This document shows positions 1 to 64,000 of a DNA stretch of 64,000 nucleotides, piece after piece. This DNA comes from Mobula birostris. Taxonomy: Eukaryota. The translations under genes and the position numbers were made by a program. Within the stretch, counting starts at the first letter, position 1. Every line of letters starts with the position of its first letter. The stretch lies in assembly GCF_030028105.1 (NCBI RefSeq), contig NC_092389.1, forward strand, positions 31,282,339 through 31,346,338, read 5' to 3'. The notes below the pieces were generated by a model that saw only the letters and a list, made by a program, of their open reading frames with translations, was not told the DNA's origin and searched no databases.

Positions 1-221
1 TGCAGACTTGACGATAATTTTGATCACACACCTTAAGCAGGTCTTGAGTTCATTGTGATGTTTGCTGACATCATGAAGTGTAACAATGGCATAGCATCAT
101 CAGATGTAACCCCTATACGACCACTTTGGGTACTGTATCAATAGCAGCTTAAATGTACGTAATAACCTGGTGGTTATTATACCTATTAATAGTTTGGTAT
201 CTCATCTACGGATCGGAAGAC

Positions 222-734
222 ATGAGCAGCACAACCACCATCCAAGACATGGACTCCAAGGATCGCAGCAGTTCCAGAGTGATGCAGCCTCCAGGTGGTG
301 AATCCAGTATCTCATTGGGGGTGGAGGAAAATGCCAAACCAGTGCATTCCCGTCCAAGCAAAACCGCATCCAATATCTTTGGGCCACCATTGCAAAATCA
401 ACCTGTGGCTAGAAGAAGGAACCCGCCAGGTGGAAAAAGTAGTGGTATCTTTCAGGCAGCTACCACTGAAACACCTGATCGAAAGCAACGGAGAAATCCT
501 CCTGGTGGCAAGGCAAGTGGCATCTTTGACATTGTGGAAATACCTCCCAAAACTCTGGATATCGCAACTGGGGAAGGTGAAAATAGCCCAGGTTCCTCCG
601 AAACTGAAAACCAAATGGAAGCCCAGGGAAAGAGAGGAGAGTGTGTGCCTGGGCCAGTAGAGTCTGCTCAACCTGAACCAGTAAGGCGCAAGAGAGTCCC
701 ACCTGGTGGATGGTCTACCATTGTGCTGGGGTAA
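222..734 (+). CDS. Jupiter microtubule-associated homolog (HN1/JPT family) protein, intronless, copy 1 (170 aa from the MSSTTT start)
   Basis: The translation has HN1-family hallmarks: MSSTTT..SSRVMQPPGG, ASNIFG, two internal RRNPPGGKxSGIF repeats and C-terminal PPGGWSTIVLG. The ATG at 222 has a purine at -3, and AATAAA lies at 771-776. JPT1 versus JPT2 cannot be resolved by eye. Confidence 0.88.
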   Translation: MSSTTTIQDMDSKDRSSSRVMQPPGGESSISLGVEENAKPVHSRPSKTASNIFGPPLQNQPVARRRNPPGGKSSGIFQAATTETPDRKQRRNPPGGKASGIFDIVEIPPKTLDIATGEGENSPGSSETENQMEAQGKRGECVPGPVESAQPEPVRRKRVPPGGWSTIVLG

Positions 735-770
735 ATCGACTGTTCAGCTCAGTGTATCAGCTGCAGACTG

Positions 771-776
771 AATAAA
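771..776 (+). promoter_or_regulatory. Polyadenylation signal of Jupiter-like copy 1 (copy 2 at 2237-2242)
   Basis: AATAAA 36 nt after the stop codon, followed by T/GT-rich sequence. Confidence 0.6.
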
Positions 777-989
777 CGTTGATTTTATTGCAACCTTAAA
801 ATTTGAGCGTCACCATTTTGTATTGACACTTTATATTTGAAGATTGATTGCGCTTATTAGATAATGCCGCAAACTGCTATTCTTCCCTAATTATGTCACA
901 TGTTTTCGTGTAGTTGCATTACCTCAATTACATTGATTTCATCTACATCACTTGTAAGACGAAAATCATCTTGTTAAAGAATAGTAATT

Positions 990-1279
990 ATCGCACGTTA
1001 TACTTTTAAACTTCTTGTTTTTCCAAGTCTATCTGCTTTTTCAGGTTTTCCTTTTCTTGGATCATAGCCTGCAGTTGTTTACTGAGACCTCGGAGTTCTT
1101 CTTCATTTGCTTCCATGTTTTCATTTTATAATCTGAATGTAGATAGTTCACTTTGCAACAAATTCCTTTTCTTTTTTTATCCTTGTAATAATTTCCTCCA
1201 TTTTCCAATCTCTTTTCCAACTCACGGTTGTTCTTGTCGGGTGCATCTATTTGTTTTTGGAGTTCTGCACATTTACCCT
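990..1279 (-). pseudogene. Decayed coiled-coil ORF of unknown origin (partial second copy at about 2450-2633)
   Basis: With frameshifts it reads KCAELQKQIDAPDKNNRELEKRLE / MEEIITRIKKEKE / LQSELSTFRL*NENMEANEEELRGLSKQLQAMIQEKENLKKQIDLEKQEV. It is E/K/Q-rich with a heptad pattern. Confidence 0.5.
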
Positions 1280-1490
1280 GGGCTTCAACCATAAAATCTG
1301 AGGATTTTCCTTAAGTTCTGAAACATATTTCTTTCATTCTTGACCATTTGCGATAGGTATACTGCCATTAAGATTCCATCTCCCCTGCCTGTGAACTGCT
1401 GGATTCTCCATTCAGCGTTTCTTTGACTTCTTTCCACCTAATTCCTTTAATATCAAGATACTTTTCTGCAGACTTGACGATAATTTTAAT
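1280..1490 (-). mobile_element. I/Nimb-type LINE: ORF1 C-terminus plus decayed start of the ORF2 AP endonuclease
   Basis: The minus strand reads IKIIVKSAEKYLDIKGIRWKEVKETLNGESSSSQAGEMES*, then IANGQE*KKYVSELKENPQIL.WLKPRV. This resembles the NARSLIANGQE...CIQETWLKP start of fish I/Nimb ORF2. Confidence 0.7.
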
Positions 1491-1687
1491 CACACACCTT
1501 AAGCAGGTCTTGAGTTCATTGTGATGTTTGCTGACATCATGAAGTGTAACAATGGCATAGCATCATCAGATGTAACCTCTATACGACCACTTTGGGTACT
1601 GTATCAATAGCAGCTTAAATGTACGTAATAACCTGGTGGTTATTATACCTATTAATAGCTTGGTATCTCATCTACGGATCGGAAGAC

Positions 1688-2200
1688 ATGAGCAGCACAA
1701 CCACCATCCAAGACATGGGCTCCAAGGATCGCAGCAGTTCCAGGGTGATGCAGCCTCCAGGTGGTGAATCCTGTATCTCATTGGAGGTGGAGGAAAATGC
1801 CAAACCAGTGCATTCCCGTCCAAGCAAAACCGCATCCAATATCTTTGGGCCACCATTGCAAAATCAACCTGTGGCTAGAAGAAGGAACCCGCCAGGTGGA
1901 AAAAGTAGTGGTATCTTTCAGGCAGCTACCACTGAAACGCCTGATCGAAAGCAACGGAGAAATCCTCCTGGTGGCAAGGCAAGTGGCATCTTTGACATTG
2001 TGGAAATACCTCCCAAAACTCCGGATATCGCAAATGGGGAAGGTGAAAATAGCCCAGGTTCCTCCGAAACTGAAAACCAAATGGAAGCCCAGGGAAAGAG
2101 AGGAGAGTGCGTGCCTGGGCCAGTAGAGTCTGCTCAACCTGAACCAGTAAGGCGCAAGAGAGTCCCACCTGGTGGATGGTCTACCATTGTGCTGGGGTAA
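1688..2200 (+). CDS. Jupiter/HN1-family protein, intronless, copy 2
   Basis: Same ORF exactly 1466 bp downstream, with no indels and 5 amino-acid differences (D>G, S>C, G>E, L>P, T>N). AATAAA at 2237-2242. Confidence 0.88.
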   Translation: MSSTTTIQDMGSKDRSSSRVMQPPGGESCISLEVEENAKPVHSRPSKTASNIFGPPLQNQPVARRRNPPGGKSSGIFQAATTETPDRKQRRNPPGGKASGIFDIVEIPPKTPDIANGEGENSPGSSETENQMEAQGKRGECVPGPVESAQPEPVRRKRVPPGGWSTIVLG

Positions 2201-2633
2201 ATCGACTGTTCAGCTCAGTGTATCAGCTGCAGACTGAATAAACGTTGATTTTATTGCAACCTTAAAATTTGAGCGTCACCATTTTGTATTGGCACTTTAT
2301 ATTTGAAGATTGCGCTTATTAGATAATGCCGCAAACTGCTATTCTTCCCTAATTATGTCACATGTTTTCGTGTAGTTGCATTACCTCAATTACATTGATT
2401 TCATCTACATCCCTTGTAAGACTAAAATCATCTTGTTAAAGAATAGTAATTATCACACGTTATACTTTTAAACTTCTTGTTTTTCCAAGTCTATCTGCTT
2501 TTTCAGGTTTTCCTTTTCTTGGATCGTAGCCTGCAGTTGTTTACTGAGACCCCGGAGTTCTTCTTCATTTGCTTCCATGTTTTCATTTTATAATCTGAAT
2601 GTAGATAGTTCAGTTTGCAACAAATTCCTTTTC

Positions 2634-3732
2634 CTTGACGATAATTTTAATTTTCTCAGTTCTTTTGCTTGTTTGCGCTGAACAATTAATTGCATCCACC
2701 ATAAAAAAGTATGAAGTCCTTTCTACTCATTAATAGTGTATCCTTGTTTTTCATATTACAGCTCTCACAATTCACCAGTTTATTATTCCCTGTATTTGTT
2801 TGCTTGACAACCTTTTTTTCTTCAAATTCTTTCACTGCCTCTGCATAACTGATTCCTTGAGTTACTTTTACATATTGTATCTCAGCTGCCTTCTTGCTAT
2901 AAATGCACCCTCGATAAGCTGCGCTGTGTTCCTTGCCACAATTGCAGCATTTCAGCCTATCTCCCACTTCACATTTCCCATATTTATGTTTTCCAATGCA
3001 TCTCCCACATCTTTGTTTTGCTCTGCAGACCGCTGCAATGTGCCCAAATTTCTGACATTTATAGCATCTTAGAAGCGGTGGTATATATATTCTAACAGCA
3101 TAACACATATACCCAAAGTAAACGTTAGTTAGCAATCTCTCTTCATCAAAGTTAATCATTACCGATAAACTATCACACCTTTTCCTGTTTCTTGTAACTT
3201 TCAAATGTTTGACCTCAATAATTTTTGCTCCTTTTCTGTTCTGTTTAATCTCATCCATAGTAACTTTTGTTGGTATCCCAGAAATAACTCCTCTAGTCCA
3301 CTTTCTATTGTTGGGTATTGAGCATTGTACTTATGTGCCGTCTATCTTACATAATCTTATCACTTTGCCTTGCTGAGCACTATCCCAACAAATCACTAAT
3401 AGCGATCCATTTCATAAAATCTTTGCTCTTTTAATCTTGCCTATAATTTTGTTGAGCATCTTCGTCAACCAAATCGGGTTCCAATCACCAAAAGACTCCT
3501 CGCTTAGTTTTATAATTACTTTAATCTCATCTTCTTTCCATTGTTTTGCTGTCCTGTTTTGATCATCCGCTGACTCCTCAGAGTTTGATATCCCGTACCT
3601 CTGCTTTCTTTTCTTCCTCTTTCCATTCCATTCCTCTTTACCGCCAACCTCCATCTCTAGTTCACTTCCACTCTCGCCAAAAACTTCCTTTAACAGCTTG
3701 GCTCTTTCCTTGATGTTCTCTCTCTCTGCCAT
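2634..3732 (-). mobile_element. Non-LTR retrotransposon (I/Nimb/Jockey group) ORF1 gag-like protein, disrupted by stops
   Basis: ORFs 3412-3771 and 2686-3258 are in frame across two stops. Motifs include NP.WLTK, GSLLVIC, RGVISGIP and three CCHC knuckles (CYKCQKFGHIAAVC, CGRCIGKHKYGKC, CCNCGKEHSAAYRGC). Confidence 0.88.
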
Positions 3733-4519
3733 TTTCCAGTCAGTCGTCTCGACCCATTGCTTCCAACACACACTCCCAGCTCATCTCTCCACGCTCAGCC
3801 AACCAAAACCGCAGCCACAGCCAGGGGCTGAATCCTGAAGGTATTTATGAAGCCAGCCCAAACGTGAATCAGTGGCCTCAACAGAAACTGGGGAAAACTG
3901 GAAAACCTGGAATAAGGAACATGGACCAGACTGTGAATCGGAATGCAGATTTCATGGACCGGACCATGACAAAGAGAGATTATTTCAACAGAACAGAATT
4001 CCAAAGTACAAACATGTTTAGAATTTTGTGCAACTGGAACAATTTGGAATTAAGAGTAAATTATTTTAGATTTTTTTTCTTCCTACTCCACGCATTTCAA
4101 CAGAAAGCTTGCAGATGAAGTTTTCTTTCCATTATAGAGGCAATATATTGGTCGAAGTATTATCTATGCGGTGGAGTGTCTGCATTGTAACATTGATGAA
4201 ATACACACAGAGCCAGTTATTGCCAAGATTCATAAGGAAACAGATGTGAGTGTGGGATGCAAGGAGCAGATGCCAAGCTGACATTTCCCCTTCTTGTGCA
4301 CATGAGCATTCCTAAAGCTCTCAGCCATAAAAACAAAGAAAGGCTTGCTTTTAAATAGCACCGCCAGCATCCAAAGGTGCTTTTAAAGTTAATTAAAGAT
4401 ACTATAATTTAAACTGGTAGACTAAAGCTCACTGCATCTTATGAACCTTTTGAACAGAAGGTGAATGAAATGACACCAATATCCTTCAATGCACTCGTAC
4501 CCACAGACACTATTGTAGG

Positions 4520-4760
4520 TATCAGATCAGCCTTCTGGAAAGCAAACTGAGGGAGGAAGGTATCTGGCTTGGATGGAGTCCTTGGCCAATCCTGTGCAGA
4601 TCAGCTGGCAGAGGTACTTTTTAATCTCTTCAATCTTGCTTTCCCCTTGTACTACCTCAATGTACTTCTGGTTTGAAATTATCTGAATGGATGGCATGAT
4701 AATTAAGTTTTTCTTTGTATCTTGGTATATATGACAATAATAAATCAATGCCAATTCCAG
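4520..4760 (+). mobile_element. Old Rex1/Babar LINE RT fragment
   Basis: Decayed DGV.G..CADQLAEV..FNL motif, similar to about 44640-44720. Confidence 0.5.
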
Positions 4761-4837
4761 TTGATGGAGTTGCACTTGTAATTATTATTATAATGTAAGA
4801 TCCAGAAACCCCGGTAAAACATTTTTGTTGTGATGAA

Positions 4838-4960
4838 GACACAAGACTCTGCAGATGCTGGAAATCTGGAGCAACACCCAAATGGAGGAGGTTAGTGTGT
4901 CAGGCAGCAACTATGGAGGGAAATAGATTGCTGACACTTTGGGTTGATACCCTTCATGGA
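4838..4960 (-). repeat. Penelope terminal-repeat fragment (degenerate hammerhead region)
   Basis: ctgcagatgctggaaatctggagcaacac...ggcagca...acccttcat is the reverse complement of the terminus at 26375-26470. Confidence 0.65.
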
Positions 4961-5484
4961 AAAAAAGGAGATAGCCAATATAAAAAGGTGGGAGAGGGCA
5001 ATAAGTGTCTCCTGGTGAGATTGTGGTGTTGATTTTGAGCCAGGAATCCACTTCTCATCTTCCTTTGCTTTCCTAAGTCATACATTATATCATTGAACTC
5101 AACCCAAAATGGAAAAGGGTGGGAGTGCTGAGGGGTGGATTTATGGTGGGGAGGCTGTTGTTAATGTTCTATCTGAACGTGGTTAAGTGTCAGCTCCAGC
5201 TGTGTTAATGTGTCAGTTCACATTTTGTGCTTAATTCTTTGGAGAGAGGCGGCCAGGTCAGAAAGCCAAGTAAACAACATGAACAAGAGTCTTTTCTTTC
5301 TTCCAGTGCTCTACAGCTGCAATGGGCAACTTACCCTGATGAAAGCAGGGGCTGGTGAGCAGAATGAATGAGACCTGTTCAAATTATCTTCACAACTGTC
5401 AGAGGGCTGCAGCCGAAAGGGGGTCAGTCAAATGCTGGGCAGTAGTTGGTGAATGTGTTGATGCTGTGCCGTGTGCGTGTACAG

Positions 5485-5975
5485 GCGGTGGGCTTATGCA
5501 GCAGGTAGTGCTGCTACCTCACAGCTCCAGGCATGTGGAAATGATTCTGACCCTGGGTTTTCTCTGTAATCCGTTGTCTTTCCTCCAGGCGCTCTGCTTT
5601 GTCTCCACATCCCAAGCAAGTGCTGATAGGTTACTTAGATATTATACATTACTCCTATTGTAGATAAATGATCACAAAGCATGAAATGGAAGCTCACTAG
5701 CAAGGGAAAATCTGCAAATGCTGGAAGTCCAGGCAACACACAAAATGCTGGTGGAACTCAGCAGGCCAGGCAGCATCTATGGAATATCTATGTAAACAGT
5801 CAACTTCTCGGACTGAGACCCTTCATCATTCCTGTGTTGCACAAAATGGAAGTTGGTGGTCATGCATGGGTTTCATGGGTACAGGGCATAAATGGAACCA
5901 AATGGGATGACTGTCCTGAACACAGCCAGGGACGTGATGGACTAAATGGTTTCCTCTGTTATTGTGAGTGTAAGG
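5485..5975 (+). mobile_element. tRNA-derived V-SINE/HE1-like SINE interrupted by a Penelope terminal fragment (about 5700-5830, minus strand)
   Basis: Head gtagtgctgctacctcacagctccagg, core ttcctccaggcgctctgctttgtctccacatccca and CR1-like tail gatggactaaatggtttcctctg. The insert is aaatctgcaaatgctgg...gagacccttcatca. Confidence 0.6.
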
Positions 5976-7254
5976 TAGGATAGTAATGCACAGACCAGTT
6001 CTCCACGGGGCAGTCCCAGCTTCTGATTGCTCACAACCTTGCCCACTATGCAGGCCATGTGAAAATGAGACCAGTCAGGACCAGATGGTCCATTAACCCT
6101 GCTACTCCTTTCAAACAGATATCCCTGCTTGCCCGCCATCTGACCTTTTCTTCACTGTCGGGGGAAACAAGGTGAAAATAGGCTCAGTGCTGGAGGTGAA
6201 ATACTTGTCATCTCGTGACATAGTTGTTGAATTATTATCCACACATCTGACCTGAAGGCATGAGTACGAATCTCAGCATACCACAGCATTGTTTGCGAAC
6301 TCTCTTTGCGAGAAGAATCTGCCAAGGTCTGGGCTATATGTGACTCTAGACCCATTAATGTGGTTGCTTCTTAACTTCCTCCACAATTCAAGGTTAATTA
6401 GGATGGGCAATAAATGCCGAAGGTGATCACATCCCACAAGTAGTTGAAAAGAATGTCCCGGCAACTGAAAAAGTATCAGGAGGTCGTGTCTATATGGTAT
6501 CACATCCTAATTCCTAACTATAACAATCCCTGTGTCAGTCAGGAACTGGCACTGATCTCTTCTAAGCTGTCCACACTAGCTGGCAGGCCATTCAGGTGAC
6601 TTAAGACACCCCAAAGGAGATAAAATGGCTCCCGACGTCCAAGTTATTCCTACTCTTATACAGCATGTAATGCCAGCTCCTACCTGACTCATTAAACTGG
6701 AAGCACCAGCATCTTGTTTGCAATTCATCCCTCTGCCAGTTCTGCAAAGTCAGTGTGGTTCTAAGGTACGTGAGCATTCAGACTGAGTATTGGGGTTCTT
6801 TCTCCAAGAATCATTCTACTAGCTCTTCTTCCATCTACTCTCTCACCCCGCCATAGTCGAAACCCTGTAGTTGGACCAGTGACCTGCACTGTGACAGGAT
6901 TTGTACTGAATGGTGCTATAAATGTGGTTAGCCTGATGTAGTTTTTTTAGAATTGTTGCAAATGAGTGATCTATGTGCAAAGACCACTAAATGCATTTGT
7001 CTCTCAACGTTCCTCAGTATCATTCCCAACTGCAAGGTGTTGGCTCCACAAGCAAGCATGAAAGCCCATTTATCTCAGTTAAATGCTGCTTGACAATGTG
7101 AGGTACACATCCCCAGTTCATATAAATAGTCTTCTGTCATCTAAAACTTCCTTGACAGGCTCAGCAAGGTTAATGAGAAAAACAGTGAGCAGTGGCACCG
7201 GGGGTGGCCCCAAGTGTCATCAGCCTATACCAGACCCATTCAAAGTTTGAATGC

Positions 7255-8741
7255 AGAGGGGATTTAAAATGTCGGTATCTACGGGTGAGGGGCTGGAGGA
7301 TTGGAGGATAGCTCATGTTGTTCCGTTCATTAAAAAAGGCTCTAAAAGTAATCTGGGAAATTATAGGCAGGTAAATTTGACATCGGTAGTAGGTAAGTTA
7401 TTGGAGAGAGTACTAAGAGACAGAATCTACAAGTATTTGGATAGACAGGGACTTATTAGGGAGAGTCAACATGGCTTTGTGCGTGGTAGGTCATGTTTAA
7501 CCAACCTATTAGAGTTTTTCGAGGAGGTTACCAGGAAAGTGAATGAAGGGAAGGCAGTAGATCTTGTCTACATGGACTTCAGAAAGGCCTTTGACAAGGT
7601 CCCGCATGGGAGGTTAGTTAGGAAGATTCAGTCGCTAGGTATACATGGAGAGGTGGTAAATTGGATTAGAGATTGGCTCAATGGAAGAAGCCAGAGAGTG
7701 GTGGTAGAGAATTGCTTCACTGAGTGGAGACTTGTGACTAGTGGTGTGCCATAGTACTGGGTCCATTGTTATTTGTCATCTATATCAATGATCTGAATGA
7801 TAATGTGGTAAATTGGATCAGCAAATTTGCTGATGAAACAAAGAGTGGACAGTGAGGAAGGTTTTCAAAGCATGCAGAGGGATTTGGACCAGCTGGAAAA
7901 ATGGGCTGAAAAATGGCAGATGGAGTTTAATACAGATAAGTGTGAGGTATTATACTTTGGAAGGACAAACCAAGGTAGAACATACAAGGTAAATGGTAAG
8001 GCACTGAGGAGTGCAGTAGAACAGAGGGATCTGGGAATACAGATACAAAATTCCCTAAAAGTGGCGTCACAGGTAGATAGGGTTATAAAGAGAGCTTTTG
8101 GTACATTGGCCTTTATAAATCAAAGTATTGAGTATAAGAGTTGGAATGTTATGGTGAGGTTGTATGAGGCATTGGTGAGGCCGAATTTGGAGTATTGTGT
8201 TCAGTTTTGGTCACCAAATTACAGGAAGGATATTAATAAGGTTGAAAGAGTGCAGAGAAGGTTTACAAGGATGTTGCCGGGACTTGAGAAACTCAGTTAC
8301 AGAGAAAGGTTGAATAGGTTAGGACTTTATTCCCTGGAGCATAGAAGAATGAGGGAAGATTTGATAGAGGTATATAAAATTATGATGGGTATAGATAGAG
8401 TGAATGCAAGCAGGCTTTTTCCACTGAGGCAAGGGGAGAAAAAAAACAGAGGACATGGGTTAAGGGTGAGGGGGGAAATGTTTCAAGGGAACATTAGGGG
8501 GGGCTTCTTCACACAGAGAGTGGTGGGAGTGTGGAATGAGCTGCCAGATGAGGAGGGAAATGCGGGCTCACTTTTAACATTCAAGAATAACTTGGACAGA
8601 TACATGGATGGGAGGTGTATGGAGGGATATGGTCCAGGTGCAGGTCAGTGGGACTAGGCAGAAAAATGGTGCAGCACAGCCAAGAAGGGCCAAAGAACCT
8701 GTTTCTGTGCTGTAGTTTTTCTATGGTTCTAATGTTCTATG
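7255..8741 (+). mobile_element. CR1 LINE, 5'-truncated ORF2 reverse transcriptase plus 3' tail
   Basis: Motifs NYRQVNLTSVVGKLLE, QHGFVRGRSCLTNL, YMDFRKAFDKVPH, SGVP, LVRPNLEYCVQFWSP and WNELP. The tail is (ttctatg)-like. Confidence 0.95.
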
Positions 8742-8914
8742 GGATTAAATGAAAGAATCTCTCATTCTGCAGTGTGGCTCTCCCACCACAGTTCCTTGTT
8801 TCCCAGTCTCCTAAAAAGCCCTGTCAGTGAGCAGGCTTGCCTGGAAGCCTGTGTGGTGTTACCCAGTGCCCTGTCCCTGGACAAGGTGAGATAGCAGCTT
8901 GAAAAGGAAATGCA

Positions 8915-9290
8915 GATCAGATCAGACTTATTTATCACATGTACTGTAGATAGTAAAACATGCAGTGAAACACATTGTTTCCACTAACAACCAACACATT
9001 AAAGGATGTGCTGTGGAGAGCCACCAAGTGTCACCACCCATTCTGGCGCCAACATAGCATGCCCACAATGTTCAACACAACAATAGCACAACACACAGCA
9101 CACAGCAACATTAGCAGCATCATCAACAATAACAGAATGAAACAAGACAACAGCAGCAAAACAAGACCCTTCCCACCTTCACACACCCAAGCCTCTAACC
9201 CCAGGGCAGATCACCTTCAGGCCTCCATCCCTTGGCCCCGGACTCTGAAACTCGCAGACAAACTGCCACAGCTTACCACTAAGACAAGCC
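8915..9290 (-). repeat. Non-autonomous interspersed repeat with (TCTGA)n tail; related copies at about 13135-13330 (minus) and 42090-42385 (plus)
   Basis: The block atttatcacat..aaacat..gaaacacatt.ttt.ca.taacaaccaaca is shared among the copies. Confidence 0.55.
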
Positions 9291-10344
9291 CTCATGTGGC
9301 AGAGCCCCCTTCAGTAATGAAACACATTCGTCCCATCCAGGCCTGTTAAACACATCGCAGTCATTTTTGCTCTTTAATCATTCAACACAAGATTCCTTTT
9401 ATAACTCTTCAGCTCACTTGGCTTGACCAGACTTGGGCTGGCTACCCATCGGAGTCTGAGCAGAGCACTGTAATATTGAAGCTTGACACCCTGCAGTTTC
9501 TACTCAACTGATTTAACAATGTACTTCAGCAATCTATTTGTTTTATAGCTGATCCAGAGTGATTTGACATGTTAAATATCAAGTGTACTATCAGCCCAGA
9601 CCTGTTTCCACTTCAATTGCGATTTCTACATCATCCTTTGTACAAGTATTTGACCATTTTTCATTCTAATGGGCAATCCTTTCACTTGCCTCTATTAAAT
9701 TTTATCTCTAGCTGTAGTTCATTTCTAGCTTTTATCTAACTCCTTTTGCAAATCCCTGACTGCTTCAGTCTGTCACAAAACCCTTTCAAACTTTTGGCTG
9801 CAGATTTATATTGTCCCAAATCCAGAAAGGAAGGTCAATTTCCATAGTGTGTTTCGTGATGATCCAGAGACTTTTAATCTGCAGTCAATACTATAATGTA
9901 AGAAACACCAACAAAATGGAAACAACATAATAGCATACTTCTTACAACACAATACAAAAAACAACATGACTTCATTTCTAGTAGAACTATATCCAATGCA
10001 ATACTTTGTCTTCTTTGGTAATCCTTTCAGATTAAGGATGACTTGCTTCCATTCTAAATTTACAGGTTCTGTGATTGAGGATGCCATTGTGTTTGCTTCT
10101 GTTTGCTTCCAATGCAAGGCTCCCAGTGCTATCTCCAAATGCTTCTTCTGCCCATCAATCACCGGGATTTTGTGCTTTTCCAAGGAAGTTTGATCTTTTT
10201 TCGCTCTTTCACCTGGAAGATGGTGCCACGCTTGGTCACAACAGCCTGTCTAGGCCCAATGAATGGGGCAATTGTGTCTCTTAAGCATTTGTCTTTTGAT
10301 TGCAAGTTGAACATTGGAAATATAAAGTACTGCAAGTCCGGTTC

Positions 10345-10785
10345 ATTGGTGAGACCGATGGCAGGGGAGCTGCGTGGCTTTGGTTATTTTGTGGACCAAG
10401 CCCTCATGCCACGACATCTTGTGTTACAGCCACCCAGGACAGCTCTCCCACCAATGCTGCTCTCCAGTGTTCACTCTGTGGAAGACAGGCTGGATTGCGT
10501 TTGTCTGCGGCTGACCAAGGAAGAGGTGAGGAATTGCTCTGTACTTGTTCTTGCAGAAACATGGCTTCAGGACAACATCCATGCACCATCAAGCTTCAGG
10601 CCATGCCACTCAGGAACTTGTGCTAAAGTAATTTTTTGTGATGATATGTGCTATTATAAATATACATGCTGTGTGTATGCACTGACTGTATATACTGCGA
10701 TTTGTACCTTGGCCATAGAGAAAAGTTGTTTTGTTTTACTGCTTTACATGTGTATGTTTGAATGACAATTACACTTGAACTTGAC
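10345..10785 (+). mobile_element. Internally deleted Rex1/Babar element: AP endonuclease N-terminus joined to a 3' tail
   Basis: LPPMLLSSVHSVEDRLD...RNCSVLVLAETWL matches the LPSILLANVRSL..LTETWL motif. It ends in gaatgacaattacacttgaacttga. Confidence 0.65.
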
Positions 10786-12429
10786 ATCTCTTCCTGTGAC
10801 AGAATCCAGAGTAGAATCTGCATTTTAGGAGACTGGTGAGAGACTCTGAATGACATAACCAACCCAAAAGAACCAGCAAACAGAGACTCTGGAAATGTTC
10901 GCCCAGAAGAACATGCTAATACTGGTTTTCATATACTACCAGTGAATTTAGAGGATTTTGTGGCACCTTTCCAGTGCCCTGAGGTGTCTGCATTAGGTAA
11001 TCCCGGTCTCAGTAGAGCACTGGTGCCAAGTTGACAATATATTTTTGGCCGGGATTGAGAACTTGATTTTCACATACCTCTTTCAAAGTTCAAAGTAAAT
11101 TTATTAACAAAGTACATATATGTCACCATATGCAACCCTGAAGTTCATTGAGGGCATATGAATCCCCTTTCTCAATTCACCAAAGGCAGTGGTAAATTTC
11201 ATCATCGACTTCTGCTTAAAGTAAGTCGTATCTACTGTGAAAGGACTGTTCCACGCTTTCTCCTGTGTCACTCCAAATAATTCCATTATTGGGTGATCAT
11301 ATTGTTAAATGCTATAGGGCAGTTGAGAACCTTTCTCTTGCAGATGTTGGATGCAATGCCCACCCTTTTGTTAGCTTCAGTGAAAAAAGCCTACAATAGG
11401 CTCTGAGTGCACACAATTGCAAGTGTTGTTTGCACACAGTGGCTGAACTAATGAGGTTGGGGAGACATTAGTTCTGAAGTCTAGTCTCTGAAGGTGGAAC
11501 AGTCCTGCATAAATTCTGGTGATTGACAACACTCATGGGAAGTTTGATGGAGATGAGATACAGTGATGCGGCAAAATAGATCTTAAAAAAATTTAGGCAA
11601 CAATGCAGCTTTCTATGACAGAAGCCTTCATGGGGATTTGCTCTGTTAGTTAGGATCATGACTCACGTACACCATTGAGCAAATGTAAGATGGTGTTGAG
11701 TTTCCGTTGACAGCTGAATTTGATGAGAATACTTCATGGAGTCAAAGGCTTTAGTGAGGTGAAAAAGCCATGTTGAGTGGTTGATGCTGTTTTGGGGGAA
11801 GAGATCTTTGAGCATGCAAGAAGACGGTTAACTTTCCCTGTGGTAACATCAATGAGACCAGTCTTCTTTTCAGATGATCATGATTACAACATCTCCTCTT
11901 ACCAGATGTGGATAATAGGATTTTTGATTCATGACTAAATCCATTATCGCAATGCAATTCAAATGTGAACCTCAGGAGGAGCAACGCTGTTTATTTTTCA
12001 CAGTTGCCTGTGGTTTCTGGTGATCACAACCAAGGCGATAACCAAGGATGAGGAAAAGTTTTCTGCTGAAATGGAACTTAGTTCACCAAGGTAATACAAT
12101 GATCATGGGTGGTGGGTGCAGCTAATATTTCCAACAAATCAAATTTGCAAAAGCAATTCGAAAACTGAATTCGTAATACAGTTTCAGAGCAGATTCCTGG
12201 AGTTAAGTAGCCTGGAGAATAACGGACTAACTTAGATCCTGCCTTGTGTGGTAAAACAGGATTAGCCATTCATCTAATTTTGCAGGATTCCCTGTAGAAG
12301 AACAAATATAATACAATGCAATTTACATTGAGATAGAGAGTGACTCACTCAATGTCAATGTTAAGAATAATAAACTTACCGTTGAATGCAATTACATGGG
12401 TATGGGGATGGGTTGTTGTGAGTTGTAAG

Positions 12430-13750
12430 TAATTTGAGAAATTAGATTAAAATGATCAGTTTTAAATAATTGCTTTCTAATTGTATACATTAGCTTGAAA
12501 AATAAAAGCATCATGGTTAAAATAGTCCATTCCTGGTTGACTAAAGAGTTACAGAAGTGAAAGCTAATAAGCTAGAAGATTAAGAGAGTTTTAGAAGCCA
12601 CTGATTAAAAAAACTAGAAAGAGCAATGAAATAAAATAAGCATGAACCAGCCAAATATAAGAAGCAAAACATGCTGCAAGAGCTTCCTCAAATACCCCAA
12701 AAGGAAAAGAGAAGCCAAAGTTAGCCTAATTCTGCTCTTATGTCTTATGGTCTGGTGGCACTTTGTGAAATGAAGGAAGAAGACAATAAGAGATGGTAGT
12801 CTTGTTAACTTGACATCAGTTGCAGTGAAGCTGCTACAATCCATTCTTAAAGAAGTGTTAACAGGGCATTGGGAAAGATATATATGATTAGGCAGAGTCA
12901 ATATGGTTTTACAAAAAGGAAATTGTGCATGACAAGTCTAATAGAGTCTTTTGTAGGGCATAACAGAATGTAATAGAATTGGATCTGCATTGATAAGGCA
13001 ACACACAGGGCTCGCAGGGACAGTGTAATATGGATTAGAGATTGCTTAATGAGAACAACAGGAAGCAAGAATAAATGAGTCGTTTCCTGGTGTTGAAAGT
13101 GGCTCAGCTATTTTCAGTCCGTATCAATGACAGGTGAATCAGATTCAGGTTCATTTATTAATCACACATACATCAAAACATAGAATGAAACACATTATTT
13201 GCATTAACAACCAACATAAGCTAAGAATCTATGAGGGGCAGCTGAAAAGTGCCTCCAGTGGATTCAGACTCGCAGACATTGGGCCTCTGACTTCTCCGGT
13301 GGACTCAAAGACCCAGGCTGATGAGAGACCTGTAAACCCCAGTGTTCAGAGGAATGCCGATGTCCTCGTAGACAAAATCCAAAAAACTGAAAGTAATCCA
13401 AAAGCAAAATGTTACCTATCTGAAATAAAACAAATGCTGAAAACATTACAACAGTCAGGCAGAATTTGTGATGAAAGTGGCATAGTTAAAATTTCTTACA
13501 ACAGTTTGTCAACCTGAAACATTAGCTGTTCTTCTCTCTATATAGATACTGACTGACTTGGTGAGAATATTCAGCATTCTCCAACTTCATTTTGCAAAGT
13601 GAACAGAGGTAAAGGAAGTGTCAGATTTTATTGCATGGTTGTTTGGAGAGCACAAACAATAGCATTACTGAAAGATGCACCTGGTATCTGTTGAAGAAAG
13701 GATACATGCTTCGGCTGTGATGTACTGTAGATTCACAAGATTGTTTGAAT
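12430..13750 (+). mobile_element. Highly decayed CR1 LINE with later insertions
   Basis: Remnants of vnltsv.vkll.sil, qygftkgklcmtsli and miglepyllle-like CR1 segments. Confidence 0.5.
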
Positions 13751-15174
13751 TAGAGGTCCATGCTCCCTGCTGATCTTTGGCATAAGGGCCAATTTACCTT
13801 TTATGGCTGTGCCAATGTTATCTAACTGAAAGCCACTTCACTACTAACTGGTTAAGGCAGTGCTTGGTGAGAGGCACTATGTAATGTAATGGTGTCATGT
13901 AGTCAAGTCAGGATGGACATAGTCTCCGAACAGCGAAATAGAACTTTAATGACTGTCAAAGTCAAACCACCAGATATCTCACCAGCTGTCCAACCAATCA
14001 AGGATTTTGGATTCTTCTGAATATTCCTAACATTTGAGACAATTAAACATCAATTGTTCAATTGCAAATATTACATTTATTAAAATTTTAATAAAATAAA
14101 TGTATAAATGCAAAAATACTTGACCAATTAACTTTTAACTAAATTCAGCAAGTTAAAAGGTAATGCAAATTAATGTAACTTTTCTCCTTCATAGCTGCTT
14201 TAAATAGAATTGCTTGTGCAGAAGGTCTAATGTGGTACAGATTGGGGGGGTTTTATATTTCTCATTATTGTTACTGGGGAAATTGAGCAAGCTTGAGATC
14301 TGCCACTGGATATCATAAGTACAAGACCAGAGTGCAGTAGACAACTGAGTGCTTTGTCTTCCATTGGCAGGGTGGTGGATGGGGTCCCATCTCTCTAACA
14401 CTTGTGGGGTGATAAAGGCTAACAATATTGCATGGAACCTCTGGGCAAGTTAAAGCAGGTTTTAGCCGTTTTGTATTCTGAGAATGTCTTGAAGGGTGGA
14501 TGTTGTGAGTGTTCTCATAAAGTTGTGGAGATTTATAACTTCCAAAAAAGTCCTTTGGCCCATCAAGTCTGCACAATCATTATGCACCCATCTATCCTAA
14601 TCTTATTTTAATTGCCTCCTTGTTTTCCATATTCTGTCAGAGAAACTGGAACAGGACGGCGGTGGGGTATTTAAAATGAGATTTGTATAGATGGGTAACC
14701 TCAGGTTAGCTGCATAAAACGGAGATATGGAACAATTTCTTCAGTGAGTGAATTGTAAATCTTCGGAATTCTCTGCCTCTGAGAGCTGCCGATGCTCAGT
14801 TACTGTGTAAATTTGAACCTGAGAAGATATATAGATGGATTCCGATGTGGATCAGGAGATGTAGGAAGAAAGGACGAAACTGGACGAGTTGACGGATCAG
14901 CTTCAAAATTGAATGGTAGAGCTACAGGTCCTTTTTCTGTTCTCACTTCATATCCTCTTGCACTTCTGTTTAATGTGAAACTAACCCTTTGAGTAATGTG
15001 GAATGATCTTTGCAGGTAAGGAGTTGATGGATGGATAATGTCTAGCAGGTCTAAGATGACCACAGCTTGACATTGAGTATACCTTTGCAACCACCAAGAG
15101 TTAAGCCATTCAAGAAACTTTCTCAGCTTCTAGGGGATGAGGGATACAGAGCAAACTCTCCCTTCTACTCTGAA

Positions 15175-15715
15175 AATCAATCAGAATCAGAATTAGATTT
15201 ATGAACACTATAACATATAATGAGAAATTTGTTATTTTGTGCAGCAGTGCAGAGCAACAAGACATAAGATTTAAAAAAATTACAAAATAAATAAACAGCG
15301 CAGAAATGAACAATGAGATTGCATTCATGGGTTCATGGACTGTTCAGAAATCTAATCACAGAGGGGAAGAAGTTGTTCCTAAATAGTTAAGCATGGGTCT
15401 TTCGGCTCCTGCACCTCCTCCCAGTTGATAGTAATGAGAAGAAGGCATGCCCCAGGTGTTAGATGGCTCTGAGTGATGAATGCTGTCTTCTTGAGAAACC
15501 AGTTCTTAAAGACGTCCTTGATAATGGGGAAGGTTGTACCCAAGATGGAACTGGAGGCTACAACACTCTGGGGACTCTTGTGATTCTGTGCATTACAGCT
15601 TCCATGCCAGGTAGTGATGCAACAGTCAGAATGCTCTCCACCATATATCCATAGTAATTAGGTGACATACCAAATGTCATCACATTCCTAATGAAATACA
15701 CATTGATGACATTTA
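15175..15715 (-). mobile_element. Rex1/Babar 3' end
   Basis: (tcagaa)n tail and gaggggaagaagttgttcct..ggctcctgcacctcct, which is the reverse complement of about 37470-37545. Confidence 0.75.
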
Positions 15716-15856
15716 ACGACAAGGGTTCCTGTTCAACCACTTGATAAAAATAATTCTCATTTAAAGAAGCAAATTTATTCCTGATGTTCAGGTGCAATGC
15801 TATTTATCCAGGGAATAAAACCTATATTAGAACATCTCAGTCCACAAATTCTGCCT

Positions 15857-15950
15857 TGCTGAAGGACCTTAGCCTGAAACATCGACTGTACTCTTTTCCA
15901 TAGCTGCTGCCTGGCCTGCTGAGTTCCTCCAGCATTTTGTGTGTGTTCCA
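15857..15950 (+). repeat. Penelope terminal-repeat fragment
   Basis: gctgaaggaccttagcctgaaacatcgactgtac...gctgcctggcctgctgagttcctccagcattttgtgtgtg. Confidence 0.75.
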
Positions 15951-17513
15951 CAAATTCCAGCCCAGGTCAAAACTATTATCCTGTCAGACAAGTGTGAGAC
16001 TGTCGTACTAAATGTACTTAATGCTCTTCAACTAGTGCCTTGATTTAGTACAATCTTGAAAGGGCACAGACAGCGAAATACTTTTAGAAATAAGGCCCCG
16101 AGAAGCTGAAGCAAAAGCAAATGAAAATGCATTGTGATGTTGGATGAAATTGGGAACTTTAGATCAGTTTTAGAGGGTAATGATTTTTCAGTTTATTGGA
16201 TGGTAAATTTTCTCCTGGGTCTTTGAATATGATAAAATAGCAATATAACAGGATATGTACAATTGGATTAGAGGATGTAACAGAAGATATAAAATATTAA
16301 TAGGAAAATGACACCACAGGAATGGTTTAAGCTTTTTGCCTGATGTGCTTGAATTTCAGGAATGTGAATAAAGGTGGTCAGAGGAATAGTAGTTGAAATG
16401 CAGTAAATAAACCACAGTGATAACAAACAGTGTTCAGTCAACAATAAACAGCGTAATGGTGTGCCGTTTGTACTTTGCCAGAATCACTGGCTCCAGAAAT
16501 GATCACAGACAAAATTGGACCAAAGAGCTGACTACCAGATGTGAGGGGAAAGTGACTGCCACTGGTATCAGTGGGCATCAAGAAGCTCAGTGGAAAATGC
16601 AGTTAGTGGAAAGCATTAGAATAACAAGCAATGGGACAGTCCTATTTCCCATAAAGGAAGCTGGTTATAGTTGATGAAGATCAATCATCTCAGCCTCAGG
16701 ACATCATTAGACACATCCAGTGTCTAAGGTCCAACCATCTAGTTTTCCTCCCATTGTGAAGTCAAATGTAGAGATCATTGCACAATATATAATCTTATTT
16801 ACAAACCCTCATCAAATGAAGCAGCCTATGCTTGCATGCAACCAAGTCTATGCATCATTCAGGAACAGACTGAAAAGTGGCAAATGACAGAGGCAAGGAT
16901 GACTTCTAAAAAGAGATGATCCAACTACTTATCAAGTCTAATCTCTTCTTAAGGATATTTAGGGATGGGAAAAAAATTTGGCCTTGACAGTGTGGCTTAT
17001 CTCCCATTAAAGTAAGTGTACACTGACTATATACGTTACTATACGGTGCTTATTAGGTCCATGAGAGTATATTGTCAGAATTTCATGCACCACCAGATGT
17101 GTTTGATGCATTTTATACTACATTTGGATGCAGTGTATATGCCACCTATACACAGTATATACTGTATGCTTAGTACATATGCTGTCAGCCTGTGTGCAGT
17201 TTGTATAACAGAATGTTTACTTGTAAAATTGCTTTGGAAAAGGATGGAGGAAGTGTAATATTTTACATGTTCTTGCTGTATTGTCCTCAAGCAGGACAGT
17301 CTTAAACCTTTGATTTGAAATACTTACTGGACTTCAATGAGGCACTTAACAAGTCTGCAAGTAAGTTGCCTTTTCAATAATGCATTAAATAATGTTCTTA
17401 CACTGAACTCTCCAGGTGTTCCCTCAAGTAAGCTGGTTACACAGAATAAATTAGATTATTTCCAGCATGTGAGGATATTTCTCAAAGTAACAGCCATTGT
17501 GTTGACATATCAA

Positions 17514-18691
17514 TAGTACTGAAAGTCGTAGGCACAAATATATAACAAGGGTGCCTAAGACTTTTGCACAGTACTGTATTTGTCAACATGGATTGGAGAG
17601 CAAGTTTGTAAACCTGGTGGGAGGAAAGGATGTTGTGAATGGTAAGACTGGAGAGGTGTGGGACAGGTGACAGAGAAGGAGTGCCAGGGCCAGGGCTTGG
17701 TGCAGACACCCAGCCCTGAGACACAAGGCAAAATCATTTGATTCCAAACAATTGGTTTATTGATCATTACAGAATGTCTCTCTGGTGTTCCCCCACCCTC
17801 CCCTTTCCCTTACCCTTTTCCGAACCATTGATTCCCCTCTCTGTGCACCCCTTCCCACACTCAGTCCACAACAAATAACCACATCAAAATCAGGTTCATT
17901 ATCACTCACATATGTCATGAAATTTGTTTTTTTTTTGCCGCAATACCGTGCAATATATAAAATTACTATAGTGCTGTGCTAAAGTCTTAGGCACCTTAGC
18001 TATATATAGGCAGGAGGAGAAGATGGCAGCACAACGCAGCGCGCGTGGCTCTCCGGTGAAATGATATTGTATCTGTTAAATAGGGGCCATGGACAATTCT
18101 GATTTGATGGAGACAGACGTGAAAGCACAGAGGAACATCTGGAGAAACTTCTGAAATGCCGGTTCGCTGCCGCCATTACTGTGCGATCGAGAATCTTCTG
18201 GAGGGAAGGCCCCAAAACCCCCGGCTTTGCCTGCTGCTGGCGACCGAGGCTGAGGTCGAAGCGTTCGGATAGAGATGGTGCTCGGTACTCAGTGTCGGAG
18301 GGCTGATCAGAGCTCGAAGTTTTCGGACGACTCAGAGTCGGACTGTGGTTGGGCATGGCAGGGAGAGTTTTCTTCCTTCTCCCGTCTGCGTGAGATGTGG
18401 GACATTTGAGAGACTTTGAACTTTTTTTACTGTGCCATGGCCTGTTCTTCATCAAGTTATGGTATTGTTGCACTGTTGCAACTATATGTTATAATTATGT
18501 GGTTTTTGTTAGTTTTTCAGTCTTGGTTTGTCCTGTGTTTCTGTGATATCACACCGGAGGAATATTGTATCATTTCTTAATGCATGCATTACTAAATGAC
18601 AATAAAAGAGGACTGCGTGTCCTCATAATCTAATAATCTACTCTAATGTATATATATATATATGTGCCGAAGACTTTTGCACAGGATGGTA
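17514..18691. mobile_element. Tc1/mariner-type non-autonomous composite with TIR-TIR hairpin ends
   Basis: TIR consensus CAGTACTGTGCAAAAGTCTTAGGCAC at 17514-17535 and 17967-17994, and inverted at 17551-17578 and 18664-18691. TA dinucleotides flank the ends. Confidence 0.75.
18009..18645 (+). mobile_element. Young CpG-rich non-autonomous retroelement inserted in a (TA)n tract
   Basis: Starts with aagatggcagc (YY1-like, as at Rex1-type 5' ends) and ends aataaaa...taatctaataatcta. It is flanked by tatata on both sides and has many intact CpGs. Confidence 0.6.
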
Positions 18692-19480
18692 GCTCTTACA
18701 GTCAAGCTGACCCCACCAGCTGCCAAGGAAAAGAGAAATGAACTAATTGGTGGGACTGAATTCAAAGAATCAAGGTGAACAGGATAAAGGGAAGTAATTA
18801 TTCCTTTTAATTGGCATCTCTATTTTACAATATACAGCATGAAGTCATTTTCCAGAAGTTACATATTTTGTTGGAAATACATTGAAGGACAAGGAGAGCA
18901 GATCTGTGATGGAACTGAATATGGTTCCAAGACAATCTTATCTTGTAAACACAAAATAACACTTTGCAGATGTATGACCAACTACATAAATTTCAGCCAG
19001 AATCACAAGAGTGGTTAGCTTCAATAGAAGTTCGGAAATGTGGAAAATACTGCACTCGAAATTTGATATAAGTGGAAATCAGACCCATGGTGGAAGTGCA
19101 ACTTATTGAGAAAATGGAGAGGAAACAGAGGTGAAATGTGAGAATCATATATTCAGTTTACCATAGAATTAAAGAGGATTTATTTCAACGTCAGGAGTAT
19201 TGTAGGCAAGGCAGATGAACCTCAAGCATGGATCAGCACAGGAATTATGATCTTGGCTATTAGTGAGACTTAGCTGCAGGAGGGGCAGGACGGGCATCAA
19301 AGTGTTCCAGGGTTCCAATGCTTTAGCCATGATAGACTGGGAGGGATTAAAGGGGGTTTGATGACACTACTGATCTGGGAAAATATCAAGGCAGTGCTTA
19401 GGAGAGGAGAAGGTCATCTACTGTGGCAGTATGGGTGGAACTGAGGAATAAAAGAGGATGACCACATTAATAGGACTATA

Positions 19481-19783
19481 GGGTGCCATGGTAACATAGT
19501 GTTCAGTGCGGTGTGATTACAGCTTGGGGCATCGGAGTTCAAAGTTCAATTCCAGTGTCCTCCATGAGCAGTTTGTTTGTCCTCCCCATGGAATGTGTGG
19601 GTTTATCATTGCTGCTCTGCTTTCTCCCACAGTCGAAAGACGTACCCGGTAGGTTAATTTGTTATTGTAAAATGTCCTGTGATTAGGCTAGGGTTAGATT
19701 GGAGTTGTCAGGGTTTGCTGGGGTGGTGTGGCTTGAAGGGACAGGAGGGCCTGATCGACACTGTATCCTTAACTAAATAAATA
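19481..19783 (+). mobile_element. tRNA-derived V-SINE/HE1-like SINE inserted in CR1
   Basis: A/B-box-like head (ggtaacatagtg, agttcaattcc), core tgtgtgggttt..ctcccacagtcgaaagacgtac..ggttaat, and taaataaat tail. It splits the CR1 YYRPP motif. Confidence 0.7.
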
Positions 19784-19841
19784 TTATAGACCACCCAATA
19801 GTCAGTTGGGATGTAGAGGAATAAATTTGTAGGGTTAGCAG

Positions 19842-20001
19842 TCTGTCTCTCTAGGTACCATATCTGATGCGGACTTTGGTGACCATGGTTTTCCATATAG
19901 ATCTATCCCTCATTTTTTGGATGACTTCCATTTCCTCGATGTGTAGCCACCTGGCTATGCTTTTGATGTATGTAAGCCGAGGTCTTCCTCTAGGTTTACT
20001 C
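19842..20001 (-). mobile_element. RTE-clade LINE 3' end
   Basis: The minus strand reads PRGRPRLTYIKSIARWLHIEEMEVIQKMRDRSIWKTMV. It is flanked by tagggttagcag / tagagttagcag (11 of 12 match, TSD). Confidence 0.75.
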
Positions 20002-22484
20002 TAGAGTTAGCAGACAGGTGCAAAATATATAAGGCTGTGACAGTAGGTGATTTTAACTTTCCACATATTAACTGGGACTTCCATACTGGTAAGGGATTGG
20101 ATGGGATAGTGCTTGTCAATTGTGTTCAGGAAAGTTTCCTTCATCAATATGTGGAGGTCCCAACTAGAAAATACTTGATACTGCGTCTCCTCTTAGGGAG
20201 TGAGCTAGGGCAGGTGACAGAAGTGTGTGTGGTGAAACACTTTGTATCTAGTGATCATAATTCCACTAGTTATGGATAACAATAGTACTGGTCTGCTGGT
20301 TAAGGTTCTAAGTAGCAGGAAGACCAATTTTAATAGCATCACAAGACATCTGGCAGGTGTGGACTGGGATTGGGTGGTTTCTGACAAGCAGATGATGGTT
20401 AAGCGAGAAGCTTTCAAAGGTGCTATATTGAGAGCACAGAATCTGAAAGTTCCTTTTAGAATAAAATCAAGGCTAGCAGGTTAAGGGCACCGTGGTTATT
20501 GAGGGATAGTGTGGCCCTGGTAAAGAAGTAGAAGGAGGTGTATAACAGGTATAAACAGCATATAGAAATGAGTTGTTTGACAAGTATAGGAAATGCAAGA
20601 CAGCGCAAATGACCAAAATCAGGAGGGTTAAAAGAAGGTATGAGGTTGCTTCGGCAGGCAAGATGAAGGAGAATCCCAAGGTATTCCATAGCTGTGTTAA
20701 GAGTGAAAAGGATAGCAAGGGACAAAATTGAAACTCTTGAAAATCAGCGTGATCATCTTTGCATGGAATCGAAAGAGATGAGAGAGAACTTGAATGATTT
20801 TTTTTTTGCATCCCTATTTACACAGGAGAGAGACAAGGACACAATAATAGTAAGGCAAAAGGGTAGTGCAGTCAAGGACTGTTTCCAGATTACAGAGGAG
20901 GAGATGTTTGCTGCCTTGAGGCAAGTTAGGGTGGATAAATCTCTAGGGCCTGCCAAGGAGTTCCTTCAGACCTTGTGGGAGGCTAGTGCAGAATTGGCAG
21001 CAATATTTAAAATGTCCTTAGTCACAAGGGAGATGCTAGAGGAGTAGAGGATAATTAATGTAGTTCTATAGTATAAGAAAGGCTCTAAGAGTAAACCAGA
21101 AAATTATAGGTTGGTAAGCCTCACATCATTAATGGGTAAATTATTGGAAGGCATTATAGGTGAAAGCATTTATAAGTATTCAAATAGACGGGGCCTGATT
21201 AGGGACATTCTATATGTCTTTATCATGGCTAAACAATTTCATAGAGATTTTTGAGGAGGCTACCATGAAGGCTGACAAAGGGAAGGCAGCGAACATTGTC
21301 TACATGGAATTTTGACGAAGTCCGACATGGGAGTCTGGTTCAAACACTTAATAGCCTCGGCATTCAGGATGAAGCAGTCAATCGGATTCAGCATTAGCTT
21401 CACGGGAGAAGCCAGAGAGTGGTAGGAGATGGTTGTCTTTCTGATTGGAGTCCTGTGACGAGCGAGGCTCCACAGGGATTGATTCTGGGTCCATTGTGGT
21501 TTATCATCCATATTAATGATTTAGATTAAAATGAGGTAAACTAGATCAGCAAATTTGGGGATGACATCAAGATTGGGGGTGTAGTGGACAGTGAGGAAAG
21601 CTATCGAAGCTTACAGCAGGATCTAGACCAGCTGGAAAAATAAGTTTAAAAATGCCGGATGGAATTTAATACAGAGTGAGATGCTGCACTTTTGGAGCAC
21701 AACCAGAATGTCAGGGCTTTGTGATGTGCCGTTGAACAGAGGGACCTAGGGATGCAGGTCCAGAATTCCTTGAAAATGGTGTCACAGGTCGAGAGAGTCA
21801 TAAAGACAGCTTTTGGAACATTGGCCTTAATAAATCAAAGTATTGAGTACAGGAGTTGGGATGTTATGTTAAAATTATGTAAGACATTGGTGTTGCCCAA
21901 TTTGGAATATTGTGTGCAGTTCTAGTCAACTATATATTGGAAGGATATCAATAAGATTGAAAAAATGTTGAGAAAATTTACAAGGATGTTGGTGGGACTT
22001 GGGGACTTGAGTTACAGGAAAAGGTTGAATAGGCTAGGACCTTACTCCTTGGAGCACAGGAAAATGAGGGGAGATCTTATGTCCATTTACATAATTATGA
22101 GGAGTATATTTACAATGAATGCATGCAGGCTTTTCCCACTGAGGTTGGGTGAGACAAGAACTAAACATCATAGGTATTGGGTGAAAGTTGCAACACTTAA
22201 GGAGAATCTGAAGGGGATCTTCTTCACTTAGAGGGGAGTGCGAGTGTAGAATGAGCTGCCAGTGAAAGAGTTAGATGATGCGAGCACACTTTGGTATTTA
22301 AGAAAAGCTTGGATAGGTATGTGGATGGAAGATATTTGGAGGGATATGGTCTCGGTGCAAGTAGATGGGACAGAAGATCATTTCAGCATGGTCTAGATGG
22401 GCCAAAGGGCCTGTTTTTCTTGCTGTAGTAGTCAATAACTCTGTGAGGATCATACAGAATGGAAACAATTCATTTGGCCTAAGA

Positions 22485-22575
22485 CAGGGGTTCCGAAACT
22501 TTTTTATGCCATGGACCCCTACCATTAACCAAGGGGGGGGGGGATGTCTGTGGACCCCCAGGTTGGGAACCCCTG
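22485..22575. mobile_element. 91-bp hAT (Charlie-type) MITE inserted in a minus-strand SINE (about 22450-22870)
   Basis: TIRs caggggttccgaa / ttgggaacccctg, with 8-bp flanks gcctaaga / ccctatga. Confidence 0.8.
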
Positions 22576-25500
22576 CCCTATGAAGGTCATGTTGACAATC
22601 AACCACCTACTTACAGTATATTAATCCAATTTTATTCTTCCAAATTTTCATCAGCTCCCCCCACAGATTCTACCAAAGACTTACACACTGGAGGCAATTT
22701 ATTGTAGTTAATTAGCATACCAACCTGCACATGTTTGGAGTGTGAGAGAAAACCAGAAACTTATAAAGTTGTGAGAAGAACATGCAAGTTCCATGGAAGC
22801 AGCGCCAGAGTTCAAGACTGAACCTGAATGACTGGAGATGTGAGGTAGCAGATCTAACTAACTACACCAATGTTACTTCTTTCTCCACAGTTGCTGTCTT
22901 ACCTAGTAGGTATTTCAAACACTTGCTATGTTTGTTTGACTAATTGTCTGTTCTCCATTCCCTGTTTTACGTCTGGATAATGAGATGAAAGTTTAACCCC
23001 AATACATTTGAGACAAGATCTGGTTATGATACATTTACAGGGATGAGAGGATTCATTTGCATCTGAGAAGTTGATTCAGAATATATAGGAGGTTGCCTGT
23101 AACATTTTGGAATGCAACACATTGGTAATTTAAGACATTACTTGTGGCAAGTATATCATTTCAAATTGAGTTTGTTGTCATGCACAAGTGCAGTGAGGTA
23201 CAGGCACAATGAAAAACTTGCTTGCTGCAGTATCACAGACACATAATTTCAGACTCCACACAGAATATAAATTATACATAAGACCATAAAACATAGGAGC
23301 AGAATTAGGTCATTTGGCCCGTCAAGTCTGCTCTGCCATTCAATCATGGCTGTTCCTTTTTTTCCCCTCTTCAGCTCCACTCCCCAGCCTCCTCCCTGTA
23401 ACCTTTGATGCTGTGTCCAATCATGAACCTATCAAGCTCTGCCTTAAATATACCCAACAACCTGGCCTCCACAGCTACCTGAGGTAATAAATTCCACAAG
23501 TTCACCACCCTCTGGCTGAAGAAATTTCTCCACATCTCTGTTTTAAATGGATGTCCCTCTACCCTGAGGCTGCACCCTCTTGTCCTAGCCTCTCCCACCA
23601 TGGAAACATCCTTTCCACATCTACTCTGTCTAGGCCTTTCAACATTTGAAAGGTTTCAATGAGATCCCCCCTCATCCTTATAAATTCCAGTGAATACATA
23701 CCCAGAGCTATCGAACGTTCTTTTTATGATAACCCTTTCATTCCTGGAATCATCCTTCTGAACCCTCTCCAATGCCAGCACATCTTTTCGGAGATGAGGA
23801 ACCCAAAACTGTTCACAATACTCAAGGTGAGGCCTCACCGGTGCCTTATAAAGCCTCAGCGTCATATCTTTGCTCTTGTATTCTAGACCTCTTGAAATAA
23901 ATACTAACATTGAATTTGCCTTCCTCACCACTGACTCTACCTGCAAGTTAAACTTTAGGATCTTCTGCACAAGGATTCCCAAGATCCCTTACATCTCAGA
24001 TTTTTGGATTTTCTCCCCATTTCGAAAATTGTTTGCACATTTATTTCTACTCCCAAAGTGCATGAACATGCATTTTCCAAAATTGTATTTCATTTGCCAC
24101 ACTCTTGCCCATTTCCCTAATCTGTCTAAATCCTTCTGCAGCCTACCTGATTCCTCAACACAACCTGCCCATCCACTATTTTCTGCGTCATCTGCAAACT
24201 TGGCAACAAAGCCATCTATTCAATCATCTAAGTCATTGATATACAACATAAAAAGAAGCAGTCCCAACACCGATCCCCGTGGAACACCACTACTCACTGA
24301 CAGCCAACCAGAAAAGGATCCTTTTATTTCCACTTGCTGCCTCCTACCATGCTCTACAATGCTCTACAATGCCAATAACATTCTTGTGATACCATGGGCT
24401 CTTAACTTGGTAAGCTGCCTCATGTGTGGCACCCTGTCAAAGGCCTTCTGAAAGTTCAAATATACAACATCCACTGCATCCCCTTTATCCTACTTGTAAT
24501 CTCCTCAAAGAATTCCAACAGTTTCATCAGGCAAGATTTTTCCTTAAGGAAATCCTGCTGACTTTGTACTATCTTGTCTGTGTCACCAAGTACTCCATAA
24601 TCTCATCCTTAACAATGGACCCTAACATCTTACCAACCACTGAGGTCAGGATAACTGGTCTATAATTTCCATTCTGCTGCCTTCCACCTTTCTTAAAGAG
24701 TGGAACCCTAGGGTGCCGTTCATCTGGTCCGGGTGACTTATGTACCCTTAGGTCTTTCAGCTTTTTGAGCACCTTCTCCTTTGTAATAGCAACTGCACTC
24801 ACGTCTCTTCCCTCACGCTCTTCAACATCTGATACACTACTAGTGTCTTCCACGGTGAAGACTGATGCAAAATACTCATTTAGTTCATCTGCCATCTCCT
24901 TGTCCCCTATTATTATTTGTCCAGCCTCATTTTCTAGCAGTCCTATAACCACTCTCATCTCTCTTCTATTTGTTTACATACTGGAAAAAGCTTTTACTCT
25001 CCACTTTGATATTGTTTGCTAGCTTGCTTTCATATTTCATCTTTTCCCTCCTAATAATTTTTTTAGTTGCCTTCTGTAGGTTTTTAAAAGCCTCCCAGTC
25101 CTCTGTCTTCCAACTATTTTTTGCTTTGTTGTATGCCCTCTCGCTTGCTTTTACATTAGCTTTGACTGCCTTTGTCAGCCATGGTTGCACTATTTTGCCA
25201 TTTGAGTATTTCTCAGTTTTTGGAATACATCTATCCTGCACCTTCCTCATTTTTCGCAGAAATTCAAGCCATTTCTGCTCTGCTGTCATCCCTGGCAGCA
25301 TCTCCTTCCAACTTACTTTGGCCAATTTCTGTCTCATACCACTGTAATTTCCCTTACTCTACTGAAATACTGCTCAGACTTTACTTTCTTCCTATCAAAT
25401 TTCAAGTTGAACTCAATCATATTGTGATCTCTGTCTCCTTAGGGTTCTTTTACCTTAACCTCCCTGATTGCCTCCAGTTCATTCCATAAGACCCAATCCA

Positions 25501-25583
25501 GTATAGCTGATCCCCAGGTAGGCTCAGCGACAAGGCACTCTAAAAAGCCATCTTGTAGGCATTCAACAAACTCACTCTCTTGA

Positions 25584-26470
25584 AGATCGCAAAGATCGCA
25601 AGATCTTACATCTGCAGACCCCAGAGCCTGCTGGCCCTGACGCTAGCAGGCATGGACTTCAGATTGCGGCCTCTGCCATTAATCTCGCCAGCTGCAACAC
25701 CTCAGGGTATATTCAAAACCCGGACTCCAGCAACGACCATGGACACCTTCAAAGCGTTTGTGCAACCACCAGCTGCGACTCCAGCCTTGAACTCCAGGCC
25801 GGGTCTTTATGTGCTGCTATTGTGACTCCCGTCTCCCCTTCCCCCACCACCACTCTGCAACCCCGTCTCCCTCAGATCCCGCCGTCAGCTTCTGGGCCCT
25901 CAGAGGCTCCATCTTCCTCTCACTCCAACCCTCCCCTCTCCACTGACACCCACAGCCTCTCCCCTCCCCCCTCTGATCCCAGCTCTCATCTGTGCCGGGT
26001 CTTTACCATCCCCTCTGACCTTCAACTGTCTGAGGCAGGACGCTCTGTTCTCAGTAAGGGCCTCACCTTTGTCCTCCTTTGCGCATACCTCAGTGAGTTC
26101 CGTATACGTCATGACATGGAACTCTCCTTCCGCCGTCTCCGTCTCTGAGCCTACTTCTTTGGCAAGGACTCTTCCACCCCCACCGATGACCCCTTCTCCC
26201 GTCTTCAACCCTCCTTCTCTTCATGGACACCCCACTCTGGTCTTCTGTCTGCTCAGGATCTCTTTATTGCTAACTGCCAATGGGACATCAACCGTCTCGA
26301 CTTCACTGCACCTCGTTCCCATTCCAACCTTACTCCTTCCGAACGCTCTGCTCTCCACTCCCTCCGCACTTATCCAGTCCTGACGAAGGGTCTCGGCCCG
26401 AAATATCGACTGTACCTCTTCCTAGAGATGCTGCCTGGCCTGCTGCGTTCACCAGCAACTTTGTTGTGTG
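25584..26470 (+). mobile_element. Internally deleted Penelope-like element (N-terminal domain joined to terminal repeat)
   Basis: Encodes LSEAGRSVLSKGLTFV...FRRLRL. Flanked by a 12-bp direct repeat tcactctcttga (25572-25583 and 26471-26482). Confidence 0.85.
26375..26412 (+). ncRNA. Minimal type-I hammerhead ribozyme motif in a Penelope terminus
   Basis: Stem I CAGUC/GACUG; core CUGACGA plus an extra A; stem II GGGU-CUCG-GCCC; GAA; palindromic stem III AUAU; cleavage C at 26407. Confidence 0.72.
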
Positions 26471-29259
26471 TCACTCTCTTGAGATCCATACCAACTTAAT
26501 TTTCCCAATCAACCTGCATGTTGAAATCTCCCATGAGTATCATAACATTGCCGTTTTGACACACCCTTTCTATTTCCCGTTGTAATCTGTTGTCAACATC
26601 CCAGGCACTGTTGGCATATCTGTATGTAACTGCTTCAGGATCCTTTTACCCTTGCAGTTTCTTCACTCAACCCACAAGGATTCAACTTCTTCCAATCCTA
26701 CTCAAATTACACCAGACAGTGAAGAAAAATACTGTGCAAAATAAGACATTAGCCCAAACAAAACACAACCAGAAAACACCTATGGTAGTGCAAGAGGTGG
26801 TCCATAGTGTTCTGTTGTTGAGGTAGGATTAGAGTTGTGCAGGTTCATTCAAGAACCTTTTGAGTTATTTTGAATAATTAAGAGGGGCAGATGATTTCGA
26901 AAGTGGTCCATAAAATTCTCTACTAGTGGAATTTATGTCCCTTGGGGTCTGGATCCGTTAAGTTGAAGATTGATTGCCAGAATTTCTTAACAGCTAACAC
27001 CCAAGGTAGTTGAAGGCAAACAAGATGAGCTATGATATCTTCTAGTGAGTCAATTCCCGAACCAACTTGTTTCACTGATTAATTAGTGAATTAAAAAGTG
27101 AACTGTGCATAAAGAGCAGTGCAAATCTACAGAGTGGCATTTGGAATTTGGTTAAAGTGAAATTCAGATAGGAGGAGAAAGAGGAAACCACTAGGCAACA
27201 GCAAATATTAAAGAAAATCTGAATTATTGATTTAATCAAATGGGACATATTAAGCAAACTAATGAGACTGCTGAGGCATGTTGTCTGTATTTCTTGTGCA
27301 CTCCAGAGTAACTGTGGATGCAGAAATGCTCGTGTTGCTTGAAAAACAACTTAAATCATTTCAGGGCAGGAAAAGCAGATTAGTAATAAGGAAACTCTTT
27401 TGGTGCGTGAAATAAGGGCTTTTAAAAGCCTCCGTGTAAATGCTAAATGTATTAAGTGAAAGATGCATATTTATCAGTTGCTATTCTGAATATTTAAAAT
27501 CTGGGAAATGTGGTTCAATATTAACCTTGAATTGACGGAGTCTGTGCATTGCAATATTTTCATCTCAGTTTATTGGGAGGGACATAGCAAATTGAAAATA
27601 GTTTCGAGAGGAACTGGAGATGAAGAAAAGAAATATAATTATTGGAAGGGCTATTATTAAAATTTCTTTGAATCATAAAATATAATGTGTAGCTGAAGAT
27701 TACTCAATTTAACAGGGAAGATGCATCTTATAAGAAATGATAAGTGTCCTTGAAGAAATGATGACAAATATCAGATATGGCTGATGAAAAGTAAAAATCT
27801 GATTTAAAATATCAAAACACGTGGAATAAAGAATTGTGAACAGGTGCAGTGGAAGCAAGAAAATTATTTCATTAATGCCAGGTGATGGAAAGTAATTAAG
27901 AACAAGTCAGGATAGGCTGAGGACTCTGATATAAATAAATACATTACAGCTGTGTAATATTGGAAATGATGCCAAGGTGCAGTAGTCATTGTTAGACATG
28001 TCATCGGACCAATTCCACTGGAGTAAATGCTTCCATATGAATTGATCATAACCAGGATTAAGTTGCTTGAAGTTAATTGGGCAGATGGCTTGATAGTACT
28101 TATCTCAGAGCACAAAATGAAATGGAAGATGCCCTACAGAAGTCAAGATCAATGAAATCAAGATCAAAAGCGAATTGGAGATGACAGCAGCCATTCAGCC
28201 CCTCTTAATTCATCTCTTCAGAGGGATTCTAATGTCCCATCCTCCAATCCTTTCCCTGTTGTAGTATTTATTTTCCCCTTAATGAGAGCAAATTTTTGTC
28301 CTTCTGGTGATGATGATAACTTTTTAATGTTGGCCTAACATGTTTGTAAGCTACTTCCCTTTGTCCTGCTCCTAGCCATCACATCATAATCTCAAGTAAT
28401 AAGGTTGAGTATTTTTGGAGTTAAGAGAGTACAATTATGATTCACAAAGTAACTTGATAATGGTATATGAGGTTCTTAATGAAAAAGGAAAAAAATAACA
28501 TGCATTATTACTTTAAATGAAAGTACAAGAGGAGAAATCAGGGTAATGAAAAACCTTTACATCTTAGTGATTAGAACCGGATTTAACCATATACTATATT
28601 CTGCTCTTTTGACTACTCTGGTTCAACGTCTTTAGCAATGAGTCTGTTCAGACTCCTACAGTCTCTTTGTTTCATCCTTTGTATTTCTACACAGGGTGCT
28701 TGTTCCAATGTGTTACATTTTATAATTACATATATTACATTTCATCAGCAGTGATCTTGCAGATTTGCAAATCCTGTTCAACTCGCGTTATAATTCCTAG
28801 AATCCTTCCCTAATTGTAATTTATTTCTCTGTCTGGTATCATCTGCAAAGCTGACCGTTTTCCATTGGATTTCCAAACCAATTCTCTGAATGAGAAGCAG
28901 AATTCCTCCCACCACCTTTTACTGAATCTAACTCTACCTTTAGATGGTTTTCTCTATATTCCCAGCTTTGAATTTAATTAATAGACATCAGGGACAGACC
29001 ATCACAAAAGACCTGTTTTGGCTCGTTATTTCCTAGGTGAAACTGATATTGTTTCTGCTAGTGTTGTACAGAAGACCCTCAAGCCTATTTCTGGTAATAA
29101 TTACATGGCCTCAGAATTTGTGCTCATTGGGAAGTTACCCTCACCTCCGAAGAAAGACCACACTCCTTTTGCAGGAGTTTACTGAAAGAAACTGGTCTGG
29201 AACTCTGTGGCGAATATTTTAAGGGTACAGTGGCTAAATTCACGGTCTAAGAATCTGGA

Positions 29260-29929
29260 GACATCCCCTCTCCTCTGACACCACCAGCCCTCTTTCCCCC
29301 TTCAATCCGAGCTCTAATCTCTACCATGTCATCACCATTCTCTCCAACCTCCCCCTCTGTGAGTTAGAACATTCTGTCCTCAGCAAGGGCCATACCTTTG
29401 TTACCCCTTCGCATGAACCTCAGTGAGTTCCATGCCAACTACGACGCTGATCTCTTCTTCCATCGCCAAGCCCACTTCTTATCCAGAATTTCCCACCCCA
29501 TACCAATGACCCCTCTTCTTGTCTTCAACCATCCTCCTCTTCTTGGACATTCCACTCTGGTTCTGTGCCTGCTCTGGACCTTTTCATCTCTAATTGCCGA
29601 TGAGACATCAACCGGCTCAACTTCAGTACTCCTCTTCGTCCTTAAACCTTACTCCCCCTGCTCACACTTCACCCCTCACTCTCTCTGCATCAATCCCAAC
29701 CTTATCATCAAACCTACAGGCATAGGGGGTGTTGTTGTAGAGTGGCGCACTGACCTCTACTTTGATGAGGCCAGCTGGCAGCTCTTGGACACTTCCTCTT
29801 GCTTACCCCTTGAAAAGACCCCACACCACGCCATCAGAACATAGTCTCCAACACTATCACTAACCTCATCAACTCTGGAGATCTCCCATTCACTGCCACC
29901 AAACTCATAGCTCCCTTGCCTTGCACTAC
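29260..29929 (+). mobile_element. Penelope-like element, 5' part (continues at about 33470)
   Basis: SVLSKG..F.P, IIKP..GG.VV.WRTDLY and LINSGDLP.TA.KLI motifs. Homologous to about 25980-26370. Confidence 0.8.
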
Positions 29930-32834
29930 CAGGGGCGTATCTACAGAAAATAGCGCCTATGGCAAGCACTGAAATTACGCCCCTGTCCAAACATCTGACA
30001 CCCATCTTTGATATAGCTTTACCATAATATCAGCTCAAAAATACAAGTCAAGCTCATTAATCTTTTAATTAATAAATTATGGTACTACATGAAAATTATA
30101 ACTGCACCTTCCTTGCTTTCACTGATGCAAATTGGTCTATGATGTGATCAAAGTCAGTTTTTTCAGTTTCTTCTCTTTCTACACTCAGCAGAGCAAGATC
30201 ACAGAGTCTGCCTTGACCCGTGGAGGCTTTCAAATACAAAAGTATTAGCTTTAACTTGCTGAATGATCTCTCACAGCTGGCGATGGAAACTGTGATGGTT
30301 AGCATTATCTGAATAGCAATGCGAAGATTGGGGAAGACACTCTCATCTCCATACTGAACCATAAGTTCAAGAAGCTCTTCAGGTCTTGATATTTTCATGT
30401 TAACCCGCCTTGATAGCAACATTCTGCAATCCAAAATTTCTTCATATATGCTGCCGTCCATCAACATCAGAGCTGTACAATTCGCCCAAATTTTCGCACT
30501 TCTTCTTTAGGTCGTTACTGTCGGCGCTGTAACACAGTCCCTCGACATTGAGAAGGAACCCAAACTTGGTATCAGTGTCTGCAAACGAGTGAATCTTTCG
30601 TCCATTTCTCTGTGAAGACGGTCAAGTGTTCCCTTCATGACTCTTTCCATTTCCTCCTTAGCTGTTAACCCAGCGTCTCTCGAGTTCTCATCAGCCATTC
30701 GTTTTTTCCGTCTCTGACGCCTTTCAACTTCAATATTCCATTCTTGAAGGAGACCGACTCCTTCTTCGAGTGACTCACTGACCAGCACTTCTCTTTCATC
30801 ATAAAAATGATTTCGGAGGGCTTTCAAATTCAGGGCAGCATCATGGATGTTCATGCTAGGATCCTGCAGCCTCTTTCGAATACGGTCAATGCGAATGAGT
30901 ACTTTGTTCCAAAATCCTAGCAAAATCAGAAACTCGTAACTCAACATGAGGTTGTACAGCTGCCTTGCATCACTTCTTGTTTCACTGGTCTTATTTTCAT
31001 TGTCTATCATGTCCTGGAGAACTTGAAGTATCTCCTCAAGGTACTTGACGGGCTTCACTGCTTCTGTCCTTGTACTCCACCTGGTTTCGGACTCCAACTT
31101 ACCAACCACAGACACAGCTTTTTTGAGTTTTTCCCAGCACTGTGTCGAAAGAGAGAAAAACATGTAGACAGCTTTGATGGTTCCAAAAAACGTGACCATC
31201 ACTGTATCCTGCTTGGCTGCATGTACACCCACCAAGTCAAGTGAGTGATTGTCGCAATTCACAAGCACTGCCAGGTTGTTTTTCTCACTTATTCTTTGAT
31301 GAACACCACCTCTGTGTCCAGCTATCACAGCAACATTGTCATAGCACTGTGACCGACAATCTTGTAGCTCCATTTCGTCCTTCTCTAGCTGTTTCAAGAT
31401 GTCTTCAACCAGGCTGTCAGCATCCTTCTGGCTTATAAAACCAAGGAAGGACTCTCCAACATGGACTGTTTTCCTCTCAAAATCAACTTCCACATACTTC
31501 ACTACTTCTGACATCTGCTCATGGTGTGCCTGATCAGGAGTTGAGTCGAACGTGAGACCACAGTACTTGGCTTTATGAATGCTTCTCAGTAAACTCTGGC
31601 AAACAGTGGATGCCATCATGTGGATGAATTCATTCTGGACACCCGGTGAAAGATAAGACGTGGATCCAGGATGACTTTCCAAATGAATGAGGTGTTCTTT
31701 TATGACAGGCTCAGTGATGGCCTGTAGTTTCAGTAAGCCAAGGAAATTTCCCACATTGGAGTCATCGTCTAGCTGAAGTGACTCCCTGTGTCCTCACAAA
31801 ACCAGGTTCTGAGTCACAAGGAATTTTATGCAGTGAAAGATTCTCGTCAAGATATCACGCCACTTCTGCTTTTCCTTCTCAATCTGTGACTGAAATACCG
31901 TGTCAATAACTCCTGTTTCCAGCTAAATTTCTTTCCATTTCTTTCCACTGTGTGAAGCATTCCTGATGATTCTTGGCATTTTCATGAACTCTAATCCTTT
32001 CAGGTGCTTTCCACTGGTTGAATCCACTTTCCTGCTCCAATGAGGATTGATGGTCTGACCGGGAATAGAGAAGACAACAGATACAAAATGCAGACTTTTT
32101 AGAAGGGGAATAGACCAGCCATGAGCAAGTCACTTCCTCACCATGGCCATTTCCCAATTTCCTCCTGAACCAAGTTTTGTTCATTGAGCGGTTATTTGTT
32201 GGTAGGAAAGGCCCCTCACTGTTCTGAAAATACTTTGAACCCAGCTTTATTATTTCTGTTCTCAACGCGTCAGGCAGAATTGCTTTTCCAGTATCCTTGT
32301 CGAACTTCACAAGTCCAATGTCACGCTGTGCAATCACTTCTGGCATGACAGTTCGAGGCTCTTTGACACCACTCAGTTCACTAGGTTCAGTCGTCAGGTT
32401 CAATCTCGTCAGGTAAAATCTCGTCAATAAACTCAACATCACCACCTCCACCATCATCTTCCCCTCCTGTCCGCGTTCTCTGTGGCAGCCTCACTCTTAA
32501 TCTCGTCATACTCGGATTTACCTGACTTGACTTCCTCCTTGGCTTGTGATATATTTGTACTTGATCCACCTTCGGATTCTAACAAACTTGTAGCAGGTGC
32601 AGGCGACTCCATGGAATGTGTCGAACTACTTGTACCGGGCATTTCAAAGAAGGGCATGAAGAACTTGCTCGGCTTCTTGGCTTCCTCCGCCTCCAACTTT
32701 CGTTTCTTCCTTCCTTCAGCTCCACTTTCCTTCTTCTTTATGAAGAAACATTTCATTGTCTTCTTACACAATGCTCTGAAATAAGGCCAATCTAGCGCTT
32801 TTCACCCATGAAAATCAAAGACAGATCATACATC
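29930..32834 (-). mobile_element. hAT DNA transposon (Tip100/ZMYM1-like), with a near-complete transposase pseudogene at 30096-32771
   Basis: TTF-type zinc finger WLVYSPSKKSAFCICCLLY, GNFLGLLKL, DSTPD..H.EQ, SQCYDN, ETRWS and hATC domain FPNLRIAIQIMLTI.VSIASCERSFSKLKLI. There is a terminus caggggcgtatcta at 29930 and several frameshifts/stops. Confidence 0.92.
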
Positions 32835-33465
32835 TGCAAGGGTTTCTTCTTTCATGTTACTTGCTAATAATGAAATGGCTTCTCTGTAGTGTATAATGAA
32901 ATGGCTTCACTTTAATGTTAACTGATGAGGTAATGTTTTCTGTAGCAGTGTGCTTGGGTTATAATTAATGATAACGGGACCTATATTCATTTGCTAATCA
33001 ATTGGGATAGATGTTACTCTTTCTGTCTGTGCGAAAGCTGTTAGTTTGTGTGGGCTTGGGGAGGAGAAGGCGTGAGAAGGATGAAGAGAAAAGACGTGGC
33101 TTGAGGAGATGGTTGCCGGACCCGCTGGGCCTAGGAACGGGGCGGGAGCCCAGGGGTCAATGATGAGCGAAGGAGGATCAGCAAAAGGGAATCCATGAGC
33201 TCCAACATTTGTGCACTGGACGTGTTTATGAGATTACTGGTGCCTTTTATTTCTTTTCCCTTTCTTTTGTTTCTCTACTAACCCCATACTTAAATATAAA
33301 ATCTTAATCGTTTAACCGCATGTTGTAGACTGAATGTTATTTCCGGGTACTGATGTTACACAGGGGCACAACACGCAGCATCCACCCAAACAAGAGTGCT
33401 AAAGTTTAGCCGGGTAGGGGGTGCCACCCCCTGAGATCATGCCACTAGGCAAAGCGAGTCTTACA
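32835..33465 (+). mobile_element. Probable solo LTR
   Basis: About 630-bp TG...CA block with an internal direct repeat (taatgaaatggcttc twice), a CCAAT-like site, a GC-rich middle and an AT-rich signal. There is no matching TSD. Confidence 0.5.
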
Positions 33466-33469
33466 TATG

Positions 33470-35250
33470 CAAGAGCCACAAACCTGACTGTCTGGGTGAG
33501 CCCAGTTTCTCTGCTTGCTCTTGTCCCACTGAACTCGTGTCCACATAACTTGACTCCATTCTATCACCCTTCGTTCAGTCCTTCCCACCTACATCTGTAA
33601 CGCTTCTCAAACTTTCAATTCCCCAGCTCTGACCGCCTTATTTTCACCATGGATGTCCATTCCCTATACACTCCTATCCCCCATCAAGAAGCCATTAAAG
33701 TCCTCTGCTTCTTTCTTGACAAAATACCCAACCAGTTCCCCTCCACCGCCACCCTCCTCCATCTGGCAGAACTGGTCCTCACCCTCAACAATTTCTTCTT
33801 CAGCTCTTCCCACTCCCATGGGCACCCACATCAGCTCTAGCGATGCCTGCCTTTTTGTTGGCTGTGTGGAACAGTCCATGTCCCCGGCCTTCCGTGGTAA
33901 TTCTCCCAACTCTTACTGTGCGACATTGATGACTGCATTGGTGCTGCTTCATGCGCTTATGCTGAGCTCGTGAATTTCATCAACTTTGCCTTGAACTTCC
34001 ATCCTACCCTTAAATTCACTTGGTCCATTTCTGACACCTTCTCCCCTTTCTCAATCTCTCTGTCTCCATCTCTGGAGACAAACTGTTGACCAGCATTTTT
34101 TTATAAATCTACCGGTTCCCACGGCTATCTTGACTATACCCCTTCCCACCTTGTCTCCTGCAAATATGCTATTCCCTTTTCTCTGTTTCTTTGGCTCTGC
34201 TGCATCTGTTCCTAGGATGAGACTTTGCTTTCCAGGACATCAAAGATGTCTTCCTTCTTCAAAGAATAGGCTTTCCCTTCCTCCGCCACTGATGCTGCCC
34301 TCATCCGCATCTCCTTATTTCCTAGACATCCTCATACAGCCCATCTTCTTGCTGCCTTAACAGTGATAGAGTTCCTCTTATCCTCACCTACCACCTCATG
34401 AGCCTCTGCTTCCAAGGCATCACTCTCTGCAACTTCCACCCTCTTCAGCAATATCTTACCACCAAACACATCATTAGTTCCTCAGCATGCTCCGCTTTCC
34501 ATAGGGATGCCCCCTCTGTGATTTCCTTGTCCATTTGTCCCTCCTCATTAATCTCCTTCCTGGCAGAAGTGCTATGCCTGTCCATTCACCTCCTCCCTCA
34601 CCTCCGTTCAGGGCCCAAATAGTCCTTCCAATGCTCCTGATGCAGCCTCCTCTACTTTGGTAGAACCAGACATGAATTGGAAGACCACTTTGTCGAGCAC
34701 CTCTGCTCCATCTGCTGAAAACAGAATTTCCTGGTGACCAAACATTTTAATTCCTATCCCCGTTTGTTTTCCGACATGTCCGTCCATGGCCACTTTTGTT
34801 ACAATGAGGCCACCCTCAGGGTGGAGGAGCAACCCCTCATATTCTGTCAAAGTAGCCTCTAACCTGATGACATGAATAATTTTTCTTCTTTTCTTTTCTC
34901 CTTCCCCTTCCCTCTTCTTCTATTCCCCATTCTAGACTCTTATCTCTTCTCCTTACTTTCCTTTCACCTCCCTCTGGTTCCACACCCACCCCACCGCCCC
35001 CACTTCTTCCCTTTCTCCCAGTGTCTACTCTTGTCTGCTATCAGATTCTTTCTTCTCCAGCCCTTTACCTTTCACACCCACCTGGCTTCCCGGCTTCACC
35101 TATCACATTCTAGCTTGTTTCTCCTTCCTCTTCCCCCACATGCTAATCCTGGTGTCCTCCCCCTTCTTTTCTAGTCGTGATAAAGGGTCTTGGCCCAAAA
35201 TGTGAGCTGTTTATTCATTTCCATAGGTGCTTCCTGACCTGCTGAATTCC

Positions 35251-35252
<2 letters not shown>
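33470..35252 (+). mobile_element. Penelope-like element, RT plus GIY-YIG remnant plus terminal repeat
   Basis: HKPDC.G.P, FTMDVHSLYTPIPHQE, LTLNNF, MGT, IDD and a decayed GIY-YIG segment, then a pyrimidine tract and the degenerate terminus agtcgtgataaagggtcttggcccaaaatg. Confidence 0.88.
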
Positions 35253-35254
<2 letters not shown>

Positions 35255-35291
<37 letters not shown>

Positions 35292-35301
35292 GTGTGTGTG
35301 T
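35255..35301. repeat. (TG)n microsatellite
   Basis: Visible directly in the sequence. Confidence 0.95.
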
Positions 35302-35824
35302 CTCTTGTGTCAAGGAACCTGGAGGCCTGGACTTACATGGCAAAAATCCTGTGTTCAAACCTCACCGTGGTAGCTGTGGAGGTTGTTCAATTACAACAAC
35401 AGACTTCGTATTCATGATGCCATGCACTCTTGACTTGTTGTTTAAAACCCATTTGGTCCAATTCAGGGGAGGAAATCTGCCACTCCTAGTTTGTTTGGCC
35501 AACGTATGACTCATACCTACCGATGGAGTTGTCTTCTGATGAAACTGAGCAAGCTGCTCAGCTCTAGTGACTCAACAGCACCTTCTCAAGGAACAGGCAG
35601 TAAACACTTACAACATCAAGCACCCCAAAACATAAAACACAAATCCTGACAAAACGTAAATGACAACACTTGGCTGATGATTCTAGATGAACCCTGTAGC
35701 TGTGATTTTAGAAACTGGTGTCCATCCCTCCCTCCTCCTCTTCAGCTCAGCCACAATCAATTTTTTTCAAATAAGACAAAATTGTTCAGTACTTCAAATT
35801 ATCTTGTATACTGAGGCAACTAAA

Positions 35825-37835
35825 GAAAGCGGAGCTTAGGTTAATGGCGCCTAACGACGACTCCTTTGCTTGCATCTTCAAAAACAGCTCTATTTCCATC
35901 TTTAGTATTTCTATTTTTCTCTTTCAGGATTCTTTTGAAGACTCTGACCTGGAGTTACATGCTGACTACGGTTCTTTGCTGGAATGGAACCCGCTATCAG
36001 GGTTTCACAACCAGCCATTGTTGCTCAGCACGCCAAAGGCTCGGCCTCAGAATCCAGCCCGGATTTGGAAGCCTGGGATCTCGGGAAGTCTGGAGACAGG
36101 CAGGTTGAGACTCGGTGCCATGACAGGAGACCCGTGTGTCGTCGTGGGAGTCGGGATATCTGCGACTGTGCGCCAAGTGTTTTGAGCACAAAACTCTAAA
36201 AAAGTGACATAGCGGACTTTTAACATCGTAAACCAGCGAGTTGTTTGTTATGTCTCCCCACTCACTGGGAAAATGGAGACACCCCTTCCTCCCTTATTAG
36301 GGAGAGAGAGAGAACCTGTGCTATGAGAAATAGCGGGTGAAATGTGAAGTCTTTGGGGTAACTGCAAGTCTATGTGTTTGCTGTTGCTTTGCTCACGCTT
36401 CAGTGCTCTGTGGCAGTGCCAATGCTTTTTTTTTCTGGTGGGTGGAGGGGGAATTGTTGCTCACTGCCACTTACATGCGGGAGAGGGGAGCTGGGAGGGA
36501 CTTTGGGGTTCTAACATTTAAATGTTGTTTATTCTTTGGGGCACTCCTCTCTTTTCGTGGATGGTTGCAAAGAAAAAGCATTTCAGGATGTATATTGTAT
36601 ACACCTACGTCAGGATGCTGTTCATTGACTATAACTCAGCATTTAATACCATCATTCCCACAATCCTGATTGAGAAGTTGCAGAATTTGGGCCTCTGTAC
36701 CTCCCTCTGCAATTGGATTCTCGACTTCCTAACCGAAAGACCACAATCTGGGCAGATTAGTGATAACATATCCTCCTCGCTGACGATCAACACTGGCACA
36801 CCTCAGGGGTGTGTGCTTAGCCCACTGCTCTACTCTCTCTATACATACGACTGTGTGGCTAGGCATAGCTCAAATACCATCTATAAATTTGCTGATGATA
36901 CAACCATTGTTGGTAGAATCTCAGGTGGTGACGAGAGGGCGTACAGGAGTGAGATATGCCAACTAGTGGAATGGTGCCACAGCAACAACCTGGCACTCAA
37001 TTTCAATAGGATGAAAGAGTTGATTGTGGACTTCAGGAAGGGTAAGACGAAGGAACACATACCAATCCTCAGAGAGGGATCAGAAGTGGAGAGAGTGAGC
37101 AGTTTCAAGTTCCTGGGTGCCAAGATCTCTGAGGATCTAACCTGGTCCCAACATATCGATGTAGTTATTAAAGAAGGCAGGCCAGCGGCTATACTTTATT
37201 AGGAGTTTGAAGAGATTTGGCATGTCAACAAATACTCTCAAAAACTTCTGTAGTTGTACTGTAGAGAGCATTCTGACAAGCTGCATCACTGTCTGGTATG
37301 GAGGGGCTACTGCACAGGACCGAAAGAAGCTGCAGAAGGCTGTAAATCTAGTCAGCTCCATCTTGGGCACTATCCTACAAAGTACCCAGGACATCTTTAG
37401 GAAGCAGTGTCTCAGAAAGGCAGCGTCCATTATTAAGGACCTCCAGCACCCAGGGCATACTCCTTTCTCACTGTTACCATCAGGTAGGAGGTATAGAAGC
37501 CTGAAGGCACACACTCAGTGATTCAGGAACAGCTTCTTCCCCTCTGCCATCCGATTCCTAAGTGGACATTCAATCTTTGGACACTACCTCGCTTTTTAAA
37601 ATATACAGTATTTCTGTTTTTGCACATTTTTTAATCTATTCAATATATGCAATCAAATTACTTGATTATTTAATATTATTATTTTATTTATTTTTTCTCT
37701 CTGTTAGATTATGCATTGCATTGAAATGCTGCTGCTAAGTTAACAAATTTCACGTCACATGCCGATGATAATAAACCCGATTCTGATTCTGACATTTCTC
37801 TGACACTAAATTGTACCTTTGTACCTTTAATCTTT
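35825..37835 (+). mobile_element. Non-autonomous retroelement (35825-36600 plus 37792-37835) split by a Rex1 insertion
   Basis: CpG-rich 5' end (taatggcgcc). The tail tttcaggatgtatattgtatac|atttctctgacactaaattg is contiguous once the insert is removed; a similar tail occurs at about 55290-55350. Confidence 0.6.
36601..37791 (+). mobile_element. Rex1/Babar LINE, 5'-truncated RT
   Basis: [42 protein letters not shown] and LLPSGRRYRS, with a (gattct)n tail. Confidence 0.95.
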
Positions 37836-38149
37836 AGTCCACCCTAGCAGTTCGTCTCCATCAAAATGAATGCAGCAGCTGTCCCTGTGTGAGTCCAACC
37901 TGGCACAGTTTGCTTGTGTGGTTCCCACTGTAAGTGTAAATAGACTTAACTTTGCACTTTCACATTGGATGCTTAAGGCTAGAAGGCCAGAATTTAAATT
38001 CCACAGTCTGCAAGCAGGACTAGTTGACTGCAACTCCAGGATTTCACAGAAAAGCTGAAGCAGCAGGCAATCATGTTGTGAATTCTTGGAGATATGGGGC
38101 ACTTGCTGATGGAACCATGAAACCAAAGCAAAACCAATGAGGCACAGTC

Positions 38150-38242
38150 CTGCCAAAGTTTCCTCACCCGAAATGTCCAGTGTACTTTTTTCCAAACATG
38201 CTGCCTGGCCTGTTGAGTTCCTCCAGCATTTTGTGTGTGTTC
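38150..38242 (+). repeat. Penelope terminal-repeat fragment
   Basis: cccgaaatgtc..tgtac..atgctgcctggcctgttgagttcctccagcattttgtgtgtg. Confidence 0.7.
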
Positions 38243-38699
38243 CAATGAGACTGCTGTTCGTCTCGCTATTTGTATATAGAATCACGTTAGCATATCCTAA
38301 ACCTAAAACTCTAATAATCTGCCATCTAATGATTCAGAAATCTCAAAGGTTCTGCATCTAACTCACGGAAAATGCTTGAGAATGTGTTCCCTTTCCACTC
38401 ACCACTCCTCAGTTCCTACATTCTCTTTCAACTTAGTCAGTTTGCTGGAATTCTTCTTTTAATTGTCTGTAACATCTGAAAAACTGGCATTTAGTGTGTG
38501 AACCAGGATTAATTGAAATGACTTCCAATTGGACAGAAAATCTCCGAGTTCAGCATTACCAAAGTCCTGTGTGGGCGAGGATACCTCGCACGAGCATCAC
38601 TGCCTCACTAGTCAGCATCTCCTGATGTTCTTGCTCGTCCTTGTGGGTGGTTCTCCCACCACCCAATCACTGCTTACACTCACTTTCACACACAGACAT

Positions 38700-38702
<3 letters not shown>

Positions 38703-38732
<30 letters not shown>
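38703..38732. repeat. (CA)n microsatellite
   Basis: Visible directly in the sequence. Confidence 0.95.
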
Positions 38733-38733
<1 letters not shown>

Positions 38734-39719
38734 GACAAACATATACTGTACCATCTCACCATTTATTTTTTGAAAAAAAACATTTTATATGAGTCCATTT
38801 ACTCTGTCCAAAACATTTATTATGTTTGTTATCACCTCCTTGATTTTATTTGGTATGTAGGCCTGCTTGGGTTCATGACTTCATTCCATTCTATGTGAAC
38901 AGTTGGAGGAAATAATTATTATGAATATTTATTAAATGTATGCTCATCCTGAAGTCATTTGCATCTTTTACAGTTCTCATCTGATTGCACTCTTACTGAG
39001 GTGAAGGAGTTCTTTTTTATTGATGTTATAGAGGATTGCTTATCCTCTACAGCTAAGTTTTCCCACCATGGTTACAAGAAGAAACTAGCAGTTTCAGTTG
39101 TTGTGAGTTCACAGTAAGAGATTGCATGATTTAATAAATCTACTCTCACGTGAGCGGGCACCAAGGTTAGTGGTCATGAAAACTGTTGGATTGTCATAAA
39201 AATCCAATGGTTTCAAACGTGTCTGATTAGGTAGGACTTGACATTTCCCTTTTAACCTACATTTTGACATCAAATACAATCTCCTTCCCTTATAATACAT
39301 TTCTGCGAGTTATTTTACTCACATCACTGAAGATTTAACGGATAATGTTTTTCTGGGTTAGCTCTATTTTATATTCCCTTTCAATCCTTCTAATGAACAC
39401 CTTCACTGCCAATTCCACTGGCTTTTCTTTGATATGCTTCGGTTTTTCTGACCAACGCTTCATAGTGTGTCTGCATTCTACCCAAATATTTAGTTTGTTC
39501 CATTTAGCCATTAAGCTCAAGAGTATAATTCAGTCCTTTTGGTTAAGAGATGTTTTAGTGTATTTATCCTTTCAAAAGTCGTGTATTAACATGTTTATTC
39601 CCTTAACCTGCCTCTGTGGTTAAGCTTGGTTGTCCTGCTCTCTCATCTCTCTTGTGCTGTGTAAAATTTTACTTGATCACGCTTGAGTGGAGTGCCATAT
39701 AAAATATAAAAATATAAAA

Positions 39720-41490
39720 AATTTGAATTAGAAGGCCATTCCACTCATGGCCATTCTTATCCTTCAGCACCTCTTGCCTGCGCTAAACCCATTACATTTT
39801 ATTTGCAGAATATTGAAAAACCTACCTGTTCCTTTCTTAAATGTTCTCAGTACTGACTCTCCACTGCCCTTTTAGGTAAAATATTCCATAGATCCACCAA
39901 TTTCTATTCTGAAGTTAACATCCTGCCTTCAAAATCTAACCTCTAGTTCTAAGCCTCCCAGCCAGGAGAAGAATTGAATTCACATCTACCCTGTCAAGCT
40001 TCTTCAGAATTTGTAGTTCAATGAGAATAGTACCCAATTTTCCAACCTCTTGGACATAGTTTAGTCTCTTCTCATGGACAATCTTCTTCTTCAAGGAATC
40101 AAACTGATGAGCCTTTGTTGCTTGCTCTCTTGTGCAAGTACATCCACCCTCAGGTAGACCTGAATGGCATATTCTCACCAGGGCTCAATGTAATTGCAGC
40201 AAAATACTTTACAATTGCATACAAATCCTTCTTCAGAGAAGAACAACATATCATCTGTTTTCCTAATTGCTTGCTGTCTCTGAATGTTAACTTCAAGTGA
40301 TTTGTGTACAATGACACAAACACGAGGAAATCTGCAGATGTTGGAAATTCAAGCGACACACACAAAAAATGCTGGTGAACGCAGCAGGCCAGGCAGCATC
40401 TATAGGAACAGGTACGGTTGACGTTTCGGGCCGAGACCCTTTGTCAAGACTAACTGAAAGAAGAGATAGTAAGAAGAAGAGATAGAAGAGATAGTTACTA
40501 TCTCTTCGTTCAGTTAGTCCTGACAAAAGGTCTCAGCCCGCAATGTCAACTGTACCTCTTCCTAGAGATGCTGCCTGGCCTGCTGTGTTCACCAGCATTT
40601 TATATGTGTGTTGCTTGTATATAATGACACTTAGATCTCACTGAAAAGTGTTCAGCCTTTAACTATTTAAATAATACTCGACCTTTCTATGTTCTCTACA
40701 ATGTGGATGGGCTTCTTTTCACCACAATGTATCATATTTACCATATATTTTCCCGTTTGCTGAAATTCACTTATATCTCCTGCTTCCTTCACTGACTGCC
40801 ATCTGGGCTTGCACCATCAACAAACTTGGAGATATCACACTTAGCCTCTTTAACTAATCATTGATAAACATTGTGAGCAGCTGAGGCCCGAGATAGATCT
40901 TTGCAGCACCCTACCTCTGAACTCCAAAATGTAGCATTTAATCCAACAGTCTATTTTCTATGTCCTTTCACCAGTCTTTGTTCCTCTGGAGTATTCTGAT
41001 CTCCTGTGGCGTAATTTTGTTAGTATTAAAGGTTCGCTGAAGTTTTATCCATTCATTCACCCATATCTATTTAGCTACGTACAAGCTGAAAAATCTTTAA
41101 CAAAGATGTTCAAAGTGATTTCTCTTTCATAACTTTCTGTTCACTCTGCCCCATTCTATTAATGTTTTCTAAGTGCCTTGTTAGCACTTTATTAATAACT
41201 GATTCTTGTGTTTTCCTTCAGCAGATTTCAGGCTAATTTGCCTATAGCTCTTTGGTTTCACTCTCCCCTTTATCGTGCAACTTTAATTACAGCTTTCTAA
41301 GGTCTGGGAAATGTTCTTGAGTGTCTGGAATTCTGGAAGGTGACAATGAATGCAACCACTATCTCCATCGCCACCTTATTCAGAACGTCAAGGTCACCAG
41401 ATCCTGTGATTTTGAAAATCTGTTTCATTAATTTGTCATCCGCACCAACTCCTGATTTTCTCAATGTGTGTATAGATTAAGGTCCCCCAT
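39720..41490 (-). mobile_element. Old CR1 LINE
   Basis: Minus-strand remnants ILKKLDRVD...RLRTRG, FVDGA.L and YRQISL.S. Confidence 0.65.
40318..40615. mobile_element. Palindromic element made of two inverted Penelope terminal repeats
   Basis: About 40350-40472 is the reverse complement of about 40496-40617. The 15-bp TSD is tgtgtacaatgacac / tgtatataatgacac. Confidence 0.85.
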
Positions 41491-41494
41491 GACC

Positions 41495-41903
41495 TTAGAA
41501 GAATGAGAGGGGATCTTATAGAAACATATAAAATTATGAAAGGAATAGATAAGATAGAGGCAGGAAAGTCGTTTCCAATGGTAGGTGGACCAGAACTAGG
41601 GGACATAGCCCCAAGATTCTGGGGAGTAGAGTTAGGATGGAGATGAGGAGGAACTGCTTCTCCCAGAGAGTGGCGAATCGGTGGAATTCTCTACCCAATG
41701 AAGCAGTGGAGGCTACCTCAGTAGATATATTTAAGACAAGGTTGGATAGATTTTTGCATAGTAGAGGAATTAAGGGTTATGGGGAAAAGGCAGGTAGGTG
41801 GAGATGAGTCCATGGCCAGATCAGCCATGATCTTCTTGAATGGCGGAGCAGACTTGACAGGCCAGATGGCCGACTCCTGCTCCTATTTCTTAAGTTCTTA
41901 TGA
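41495..41903 (+). mobile_element. CR1 3' end
   Basis: RRMRGDLIETYKIMKGIDKI and SQRVANRWNSLP, with tail cctatttcttaagttcttatg. Confidence 0.9.
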
Positions 41904-43847
41904 TTACTGTGTTACTGTAGTAAAATGACCTCTTATTTTGTGATTTATGCTATGTACTTTATTACAACCCTACAATCACACACCGATGTTTCTGGCCCTT
42001 GCTGTTTCCTATTTTCACTGGAAAGCATGATAATAAGCAAATATCCACAAATTCTGATCAAGATGACGCTCATCTGTGGTCTCCGAGTCCTCATTCATCG
42101 TCATTGATGAGCCCTGGATCAATACCGAAGACTGAAGCCTGAAGCTTGGTGTTGAGGCCTGAAGGCCAAAGCCCTGGGTCAGCATGTCTGCAAGTCGAAG
42201 GCCCAATGGACTCGCGAGGCCCTGAGTGCATTGGATGCTGGAGGCTCAGGATGGCCTGTCGTGGGTTTGGAGGAATGCGTGCGTGTGTTTGATAACACTT
42301 GTGAGCACCTCGTTGGGCTGTGTTGGTTATTAACAAAAACGTGTGTGATAAACAAATGAATCTGAATCTGAATCCAAATCTGAAAGCAATTCAACTTTGT
42401 GATCTTCCAGACTATGTTCCTTCTTTCCACTGTCTTTGCCCCATTCGTTATAGCTATAAGATCACTTTCATTCAGTTTTATGTTTGCCATTAATTCATTT
42501 ATTTTGTTTGAATGTTGTGTGCATTCAAATAGAGAGCCTTCAGGTTAGCACAGTTTGAGCTTGTAGGCTTTGGGGATGCATTTGTCATCTTTACTTAAGA
42601 TCGCAGCATTAAAACATTCCATTTCTCTCACACTGAAGTGTTGTTGAACAAGCCCCCACAACATTTTCACAAACAATTTAAAAGGTTGTTTGGTTTTAGT
42701 TTGCAGTGCTGAGGCAGTTTACACGCTATTCTTTCAAAAAGGCTTTGGACCTATTTTTTAGTGTTGCATTAATTTCCAGTCCCTATGAGTGGCAGGTCCT
42801 GGAGGGGATTGAAAATGATACCCAGTGTTTGGGTGCTAATGCCTGAAGATTTGCTGTTGGTTAGATTATGTTCATTGGAGGGGAATATCATTGAGGATGT
42901 TAAACTAATTAGTTTCTGTCAAGTTATAAATTTATTTGAGGTGGATAAGGAAGCCTGGATTGAAGGTATGAATACATAGAGAACAGGCAAAGAAGCGGGC
43001 TGGCAGGAGCTATATGTTTGCAGAGAGAGTCATCACACTCTGCAACAGATCATCCACAAGCCTGACAAGTCGTGTCCCTGAAGCTTTTCAGCCAGGATAG
43101 GGATGGATTTTCAAGCAACAGGAATATTTCACATCCTCAAAGGCAGATTGTAGTAGGTTTAGAAATCAGGAAACTCCAAGCTGTTTTCCTAAGTTGTTTT
43201 CAGTTATCACTGTGGAACTATGGCAGCTAGTGACCACCGCCCTTTCAGAACATTAGCCCATAATTATATAAAACCACATCCAGAGCCATTGCCATCAGCT
43301 GAAGTGGCCTGGAATTGATGGAGACCATTCATTGCTAGTGGTTTTTACTAGAATTTAGAGATTGGAAACAAGTCAAGGGTAAGCAGTGATGTGAGTGAGT
43401 TCCCTGATTTCACTTTTGACCCTGAATAGTTTAAATAAAGAAGATGGGTGAGTTACTCCCTAGGATGCCACCAGGAACCATTCTAAAGCAATATAGATCA
43501 GAACAATAAATAACTTGCTGGTCACCACTACCACTCCCAGTATAGGAAGACAGTTAGGAAGAACGTTGGAGGACGCTCTATCATGGTCAAGGTGAATAAA
43601 CCCATCAACAAGTCTCTCACACACTGCTCCACACAGTACCAATGAGGCAACCACCTTTTGTACTCTGGACTTCTAGCCATTCCCCATGATTCATCAAACA
43701 CTCACACACTTTGCTCTACACTAGTACTCACAGCCACATCCCAAGGGTTACCCATGCTCCCGTCTATACAACTGCAACCAGCTCAGCACCTTGAGTGTGC
43801 TTCAACACATTCCGTAAGACACCTCCTACTCCATGGAAGCCAGCCAG

Positions 43848-44030
43848 AGGTGTAGTGGCATCAGCACCGGGCTTTGAGGTGAGTGGTGTTGAGTTCTCAT
43901 CTGGCCGGCCCCTTCCATCTGTGCTGTGTTGAGCATTGAGCATCATGAAAAAACAGTCAAAATGCTACAGAAATGGCAAAAATGCTGCCCAATGTGCATG
44001 AAAAGGAACAACAACAACTACATTGAAGAA
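43848..44030 (+). mobile_element. Short SINE with tRNA-like head and (CAA)n tail
   Basis: gtgtagtggcatcagcaccgggctttgagg...gagttc head and aacaacaacaac tail. Confidence 0.5.
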
Positions 44031-44045
44031 TTGGCACCTATAGGC

Positions 44046-46164
44046 CAGAAGCACCAGTAGTGAGGACCAAGAAGGTATGGACCAGGGAAGCACAGGAGCG
44101 CCTACAGGACTGCTTTGAATCGGTGGACTGGACTGTATTCAGGGATTCATCTTCGAACTTGGATGAGTATACTACAGTTAATATCGACTTCATTAAAGCC
44201 TGTGTGGATGTGTGTGTGCCTACAAAGACTTACCAAAAGCCATGGATGAGCCAGGAGGTATGTTGTCTGCTGAAGTCTAGATCTGTGGCATTCAAGTCTG
44301 GCGACCCAGGTCTGTACCAGAAAACTGGGTATGATTTGCAGCGGGCTACTTCAAGGGCGAAGAGACAATTTCGAACAAGGTTGGAGGCCTCATCGGATGT
44401 ACAACAACTCTGGCAGGATTTGCAAGACATCACTGCCTGCAAAGTGAAACCCAATAGCATGAATGGCAGCAATGCTTCACTACCAGATGAACTCAATACC
44501 TTCTATGCCCACTTTGAAAGGGAGAACACAACTACAGCTCTGAAGATCCCTGCTACACCTGATGACCCTGTGATCTCTGTTTCAGAGGCCGATATTAGGC
44601 TGTCTTTAAAGAGAGTGAACCTTCACAAGGCAAAAGGTCTTGATGGAGTACCAGGTAAGGCTCTGAAAATCTGTGCCAACCAACTGGTGGGAGTATTCAA
44701 GGATATTTTCAACCTCTTACTGCTAAGGGTGGAAGTTCCCATTTGCTTCAAAAAAACAACAATTATACCAGTGCCTAAGAAGAATAATGTGAGCTGCCTT
44801 AATGACTATCACCCGGTAGCACTCACATCGACAGTGATGAAATGCTTTGAGAGGTCGGTCATGACTAGACTGAACTCCTGCCTCAGCAAGGACCTGGACC
44901 CATTGCAATTTGCCTATCACCACAAATGATCAATGGCAAATGCAATTTCAATGGCTCTTCACCTGGCTTTAGACCACCAGGACAATACAAACACCTATGT
45001 AAGATGCTGTTTATCGAATATAGCTCAGTATTTAATGCCATCATTCCCACACTGCTGATTGAGAAGTTACAGAACCTGGGCCTCTGCACCTCCCTCTGAA
45101 ATTGGATCCTCGACTTCCTAACCGGATGACCACAATCTGTGCGCATTGGTGATAACATCTCCTCCTCGCTGACGATCAACACTGGTGCACCTCAGGGATG
45201 TGTGCTTAGCCCACTGCTCTACTCTCTGTATACACATGACTGTGTGGTCAAATACCACCTATAAATTTGCTGACGATACAATCACTGTTGATAGAATCTC
45301 AGGTGGTGACGAGAAGGCGTACAGGAGTGAGATATGCCAACTAGTGGAGTGGTGCCGCAGCAACAACCTGGCACTCAACGTCAGTAAGACAAAAGAGCTG
45401 ATTGTGGACTTCAGGAATGGTAAGACGAAGGAGCAAATACCAATCCTCATAGAGGGATCTGAAGTGGAGAGAGTGAGCAGTTTCAAGTTCCTGTGTGTCA
45501 AGATCTCTGAGGATCTAACCTGGCCCCAACATATCGATGCAGTTATAAAAAACTTAAGACAGAGACTATACTTCATTAGGAGTTTGAAGAGATTTGGCAT
45601 GTCAACAAATACACTCAAAAACTTCTATAGTTGTACCGTGGAGAGCATTCTAACAGGCTACATCACTGTCTGGTATGGAGGGGCTACTGCACAGGACCGA
45701 AAGAAGCTGCAGAGGATTGTAACTTTAGTCGGCTCCATCTTGGGTACAAAGTACCTAGGACATCTTCAGGGAGCGGTGTCTCAGAAAGGTAGTGTCCATT
45801 ATTAAGGACATTTAGCACCCAGGGCATGCCCTTTTCTCACTGTTACTATCAGGTAGGAGGTACAGAAGCCTGAAGGCACACACTCAGCGATTCAGGAACA
45901 GCTTCTTCCCCTCTGCCATCGGATTCCAAAATGAACGTTGACCCCTTGAACACTACCTCACTTTTTAAATATATATTATTTCCGTTTTTCGCACGATTTA
46001 AAATCTATTCAATATATGTATACAGTAATTGATTGATTTATTTATTTATTATTGTTTTTTTTCTTCTATATTATGTATTGCTTTGAACTGCTGCTTCTGC
46101 TGAGTTAACAAATTTCACGTCACATATCAGTGATAATCAACCTGATCAATCAGATTCTGATTCT
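44046..46164 (+). mobile_element. Rex1/Babar LINE ORF2, 5'-truncated and disrupted
   Basis: [44 protein letters not shown] and KFADD, with a (gattct)n tail. gaagca occurs at both ends. Confidence 0.95.
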
Positions 46165-46479
46165 GAAGCAATGTTTACCAGAAGGAGGCAAGGCCAAGTT
46201 CACCAGCTCTGCCACTGGGAATGCAGACTGGTGGACATTTTCTAAGCATCTCCAACAAACTCTGCATCAAAGGTGGTGTAGAGTTGCTCTTATCCATCCT
46301 CCTTAAATCTCACAATCCCTTGAGGCTTACAAGTTGCAAATAGTTCAAGCACTTCACCAGGACCACAGCCTTAGGCATTCTGCATTTAGATTGCCAAGGA
46401 CTCCCAGCTGCTCGCTTCAAACTGTTGGGTCATAAGGGCCTGAAGAGAAGACTGTTCTCTTAATGCAAAGCTTAGGTCA

Positions 46480-46815
46480 TGGTCATAGTGTTTTGCAGCA
46501 AGGAAGCAATCCTTTTCACCCATTGAGTCCACTCTGACCATCGAACATTAATTCTACACTCATTTTATTCTCTCCTTTTGCCCCCTGACCCACTCCAGCC
46601 TCAGATTCTAACAATCATCTGCACACTATTGGCAATTAATTTACAACATCCAATTAGCCTACCAACCCACATATATATGGGATGTGGGAGAAAATCAGAG
46701 TATCTGTGGGAAACTTATTTGCTCACAGGGACAACGTGCAGACTCCACACAGAAAGCATATGATTCAACCTGGGTCACTGAAGCTGTGAGGCAGAAATTC
46801 TCATTGCTGTGCCAA
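46480..46815 (-). mobile_element. V-SINE/HE1-like SINE
   Basis: ggatgtgggagaaaatcagagtatctgtgggaaac..acagggacaacgtgcagactccacacaga..gctgtgaggcag is the reverse of the SINE core and head. Confidence 0.7.
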
Positions 46816-47250
46816 TGAGATCCCCGAGCTTTGGCAGGTCAGAGGGTAACTGCAGTTCAGATGCCAGATCCCCCAGGGTGTGATCCTGCCTGGAGGCAAG
46901 GGTAACACTGAAGTTCAAGAGATAGACCAAAGCTCACAATAATCTCATGATTCAAGTGAGAAGCAGGACGCACATGGTCAGGTGTCGAAGGTGTAAAGGA
47001 AAGTAGGATGGGCAGTATGGAGAACATAAGCATAAAAAAGCAGTTAACTTAAAGGGGAACCCAAAAGTCTGCAAACAGTTTGTGGATAGTAAGTGAATAA
47101 GAAGAAAATGGATGAGGCTGATCAGGAAGAAGTGGATAATTTCTCCACAAGAAGGGTGTGTGTGGATGGGTGCATGGTTCTTGCAGTACGTAGCAGATCT
47201 CAATACTTCCTTTTGTTCCTGAATCAGATTCAAATTTCTTATCACTGACA

Positions 47251-47741
47251 TACACTCAGTGGCCACTTTATTCACTCATTAATGCAAATATCTATTCAGC
47301 CAATCATGTGGCAATTCAATGCACAAAAGCATGCAGACATAGTCAAGAGGTTCTGTTGTTATTCAGAACAAACATCAGAACTGGGAAGAAAGGTGACCTA
47401 AGTGACTTTGACCATGAAATGATTGTTGGTGCGAGATGGGGTGGTTTGAGTACCTCAAACTGCTGGTTTTTTTCACATACAACAGTCTCTAGAGTTTACA
47501 GAGAATGGTACAAAAAACAAAAAAACATCAAGTGAGCGGTTGTTCTGTGGGAGAAAATGCCTTGTTAATGAGAGAGGTCAGAGGAGAAGGGCCAGACTGG
47601 TTCAAGCTGACAGTATCTCTGAATGCACAACATGTTGAACCTTGAAGCGAATGGGCTACAGCAGCAGAATACTATGAACATACACTCAGTGTCCACTTTA
47701 TTAGGTACAAGAGGTACCTAATAAACTGGCCACTGAGTGTA
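47251..47741 (+). mobile_element. Deleted Tc1-like transposon; related minus-strand copy at about 53510-53846
   Basis: TIRs tacactcagtggccactttatt / aataaactggccactgagtgta. Transposase N-terminus GKKGDLSDFDHEMIVGARWGGLS..FSHTTVSRVYREW. Confidence 0.88.
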
Positions 47742-48261
47742 TGTTGGTATGTTGTGAAATTTGCTCTTATGAGTCAATGGGCTAAAGGGCTTGTTTCCTT
47801 GCTGAAGCACAGGAATACAAGTATTTCTGGCTGGCCTTTCTATCTGGAGTTGTAGGTCCTTCCACTGACAGGCACAATGGTACTGGTTTATTTGGTGACT
47901 GTTTATTGCAGCAAAGATCAGGTTTCCAGTGTGTGGCTCATTCCGTGAGTCCAGTGGATGGGTTTGTCAATAATTTAGCCATCCTGCATCAAAGCAGTAT
48001 GGCACATGGATCTAAGTAACTGACTGCCTCTTTCAAAAAACCCACATGCTCAAGACTCTGGTCTTTAACAAGGTGCTACAATGCAGCATTGGTGTAAAAG
48101 TAATTGAACTTCTCAGAAAATCATAATAAGCTGCATGATAAATAATGGGGTTACATAATGTTTGACACTGTCTGAGAGTAGGAATGTGCCATACCATGCC
48201 CTTAGGGCTTTTTGAAGTGAAAGCTCGGTGACTACCTTTGATGATGCATCTCTCTTCCCAT

Positions 48262-48808
48262 TAGGTTTTCCAACTTTCTCACTCTCAAATAAGGGACAAA
48301 AGTAGCAGTCAAATACGAGACACTTGTGTTTACCCTGAGAAAGACTACTATGACCATGAAGCCTTGCGCGGGCACCTGTGTGCGCATGCGTGACGTGCGT
48401 ATATGTGACATGCACATATGTGTACGTGCTGATTTTTTCTACAAATCAGTGTTGACTTAATCTTTCTGATTCTGATACACTGTACATACATTATTTCTAC
48501 TTTATATAGGCTGTGTATTTATCATAGCATTCCTGCTTTTACTATATGTTAGTGCTATTTTAGGTTTTATGTGTTATTTGGTATGATTTGTTAGGTTATT
48601 TTTTGGGTCTGGGAATGCTCAAAAATTTTTCCCATGTAAATTAATGGTAATTGCTTCTGCGCTTTACGCCATTTCGGCTTACGAACTTTCATAGGAACAC
48701 TTTACCTTAGCGGAGGAAATACGGGACAAGGGCGGTCCCGTATGGGACAAACCAATTTAGCCCAATATACGGGATGTCCCAGCTAATATGGGACAGTTGG
48801 CAACCCTA
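48262..48808. mobile_element. hAT-type MITE
   Basis: TIRs taggttttccaact / agttggcaacccta, a perfect 8-bp TSD cttcccat (48254-48261 and 48809-48816), and subterminal gggaca repeats. Confidence 0.9.
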
Positions 48809-48999
48809 CTTCCCATCCTGTTAGTAGACAGACATGTGAAGGTTGAATCTGACTCATTTCGGTAAAGAGTGACAGAAGCGTTTATCCTTCTCTGAATTTG
48901 TAATGTACTGAAGCAGGTCCCATTTCTGTCCAGAAGTCCTTACTAAAATGGTTGCAAGCAGAACGAATCTGAGTTTGATCTAATTTCCCTCTCCCCATA

Positions 49000-49680
49000 C
49001 AGAACAGAGATAGAGTTGCTTAGTCCTCACCTTTCACCACACTATCCTTTGCATCCAGTGTGTCATCCTTCTCCATTTCCACCAGCTGTATTGCGATCTC
49101 GCCACCAGTCACATTTTCCATTTTCACACAGCTGCTTTCCACAGGGGCTGCTCGCTCCGTGACTCTGTTCATCCCTTCCTGTCCATCTGTCCCCCTCCCC
49201 GGCATTTCCCCCTGTCACCTGCAGGAGGTGTATCTACCTCTGTGCCTACAGCTCCCCCCTCACCACCACCAAGGGACACGCACAGCCCTTCTAATTAATG
49301 TAGAGATTCAGGTGCACCTCCTCAAACTGGTCTACTGCATTCATTTTTTGCAATGTGACCTCCACTATGTTGGTGAAACTGAATGCAGGCTAGGTGATTG
49401 CTTACTGAACACCCACAGTATGCTTGCAACTGCTCCCCTGAGCTCCTGGTTGCATGCCATTTCAACTGCCCTTCCTATCCTCACATTGACTTGTCCATCC
49501 TCAGCCTTCTCAACTTCCGCAATGAGGCCAAACGCAACTGGAATAACAACAGCTCATGGGTAATCCACAACCCAATGGCACAAACATTGAATTCTCCACT
49601 TTAAGGTAACCTATTCCCCCTGTGTTCCTTTTCTACTCCCACCAGAACACTGAGGTTCTCTCTTAGCTTGTTCACCTGAA
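49000..49680 (+). mobile_element. Penelope GIY-YIG endonuclease fragment (3' end continues at about 51000-51230)
   Basis: LVYCIHFLQCDLHYVGETECRLGD...VACHFN motif. Confidence 0.8.
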
Positions 49681-50612
49681 AGTGCATGCCACCAGGCTCA
49701 AGGACAACTTCAATCCCACTGTTATCAATCTCTTCAAGCTCAAAGTTCAAAGTTCAAAGTAAAATTTATTATCAGAGTTACATACATGTCCCCACATACA
49801 ACACTAAGATTCTTTTTCTGCGGGCATACTTACTTAATCTAGAGAACAGTAACTGTAAACAGGATCAATGAACAACAAACTGTGCAAATGCAAATTGAAA
49901 ATTGAACGGACCTTTTGTATAATAATATGGGCTTTTGACCTCTCAATCTACCTTATGGTTTTGCATCTTAATACCTTACTGCACTGCACTTTCTTTCTAG
50001 CTTTTACATTTTATTCTGCATTGTTATTATCTTAACTTATTCTATCTCAATGCACTGTGTAATGTCTTGAACTGTATAAACAGAATGTAAGACAAGCTTT
50101 TCACTGTATTTTAGTACAAGTCACAATGATAATCCAAAACCAATACCAATAAACTAAGATCAGTACCTTTTCTATCCCTTCCCCCACCCCACAACCCTAT
50201 CCAGTTCCATCTGCCCATCACCTATATCAGAATCAGAGTCATGTTTATTATCACTGATATATATCATGAAATTTGGTGTGCTGAGGCAGCAAGACATAAC
50301 GATTCAGAGATTCAAAGTACATTTATTGTCAAGGAATGTAAAAATGATGCAACCTTGAGATTTGTTTGCTTACAGGCAGTTGTAAAGCAAGGGTCCCGAA
50401 AAAGCCCAATTAAAAAAAACAAAGACCAACCTCCCAATGTGCACAGAGAAAGAGAGGAAAAAAAACAAATCATGCAAACAATTGAAGCAAGCAACAACAA
50501 CAGCATTTTGAACCAAATTGAGCCTTTAGATCCAAATGCCTGGAGCAGCCTGGAGTAGGCCCAAAGCCTCAGTATTCAGTTCATCATATTAGTGGGGCAA
50601 ATTAGACATTAA

Positions 50613-50648
50613 AGTCCTGATGAAGGGTCTCAGCCCGAAACGTCAACT
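50613..50648 (+). ncRNA. Minimal hammerhead ribozyme motif in a solo Penelope terminus (to about 50750)
   Basis: aguc-CUGAUGA-A-GGGUCUCAGCCC-GAA-ACGU-C-aacu. The core is intact, stem III is palindromic, and stem I has one mismatch. Confidence 0.68.
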
Positions 50649-50764
50649 GTTTATTCCCATCCATAGGTGCTAGCTGACCTGCTGAGCTCCTCCAGCACAT
50701 TGTGTGCATTGCTCTAGATTTCCAGTATCTGCAGTACCTTCTGTGTCTATAAAAAGTACCATCA

Positions 50765-50990
50765 GCTACAATAAGAAATATACAGTAAATATAAATAAGA
50801 ATTGCAAAAAAGTGAGCTTGTGTTCAGAAATCTGATGACAGAGAGGAAGGTGTTCTTAAGATATTGAGTGTGGGTTTTCAGGCTCCTGTGCCTCCTTCCT
50901 GACAGTATCAATGAGAAGAGGGCATGCCTCAGATGATAGGGGTCCTTAATGATAGATGCCGCCTTCTTGATGCACTGTCCTTTGATGCAT
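50765..50990 (-). mobile_element. Rex1/Babar 3' end
   Basis: QCIKKAASIIKDPYHLRHALFSLILSGRRHRSLK. Confidence 0.8.
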
Positions 50991-52019
50991 TTATTCTCTT
51001 CTGGTTTACCTTTCATATCCCATTCCCCATCATCTGACCACCATCCCCCACTCATTTGGTTCCACCTATCACTTACCAGCTTCTGCCTCAATGTCCCTCT
51101 GACTTCTATCTACTGATTATCTTCCCTTTACATTCCTAGTCCTGATGCAGCTTTACAATGCAAAATATTGATTATCGCTTTGCCTCCAAAGATGCTGCTT
51201 GACTCCCTGAGGTTTCCAGCAGTTTATGTTTTTCATTGTGACTAAAGTTGTAAATTGAATATTCTAGGCTACTTGATTAGAAATCAGAATCAGAATCAGG
51301 TTTATTATCACCGGCATGTGACGTGAAATTTGTTAACTCAGCAGCAGCAGTTCAATGCAATACATAATCTAGCAGAGAGAGAAAAAAAATAGTAATAATA
51401 AATAAAAATGATAGGCAAGCTGGAAAAGAGAGCCCTCAACTTGTCCTGATAATTGTGTATGATGCAGGGGAAACCGAGAAACTCCATCTTGGCCTCAAAG
51501 AGCAGAGAGGAGAATCAGTTTAGGTCGAGAAAAGAGACATGAAAGGGTAAAAGAGATTAATTAGAGTGCTTTGCTGGCTTCTCACTGCACAACTGAACTA
51601 ATCAAGAAATAGGAAAAGCTTGCAGTAAAGTTAACCCAATGGTCTTGGGCGTTTTTGATTTTAATATAAGTTGGACAAATAAATTGATAGAAGTAGTTTA
51701 GAGAATGCTTTCGGGTCAGTTTTGTGAAACAATATATCACAGAACCAATGAGCCCAATTAGACTTTTCCTTGTAAAATGAGACAGTGTTAATCAGTAATC
51801 TTGAAGAACCGATCCTCTGGGGAAAAGTGATCACATTATAATAGAATTTTGTTTGCTATGCAAAAGTATAATCTTGAATTTAAATAAAGTCATGTGTATA
51901 GAGATGAGGAGCACTTTGGCTAGGGTAAATTAAGGAGTTAGATTAAAAAGTTCACCAGCTGATAAACAATGGAAAGCATTTGAAGACTATTCCACCGTTC
52001 TCAGTGAATCTCCAGAGAC

Positions 52020-52220
52020 TAAAGGGACTGTGGATGCTGGAGACTGGAGTAACAAACAATCTGCTGGGTCAACCAGCATCTGTGAGAGGAAAGGAATAGT
52101 CAACATTTGGGGTTGAAACCTTACATCAGGTAATGTTGACCTGAAATATTGATCATTCCTTTCCGTCCACAGATACTGCTTGATCTGCTGAGTTCCTCCA
52201 GCAAATCATTTCTTGTTCAA
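52020..52220. repeat. Old inverted pair of Penelope-terminus fragments inside a decayed CR1 (about 51480-52500)
   Basis: cagcatctgtgagaggaaaggaatagtcaacattt versus aaatattgatcattcctttccgtccacagatactgct. Confidence 0.6.
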
Positions 52221-53509
52221 TGAATTTAGATTCCTTCGAGATATGGAAATGATTAATCTGTAGTTAACTATGGAGGATCAGAGTAGTGTTGGATTTTGTA
52301 AAAAAAAAGTTTAAAATCTTGCCAAGAAGCAGCCTTCGTTTTAAAAGAAGTTGAAGGATCAGCAACAAATGATCAAAAACATCTCAGGGAGCAGGTTTAT
52401 TATTAGAGCAAATCAATCAGAAATATATGAAAATAATTGTAAGAGATTTGACAGGTAAAAAAAGGAAAAGATTTGCTAAATAAATGTAAGAACATTACAG
52501 AATAACAATTAGGAGCAAAAGCAGCCATTTGTTCTTTTAAATATGCTCTGCAATCCATCAAGATATTGAAAAATATCAGCTTTTACATTCTTCCTAATTA
52601 GAAACCTCCAGATATTATAATCTCTCAATTTCGTCCTTAAAATGACAGACCACTTTCTTACCAAATCATTGAACCAATCTATATTCCTTTGTCGATCTTT
52701 GTATCTTCATTCCAGATTACTTCCCTGTCCAATTTATCGCAAGTTTATCACATCCAGCAGTTCTTGTGCTCATTCAAATCTCCTTAAAACATATTCTAAT
52801 TTCTCCTCAATGGAAGCTGATCTGTAATTAGCAAACTTAGGCCATCCTCCTATTTTGAAACAACCATCCTGACCTCAGGAATACATTTATGAAAGATTGG
52901 AAAATCAATCAAATATTACAATGTTTCTGATGATTGTATTACCACTGTTATTTGGTCTGAGGCCTATAAATTATTCGTTCTATTCTCTGAACAACATGTT
53001 CTTCATAACTTTTGTATATACTGTGACTCAGAAAGCCCCAGTTAAGATCTCTGAAGTTTGCTGGTAACTCCAGTAGGTTGTAATGGGGAATGAGGCACTC
53101 TGGTGGACAGAAAGCAGAGGAAGACAGCTATCAGTGACAGACATACAACTACAGTCATTGGTTGCAGAGCAGAAACACAAATAAGATGGCACTGCCTATG
53201 GTTGGCTCTATTTATGTCCATAGATAAATATTTAAATAATTTATTTATTCAAATAATGCAACACCCGAGAATTTTCCAGAGGTTTCCAGAATCATACAGA
53301 TGTAACTACCAGGGGACACACTGAACATCAGCATAGACATATTGTGTCCACTAGGAAACATACTAAATAGTTATGTGTATATAAGTAGTTATAAAAATAC
53401 TGTCAGGTAACTGATTGTTAAACTGTAAAGATAATGATAATTAAATAGTCTAATCCAACACCTTCATGTCATCTTGAACTGGTCTGAACCTTCTCCTCTG
53501 ACCTCTCTG

Positions 53510-53846
53510 ATTAATGAGGCATTTTTGCCCTCAGAACTGCCACTTACTGGATTTTTTGCACCATTCTCTATAAACTGTAGAGACTGCTGTTTGTGAAAAT
53601 CCCAAGAGTTCAGTAGTTTCTGAGATACTCAAACCACCCGTCTGGCACCAACAATTATTCCATGGTCAAAGTCACTTAGATCACATTTCTTCCCCATTCT
53701 GATGTTTGGTCTGAACAACCACTGAACCTCTTGACCATGTCTGCCTGTTTTTAAGCGTTGAGTTGCTGCCACATGATTGGCTGGATAGATATTTGCATTA
53801 ATGAGCAGGTGTGCAGGTGTACCTAATAAAGAAACAGCTGAGTGTA
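53510..53846 (-). mobile_element. Tc1-like transposon fragment
   Basis: Reverse complement of about 47280-47570, ending tacctaataaa..ctgagtgta. Confidence 0.85.
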
Positions 53847-54597
53847 TATTGAGAATATAGAAAACAACAAATGGAAGAGTTAGACATTGAGAGAGCTATG
53901 TAAAGGAAGAAGTGAGTTCAGAGCAGAAGGACTGAACATGGAAAGAGAAATGCTCTGAAGTAGAGACTGGAGTAAAATAATGAATTGGTGCCTAAGGGAA
54001 TAATATATTAAAGGAATAGAAATAGTGGGATAGATTGAGTGAAGGGTAGGGGGAAGTTTGTTACATTTTTGTTTTGTGTTCAAACATTCACTGAGTTCAA
54101 TTTTCTGGATACACCAGTGAGCAAACCTTGCATCTTTACTGTCTGGAGTGTTTATCTATATTCCCTACTGTTTGTGTAATAGGAGCTGTCATAAATGGAC
54201 GCTTCAGTAAATAGAAAATGCTGGAGTTACTCAGCTGCTCAGGCAGCATCCGTAGGGTGTGAAACAGAGCTAATGTTATAGGGTTAATGGCCATACCTCA
54301 GAACTTAGATACATTTTATGTTTCAGAGAAAGTAGAAAGGGCAGGGCAAACAACACCAGATGCCTGCAATAGGATGAAGACTGAGAGGGACTGAATGCCC
54401 CAAGTGATGGTGGTGTGGATCCAGAGGTGTCTAAAGGAAGAAACAAATGCAAACTGAGAGGAGAGAAAGAGAAGATGAATATTGCAAAATTTGGGATGCT
54501 CCTGTCCCCCCCCCCCACCCCAAGTTTCTAAAATGTGAGGGTTGCAGGATTAATTGGTATCTGTAAATTGGCTGAGGTATATGGGTGAGTGGCAGAT

Positions 54598-54995
54598 CCA
54601 GAATCAGAATCAGAATCAGGTCTAATATCATTGACATATGTTGTGAAATTTGTTATTTGTGGCAGAAATATATTGCAATACATAATAATTAAAAACTACA
54701 GATTACAATAAGAAAATATATATTAATACATTAAATTAAATGAGTATTGCAAAAAGAGTGCACAAAAAAAGAAAAAGTATTGAGGTAGTGTACATGGTCC
54801 ATTCAGAAACCTAATGGCGGAGGGAAGAAGCAGTTCCTCAAAAAGTGAGTGCGTGCCTTCAGGTTCCTGTACCTTCTGGATGGTAGCAAAGAGAAGAGGG
54901 TATTTCCTGGGTGATGGGAGTCCTTAATGATGGATGCAGCATTTTTGAGGCATCGCCTTTTGAAGATGTCCTCAATGAGAGTGCCTTTGATGGAA
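54598..54995 (-). mobile_element. Rex1/Babar 3' end inserted in a SINE remnant (about 54540-55125)
   Basis: (cagaat)n tail plus the RT C-terminal reverse complement. Confidence 0.75.
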
Positions 54996-57900
54996 CTGAC
55001 ATGGGGAGAGGTGGTGAGAATGTCTGGAGAGAAAAAAAAATTGTGATTAATGTAAAACTAGTGTAAATGGATGGTTGATAGTCAGCATGAACTCAGTGAG
55101 CCAAGGCATTCTTTACATTTTGTAAAGCCTAGCAAGCATTTTGATATCTCCAAGTACAGCCTGGAAGACATGGGTCATCGGGGTGCGGCCCCGTGGATGA
55201 CCCAGTTCCTCACGATGACACTGACTGAAGTGTCGAGGGAGATTGCAGCATCAAGACCACCGGCGGTGTTCACCGCTGTAAGAGTAAGTATTTCAGTTTG
55301 TATACTGGATGCATTCTCTGATATTAAATTTAACCATTAAACCGTTGAACATGACTCTTGTGTATGACTCTGGGAAGACTGAGTATCAGGAATTCTTGAG
55401 TCAATGTTAATTACAACTGTTGGATCCAAAAGGCTGTGATGATCCAAATAGAAGATGAGATGTATCTCGAGCGCACATATAGACCTCTTTTTGAATAGTG
55501 CAAAATGTCAAAGAGAGAGAAGTCCAAGTGGGAGTCAGAGTTAAAGAGAGGAGTAACTGCTTCCTTATACAAGTGACCCTGAGCATATCACGTTCATGCC
55601 GAACACTTTCCATCATATTCTTGCTGGCTCCAAGTACAAGACGGTTGTTCCACTTTCTGGAGCTCTCTCATCCAATAAGACTACAATGTGTTTTACATAT
55701 GGAAATATATTCTGCTCAACAGCCAATCATTGTTCAACTTCCTCTTCCAGTTCTGACACCAGTTTTCAATCTGCTGCCTGGTGTTTTCCTGATAGGTTAA
55801 TGTAAAATACATTGGCAAAGTTATCTCGGCACAGAGGACCCATAAACAAGTCTCAACTCCTTTCATCCTTTGCAGTCTCTGTGAATCTGAATGTCGAAGC
55901 AGTCAGAGTTTCCGATGACCTGCCCACTATCTTGGGTTGCTGATCTCCCTTCAGACCCCAGTTCTCTGTTTGACCCCAAACCCTCCTCACCCACTGTGGG
56001 AGACTGGTACCCAGTCAGTCAGCAAGGCCTTGTTGACTGTAAGGTTAACTTCAGCCCAGAATGGGTTGAGCATCAGGCAGGCCCTGCTCCCGTCCCCGCC
56101 ACCACCACCCCAGGCTCACTGACTCTTCCTTGCCTATGTTTCAAAACTAAAAGTTTACATTTAGTCATAGTGTTATTCAGCCCAGAAACAGGCTGTTCAC
56201 CTCCACCCCTCTATGTTGACCATCAAGAACCTACCTATATTGATCCCATTTACCAGCACTTGGCCTGTGGCCATTTTGGAAGTATTATCTCTGAGGAGAA
56301 TCGTAGTCACTGATATCACTTGAACCATATAGGAAACAACATACTAAACCAAATGGTCGCCCTGCTGCTTACAGTGAAGCAGACCAATGTCTTCATCACA
56401 CAATCTCTGCATACGCTTAATCTCTAAGCAGGATGCATCTGCCATTAATTCCAACTGATCTTTTACTTCAACCTTTGCACCATTATCCCCATATCTATTT
56501 CCTTGATTGTGCTGTAATTCCATAAGAGGCTAACAAGTTAAATATATTGAGTTTGTGGAGTCACTATTTTAAGATTTCTGAGCCTGAGCTTTTGAGCTGG
56601 GCTCTGAGACCTCATCCACACTTAAATCAGATGTTGTAAAAGTGATTGTCATTGAAAGAATGACTGTAAACCACTAGGCAGATTTGTTACAAATTACATA
56701 TCAGCATCAGGAAACAGCAGTCTGCAATACTTTTACAGAAATTAAAACTCCCATTCTTTACTTGGTATATAAATGATTAAAGATGGAGTTTTTTTTCCAA
56801 TTCTGTTTCTGGTCTGATATATTTTCCATGACTACTGTATTGGAAAAATGATTAAAATAATTCAGCAACCATTAAAATCTTGTTTACCCTTTAAAATTTT
56901 AGTAACCAAGGGGTGAGGACTAAGTTACTGTTTTACACTGTTCCACCCAACTGTCTGCAAAGCTCTTTCCAAGGTACCTGTTCACTGAGAGGTTCCAATA
57001 CAGAATTATTGAAATCGGCTTTGATTAAAACTAATGTTTTCAATTAAAATGTTAAGGCTGACTAGACTGCTTCTGACTTAGTTGACCCTTTGCAGAACAA
57101 AAACAAGTAAACAAGGTTGTGATTACCACATTAAAATATAAATCATTCCCTCTCTGTTCTTTAGCTTTCTTGTGTTTTTTTTCTTTGGCTTTTTCCCAAG
57201 ATTTGCATGGTGCTGATAAGGTCACATTAATATCTCATCCCTAGGTAGCGTCCCTGTGAAGGGCTCTGTCCTTGATCACACCAAGACTTTGAAATGCTGC
57301 TTCCCTTAACTGGAAATTAAGTGTGGTTGTGTGTCTGTGACCAAAAGTTCAGGAGCAGTCTGATACAAGCTTCTACTTGAGACGTGACCCCAGAATGCGA
57401 CCATTTTGGCAGCACAATAATACAGTTCTCCCTCCCTCGTGCTCCACAGTGACCAAATGTGCCTTCAAAAGTGTTAGCATGCGAACTGCACGCAGGATGA
57501 AACTGAAATGAAAATGGACCAGTAATCTCTCATTATAATGAGTTCAAATCCCAGAACAGTAGGTAGGAATTTAAATTCTGGTAATGAAATATATTCTAGA
57601 ATAAAAAGCTGGCATCAGTAATAATGACCATTAAAGTTCCTGGATTTCACATCACAATCTCTTAGCAAGAACAGAAAATAACTAGCAATCCTTAACAATA
57701 AGGCAAATGTAATAACAATGGCTGGAGGGTAGGTTGAAGAAAGGAATGAACATGCATCCTAGTGTAAGGACTGGCATGTGTGATGTTAACAGAGGCTAAA
57801 TGTTGCTCAGAATATAAAAAGCATGGAAGAATAAATAATATAGCAAAAAAAACACCAGAGATATGTCTCAATTTAACAGTTTCTACATCTCAGTTAGATT

Positions 57901-58304
57901 GTGTCACATTAATATAATTAACACTGAAGTTCTTCATTTACTTATTCACTGGGTCTGCACATCACTGTAATACTGGTATTTTGCCCATCCCTAATTACCC
58001 TGAATTGAGATTAGACAGGCATGGAGTTAACTATGGACCAAGCCAGATATGAATCATTGACTTCTTTTCCCTGAAAGACTTTCAAGAAGATGGGTCTTCT
58101 GAAAATGTAGGAGTGCAATGGTCACTGTTGCTTTTCTATTCTAGAACATATTTCAAATCTCAGAATATCAAACCCAAAACACCAGGACCACGAGACTCAA
58201 AAACAGTTACTTACCCCAAGATATCAGGCTGATCAACATCACCACCCATTAATCCAGCCCATAATGCCCCACCCACGATATACATATCATCTAGTGTCAC
58301 TTTG

Positions 58305-61210
58305 TCAGAATCAGAATCAGGTTTAATATCACCGGCATATTCATGAAATCTGTTGCTTTTGCAGCAGCAGTACAATGCAATACATAATAATGGAAAAAAA
58401 CTGTGAATTACAGTAAGTATATGTATATTTACTAGTTAAATTAAATAAGTAGTGAAAAATTAGAAAAAAAAGTAGTGAGGTAGTGTCTATGGGTTCTGTA
58501 CCATATAGCCTACATTATACTAAGGGACTACTTTATGTTTTAGTAACATATTGTTGCATGTGCTATTAGGCGCGTATCGATCTGTACGTGTGTGCCGAGT
58601 TCATTTTATGCCAATAAAGAACCATGAAACTTAGCTCCTGTCTCCCACATTTTTATTAATAGCATTGTTGTGTAACCAGGCCACATAAACAACAAATTGG
58701 TGACGAGGTTAATGAACCTACATCATATCGGAACGCCGTGTTTTAATTGATAACGACACTCGGAAGAAGAGCGCAAGGAATGAGCCAAGGAGTGGGAGAA
58801 GGAGGCAGAGCGAGGCCGCGAATCCGAAAGGAAGCAGGAGCACAGCATGAACATCGGGAGACCAAGAGACACAGTCGGAGCCACAGCATGTCCAGCTGAG
58901 ACCACAGCCGGCACTGACCCCCAGGGACTGAGGGTCTGCCTGCCCCAGAAGGGAGATAAAAAGGAGCGGCACACACACATCTAGACGGAGTGTGCTCGTG
59001 GCACTAGCAAAAAGGACACGTGAGTCAAAAAGGTAAATAAGGGGAAAATGGGGTTAAATTAACATAACAAAGATAGCGCTGATTGGAACCATTACAGCAT
59101 TTGATAGTGGCATTGAAGACTAGGCAAGTTACATTGAAAGAGTGATGCTATATAGTGAGGCTAACGGTGTTAATGATGAAAAGAAAGCCAGCGTCTTACT
59201 CAGTATTATGGGAGCAAAAACAGACGGGCTGCTACGGAGCTTGTTGACCCCTGAAAAGCCAGCTGACAAAACGTTCAAGCAAATAGTAGACACTCTCCAA
59301 CAGCATTTAAACCCCAGACCACTGGTCATTGCTGAAAGATTTAAATTACACAATCAGAATCAAAGCAAAAATTAATGCATTTCTGAATATTATGCTGAAT
59401 TGCCCAAATTATCAGAACATTGTCAATTTGGAGCTGGTCTGTCGGACGCATTGAGGGACCAGTTAGTTTGTGGCGTGCACTGTGAAACCACACAGAAGAA
59501 GCTTCTGTGTGAAAGAGACCTTACATTCAAGTAAGTGGATTGTTCAATTTATTTCAACAATAGGGTGAAGACCTATTTGCTTCAGTGCCGGACAATCTAG
59601 AGAAGACTTCCCCCCCACCCCCCAGAGACTTAAGTTATAAATGGGTCTTAGACAAAAAGTAAAAAAAAGACCTGTTATAATTCGATATTATTACGTTACT
59701 TTGTTATAATTTGATATTATTAAGTTGCTAAGTAAACAAATTGTTTGTATGTTACGAGTAAACATATTTATTTAGCATAGTGCCCCAGTAAAAAAAAGTC
59801 GACACACTATTTAAGTGAAAGGGGAGGAGTGTACCGTATAGCCTACATTATAATAAGGGACTACTTGATGTTTTAGTAACACGTTGTTGCATGCGCTATC
59901 AGGCGCATATTAATCTGTACGTGTGTGCCAAGTTCTTTTTATGCCAGTAAAGAACCATGAAATTTAGCTCCTGTCTCCCGTGATTTTATTAATAGCATTG
60001 TTGTGTAACCAGGCCACATACACAACAGGTTCAATGTCCATTCAGAAATTGGATGACAGTGGGGAAGAAGCTGTTCCTGAATCATTGACAGTGTCCCTTC
60101 AGGCTCCTGAGCCTCGTTCCTGATGGTTGCAATGGGAAGAGAGCACGTTCTGGGTGATGGGGGCCTTAAAGATGGATGCCGCATTTTTGGGGCATCACTC
60201 CTTTAAGATGTCTGGGTACTATGGAGACTAATGTCCATGATGGAACTGACTGAATTCACAACTTTCTGCAGCTCCTTTCGATCCTGTGAGGTAGCCCCCG
60301 CCACCACCCCCCCCACCCATACTAGACAGTGATACAGCTAGTTGGAATGCTCTCCAATGTACATCCGTAGAAATTTGCGAGTGTTTTTGGTGGCATACCA
60401 TATCTTTTCAAGCTCCTAATGAAATATAGTTGGTGTCGCCACATTGATATGTTGGGCCAGCCTTGTAGCTGCATTGATATGTTGGGTCCAGGTTAAGTGC
60501 TCAGAGATATTGACACCCAGGAACTTGAAATTGCTCACCCTTTTCACTTCAGATCCCTCTATGAGGACTGGTGTGTGTTCCCTCGTCTTACCCTTTCTGA
60601 AGGTTCTTTGGTCTTACTGAGGTTGAGTGCAAGGTTGTTGCTGCGGCACCACTCATCTAACTGATATATCCCACTCCTGTATGCCCTCTCGTCACCATCT
60701 GAAATTCTACCAACAACTTATATCATCAGCAAATTTATAGATGGCATTTGAGCTGTGCCTAGCCACACAGTCATGTGTATACAGGGAGTAGAGCAGTGGG
60801 CTAAGCTCACACCCCTGAGGTGCGCCAGTGTTGATTATCAGTGAGGTGGCGATGTTGTTTCCTATCTGCACAGACTGTGGCTTTCCGGTAAGGAAGTTGA
60901 GGTTCCTGTTGCAGAGGCCCAGGCTTCGGAACTTTTTGATTAGAACTGTAGGAATGATTGTGTTAAATGCTGAGCTGTAATCAATAAAAAGCATCCTAAC
61001 ATAGGTATTCATATTGTCCAGGTGAAACAAGGCCGCATGAAGAGCCAACAGATCCCTTCCACCATAGACCTATTGCGGCGATGGGCAATTTGCAGTGGAT
61101 CCAGGTCTTTGCTGAGACAGGAGTTAACTCTAGCCATAACCAACCTCTCAATGCACTGTAGATGTGAGGGCTACTGGACGATAGTCGTTAAGGCAGTTCA
61201 CCCTGCTCTT
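58305..61210 (-). mobile_element. Rex1/Babar LINE interrupted by a Gypsy element
   Basis: Tail at 58305, and ORF 60707-61048 [41 protein letters not shown]. Confidence 0.9.
58497..60027 (+). mobile_element. Internally deleted Gypsy (Mag-clade) LTR retrotransposon, 1531 bp
   Basis: 198-bp LTRs at 58497-58694 and 59830-60027 (TG...CA), 5-bp TSD ggttc, PBS tggtgacgagg and PPT aaaggggaggag. The gag remnant reads SYIER..EAN...LRSLLTPEKP...VIAERFK...LRDQLVCG. Confidence 0.95.
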
Positions 61211-62989
61211 CCGTATGTACAATCAGTCTATGTTACTGACACATTGTGTCTTACAGGATTGATATTTATTGTGTTGCTTATTGTGTACTTCTGCTCATCG
61301 TGTTTGTTATGTGCTGCATCGGATCCGGAGTAACAATTGTTTTGCACTCCTTTGCACCTGTATACTGAAGAATGAATCTTGTATCTTGAAATTAGTTGCA
61401 TGAATTAAAAATACAAGCTGCTTTCATAGGATTTGAACTCATTTCTCTAGATCAGTAATTCTGGCCTTTGGATTCTAGCCTAGTAGCTTAACTACTCCAC
61501 TGATGTCACAATTTTGCAAGCAATATGACCCAGAAACTTTACTTCTTTATTCTCCGGTGAAAAAAAAATATGTAACTTTGGAGGAAGGGGGACGAGCCAG
61601 CAGGTTAAACTAATCCTTCAAGTGACAGATGTTTCCACCTCACATCAGATTATTGTCATCTTAACAGCATTACCATTAGTGATATACTTTCTTGATCAAA
61701 AGATACTTAAATCTTCTAAATGTTGAACTTTCAAGTGCTCTCATGGGGTTCTGGTGTCCAGTCTGTTCGTGCTTTTTCATACTATTTCAAAGACTCATGT
61801 CTTGGGATCTTCGTGTAGTGCTTTTTGTCAGCAGCACTTGTTTAGAACCCCATTGTAATGGCCTGACTTTGCACAGAAAATGGACTTAGATTAATACAGG
61901 TTGATAAATTTGTTTCCGTTAACCTGAACATTATATCAATATGTGAAATTCACATGGACAGTAATATATAGAAGGTTGGTTATGAGGTCAAAGGGAACAC
62001 AGAAGGGTAAATAAAAATGTAGCCCTTATTTAGTTGGTTAGCTACATCTTCCGTATTCAATATAGTGATGTAATGTTTGTGTTCATTAATTTGTAAGTGA
62101 GAATGAAACAATTTTCACTGCAGGCGGACAATGTCAGCATTAAATACCTTTATTGCATGTATAACAATATTAGATGTAAAATCAACCTTATTCACTCCTT
62201 TCCTAACAACATAATGCAGCCCCAGCTGGTGATGACGATCTGCTGCTTGATCAGTGTGACTTTTCCTCTGTCCTCCCCCAGTAAAATTGCCTTTTTGTTG
62301 TTGATTCTCTGAACTGAGGATCATTTCATACTGTACAGCAGGACAGGAAGAACCAAACTATTCACCATTATGCTAATATGGGTCAGAGACTGATTCTTGC
62401 CCATAATTGCAAAGATTTCTATCCAGAGAAAGTTGTATTTAAATAAAAGAGAAAGGGGAAATGTTAAAATAATGAAATCATATTATTTTAGATTTACATA
62501 CAGAAGAGATGCACTGGATGTAGTGATGATTAAGGTGTACTGGCTTCACATAGCCCCTGTGAACCATATTCAGTCCTGATCTTTGGTGCAGTCTGTGTAT
62601 GGAGACTGTGTCTATTGCATTCACAATATTTTTTAAAAACCTGACCCTCGCATAGTCTTCTTGTGAAAGATAACTTGAGCACAATTTGCAGGAATCATAA
62701 AGCAGTAAAATCTGATAATTACCAGAATGTTCTTCTTATTTGTCAAATACAGAATTTTCTTTTCCAAAAAAATTATAATACCATCCTCAACTTCATAAGG
62801 CTCTACCAGTTTATTTCTCTAATTGAGGAACCAACAACAGAATTATTTAACAGTTTTCTGACTATAATAATTATTTGGGAAAGCATCAACTAAAATTTCA
62901 AGTCTTCTATTTCCCCAGATGGCTCACACTGACAATGAAACCCTTCCACAGGTTAAGCTCGTGAATCTGGTATAAATGGGCCATTTAAA

Positions 62990-63265
62990 ATGTACTAAGT
63001 GCTTCACTTTGCAAATAGATATGATGCATACTTAAAAATATTGCATATTGGAGAACGTCTTTTCCAGTGATGGGTCATATTTAGATGACTAATGGGTGTT
63101 GCAGAGATCAGTACTGAGCCCTCAACTATTTGCTATTTATATAAATGACTTGTATGAAGGCACTGAGTGATTTGCTGATGGCTGATCATTCATAGATAGG
63201 TGGGAGAATGCATTGTGAGGAGAATAAAAAATATCAGCAAATAGATATAGATAGGGTCAGCAAAA
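62990..63265 (+). mobile_element. Old CR1 RT fragment
   Basis: GVLQRSVLSPQLFAIYINDL...FAD motif. Confidence 0.65.
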
Positions 63266-63441
63266 GGGAAAGATTTATTTACATCTCAACTTCCTTATGA
63301 TTCAGTTCAATCACAGGTGGGTGATTGCTTTTTGGAGCATTTATCTTCAGTTGATAGAAGTGATACTGAGTTACCTGTTATCTACTACTTTAACTGCTCG
63401 TCCTACTCCTACTCTGACCTATTAGTTTGAGACCTCCTGTC

Positions 63442-64000
63442 TGTTATGTTTTGTAACTGCAAAACAAAACAAAACTAAATGAAAAGAATGCAAGGGGGCT
63501 GAGAAATGTGAGTCTGAGTTCATTTTTATTTTAAGCGAGGCACACACTTGACATGGTGGTATGATGATGTATGCCACTTATATACTTTTACACAGAATCA
63601 GCAATGCATTATGTAAACAATAAAGAATGCTTAATCAAACAATATAGTTATAATATTACTCAAATATTATTCAAATACTGAACTTCAATAAAAAATAAAT
63701 TACAAAAAAATATATTAAATGCACAACACTCCTCCCTGCTTAGCTGTCAACTCCAATTCAATAGAGAATGCATCTCAACTGATACACAGTGTACCATATA
63801 ATACAACCACTATATATAGACATCCACAGCATAGTGAATTTTAAATTGTTCTATACAAGCCTAAAGATTTAATTGCTGTGGTGGATTTCTTACTCTTGTG
63901 GGATAAAAGTCTTTTCTGACATTCTGCTTGGCAGGTGAGGCTTGTGACTGTGAAACAATCTCAGGTCCTGTGGCCTCCTCCGTGGTGGCTGTAGGAGTTG
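63442..64000 (-). mobile_element. 3' end of a Gypsy element: LTR at 63442-63728, PPT and end of pol (extends beyond the window)
   Basis: TG...CA block, minus-strand PPT gcagggaggag abutting it, and pol C-terminus YPTRVRNPPQQLNL*. Confidence 0.8.

What the first reader, a model, noticed from the sequence alone, without database searches (positions are those of the whole stretch)
1..3860. Intact, intronless Jupiter/HN1 gene tandemly amplified inside an I/Nimb LINE
Seen in sequence: two open, indel-free 170-codon Jupiter-family ORFs, each with AATAAA, in a 1466-bp unit. The unit also holds the LINE ORF1 end and ORF2 start plus a decayed coiled-coil ORF, all antisense to Jupiter. The rest of LINE ORF1 lies directly right of the array. 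Established: vertebrate JPT1/JPT2 are multi-exon genes for microtubule-associated proteins, and JPT2 is an NAADP-binding partner of two-pore channels. Inference: a non-autonomous LINE derivative replaced its ORF2 with host-gene cargo and amplified. The cargo stayed open while neighbouring TE frames decayed, which may reflect a selected, lineage-specific gene family.
Basis: partly seen in the sequence, partly recalled or inferred. Interest (0 to 1): 0.85.

Follow-up and report, generated by a model that had tools for sequence, protein, structure and literature searches.

The report
Manta-ray Jupiter retrogene, tandemly duplicated
Two intact, intron-free copies of a small microtubule-protein gene sit head-to-tail in a manta ray chromosome as part of a devil-ray-specific gene family, but local DNA duplication, not a jumping element carrying them as cargo, most likely made the copies.

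Summary
Two open 170-codon Jupiter/JPT ORFs (222-734, 1688-2200) lie in a 1466-bp head-to-tail repeat that is 98% identical. Antisense to them is a gag-like LINE ORF1.

The window is Mobula birostris (sMobBir1). The ORFs belong to a Mobula-only clade of 13 intact proteins, and RefSeq already lists 12 of them as predicted 'jupiter homolog 1/2-like' proteins. The clade is sister to the multi-exon gene jpt1b, which lies on another chromosome, so the copies are retrogenes.

The LINE-cargo reading is not supported:
- The LINE-like part is a high-copy ORF1-only element of about 2 kb. Its homology stops at 849, in a short AATC tail.
- Jupiter lies outside that element and is roughly 30-200 times less abundant in contigs.
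- All 9 M. hypostoma and all 3 M. birostris database copies map to one chromosome each.
- The '18-bp junction repeat' is six ORF1 codons at a tandem-duplication breakpoint.

Selection is unresolved. pN/pS is 0.51 on only 8 changes, and substitutions ignore conserved sites. Yet a neutral stem lineage would stay open only about 1-9% of the time. Expression is not shown, and no testis RNA exists.

An earlier scan note on other DNA of this genome describes the same ORF1-only element.

The parts
1..24 (-). End of the previous repeat unit: 6 nt plus the 18-nt stretch (7-24) that encodes ORF1 residues IKIIVK on the minus strand. This is the tandem-duplication breakpoint.
   Evidence: 17 of 18 nt identical to 1473-1490 and 2634-2651. 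(relatives P0039 and P0041 carry ...RIKII(V/K)K(S/A)A.KYLD... near their C-terminus).
25..221 (+). Low-copy upstream flank of Jupiter copy 1. A pyrimidine-rich tract and AG acceptor at 191-192 are used by a RefSeq model of a sister copy.
   Evidence: P0026 residues 27-40 map to 195-236; its first 26 aa are not in the window. (similar only to 1491-1687). (contigs 1491-1679 and 1650-1830 at depth 44-46, not repeat-level).
222..734 (+). Jupiter/JPT1b-like retrogene copy 1: 170 codons plus stop. It is identical to a protein held in the NCBI collection (P0023).
735..848 (+). Truncated 3' UTR of copy 1 with AATAAA at 771-776. No poly(A) remnant. GATT/AATC unit at 842-849.
   Evidence: (a 416-nt RNA? 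contig, probably the parent mRNA, matches the equivalent of copy 2 up to 2307 and then runs on unlike for 169 nt). (the 4-bp indel is one GATT unit).
849..1490 (-). 3' part of a high-copy ORF1-only LINE derivative: ORF1 C-terminus (1490-1371), putative ORF2 start (ATG at 1411, to about 1250), heptad-like 'coiled-coil' frames (1310-1009), and the 3' end at 849.
Evidence: bins 801-1600 at depth 2,275-4,994 in X1 and 3,045-7,985 in X5; contigs of X18 and X20 stop matching at 849..
1491..1687 (+). Upstream flank of Jupiter copy 2.
1688..2200 (+). Jupiter retrogene copy 2: 170 codons plus stop. It has 5 aa differences from copy 1. This exact protein is not in the collection.
2201..2310 (+). Truncated 3' UTR of copy 2, with AATAAA at 2237-2242.
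2311..2633 (-). Repeat 3' part of unit 2. It lacks about 300 bp (unit positions about 1171-1472: ORF1 end, ORF2 start and part of the heptad region), with a 3-nt CTT microhomology at the deletion.
2634..3972 (-). 5' part of the same LINE derivative: about 200 nt of leader and a gag-like ORF1 with three CCHC-type knuckles, broken by frameshifts (3771-3412 and 3258-2686).
   Evidence: (depth 4,850-11,834 in X1; repeat contigs end at 3971/3972; a single-copy contig spans 3942-4665).

Best explanation
This is a devil-ray-specific retrogene family derived from jpt1b (JPT1/HN1-like).

Proposed history (order inferred):
1. A processed copy of jpt1b mRNA landed on another chromosome, after the mobulid lineage split from stingrays.
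2. Its 3' UTR was cut short where the 3' end of a high-copy, roughly 2-kb ORF1-only LINE derivative now abuts it, tail to tail.
3. A 1466-bp segment (retrogene plus the 3' 0.64 kb of that repeat) was duplicated head-to-tail at the DNA level. One breakpoint lies inside the repeat's ORF1.
4. Further local or segmental duplication spread copies along a single chromosome in both Mobula species.
5. One unit later lost about 300 bp.

The LINE fragment is a passenger of the amplicon, not its vehicle.

The copies encode small, probably disordered JPT-like proteins. They mostly keep the PPGG repeats but have diverged fast from the parent. My estimate is about 55% that at least some copies are expressed and kept open under weak or altered constraint, and about 45% that they are young unconstrained copies that have not yet broken.
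For: Species and family. The window ORF at 222-734 is an exact NCBI protein on a 67,879,566-bp sequence shared with two M. birostris 'jupiter homolog 1-like' proteins. All 9 of 9 M. hypostoma relatives lie on one 49,647,550-bp sequence. The parent jpt1b lies on a 64,433,735-bp sequence.

Tree. All 13 retro rows form one clade (100/100) with a stem of 0.19. The clade is sister to Mobula jpt1b (80/75) and sits inside the myliobatiforms (100/98).

Retrocopy status. Orthologue isoforms show parental coding introns. The 170- and 171-aa isoforms differ by one Ser at codon 16, and four isoforms diverge after '...PGS' at about codon 125. The window reads through both sites.

Repeat versus gene. Summed contig depth is 10-16 in single-copy flanks, 37-90 over Jupiter and 1,598-11,834 over the repeat in X1, with the same pattern in the other species (X5). 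Repeat contigs stop matching at 849 and at 3972. ORF1 relatives read across the 18-nt stretch, so it is repeat sequence and not a junction motif.

Real paralogues. The units differ by 19 substitutions, a 4-bp indel and a roughly 300-bp deletion. A 387-nt contig of the other species spans repeat/18-nt/Jupiter (1444-1830) at depth 32.

Kept open? Under simulated neutrality, 23-27 aa changes without a stop or frameshift occur in 1-9% of runs.
Against: - DNA-level spread beyond this array is therefore inferred from chromosome restriction alone.
- The repeat-Jupiter junction is multi-copy and shared between species. A mobilised composite would also produce that.
- One same-species contig stops matching exactly at the 18-nt/Jupiter border (1491), so some copies may have another left flank.
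- No poly(A) tail or target-site duplication of the retrocopy is visible.
- Against function: pN/pS between the two copies is 0.51 on 5 and 3 changes, and ORF divergence (1.56%) equals flank divergence (1.36-2.15%).
- Stem changes hit 11 of 94 orthologue-invariant sites and 12 of 76 variable sites (p=0.50). Within-family variable sites number 22 of 94 and 15 of 76 (p=0.58).
- The same-species RNA? run had no contig over 201-800 or 1601-2000.
Confidence: 0.72

Rival explanations
1. One reading: a non-autonomous LINE replaced its ORF2 with an antisense Jupiter cargo, and the composite amplified by retrotransposition.
For: The repeat is an ORF1-only LINE derivative. The repeat-Jupiter junction is multi-copy and present in both species (X5 contig 1444-1830 at depth 32). 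An antisense intronless gene could ride in a LINE transcript.
Against: - Repeat homology ends at 849, next to an AATC unit, so Jupiter is outside the element.
- Jupiter depth is roughly 30-200 times lower than repeat depth.
- 9 of 9 and 3 of 3 family proteins lie on one chromosome per species. With a 3.48-Gb genome, chance for eight further random insertions on the same 49.6 Mb is about 2e-15 (my arithmetic).
- The local structure is a head-to-tail duplication with a breakpoint inside ORF1, with no tail or target-site duplication between units.
Confidence: 0.07
2. The copies are unconstrained processed pseudogenes that were duplicated passively and have simply not yet acquired a disabling mutation. 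The RefSeq models are then homology-driven predictions.
For: - pN/pS is 0.51 on 8 changes, and the ORF is no more conserved than its flanks.
- Substitutions are blind to sites invariant in 11 orthologues.
- Some M. hypostoma copies alter PPGG motifs.
- No RNA contig lies over most of the ORF in the same-species RNA? run.
- The annotation used protein alignments as well as RNA-seq (passage read).
Against: - A neutral stem with 23-27 aa changes stays open in only 1-9% of simulations.
- 13 of 13 known copies are 170 codons with no indel, although the ascertainment favours intact ones.
- The 9 annotated intact copies already match the rough contig-depth multiple in M. hypostoma.
- The RNA donors were females without testis, so silence there says little.
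Confidence: 0.4
3. The tandem duplicate is an assembly or haplotype artefact.
For: The repeat touches the window's left edge. The best DNA run (X1) may be the sample the assembly came from, so it is not independent.
Against: - The units are 2% diverged and differ by a roughly 300-bp deletion.
- An exact 258-nt contig of copy 1 (568-825) has depth 67 against 10-16 for single-copy DNA.
- The family and its junction exist in a second species.
Confidence: 0.02

Closest known systems
JPT1/HN1 (jupiter microtubule associated homolog 1b) of cartilaginous fishes
   Same: 170 aa, collinear without gaps, and 84% identical to Mobula jpt1b. The PPGG-type repeats and the C-terminal PPGG...LG are kept.
   Different: The coding sequence is a single exon and lies on another chromosome. 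It is multi-copy. The stem branch is 0.19 against about 0 for the parent, with changes at 11 sites that are invariant in 11 orthologues.
Retrocopies later multiplied by segmental duplication (e.g. LCORL retrocopies in equids, PMC10249811; search listing and start of abstract only)
   Same: An RNA-mediated copy of a host gene followed by DNA-level multiplication.
   Different: Here the unit is only 1.47 kb, is arranged head to tail, and drags a LINE fragment along. The family is shared by two species that diverged about 20 My ago.
ORF1-only non-autonomous LINE derivatives (such as mammalian HAL1; recalled, from no call)
   Same: The flanking repeat has a leader, a full gag-like ORF1, only the first codons of ORF2 and a short 3' region. 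It is present in very many copies.
   Different: Its gag is of the CCHC I/Jockey/X-element type, not L1 type. It carries heptad-like sequence of unknown origin.
LINE 3' transduction and gene-carrying chimeric retroelements (recalled, from no call)
   Same: Host sequence physically joined to LINE sequence and present in several copies.
   Different: The host gene lies outside the element's 3' end, is antisense, is far rarer than the element, and is confined to one chromosome.

Membership tests
Jupiter/JPT (HN1) protein family | Significant full-length similarity to annotated JPT proteins | tested here: met
   22 proteins at E<=0.001 among 60 candidates; every one of the 22 carries a Jupiter/HN1-family name; 84.1% and 81.2% identity to jpt1b over 170 aa.
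Jupiter/JPT (HN1) protein family | Pfam PF17054 (JUPITER) at or above its gathering score | tested here: not met
   copy 1 scores 18.6 bits against a cutoff of 27 (E=0.0014), and copy 2 has no hit. Of the 19 closest database relatives (cartilaginous-fish rows), 10 carry PF17054 and 9 do not. The profile is simply weak on this lineage.
Processed retrogene | Lacks introns that the parent gene has | tested here: met
   Parental introns are inferred from isoforms: a one-Ser difference at codon 16, and alternative ends or a retained insert after about codon 125. The window ORF is continuous across both sites. The parent's DNA itself was not seen.
Processed retrogene | Located away from the parent gene | tested here: met
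   the parent lies on a 64,433,735-bp sequence and the retro copies on a 67,879,566-bp sequence.
Processed retrogene | Poly(A) remnant and target-site duplication | tested here: not met
   there is no A-run after the 3' UTR. The UTR ends against the repeat at 845-849, and the left flank is replaced by the duplication junction. These marks may have been lost.
LINE-borne cargo (composite retroelement) | Cargo lies between the element's termini | tested here: not met
LINE-borne cargo (composite retroelement) | Copies dispersed over chromosomes | tested here: not met
   9 of 9 (M. hypostoma) and 3 of 3 (M. birostris) proteins are each on one chromosome-sized sequence.
I/Jockey/X-element-type LINE ORF1 (gag-like, CCHC) | Homology to gag-like ORF1 proteins with CCHC knuckles | tested here: met
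   12,130 hits at E<=0.001; of the 120 listed, 3 carry transposon names (X-element, jockey, Gag-like), a few carry unrelated names, and the rest are unnamed, uncharacterised or hypothetical. Pfam zf-CCHC scores 18.3 bits, below its 20.8 cutoff.
Nimb clade specifically | Placement by reverse-transcriptase phylogeny | not testable with these tools
   The element has no RT, and no TE reference library was available. 'Nimb' is the label used by the first readers.
Tandem (DNA-level) duplication | Head-to-tail units with one novel junction, and units diverged like paralogues | tested here: met
   period 1466, 98.04% identity, and a junction between the 18-nt ORF1 stretch and the Jupiter flank at 24|25 and 1490|1491.

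The most novel reading that the evidence does not exclude
The Jupiter copies are a functional, fast-evolving ampliconic retrogene family. They would be confined to one chromosome that may be one of the myliobatiform sex chromosomes (X1 or X2). That would make them a cartilaginous-fish counterpart of the multi-copy, germline-expressed gene families of mammalian sex chromosomes.

What is known so far:
- The host chromosomes are 49.6 and 67.9 Mb.
- The X1 and X2 of the two studied myliobatiforms span 45.0-73.0 Mb (passage read; Table 2 is not held).
- sMobBir1 chromosome 20 is an unrecognised X2.

I could not link the sizes to chromosome names.
Probability: 0.12. Interest if true: 0.65.

Novelty: new member of a known kind. 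Interest (0 to 1): 0.33.

Why it matters
The locus is a clean example of how a retrogene becomes a gene family: one RNA-mediated copy, then DNA-level tandem and segmental duplication that drags a transposon fragment along. It also shows how such an array can be mistaken for a transposon carrying a host gene.

The family is specific to manta and devil rays. It has at least 13 intact members across two species and is changing much faster than its strongly conserved parent. RefSeq already lists 12 of the 13 as predicted proteins, but I found no paper that mentions them. The Mobula genome preprint has 0 occurrences of jupiter, JPT or HN1. None of the 30 papers listed holds JPT1, HN1 or the gene's full name.

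If the copies prove to be expressed, for instance in testis, or to be sex-linked, they would be a rare documented young gene family in cartilaginous fishes. If not, this is ordinary retrocopy turnover.

Tried and rejected
Searches that gave nothing:
- TRF found nothing because the period exceeds its limit.
- Rfam found no family in 1-6000 at E<=1. ARAGORN found no tRNA in 4500-6200.
- Sensitive blastn of the repeat's 3' part, the Jupiter upstream flank and 3973-4700 against the window found only themselves and their tandem partners.
- Pfam on six stop-free pieces of 849-1490 gave only sub-threshold coiled-coil-type matches (best E=0.011). The ESM Atlas gave no usable hit for the 82-aa piece. 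The 'coiled-coil' part and the ORF2 start therefore stay unidentified.
- Pfam on 9 relatives of ORF1 showed zf-CCHC in 3 and PRE_C2HC in 1, and neither RT nor endonuclease in any.

Ideas considered and dropped:
- The repeat inserted into the retrocopy's 3' UTR, with the rest of the UTR beyond 3972. This is not supported. The presumed parent-mRNA contig has 169 nt that fit nowhere in 1-6000, and RNA depth over 4001-4600 is 0.
- The 23-residue hydrophobic extension from the ATG at 153 is a real N-terminus. I rejected this as probably a pyrimidine tract before the AG acceptor.

Chromosome identity. I tried to name the host chromosome from two preprints. Sizes per chromosome are in tables or supplements that are not held, so sex linkage is untested.

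Papers, and what I saw of each:
- 10.64898/2026.10.27.761883: outline, sections 16 and 22, and passages.
- 10.1101/2025.02.26.637739: passages only.
- All others: search listings only.

Caution on depth. The depth figures are sums over Logan contigs. The tool itself says they are not copy numbers, so I use them only as orders of magnitude.

Full report
WHAT IS THERE. The + strand carries two ORFs, 153-734 and 1619-2200. Each is 170 codons from the ATG at 222 or 1688. Each is followed 37 nt after its stop by AATAAA, at 771-776 and 2237-2242. Positions 1-1174 and 1467-2636 align at 98.04% with one 4-bp indel, giving a period of 1466. TRF missed the repeat because its longest period is 500. No further copy lies in the 64 kb, and the window has no N. 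The repeat runs into the window's left edge, so only two units can be counted here.

WHOSE GENE. The 170-aa product finds 22 proteins at E<=0.001 among 60 candidates. All 22 are named Jupiter/HN1-family proteins, and 19 are from cartilaginous fishes. The copy-1 protein is, letter for letter, a protein held in the NCBI collection on a 67,879,566-bp sequence. That sequence also carries two Mobula birostris 'jupiter homolog 1-like' proteins. The copy-2 protein is not in the collection. The window is therefore from the manta assembly sMobBir1, which NCBI labels M. birostris and a 2026 preprint calls M. yarae.

Nine distinct M. hypostoma relatives were found, seven in one 90% cluster and two in another. 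All nine lie on a single 49,647,550-bp sequence. The conventional gene jpt1b (170 aa, identical in the two Mobula species) lies on a different sequence of 64,433,735 bp. It is 84.1% and 81.2% identical to the two window ORFs, with no gap.

In a maximum-likelihood tree of 25 rows, the 13 'retro' rows form one clade (100/100) on a stem of 0.19 changes per site. The clade is sister to Mobula jpt1b (80/75), whose own branch is about 0. It sits inside the stingray/devil-ray group (100/98). I dropped only the extra 35 N-terminal residues of model P0026 from that analysis.

RETROCOPY. I could not read the parent's DNA, but orthologue isoforms reveal coding introns. The 170-aa and 171-aa isoforms differ by one Ser at codon 16, which I read as a tandem splice acceptor. 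Four isoforms (P0013, P0014, P0015, P0036) diverge or carry an insert right after '...PGS' at about codon 125. The window ORFs read straight through both places. That, together with the different chromosome, makes a processed retrocopy the natural reading.

A poly(A) remnant and a target-site duplication are not visible. The gene is not necessarily intron-free, though. A RefSeq model of a sister copy (P0026, 205 aa, whose ATG is changed) splices an upstream exon onto the AG at 191-192. Its residues 27-40 map to 195-236, and its first 26 residues are not in the window. The 23 hydrophobic residues upstream of the ATG at 222 are therefore probably a pyrimidine tract, not protein.

THE LINE-LIKE REPEAT. 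On the minus strand, 3771-3412 and 3258-2686 encode a gag-like protein with three CCHC-type knuckles. An exhaustive search with the 190-aa piece gave 12,130 hits at E<=0.001, typically proteins of about 390-400 aa. Of the 120 relatives listed in a named database, 3 carry transposon names: 'Nucleic-acid-binding protein from transposon X-element', '...from mobile element jockey' and 'Gag-like protein'. A few carry unrelated names, and the rest are unnamed, uncharacterised or hypothetical. This supports an I/Jockey/X-element-type ORF1. 'Nimb' itself needs an RT tree, and the element has no RT.

Full-length relatives end with '...NCSAQ...RIKIIVKSAEKYLD...'. It is simply the ORF1 codons IKIIVK. To its right at 2652 and beyond, ORF1 continues normally. 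To its left in the unit (1472-1371), ORF1 ends normally. So the repeat is collinear as 3972...2634 followed by 1472...849.

After the ORF1 stop there is an overlapping ATG at 1411 with a WNLNG-type motif. That looks like the start of an endonuclease, but the evidence is two pieces of 25 and 28 aa that Pfam does not recognise. Then come heptad-like frames with only sub-threshold coiled-coil matches and no Atlas hit.

HOW ABUNDANT IS EACH PART. I laid Logan contigs of four runs on 1-6000 at 90% likeness or more. The runs were a DNA run of the same species label (X1, possibly the assembly's own sample), a DNA run of a second species (X5), and one 'RNA?' run of each species. Summed contig depth in X1:

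- single-copy flanks (4001-4600 and 5001-5400): 10-16
- Jupiter ORF of copy 1 (201-800): 37-90
- Jupiter ORF of copy 2 (1601-2200): 9-52
- repeat part 801-1600: 2,275-4,994
- repeat part 2201-4000: 1,598-11,834

X5 gives the same picture: 5-14, 21-49, 3,045-7,985 and 2,075-18,942. The tool warns that these sums are not copy numbers, so I use them only as orders of magnitude. The repeat is present in hundreds of copies or more, and the Jupiter segment in a handful.

Contigs of the repeat family from two runs stop matching at 849 and then run on unlike the window. At the other end they stop at 3971/3972, where a single-copy contig (3942-4665, no mismatch, depth 9) takes over. At 842-849 the + strand has GATT twice in copy 1 and once in copy 2, so the only indel between the units is one AATC unit on the repeat's strand. 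That resembles a short LINE tail. The element is thus about 1.96 kb (3972-2634 plus 1472-849).

WHY NOT LINE CARGO. There are four reasons.

1. Jupiter lies outside the element's 3' end.
2. Jupiter is roughly 30-200 times rarer than the element.
3. All 9 of 9 and 3 of 3 family proteins map to one chromosome per species. With a 3.48-Gb genome, eight further random insertions on the same 49.6 Mb would have a chance of about 2e-15 (my arithmetic).
4. The local structure is what a plain tandem duplication A-B-C to A-B-B-C gives. The unit is [Jupiter flank + ORF + truncated UTR, 25-848] plus [repeat 3' part, 849-1490]. The one novel junction joins the 18-nt ORF1 stretch to the Jupiter flank at 24|25 and 1490|1491. 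There is no tail or target-site duplication between units.

The unit next to the ORF1 body later lost about 300 bp (unit positions about 1171-1472), with a CTT microhomology.

ORDER OF EVENTS (inferred). A 416-nt contig of the same-species RNA? run has depth 226. It matches 2066-2307 with 22 other letters (91%) and then runs on for 169 nt that fit nowhere in 1-6000. Its divergence fits the parent's C-terminal differences, so it is probably jpt1b mRNA. If so, the retrocopy's 3' UTR once went further and is now cut off at the repeat's 3' end. The AATAAA at 771 would then be internal to the parental UTR, not the site at which the retrocopied mRNA ended.

The junction of repeat, 18-nt stretch and Jupiter is also present in the second species. 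A 387-nt contig lies fully on 1444-1830 with 20 mismatches at depth 32. The amplicon therefore predates or spans the species split, put at about 20 My in the preprint. A 167-nt same-species contig (184-350, 14 other letters) reads F7, R8, G9 and L10. That matches the older M. hypostoma lineage P0002/P0032, so that lineage exists in the manta too.

IS IT AN ARTEFACT? That is unlikely. The units differ by 19 substitutions, one indel and a roughly 300-bp deletion. An exact 258-nt contig of copy 1 (568-825) has depth 67. A second species has the family and the junction.

SELECTION AND EXPRESSION. Results point both ways.

Against constraint:
- The two ORFs differ by 5 non-synonymous and 3 synonymous changes (pN/pS 0.51, far too few to test).
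- The ORF (1.56%) is no better conserved than the upstream flank (1.36%) or the repeat part (2.15%).
- Of 23 changes fixed on the stem, 11 hit the 94 sites that are invariant in 11 orthologues and 12 hit the 76 variable sites (Fisher p=0.50).
- Sites that vary within the family are 22 of 94 and 15 of 76 (p=0.58).
- Some M. hypostoma copies change PPGG motifs.

For constraint:
- 13 of 13 known copies are 170 codons without an indel, but only intact copies become database proteins.
- In 2,000 simulated neutral histories per setting, reaching 23-27 amino-acid changes without a stop happened in 29-38%. With indel-to-substitution ratios of 1:19 to 1:10 (bracketing what I saw), the joint chance of staying open is 1-9%.

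Expression is not shown. The same-species RNA? run has no contig over 201-800 or 1601-2000. The other species has one 173-nt contig (2122-2294, 6 other letters) at depth 3, which could be DNA carry-over. Both RNA donors were adult females, and no testis was sampled (passages read). Silence there therefore says little.

WHAT IS KNOWN. RefSeq already lists 12 of the 13 clade members as predicted proteins.

- The Mobula genome preprint has 0 occurrences of jupiter, JPT or HN1.
- The one paper that holds both 'Mobula' and 'retrogene' is about the Greenland shark.
- None of the 15 papers listed (of 21 matching) contains JPT1 or HN1.
- None of the 15 listed contains the gene's full name.

Supplementary tables of both preprints, which hold chromosome sizes and gene lists, were not available and might bear on chromosome identity. 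The nearest described pattern I found is segmentally duplicated LCORL retrocopies in equids (PMC10249811, listing only).

VERDICT. It is wrong about the LINE carrying and amplifying the gene. The finding is a new member of a known kind: a retrogene multiplied by DNA-level duplication.

Noticed in passing
window 849-1490 and 2311-3972 (minus strand): A roughly 2-kb ORF1-only LINE derivative: leader, gag-like CCHC ORF1, a few ORF2 codons, heptad-like sequence of unknown origin and a short AATC tail. It is present at very high contig depth in both Mobula species.
   Followed up: partly
window 4801-5000 and 5601-5800: Two copies of an extremely abundant short repeat, with summed contig depth of about 45,000 and 1,100,000 in X1. 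Many contigs 'skip' the 870 bp between them, probably through cross-matching of the two copies. No tRNA-like head was found by ARAGORN.
   Followed up: partly
window 7251-8657 (+) and 36522-37202 (+): Reverse-transcriptase ORFs of other LINEs (Pfam RVT_1, E=4e-18 and 1.5e-17). They are unrelated to the ORF1-only element.
   Followed up: no
window 30507-31754 (-): A 415-aa ORF with DUF4371 (E=8e-10). From memory this domain is typical of hAT/ZMYM-type transposase-derived proteins.
   Followed up: no
window 45185-45805 (+): A 206-aa ORF with a marginal ALKBH8_N match (24.4 bits against a cutoff of 21). From memory this is often seen in LINE ORF2 tails.
   Followed up: no
window 26375-26412: An earlier first-reader note (s1-896149) reports a minimal hammerhead ribozyme in a Penelope terminus here. 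I did not examine it.
   Followed up: no
P0026 (RefSeq model of a sister copy, not in this window): Its start codon is changed (ATG to a Thr codon). The model instead borrows a 26-residue upstream coding exon that is absent from this window. That hints at a recruited 5' exon or promoter, or at a prediction artefact.
   Followed up: partly

What the first reader, a model, noticed from the sequence alone, without database searches (positions are those of the whole stretch)
26375..26412. Minimal hammerhead ribozyme with a palindromic stem III in a Penelope terminus
Seen: a perfect 5-bp stem I (CAGUC/GACUG), CUGACGA, an extra A, a 4-bp stem II, then GAA-AUAU-C. Other copies have GAA-ACGU-C; both stem III sequences are self-complementary with no loop, so folding would need a dimer. 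Established: Penelope-like elements carry minimal type-I hammerheads in their terminal repeats, and an extra A after A9 is tolerated in a viroid hammerhead. The ACGU>AUAU change could be covariation or simply CpG decay on both strands.
Basis: partly seen in the sequence, partly recalled or inferred. Interest (0 to 1): 0.7.

Follow-up and report, generated by a model that had tools for sequence, protein, structure and literature searches.

The report
Decayed hammerhead in deleted Penelope copy
These 38 bases are a real copy of the small hammerhead RNA motif already described in Penelope-type jumping genes, but this copy sits in a broken insertion, and its unusual AUAU stem is most likely ordinary mutational decay rather than a compensating change.

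Summary
The motif is present as described and matches the published minimal hammerhead of Penelope-like elements. It belongs to a Neptune/Nematis-type family with at least 24,345 near-identical copies in this 4.0-Gb genome. That is 4.7-fold below independence. ATAT copies are scattered over all sub-lineages and more diverged than average. This fits two-step CpG decay, not covariation; a 1.7-fold residual excess is unexplained. The fifth C-G pair of stem I is accidental: the C comes from a deletion junction, and the family has U·G there. The copy is an 883-bp insertion in an old LINE, lacking 2.1 kb (RT, endonuclease), with no nearby partner, so it is likely inert. Two other loci share the junction and carry ACGT and ACAT. 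The junction lies at the ribozyme's front edge, where genomic 5' ends cluster (12 of 75), rather than at the cut site (2 of 75). Earlier scan notes reported this class and that clustering on other DNA. Cleavage is untested.

The parts
26375..26412 (+). Minimal type-I hammerhead motif (stem I 26375-26379/26408-26412; core 26380-26386; extra A 26387; stem II 26388-26399; GAA 26400-26402; predicted cut after C26407)
   Evidence: Sequence; descriptor vs resampled windows; match to published consensus
26403..26406 (+). Loop-less stem III word ATAT; family state is ACGT, so this is a double transition at one CpG
   Evidence: Genome counts; controls
25589..26375 (+). N-terminal piece of the Penelope-like ORF (residues about 173-434 of the 1014-aa open frame of L129), 5'-truncated, with an in-frame stop at 26146-26148
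   Evidence: 90.6% identity over 787 nt to L129; translation
26375..26376 (+). Junction of a 2,102-nt internal deletion (RT, endonuclease and 3' UTR missing); the right break is 32 nt upstream of the predicted cut; same junction at two other independent loci
26413..26471 (+). Rest of the terminal repeat, ending at the first of the family's two common 3' ends (about +63 to +72; the other is about +101)
25573..25588 (+). Left copy of the target-site duplication (16 nt)
   Evidence: flanks overlap by about 15 nt in uninterrupted copies of the host LINE
26472..26486 (+). Right copy of the target-site duplication (15 nt, one base shorter)
24400..26700 (-). Older, decayed LINE into which the element inserted (bounds approximate; 'CR1-type' is a recalled label)
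   Evidence: Left and right flanks both match in 14 held loci and are contiguous or nearly so in most

Best explanation
This is the minimal hammerhead motif of a very abundant Neptune/Nematis-type Penelope-like retrotransposon, carried here by an internally deleted 883-bp insertion that is likely inert, and its AUAU stem III most likely arose by two successive mutations of one CpG after insertion. Shown: the motif, the parent element, the deletion, the target-site duplication and the copy counts. Inferred from the literature: in the parent, the ACGU palindromes of two motifs would pair to form helix III, giving slow, possibly protein-assisted cleavage after C17. Inferred from genomic ends: many inserted copies were made from uncut RNA that likely starts at the motif's front edge. 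The deletion is best read as reverse transcriptase leaving the template at that edge and resuming inside the ORF. Predicted for this copy: AUAU pairs with itself about 3.3 kcal/mol more weakly than ACGU, would mismatch with the family's ACGU, and has no neighbouring partner.
For: Counts in one fixed 35-nt context: 24,345 total; ACGT 18,679; ACAT 2,743; ATGT 2,295; ATAT 71, against 337 expected under independence. A control CpG in loop II also shows double hits (30 against 5,354 singles). The 30 ATAT loci examined (of 71) fall on several backgrounds (12 C and 18 T at position 11.1; several upstream variants) and are more diverged than 30 unselected loci (67/1204 vs 39/1290, p 0.002). Palindrome-keeping double transversions are not favoured: AGCT 0, AATT 3, against ATTT 8, ATCT 4 and AACT 12, the last likely one amplified copy. 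The two sister loci with the same deletion read ACGT and ACAT. Parent: 1014-aa open frame with RVT_1 (E 1.4e-4) and C-terminal GIY-YIG (E 0.003), both below Pfam's curated cut-offs, and a C-X4-C-X2-C linker in 10 of 10 EN regions printed. 5' ends of 75 loci with a terminal repeat running into the ORF: 12 at -33 to -23, 6.3-fold over background; 2 within 2 nt of the cut, 0.76 expected. Energies.
Against: ATAT is 2.5-fold commoner relative to singles than the loop II control (p 1.3e-5) and 1.7-fold above a simple two-step model (71 vs 42; loop II 30 vs 34), so a few ATAT source copies or a wider context effect cannot be excluded. AUAU is a family consensus in other species (coelacanth, C. remanei), so it can be a working state. 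The hot-spot bin was chosen after seeing the first 30 loci, so its p value (9e-7) is optimistic, and 40 of 75 loci extend beyond -77. No compensatory pair change was found between the two sub-lineage groups, so structure-level selection rests on conservation alone.
Confidence: 0.85

Rival explanations
1. ACGU>AUAU is a compensatory change selected in an active sub-lineage to keep the dimer helix.
For: The word stays palindromic; there is a residual 1.7- to 2.5-fold excess of ATAT; AUAU is a consensus state in other species' families. Five other CpGs in this copy's terminal repeat are intact.
Against: 0.3% of copies, 71-fold outnumbered by palindrome-breaking singles; spread over all backgrounds; more diverged; sister deletion copies differ. 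The only close ATAT pair in the list is an inverted 99.6% duplicate, not a tandem.
Confidence: 0.06
2. The motif no longer cuts in this lineage and is kept as a promoter, RNA-start or protein-binding element with a hammerhead shape.
For: Genomic 5' ends gather at the front edge and not at the cut. The youngest copies carry G10.1·U11.1. The ACGU monomer is predicted to pair core GACG with CGUC, an inactive fold. In the anole element, ribozyme mutants did not affect insertion in vitro, and no RNA-seq ends were seen at the cut site (PMC11167929).
Against: All core positions and the palindrome are unchanged between young and older groups while the flank drifts. G·U at 10.1-11.1 occurs in published families. 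The anole motif does cut when its protein is added. Earlier scan notes report rare joints at the cut site (not independent evidence, only partly checked here).
Confidence: 0.25
3. This copy has been co-opted by the host as a working ribozyme.
For: Intact core and a slightly stronger stem I than the family.
Against: No same-strand intact partner nearby (nearest relatives 10.5 and 11.8 kb away are damaged); the adjoining ORF piece is 7.6% from the majority, the most diverged of 31; intact cores are common among thousands of young copies.
Confidence: 0.03
4. Chance match to a short descriptor.
For: No Rfam hit; fold z-score -1.13.
Against: 0 hits in 150 resampled windows; fixed position in the terminal repeat of a Penelope-like element, as published.
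Confidence: 0.01

Closest known systems
Minimal hammerheads (min-HHR) in pseudo-LTRs of metazoan Penelope-like elements (Cervera and De la Pena 2014, PMC4209133)
   Same: CUGANGA + extra H, G10.1-C11.1, GAAA, palindromic loop-less helix III, NUH cut site, 4-5 bp helix I, U-rich 5' side in the family; mostly single motifs in truncated copies.
   Different: Helix II is 4 bp (7-8 bp in the Schistosoma examples). No cartilaginous fish is listed in the supplement file searched (file 1 could not be searched). Copy number (over 24,000 in one strict context) exceeds the 4,000-9,000 reported for coelacanth and Xenopus.
Neptune/Nematis-type EN+ Penelope-like elements (Craig et al. 2021, PMC8557442)
   Same: Single ORF with RT, C-X2-5-C-X2-C linker and C-terminal GIY-YIG; partial tandems, inverted 5'-truncated copies, optional 30-40 bp tail.
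   Different: This copy lacks RT and endonuclease. Neptune versus Nematis was not resolved (no tree).
Poseidon element of Anolis (Frangieh et al. 2024, PMC11167929)
   Same: Hammerhead near the pLTR-ORF junction; two 3' ends a tail-length apart; uncut RNA as the main template.
   Different: Other clade (no linker Zn finger). In Anolis the ORF begins inside the hammerhead; here the likely start codon is about 140 nt downstream of the cut.
Non-LTR retrozymes (bioRxiv 10.64898/2026.07.22.740005)
   Same: Non-autonomous, hammerhead-bearing derivatives of Penelope-like elements.
   Different: Retrozymes are defined there as tandem repeats with at least two units; this is a solo 883-bp deletion derivative keeping a piece of ORF, found at 3 independent loci.

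Membership tests
Minimal type-I hammerhead of PLEs | Core CUGANGA ... GAAA ... UH | tested here: met
Minimal type-I hammerhead of PLEs | Unpaired nucleotide between 9 and 10.1, and G10.1-C11.1 pair | tested here: met
   A26387; G26388-C26399. The youngest relatives have G·U instead.
Minimal type-I hammerhead of PLEs | Palindromic positions 15.1-16.1 with no loop 3 | tested here: met
   ATAT here; ACGT in 18,679 of 24,345 family copies
Minimal type-I hammerhead of PLEs | Located in the pseudo-LTR of a PLE | tested here: met
   Same place at the 3' end of 10 of 10 long-ORF loci, and upstream of the ORF in tandem-junction loci
Minimal type-I hammerhead of PLEs | Compensatory changes among consensus families | tested here: inconclusive
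   Young vs older majority differ at 2 of 37 motif sites and 15 of 57 flank sites; conserved, but no compensatory pair seen; ATAT is not one
Minimal type-I hammerhead of PLEs | Self-cleavage as a dimer or with protein help | not testable with these tools
   Needs in vitro assay; genomic 5' ends show no clear peak at the cut (2 of 75)
Neptune/Nematis-type EN+ PLE (parent element) | RT followed by C-terminal GIY-YIG endonuclease in one ORF | tested here: met
   L129: RVT_1 at 575-691, GIY-YIG at 940-978, both below curated cut-offs; motifs
Neptune/Nematis-type EN+ PLE (parent element) | C-X2-5-C-X2-C motif in the RT-EN linker | tested here: met
   10 of 10 EN regions printed from 9 loci
Penelope/Poseidon clade | Absence of the linker Zn-finger motif | tested here: not met
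   Motif present; my first guess of Poseidon was dropped
Non-LTR retrozyme | Tandem units, each with a complete hammerhead | tested here: not met
   Solo copy with a target-site duplication

The most novel reading that the evidence does not exclude
The 883-bp unit is the fossil of a strong-stop-like template jump. Reverse transcription starts in the tail just downstream of an uncut hammerhead, runs off the RNA's 5' end at the ribozyme's front edge, and jumps to a second template position; here it mis-jumped into the ORF and founded a tiny non-autonomous lineage (3 loci). If such jumps are a normal step, they would explain how Penelope pseudo-LTRs and partial tandems form, and the hammerhead would mark the RNA start rather than define the template's end.
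Probability: 0.25. Interest if true: 0.55.

Novelty: new member of a known kind. Interest (0 to 1): 0.17.

Why it matters
As a ribozyme catch it is ordinary: the class is published and the scan has met it many times. The useful result is negative and quantitative. A palindrome-preserving CG>TA change in a methylated genome can look like covariation and here is not, so copy-level covariation in such repeats needs a CpG control. The shared deletion junction at the ribozyme's front edge adds one data point on the open question of what Penelope hammerheads do and where the template RNA starts.

Tried and rejected
Rfam scan: no hammerhead family at E<=1. Pfam on this copy's two ORF pieces: nothing. 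Poseidon assignment: rejected by the linker motif. Splicing as the cause of the deletion: the family has a branch-point-like word, a pyrimidine tract and AG just upstream of the motif, but the deleted segment starts TA and ends TT, no GT[AG]AG donor lies in the 430 nt upstream, and no GT..AG joint is among those shown (28 more joints not shown). Microhomology at the deletion: none at the exact junction. A tandem ATAT pair on contig C30: it is an inverted 99.6% duplicate. L117 dropped as a 99.6% duplicate of L116. Sequencing runs: no RNA holder listed; laid runs were contigs only and gave no start, end or orthologous-site information. Lunse et al. 2016 is not held; known here only by title and a review passage. 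The search 'Penelope, Neptune, hammerhead, shark' found 0 papers; subscription journals and Repbase/Dfam were not searched, so this is no proof of absence from print.

Full report
Observation. A strict descriptor finds this one site in the window and none in 150 resampled windows. Rfam has no matching family. Seven more diverged copies lie in the window; 2 read ACGT, 1 ACAT, 3 ATGT and 1 otherwise.

What carries it. The window lies in a 4.01-Gb genome; the organism was not determined here. Upstream of the motif is a piece of ORF. A protein search with it returned 150 scored matches, many in long open frames. [quoted passage not shown] The window's insert, 25589-26471, is ORF positions 2949-3735 of L129 joined directly to the terminal repeat at 5838, a 2,102-nt deletion. 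It is flanked by a 15-16 nt duplication and interrupts an older LINE whose other copies run on across the site. C26375 comes from the ORF side, so the fifth Watson-Crick pair of stem I is incidental; the family has U·G there. A pattern for the junction finds 4 places, 3 independent. Their stem III words are ATAT, ACGT and ACAT. All three share minor states at 8 ORF sites, which are linked and also occur in about 25-45% of other copies. A small lineage copied in trans is likely, but a recurrent deletion is not excluded.

Covariation or CpG decay. Exact counts in one 35-nt context: 24,345 with any two letters, ACGT 18,679, ACAT 2,743, ATGT 2,295, ATAT 71. Independence predicts 337. At the loop II CpG, doubles are 30 against 5,354 singles. 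A two-step model using context rates from 357 alignments of held copies predicts 42 and 34, so loop II fits and stem III is 1.7-fold high. The model ignores age spread among copies, and I cannot explain the residual. Thirty of the 71 ATAT loci were read: they fall on several backgrounds and are more diverged downstream than 30 unselected loci (67/1204 vs 39/1290; rows with over 8 mismatches from indels were left out). Doubles with a pyrimidine in the second place number 27: ATTT 8, ATCT 4, AATT 3, AACT 12 (7 clustered on one contig, 5 on small contigs), AGCT 0. Doubles AA and GA were not counted. Palindromes are therefore not favoured. Across species both ACGU and AUAU are consensus states (PMC4209133 supplement file 2, part 2 of 3), so covariation exists at that level, but not in this family.

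Conservation. Among 57 young copies in randomly placed and ORF-selected stretches plus the window, non-CpG core sites change as often as the flank (9/482 vs 60/2870), as expected after insertion. Between 46 young and 37 older rows the majority differs at 2 of 37 motif sites (N7 and 11.1) and 15 of 57 flank sites, which points to selection on source elements. Only two groups were compared.

Where copies begin and end. A pattern for the terminal repeat running into the ORF gives 196 places; 90 were read, and 15 were set aside because the ORF continued for under 200 nt. Of 75, 12 begin 33 to 23 nt upstream of the cut, none between -76 and -34, 2 within 2 nt of the cut (both inversion joints), and 40 extend past -77 (one duplicate pair left in). 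In 600 kb of arbitrarily placed stretches plus the window, 9 of 37 young copies begin at -36 to -21 (including this one) and none within 4 nt of the cut. An initiator-like word (recalled motif) sits at -36; D. virilis Penelope has an internal promoter with an initiator (PMC2377424, passages). The deletion's right break is at -32. Contigs of two other runs also show joints ending at that base (source type unknown). 3' ends cluster near +63 to +72 and +101, matching the two-start tail described for the anole element (PMC11167929, parts 1-2 of 4).

Mechanism. Shown: anatomy and counts. From the literature: minimal hammerheads do not cut as monomers and cut weakly as dimers (PMC4209133, parts 1-2 of 4; review passages, PMC6765202); the anole motif needs its protein and is not needed for insertion in vitro; the extra A has a viroid precedent (PMC3705267, passage); an AUC triplet, which this copy now has, is rare in natural hammerheads (PMC1636495, abstract). 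Predicted here: in a toy duplex AUAU is 3.3 kcal/mol weaker than ACGU, and the ACGU monomer prefers a fold pairing the core with the cut-site strand. Inferred: this copy is inert, and its deletion arose when RT left the template at the RNA's front edge.

Comparison and verdict. It meets every sequence feature of the published class; activity is untestable here. It is not a retrozyme by the tandem definition (bioRxiv 10.64898/2026.07.22.740005, part 1 of 5 and passages; its supplements are closed and may list related families). Earlier scan notes describe the same class in at least 7 genomes and the same front-edge clustering in this genome. I had reached the clustering before reading them, and they prompted the clade test. 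New member of a known kind, low interest; the covariation idea is not supported.

Noticed in passing
L129 reverse strand 5864-5870 region; The youngest, long-ORF copies carry U at hammerhead position 11.1 (G10.1·U11.1 wobble): 30 of 46 young rows, far more than the 2 with the opposite-strand decay product, so it is a sub-lineage state.
   Followed up: partly
family upstream of the motif, e.g. L012, L046: A branch-point-like word, pyrimidine tract and AG lie directly before stem I, as at the intron end of D. virilis Penelope; no donor or spliced form was found.
   Followed up: partly
L216: Another chimera: ORF sequence up to L129 position 2947, a few T/A bases, then the terminal repeat from -32. 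The window insert and L116 both begin at 2946-2949, just at a pyrimidine-tract-AG word in the ORF.
   Followed up: partly
window 40347-40620: Head-to-head inverted pair of terminal-repeat stubs of the same family, the layout typical of Penelope insertions.
   Followed up: no
window 29270-29930: A second, older and more decayed piece of the same kind of ORF, 78% identical to 26177-26314; it runs on past the point where the focal copy is deleted.
   Followed up: no
G000:C17:106.0-111.4 Mb and five small contigs: Twelve copies share a non-palindromic AACT stem III, likely one copy amplified by segmental duplication.
   Followed up: no
window 47678-47744: Near-perfect hairpin matching Rfam mir-9256 below its gathering score on both strands; likely a small inverted-repeat transposon.
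   Followed up: no
L132, L133, L135: Three long copies share an internal duplication in the proline/serine-rich part of the ORF.
   Followed up: no
window 1-2607: About 1.46-kb direct duplication at 98% identity at the start of the window.
   Followed up: no
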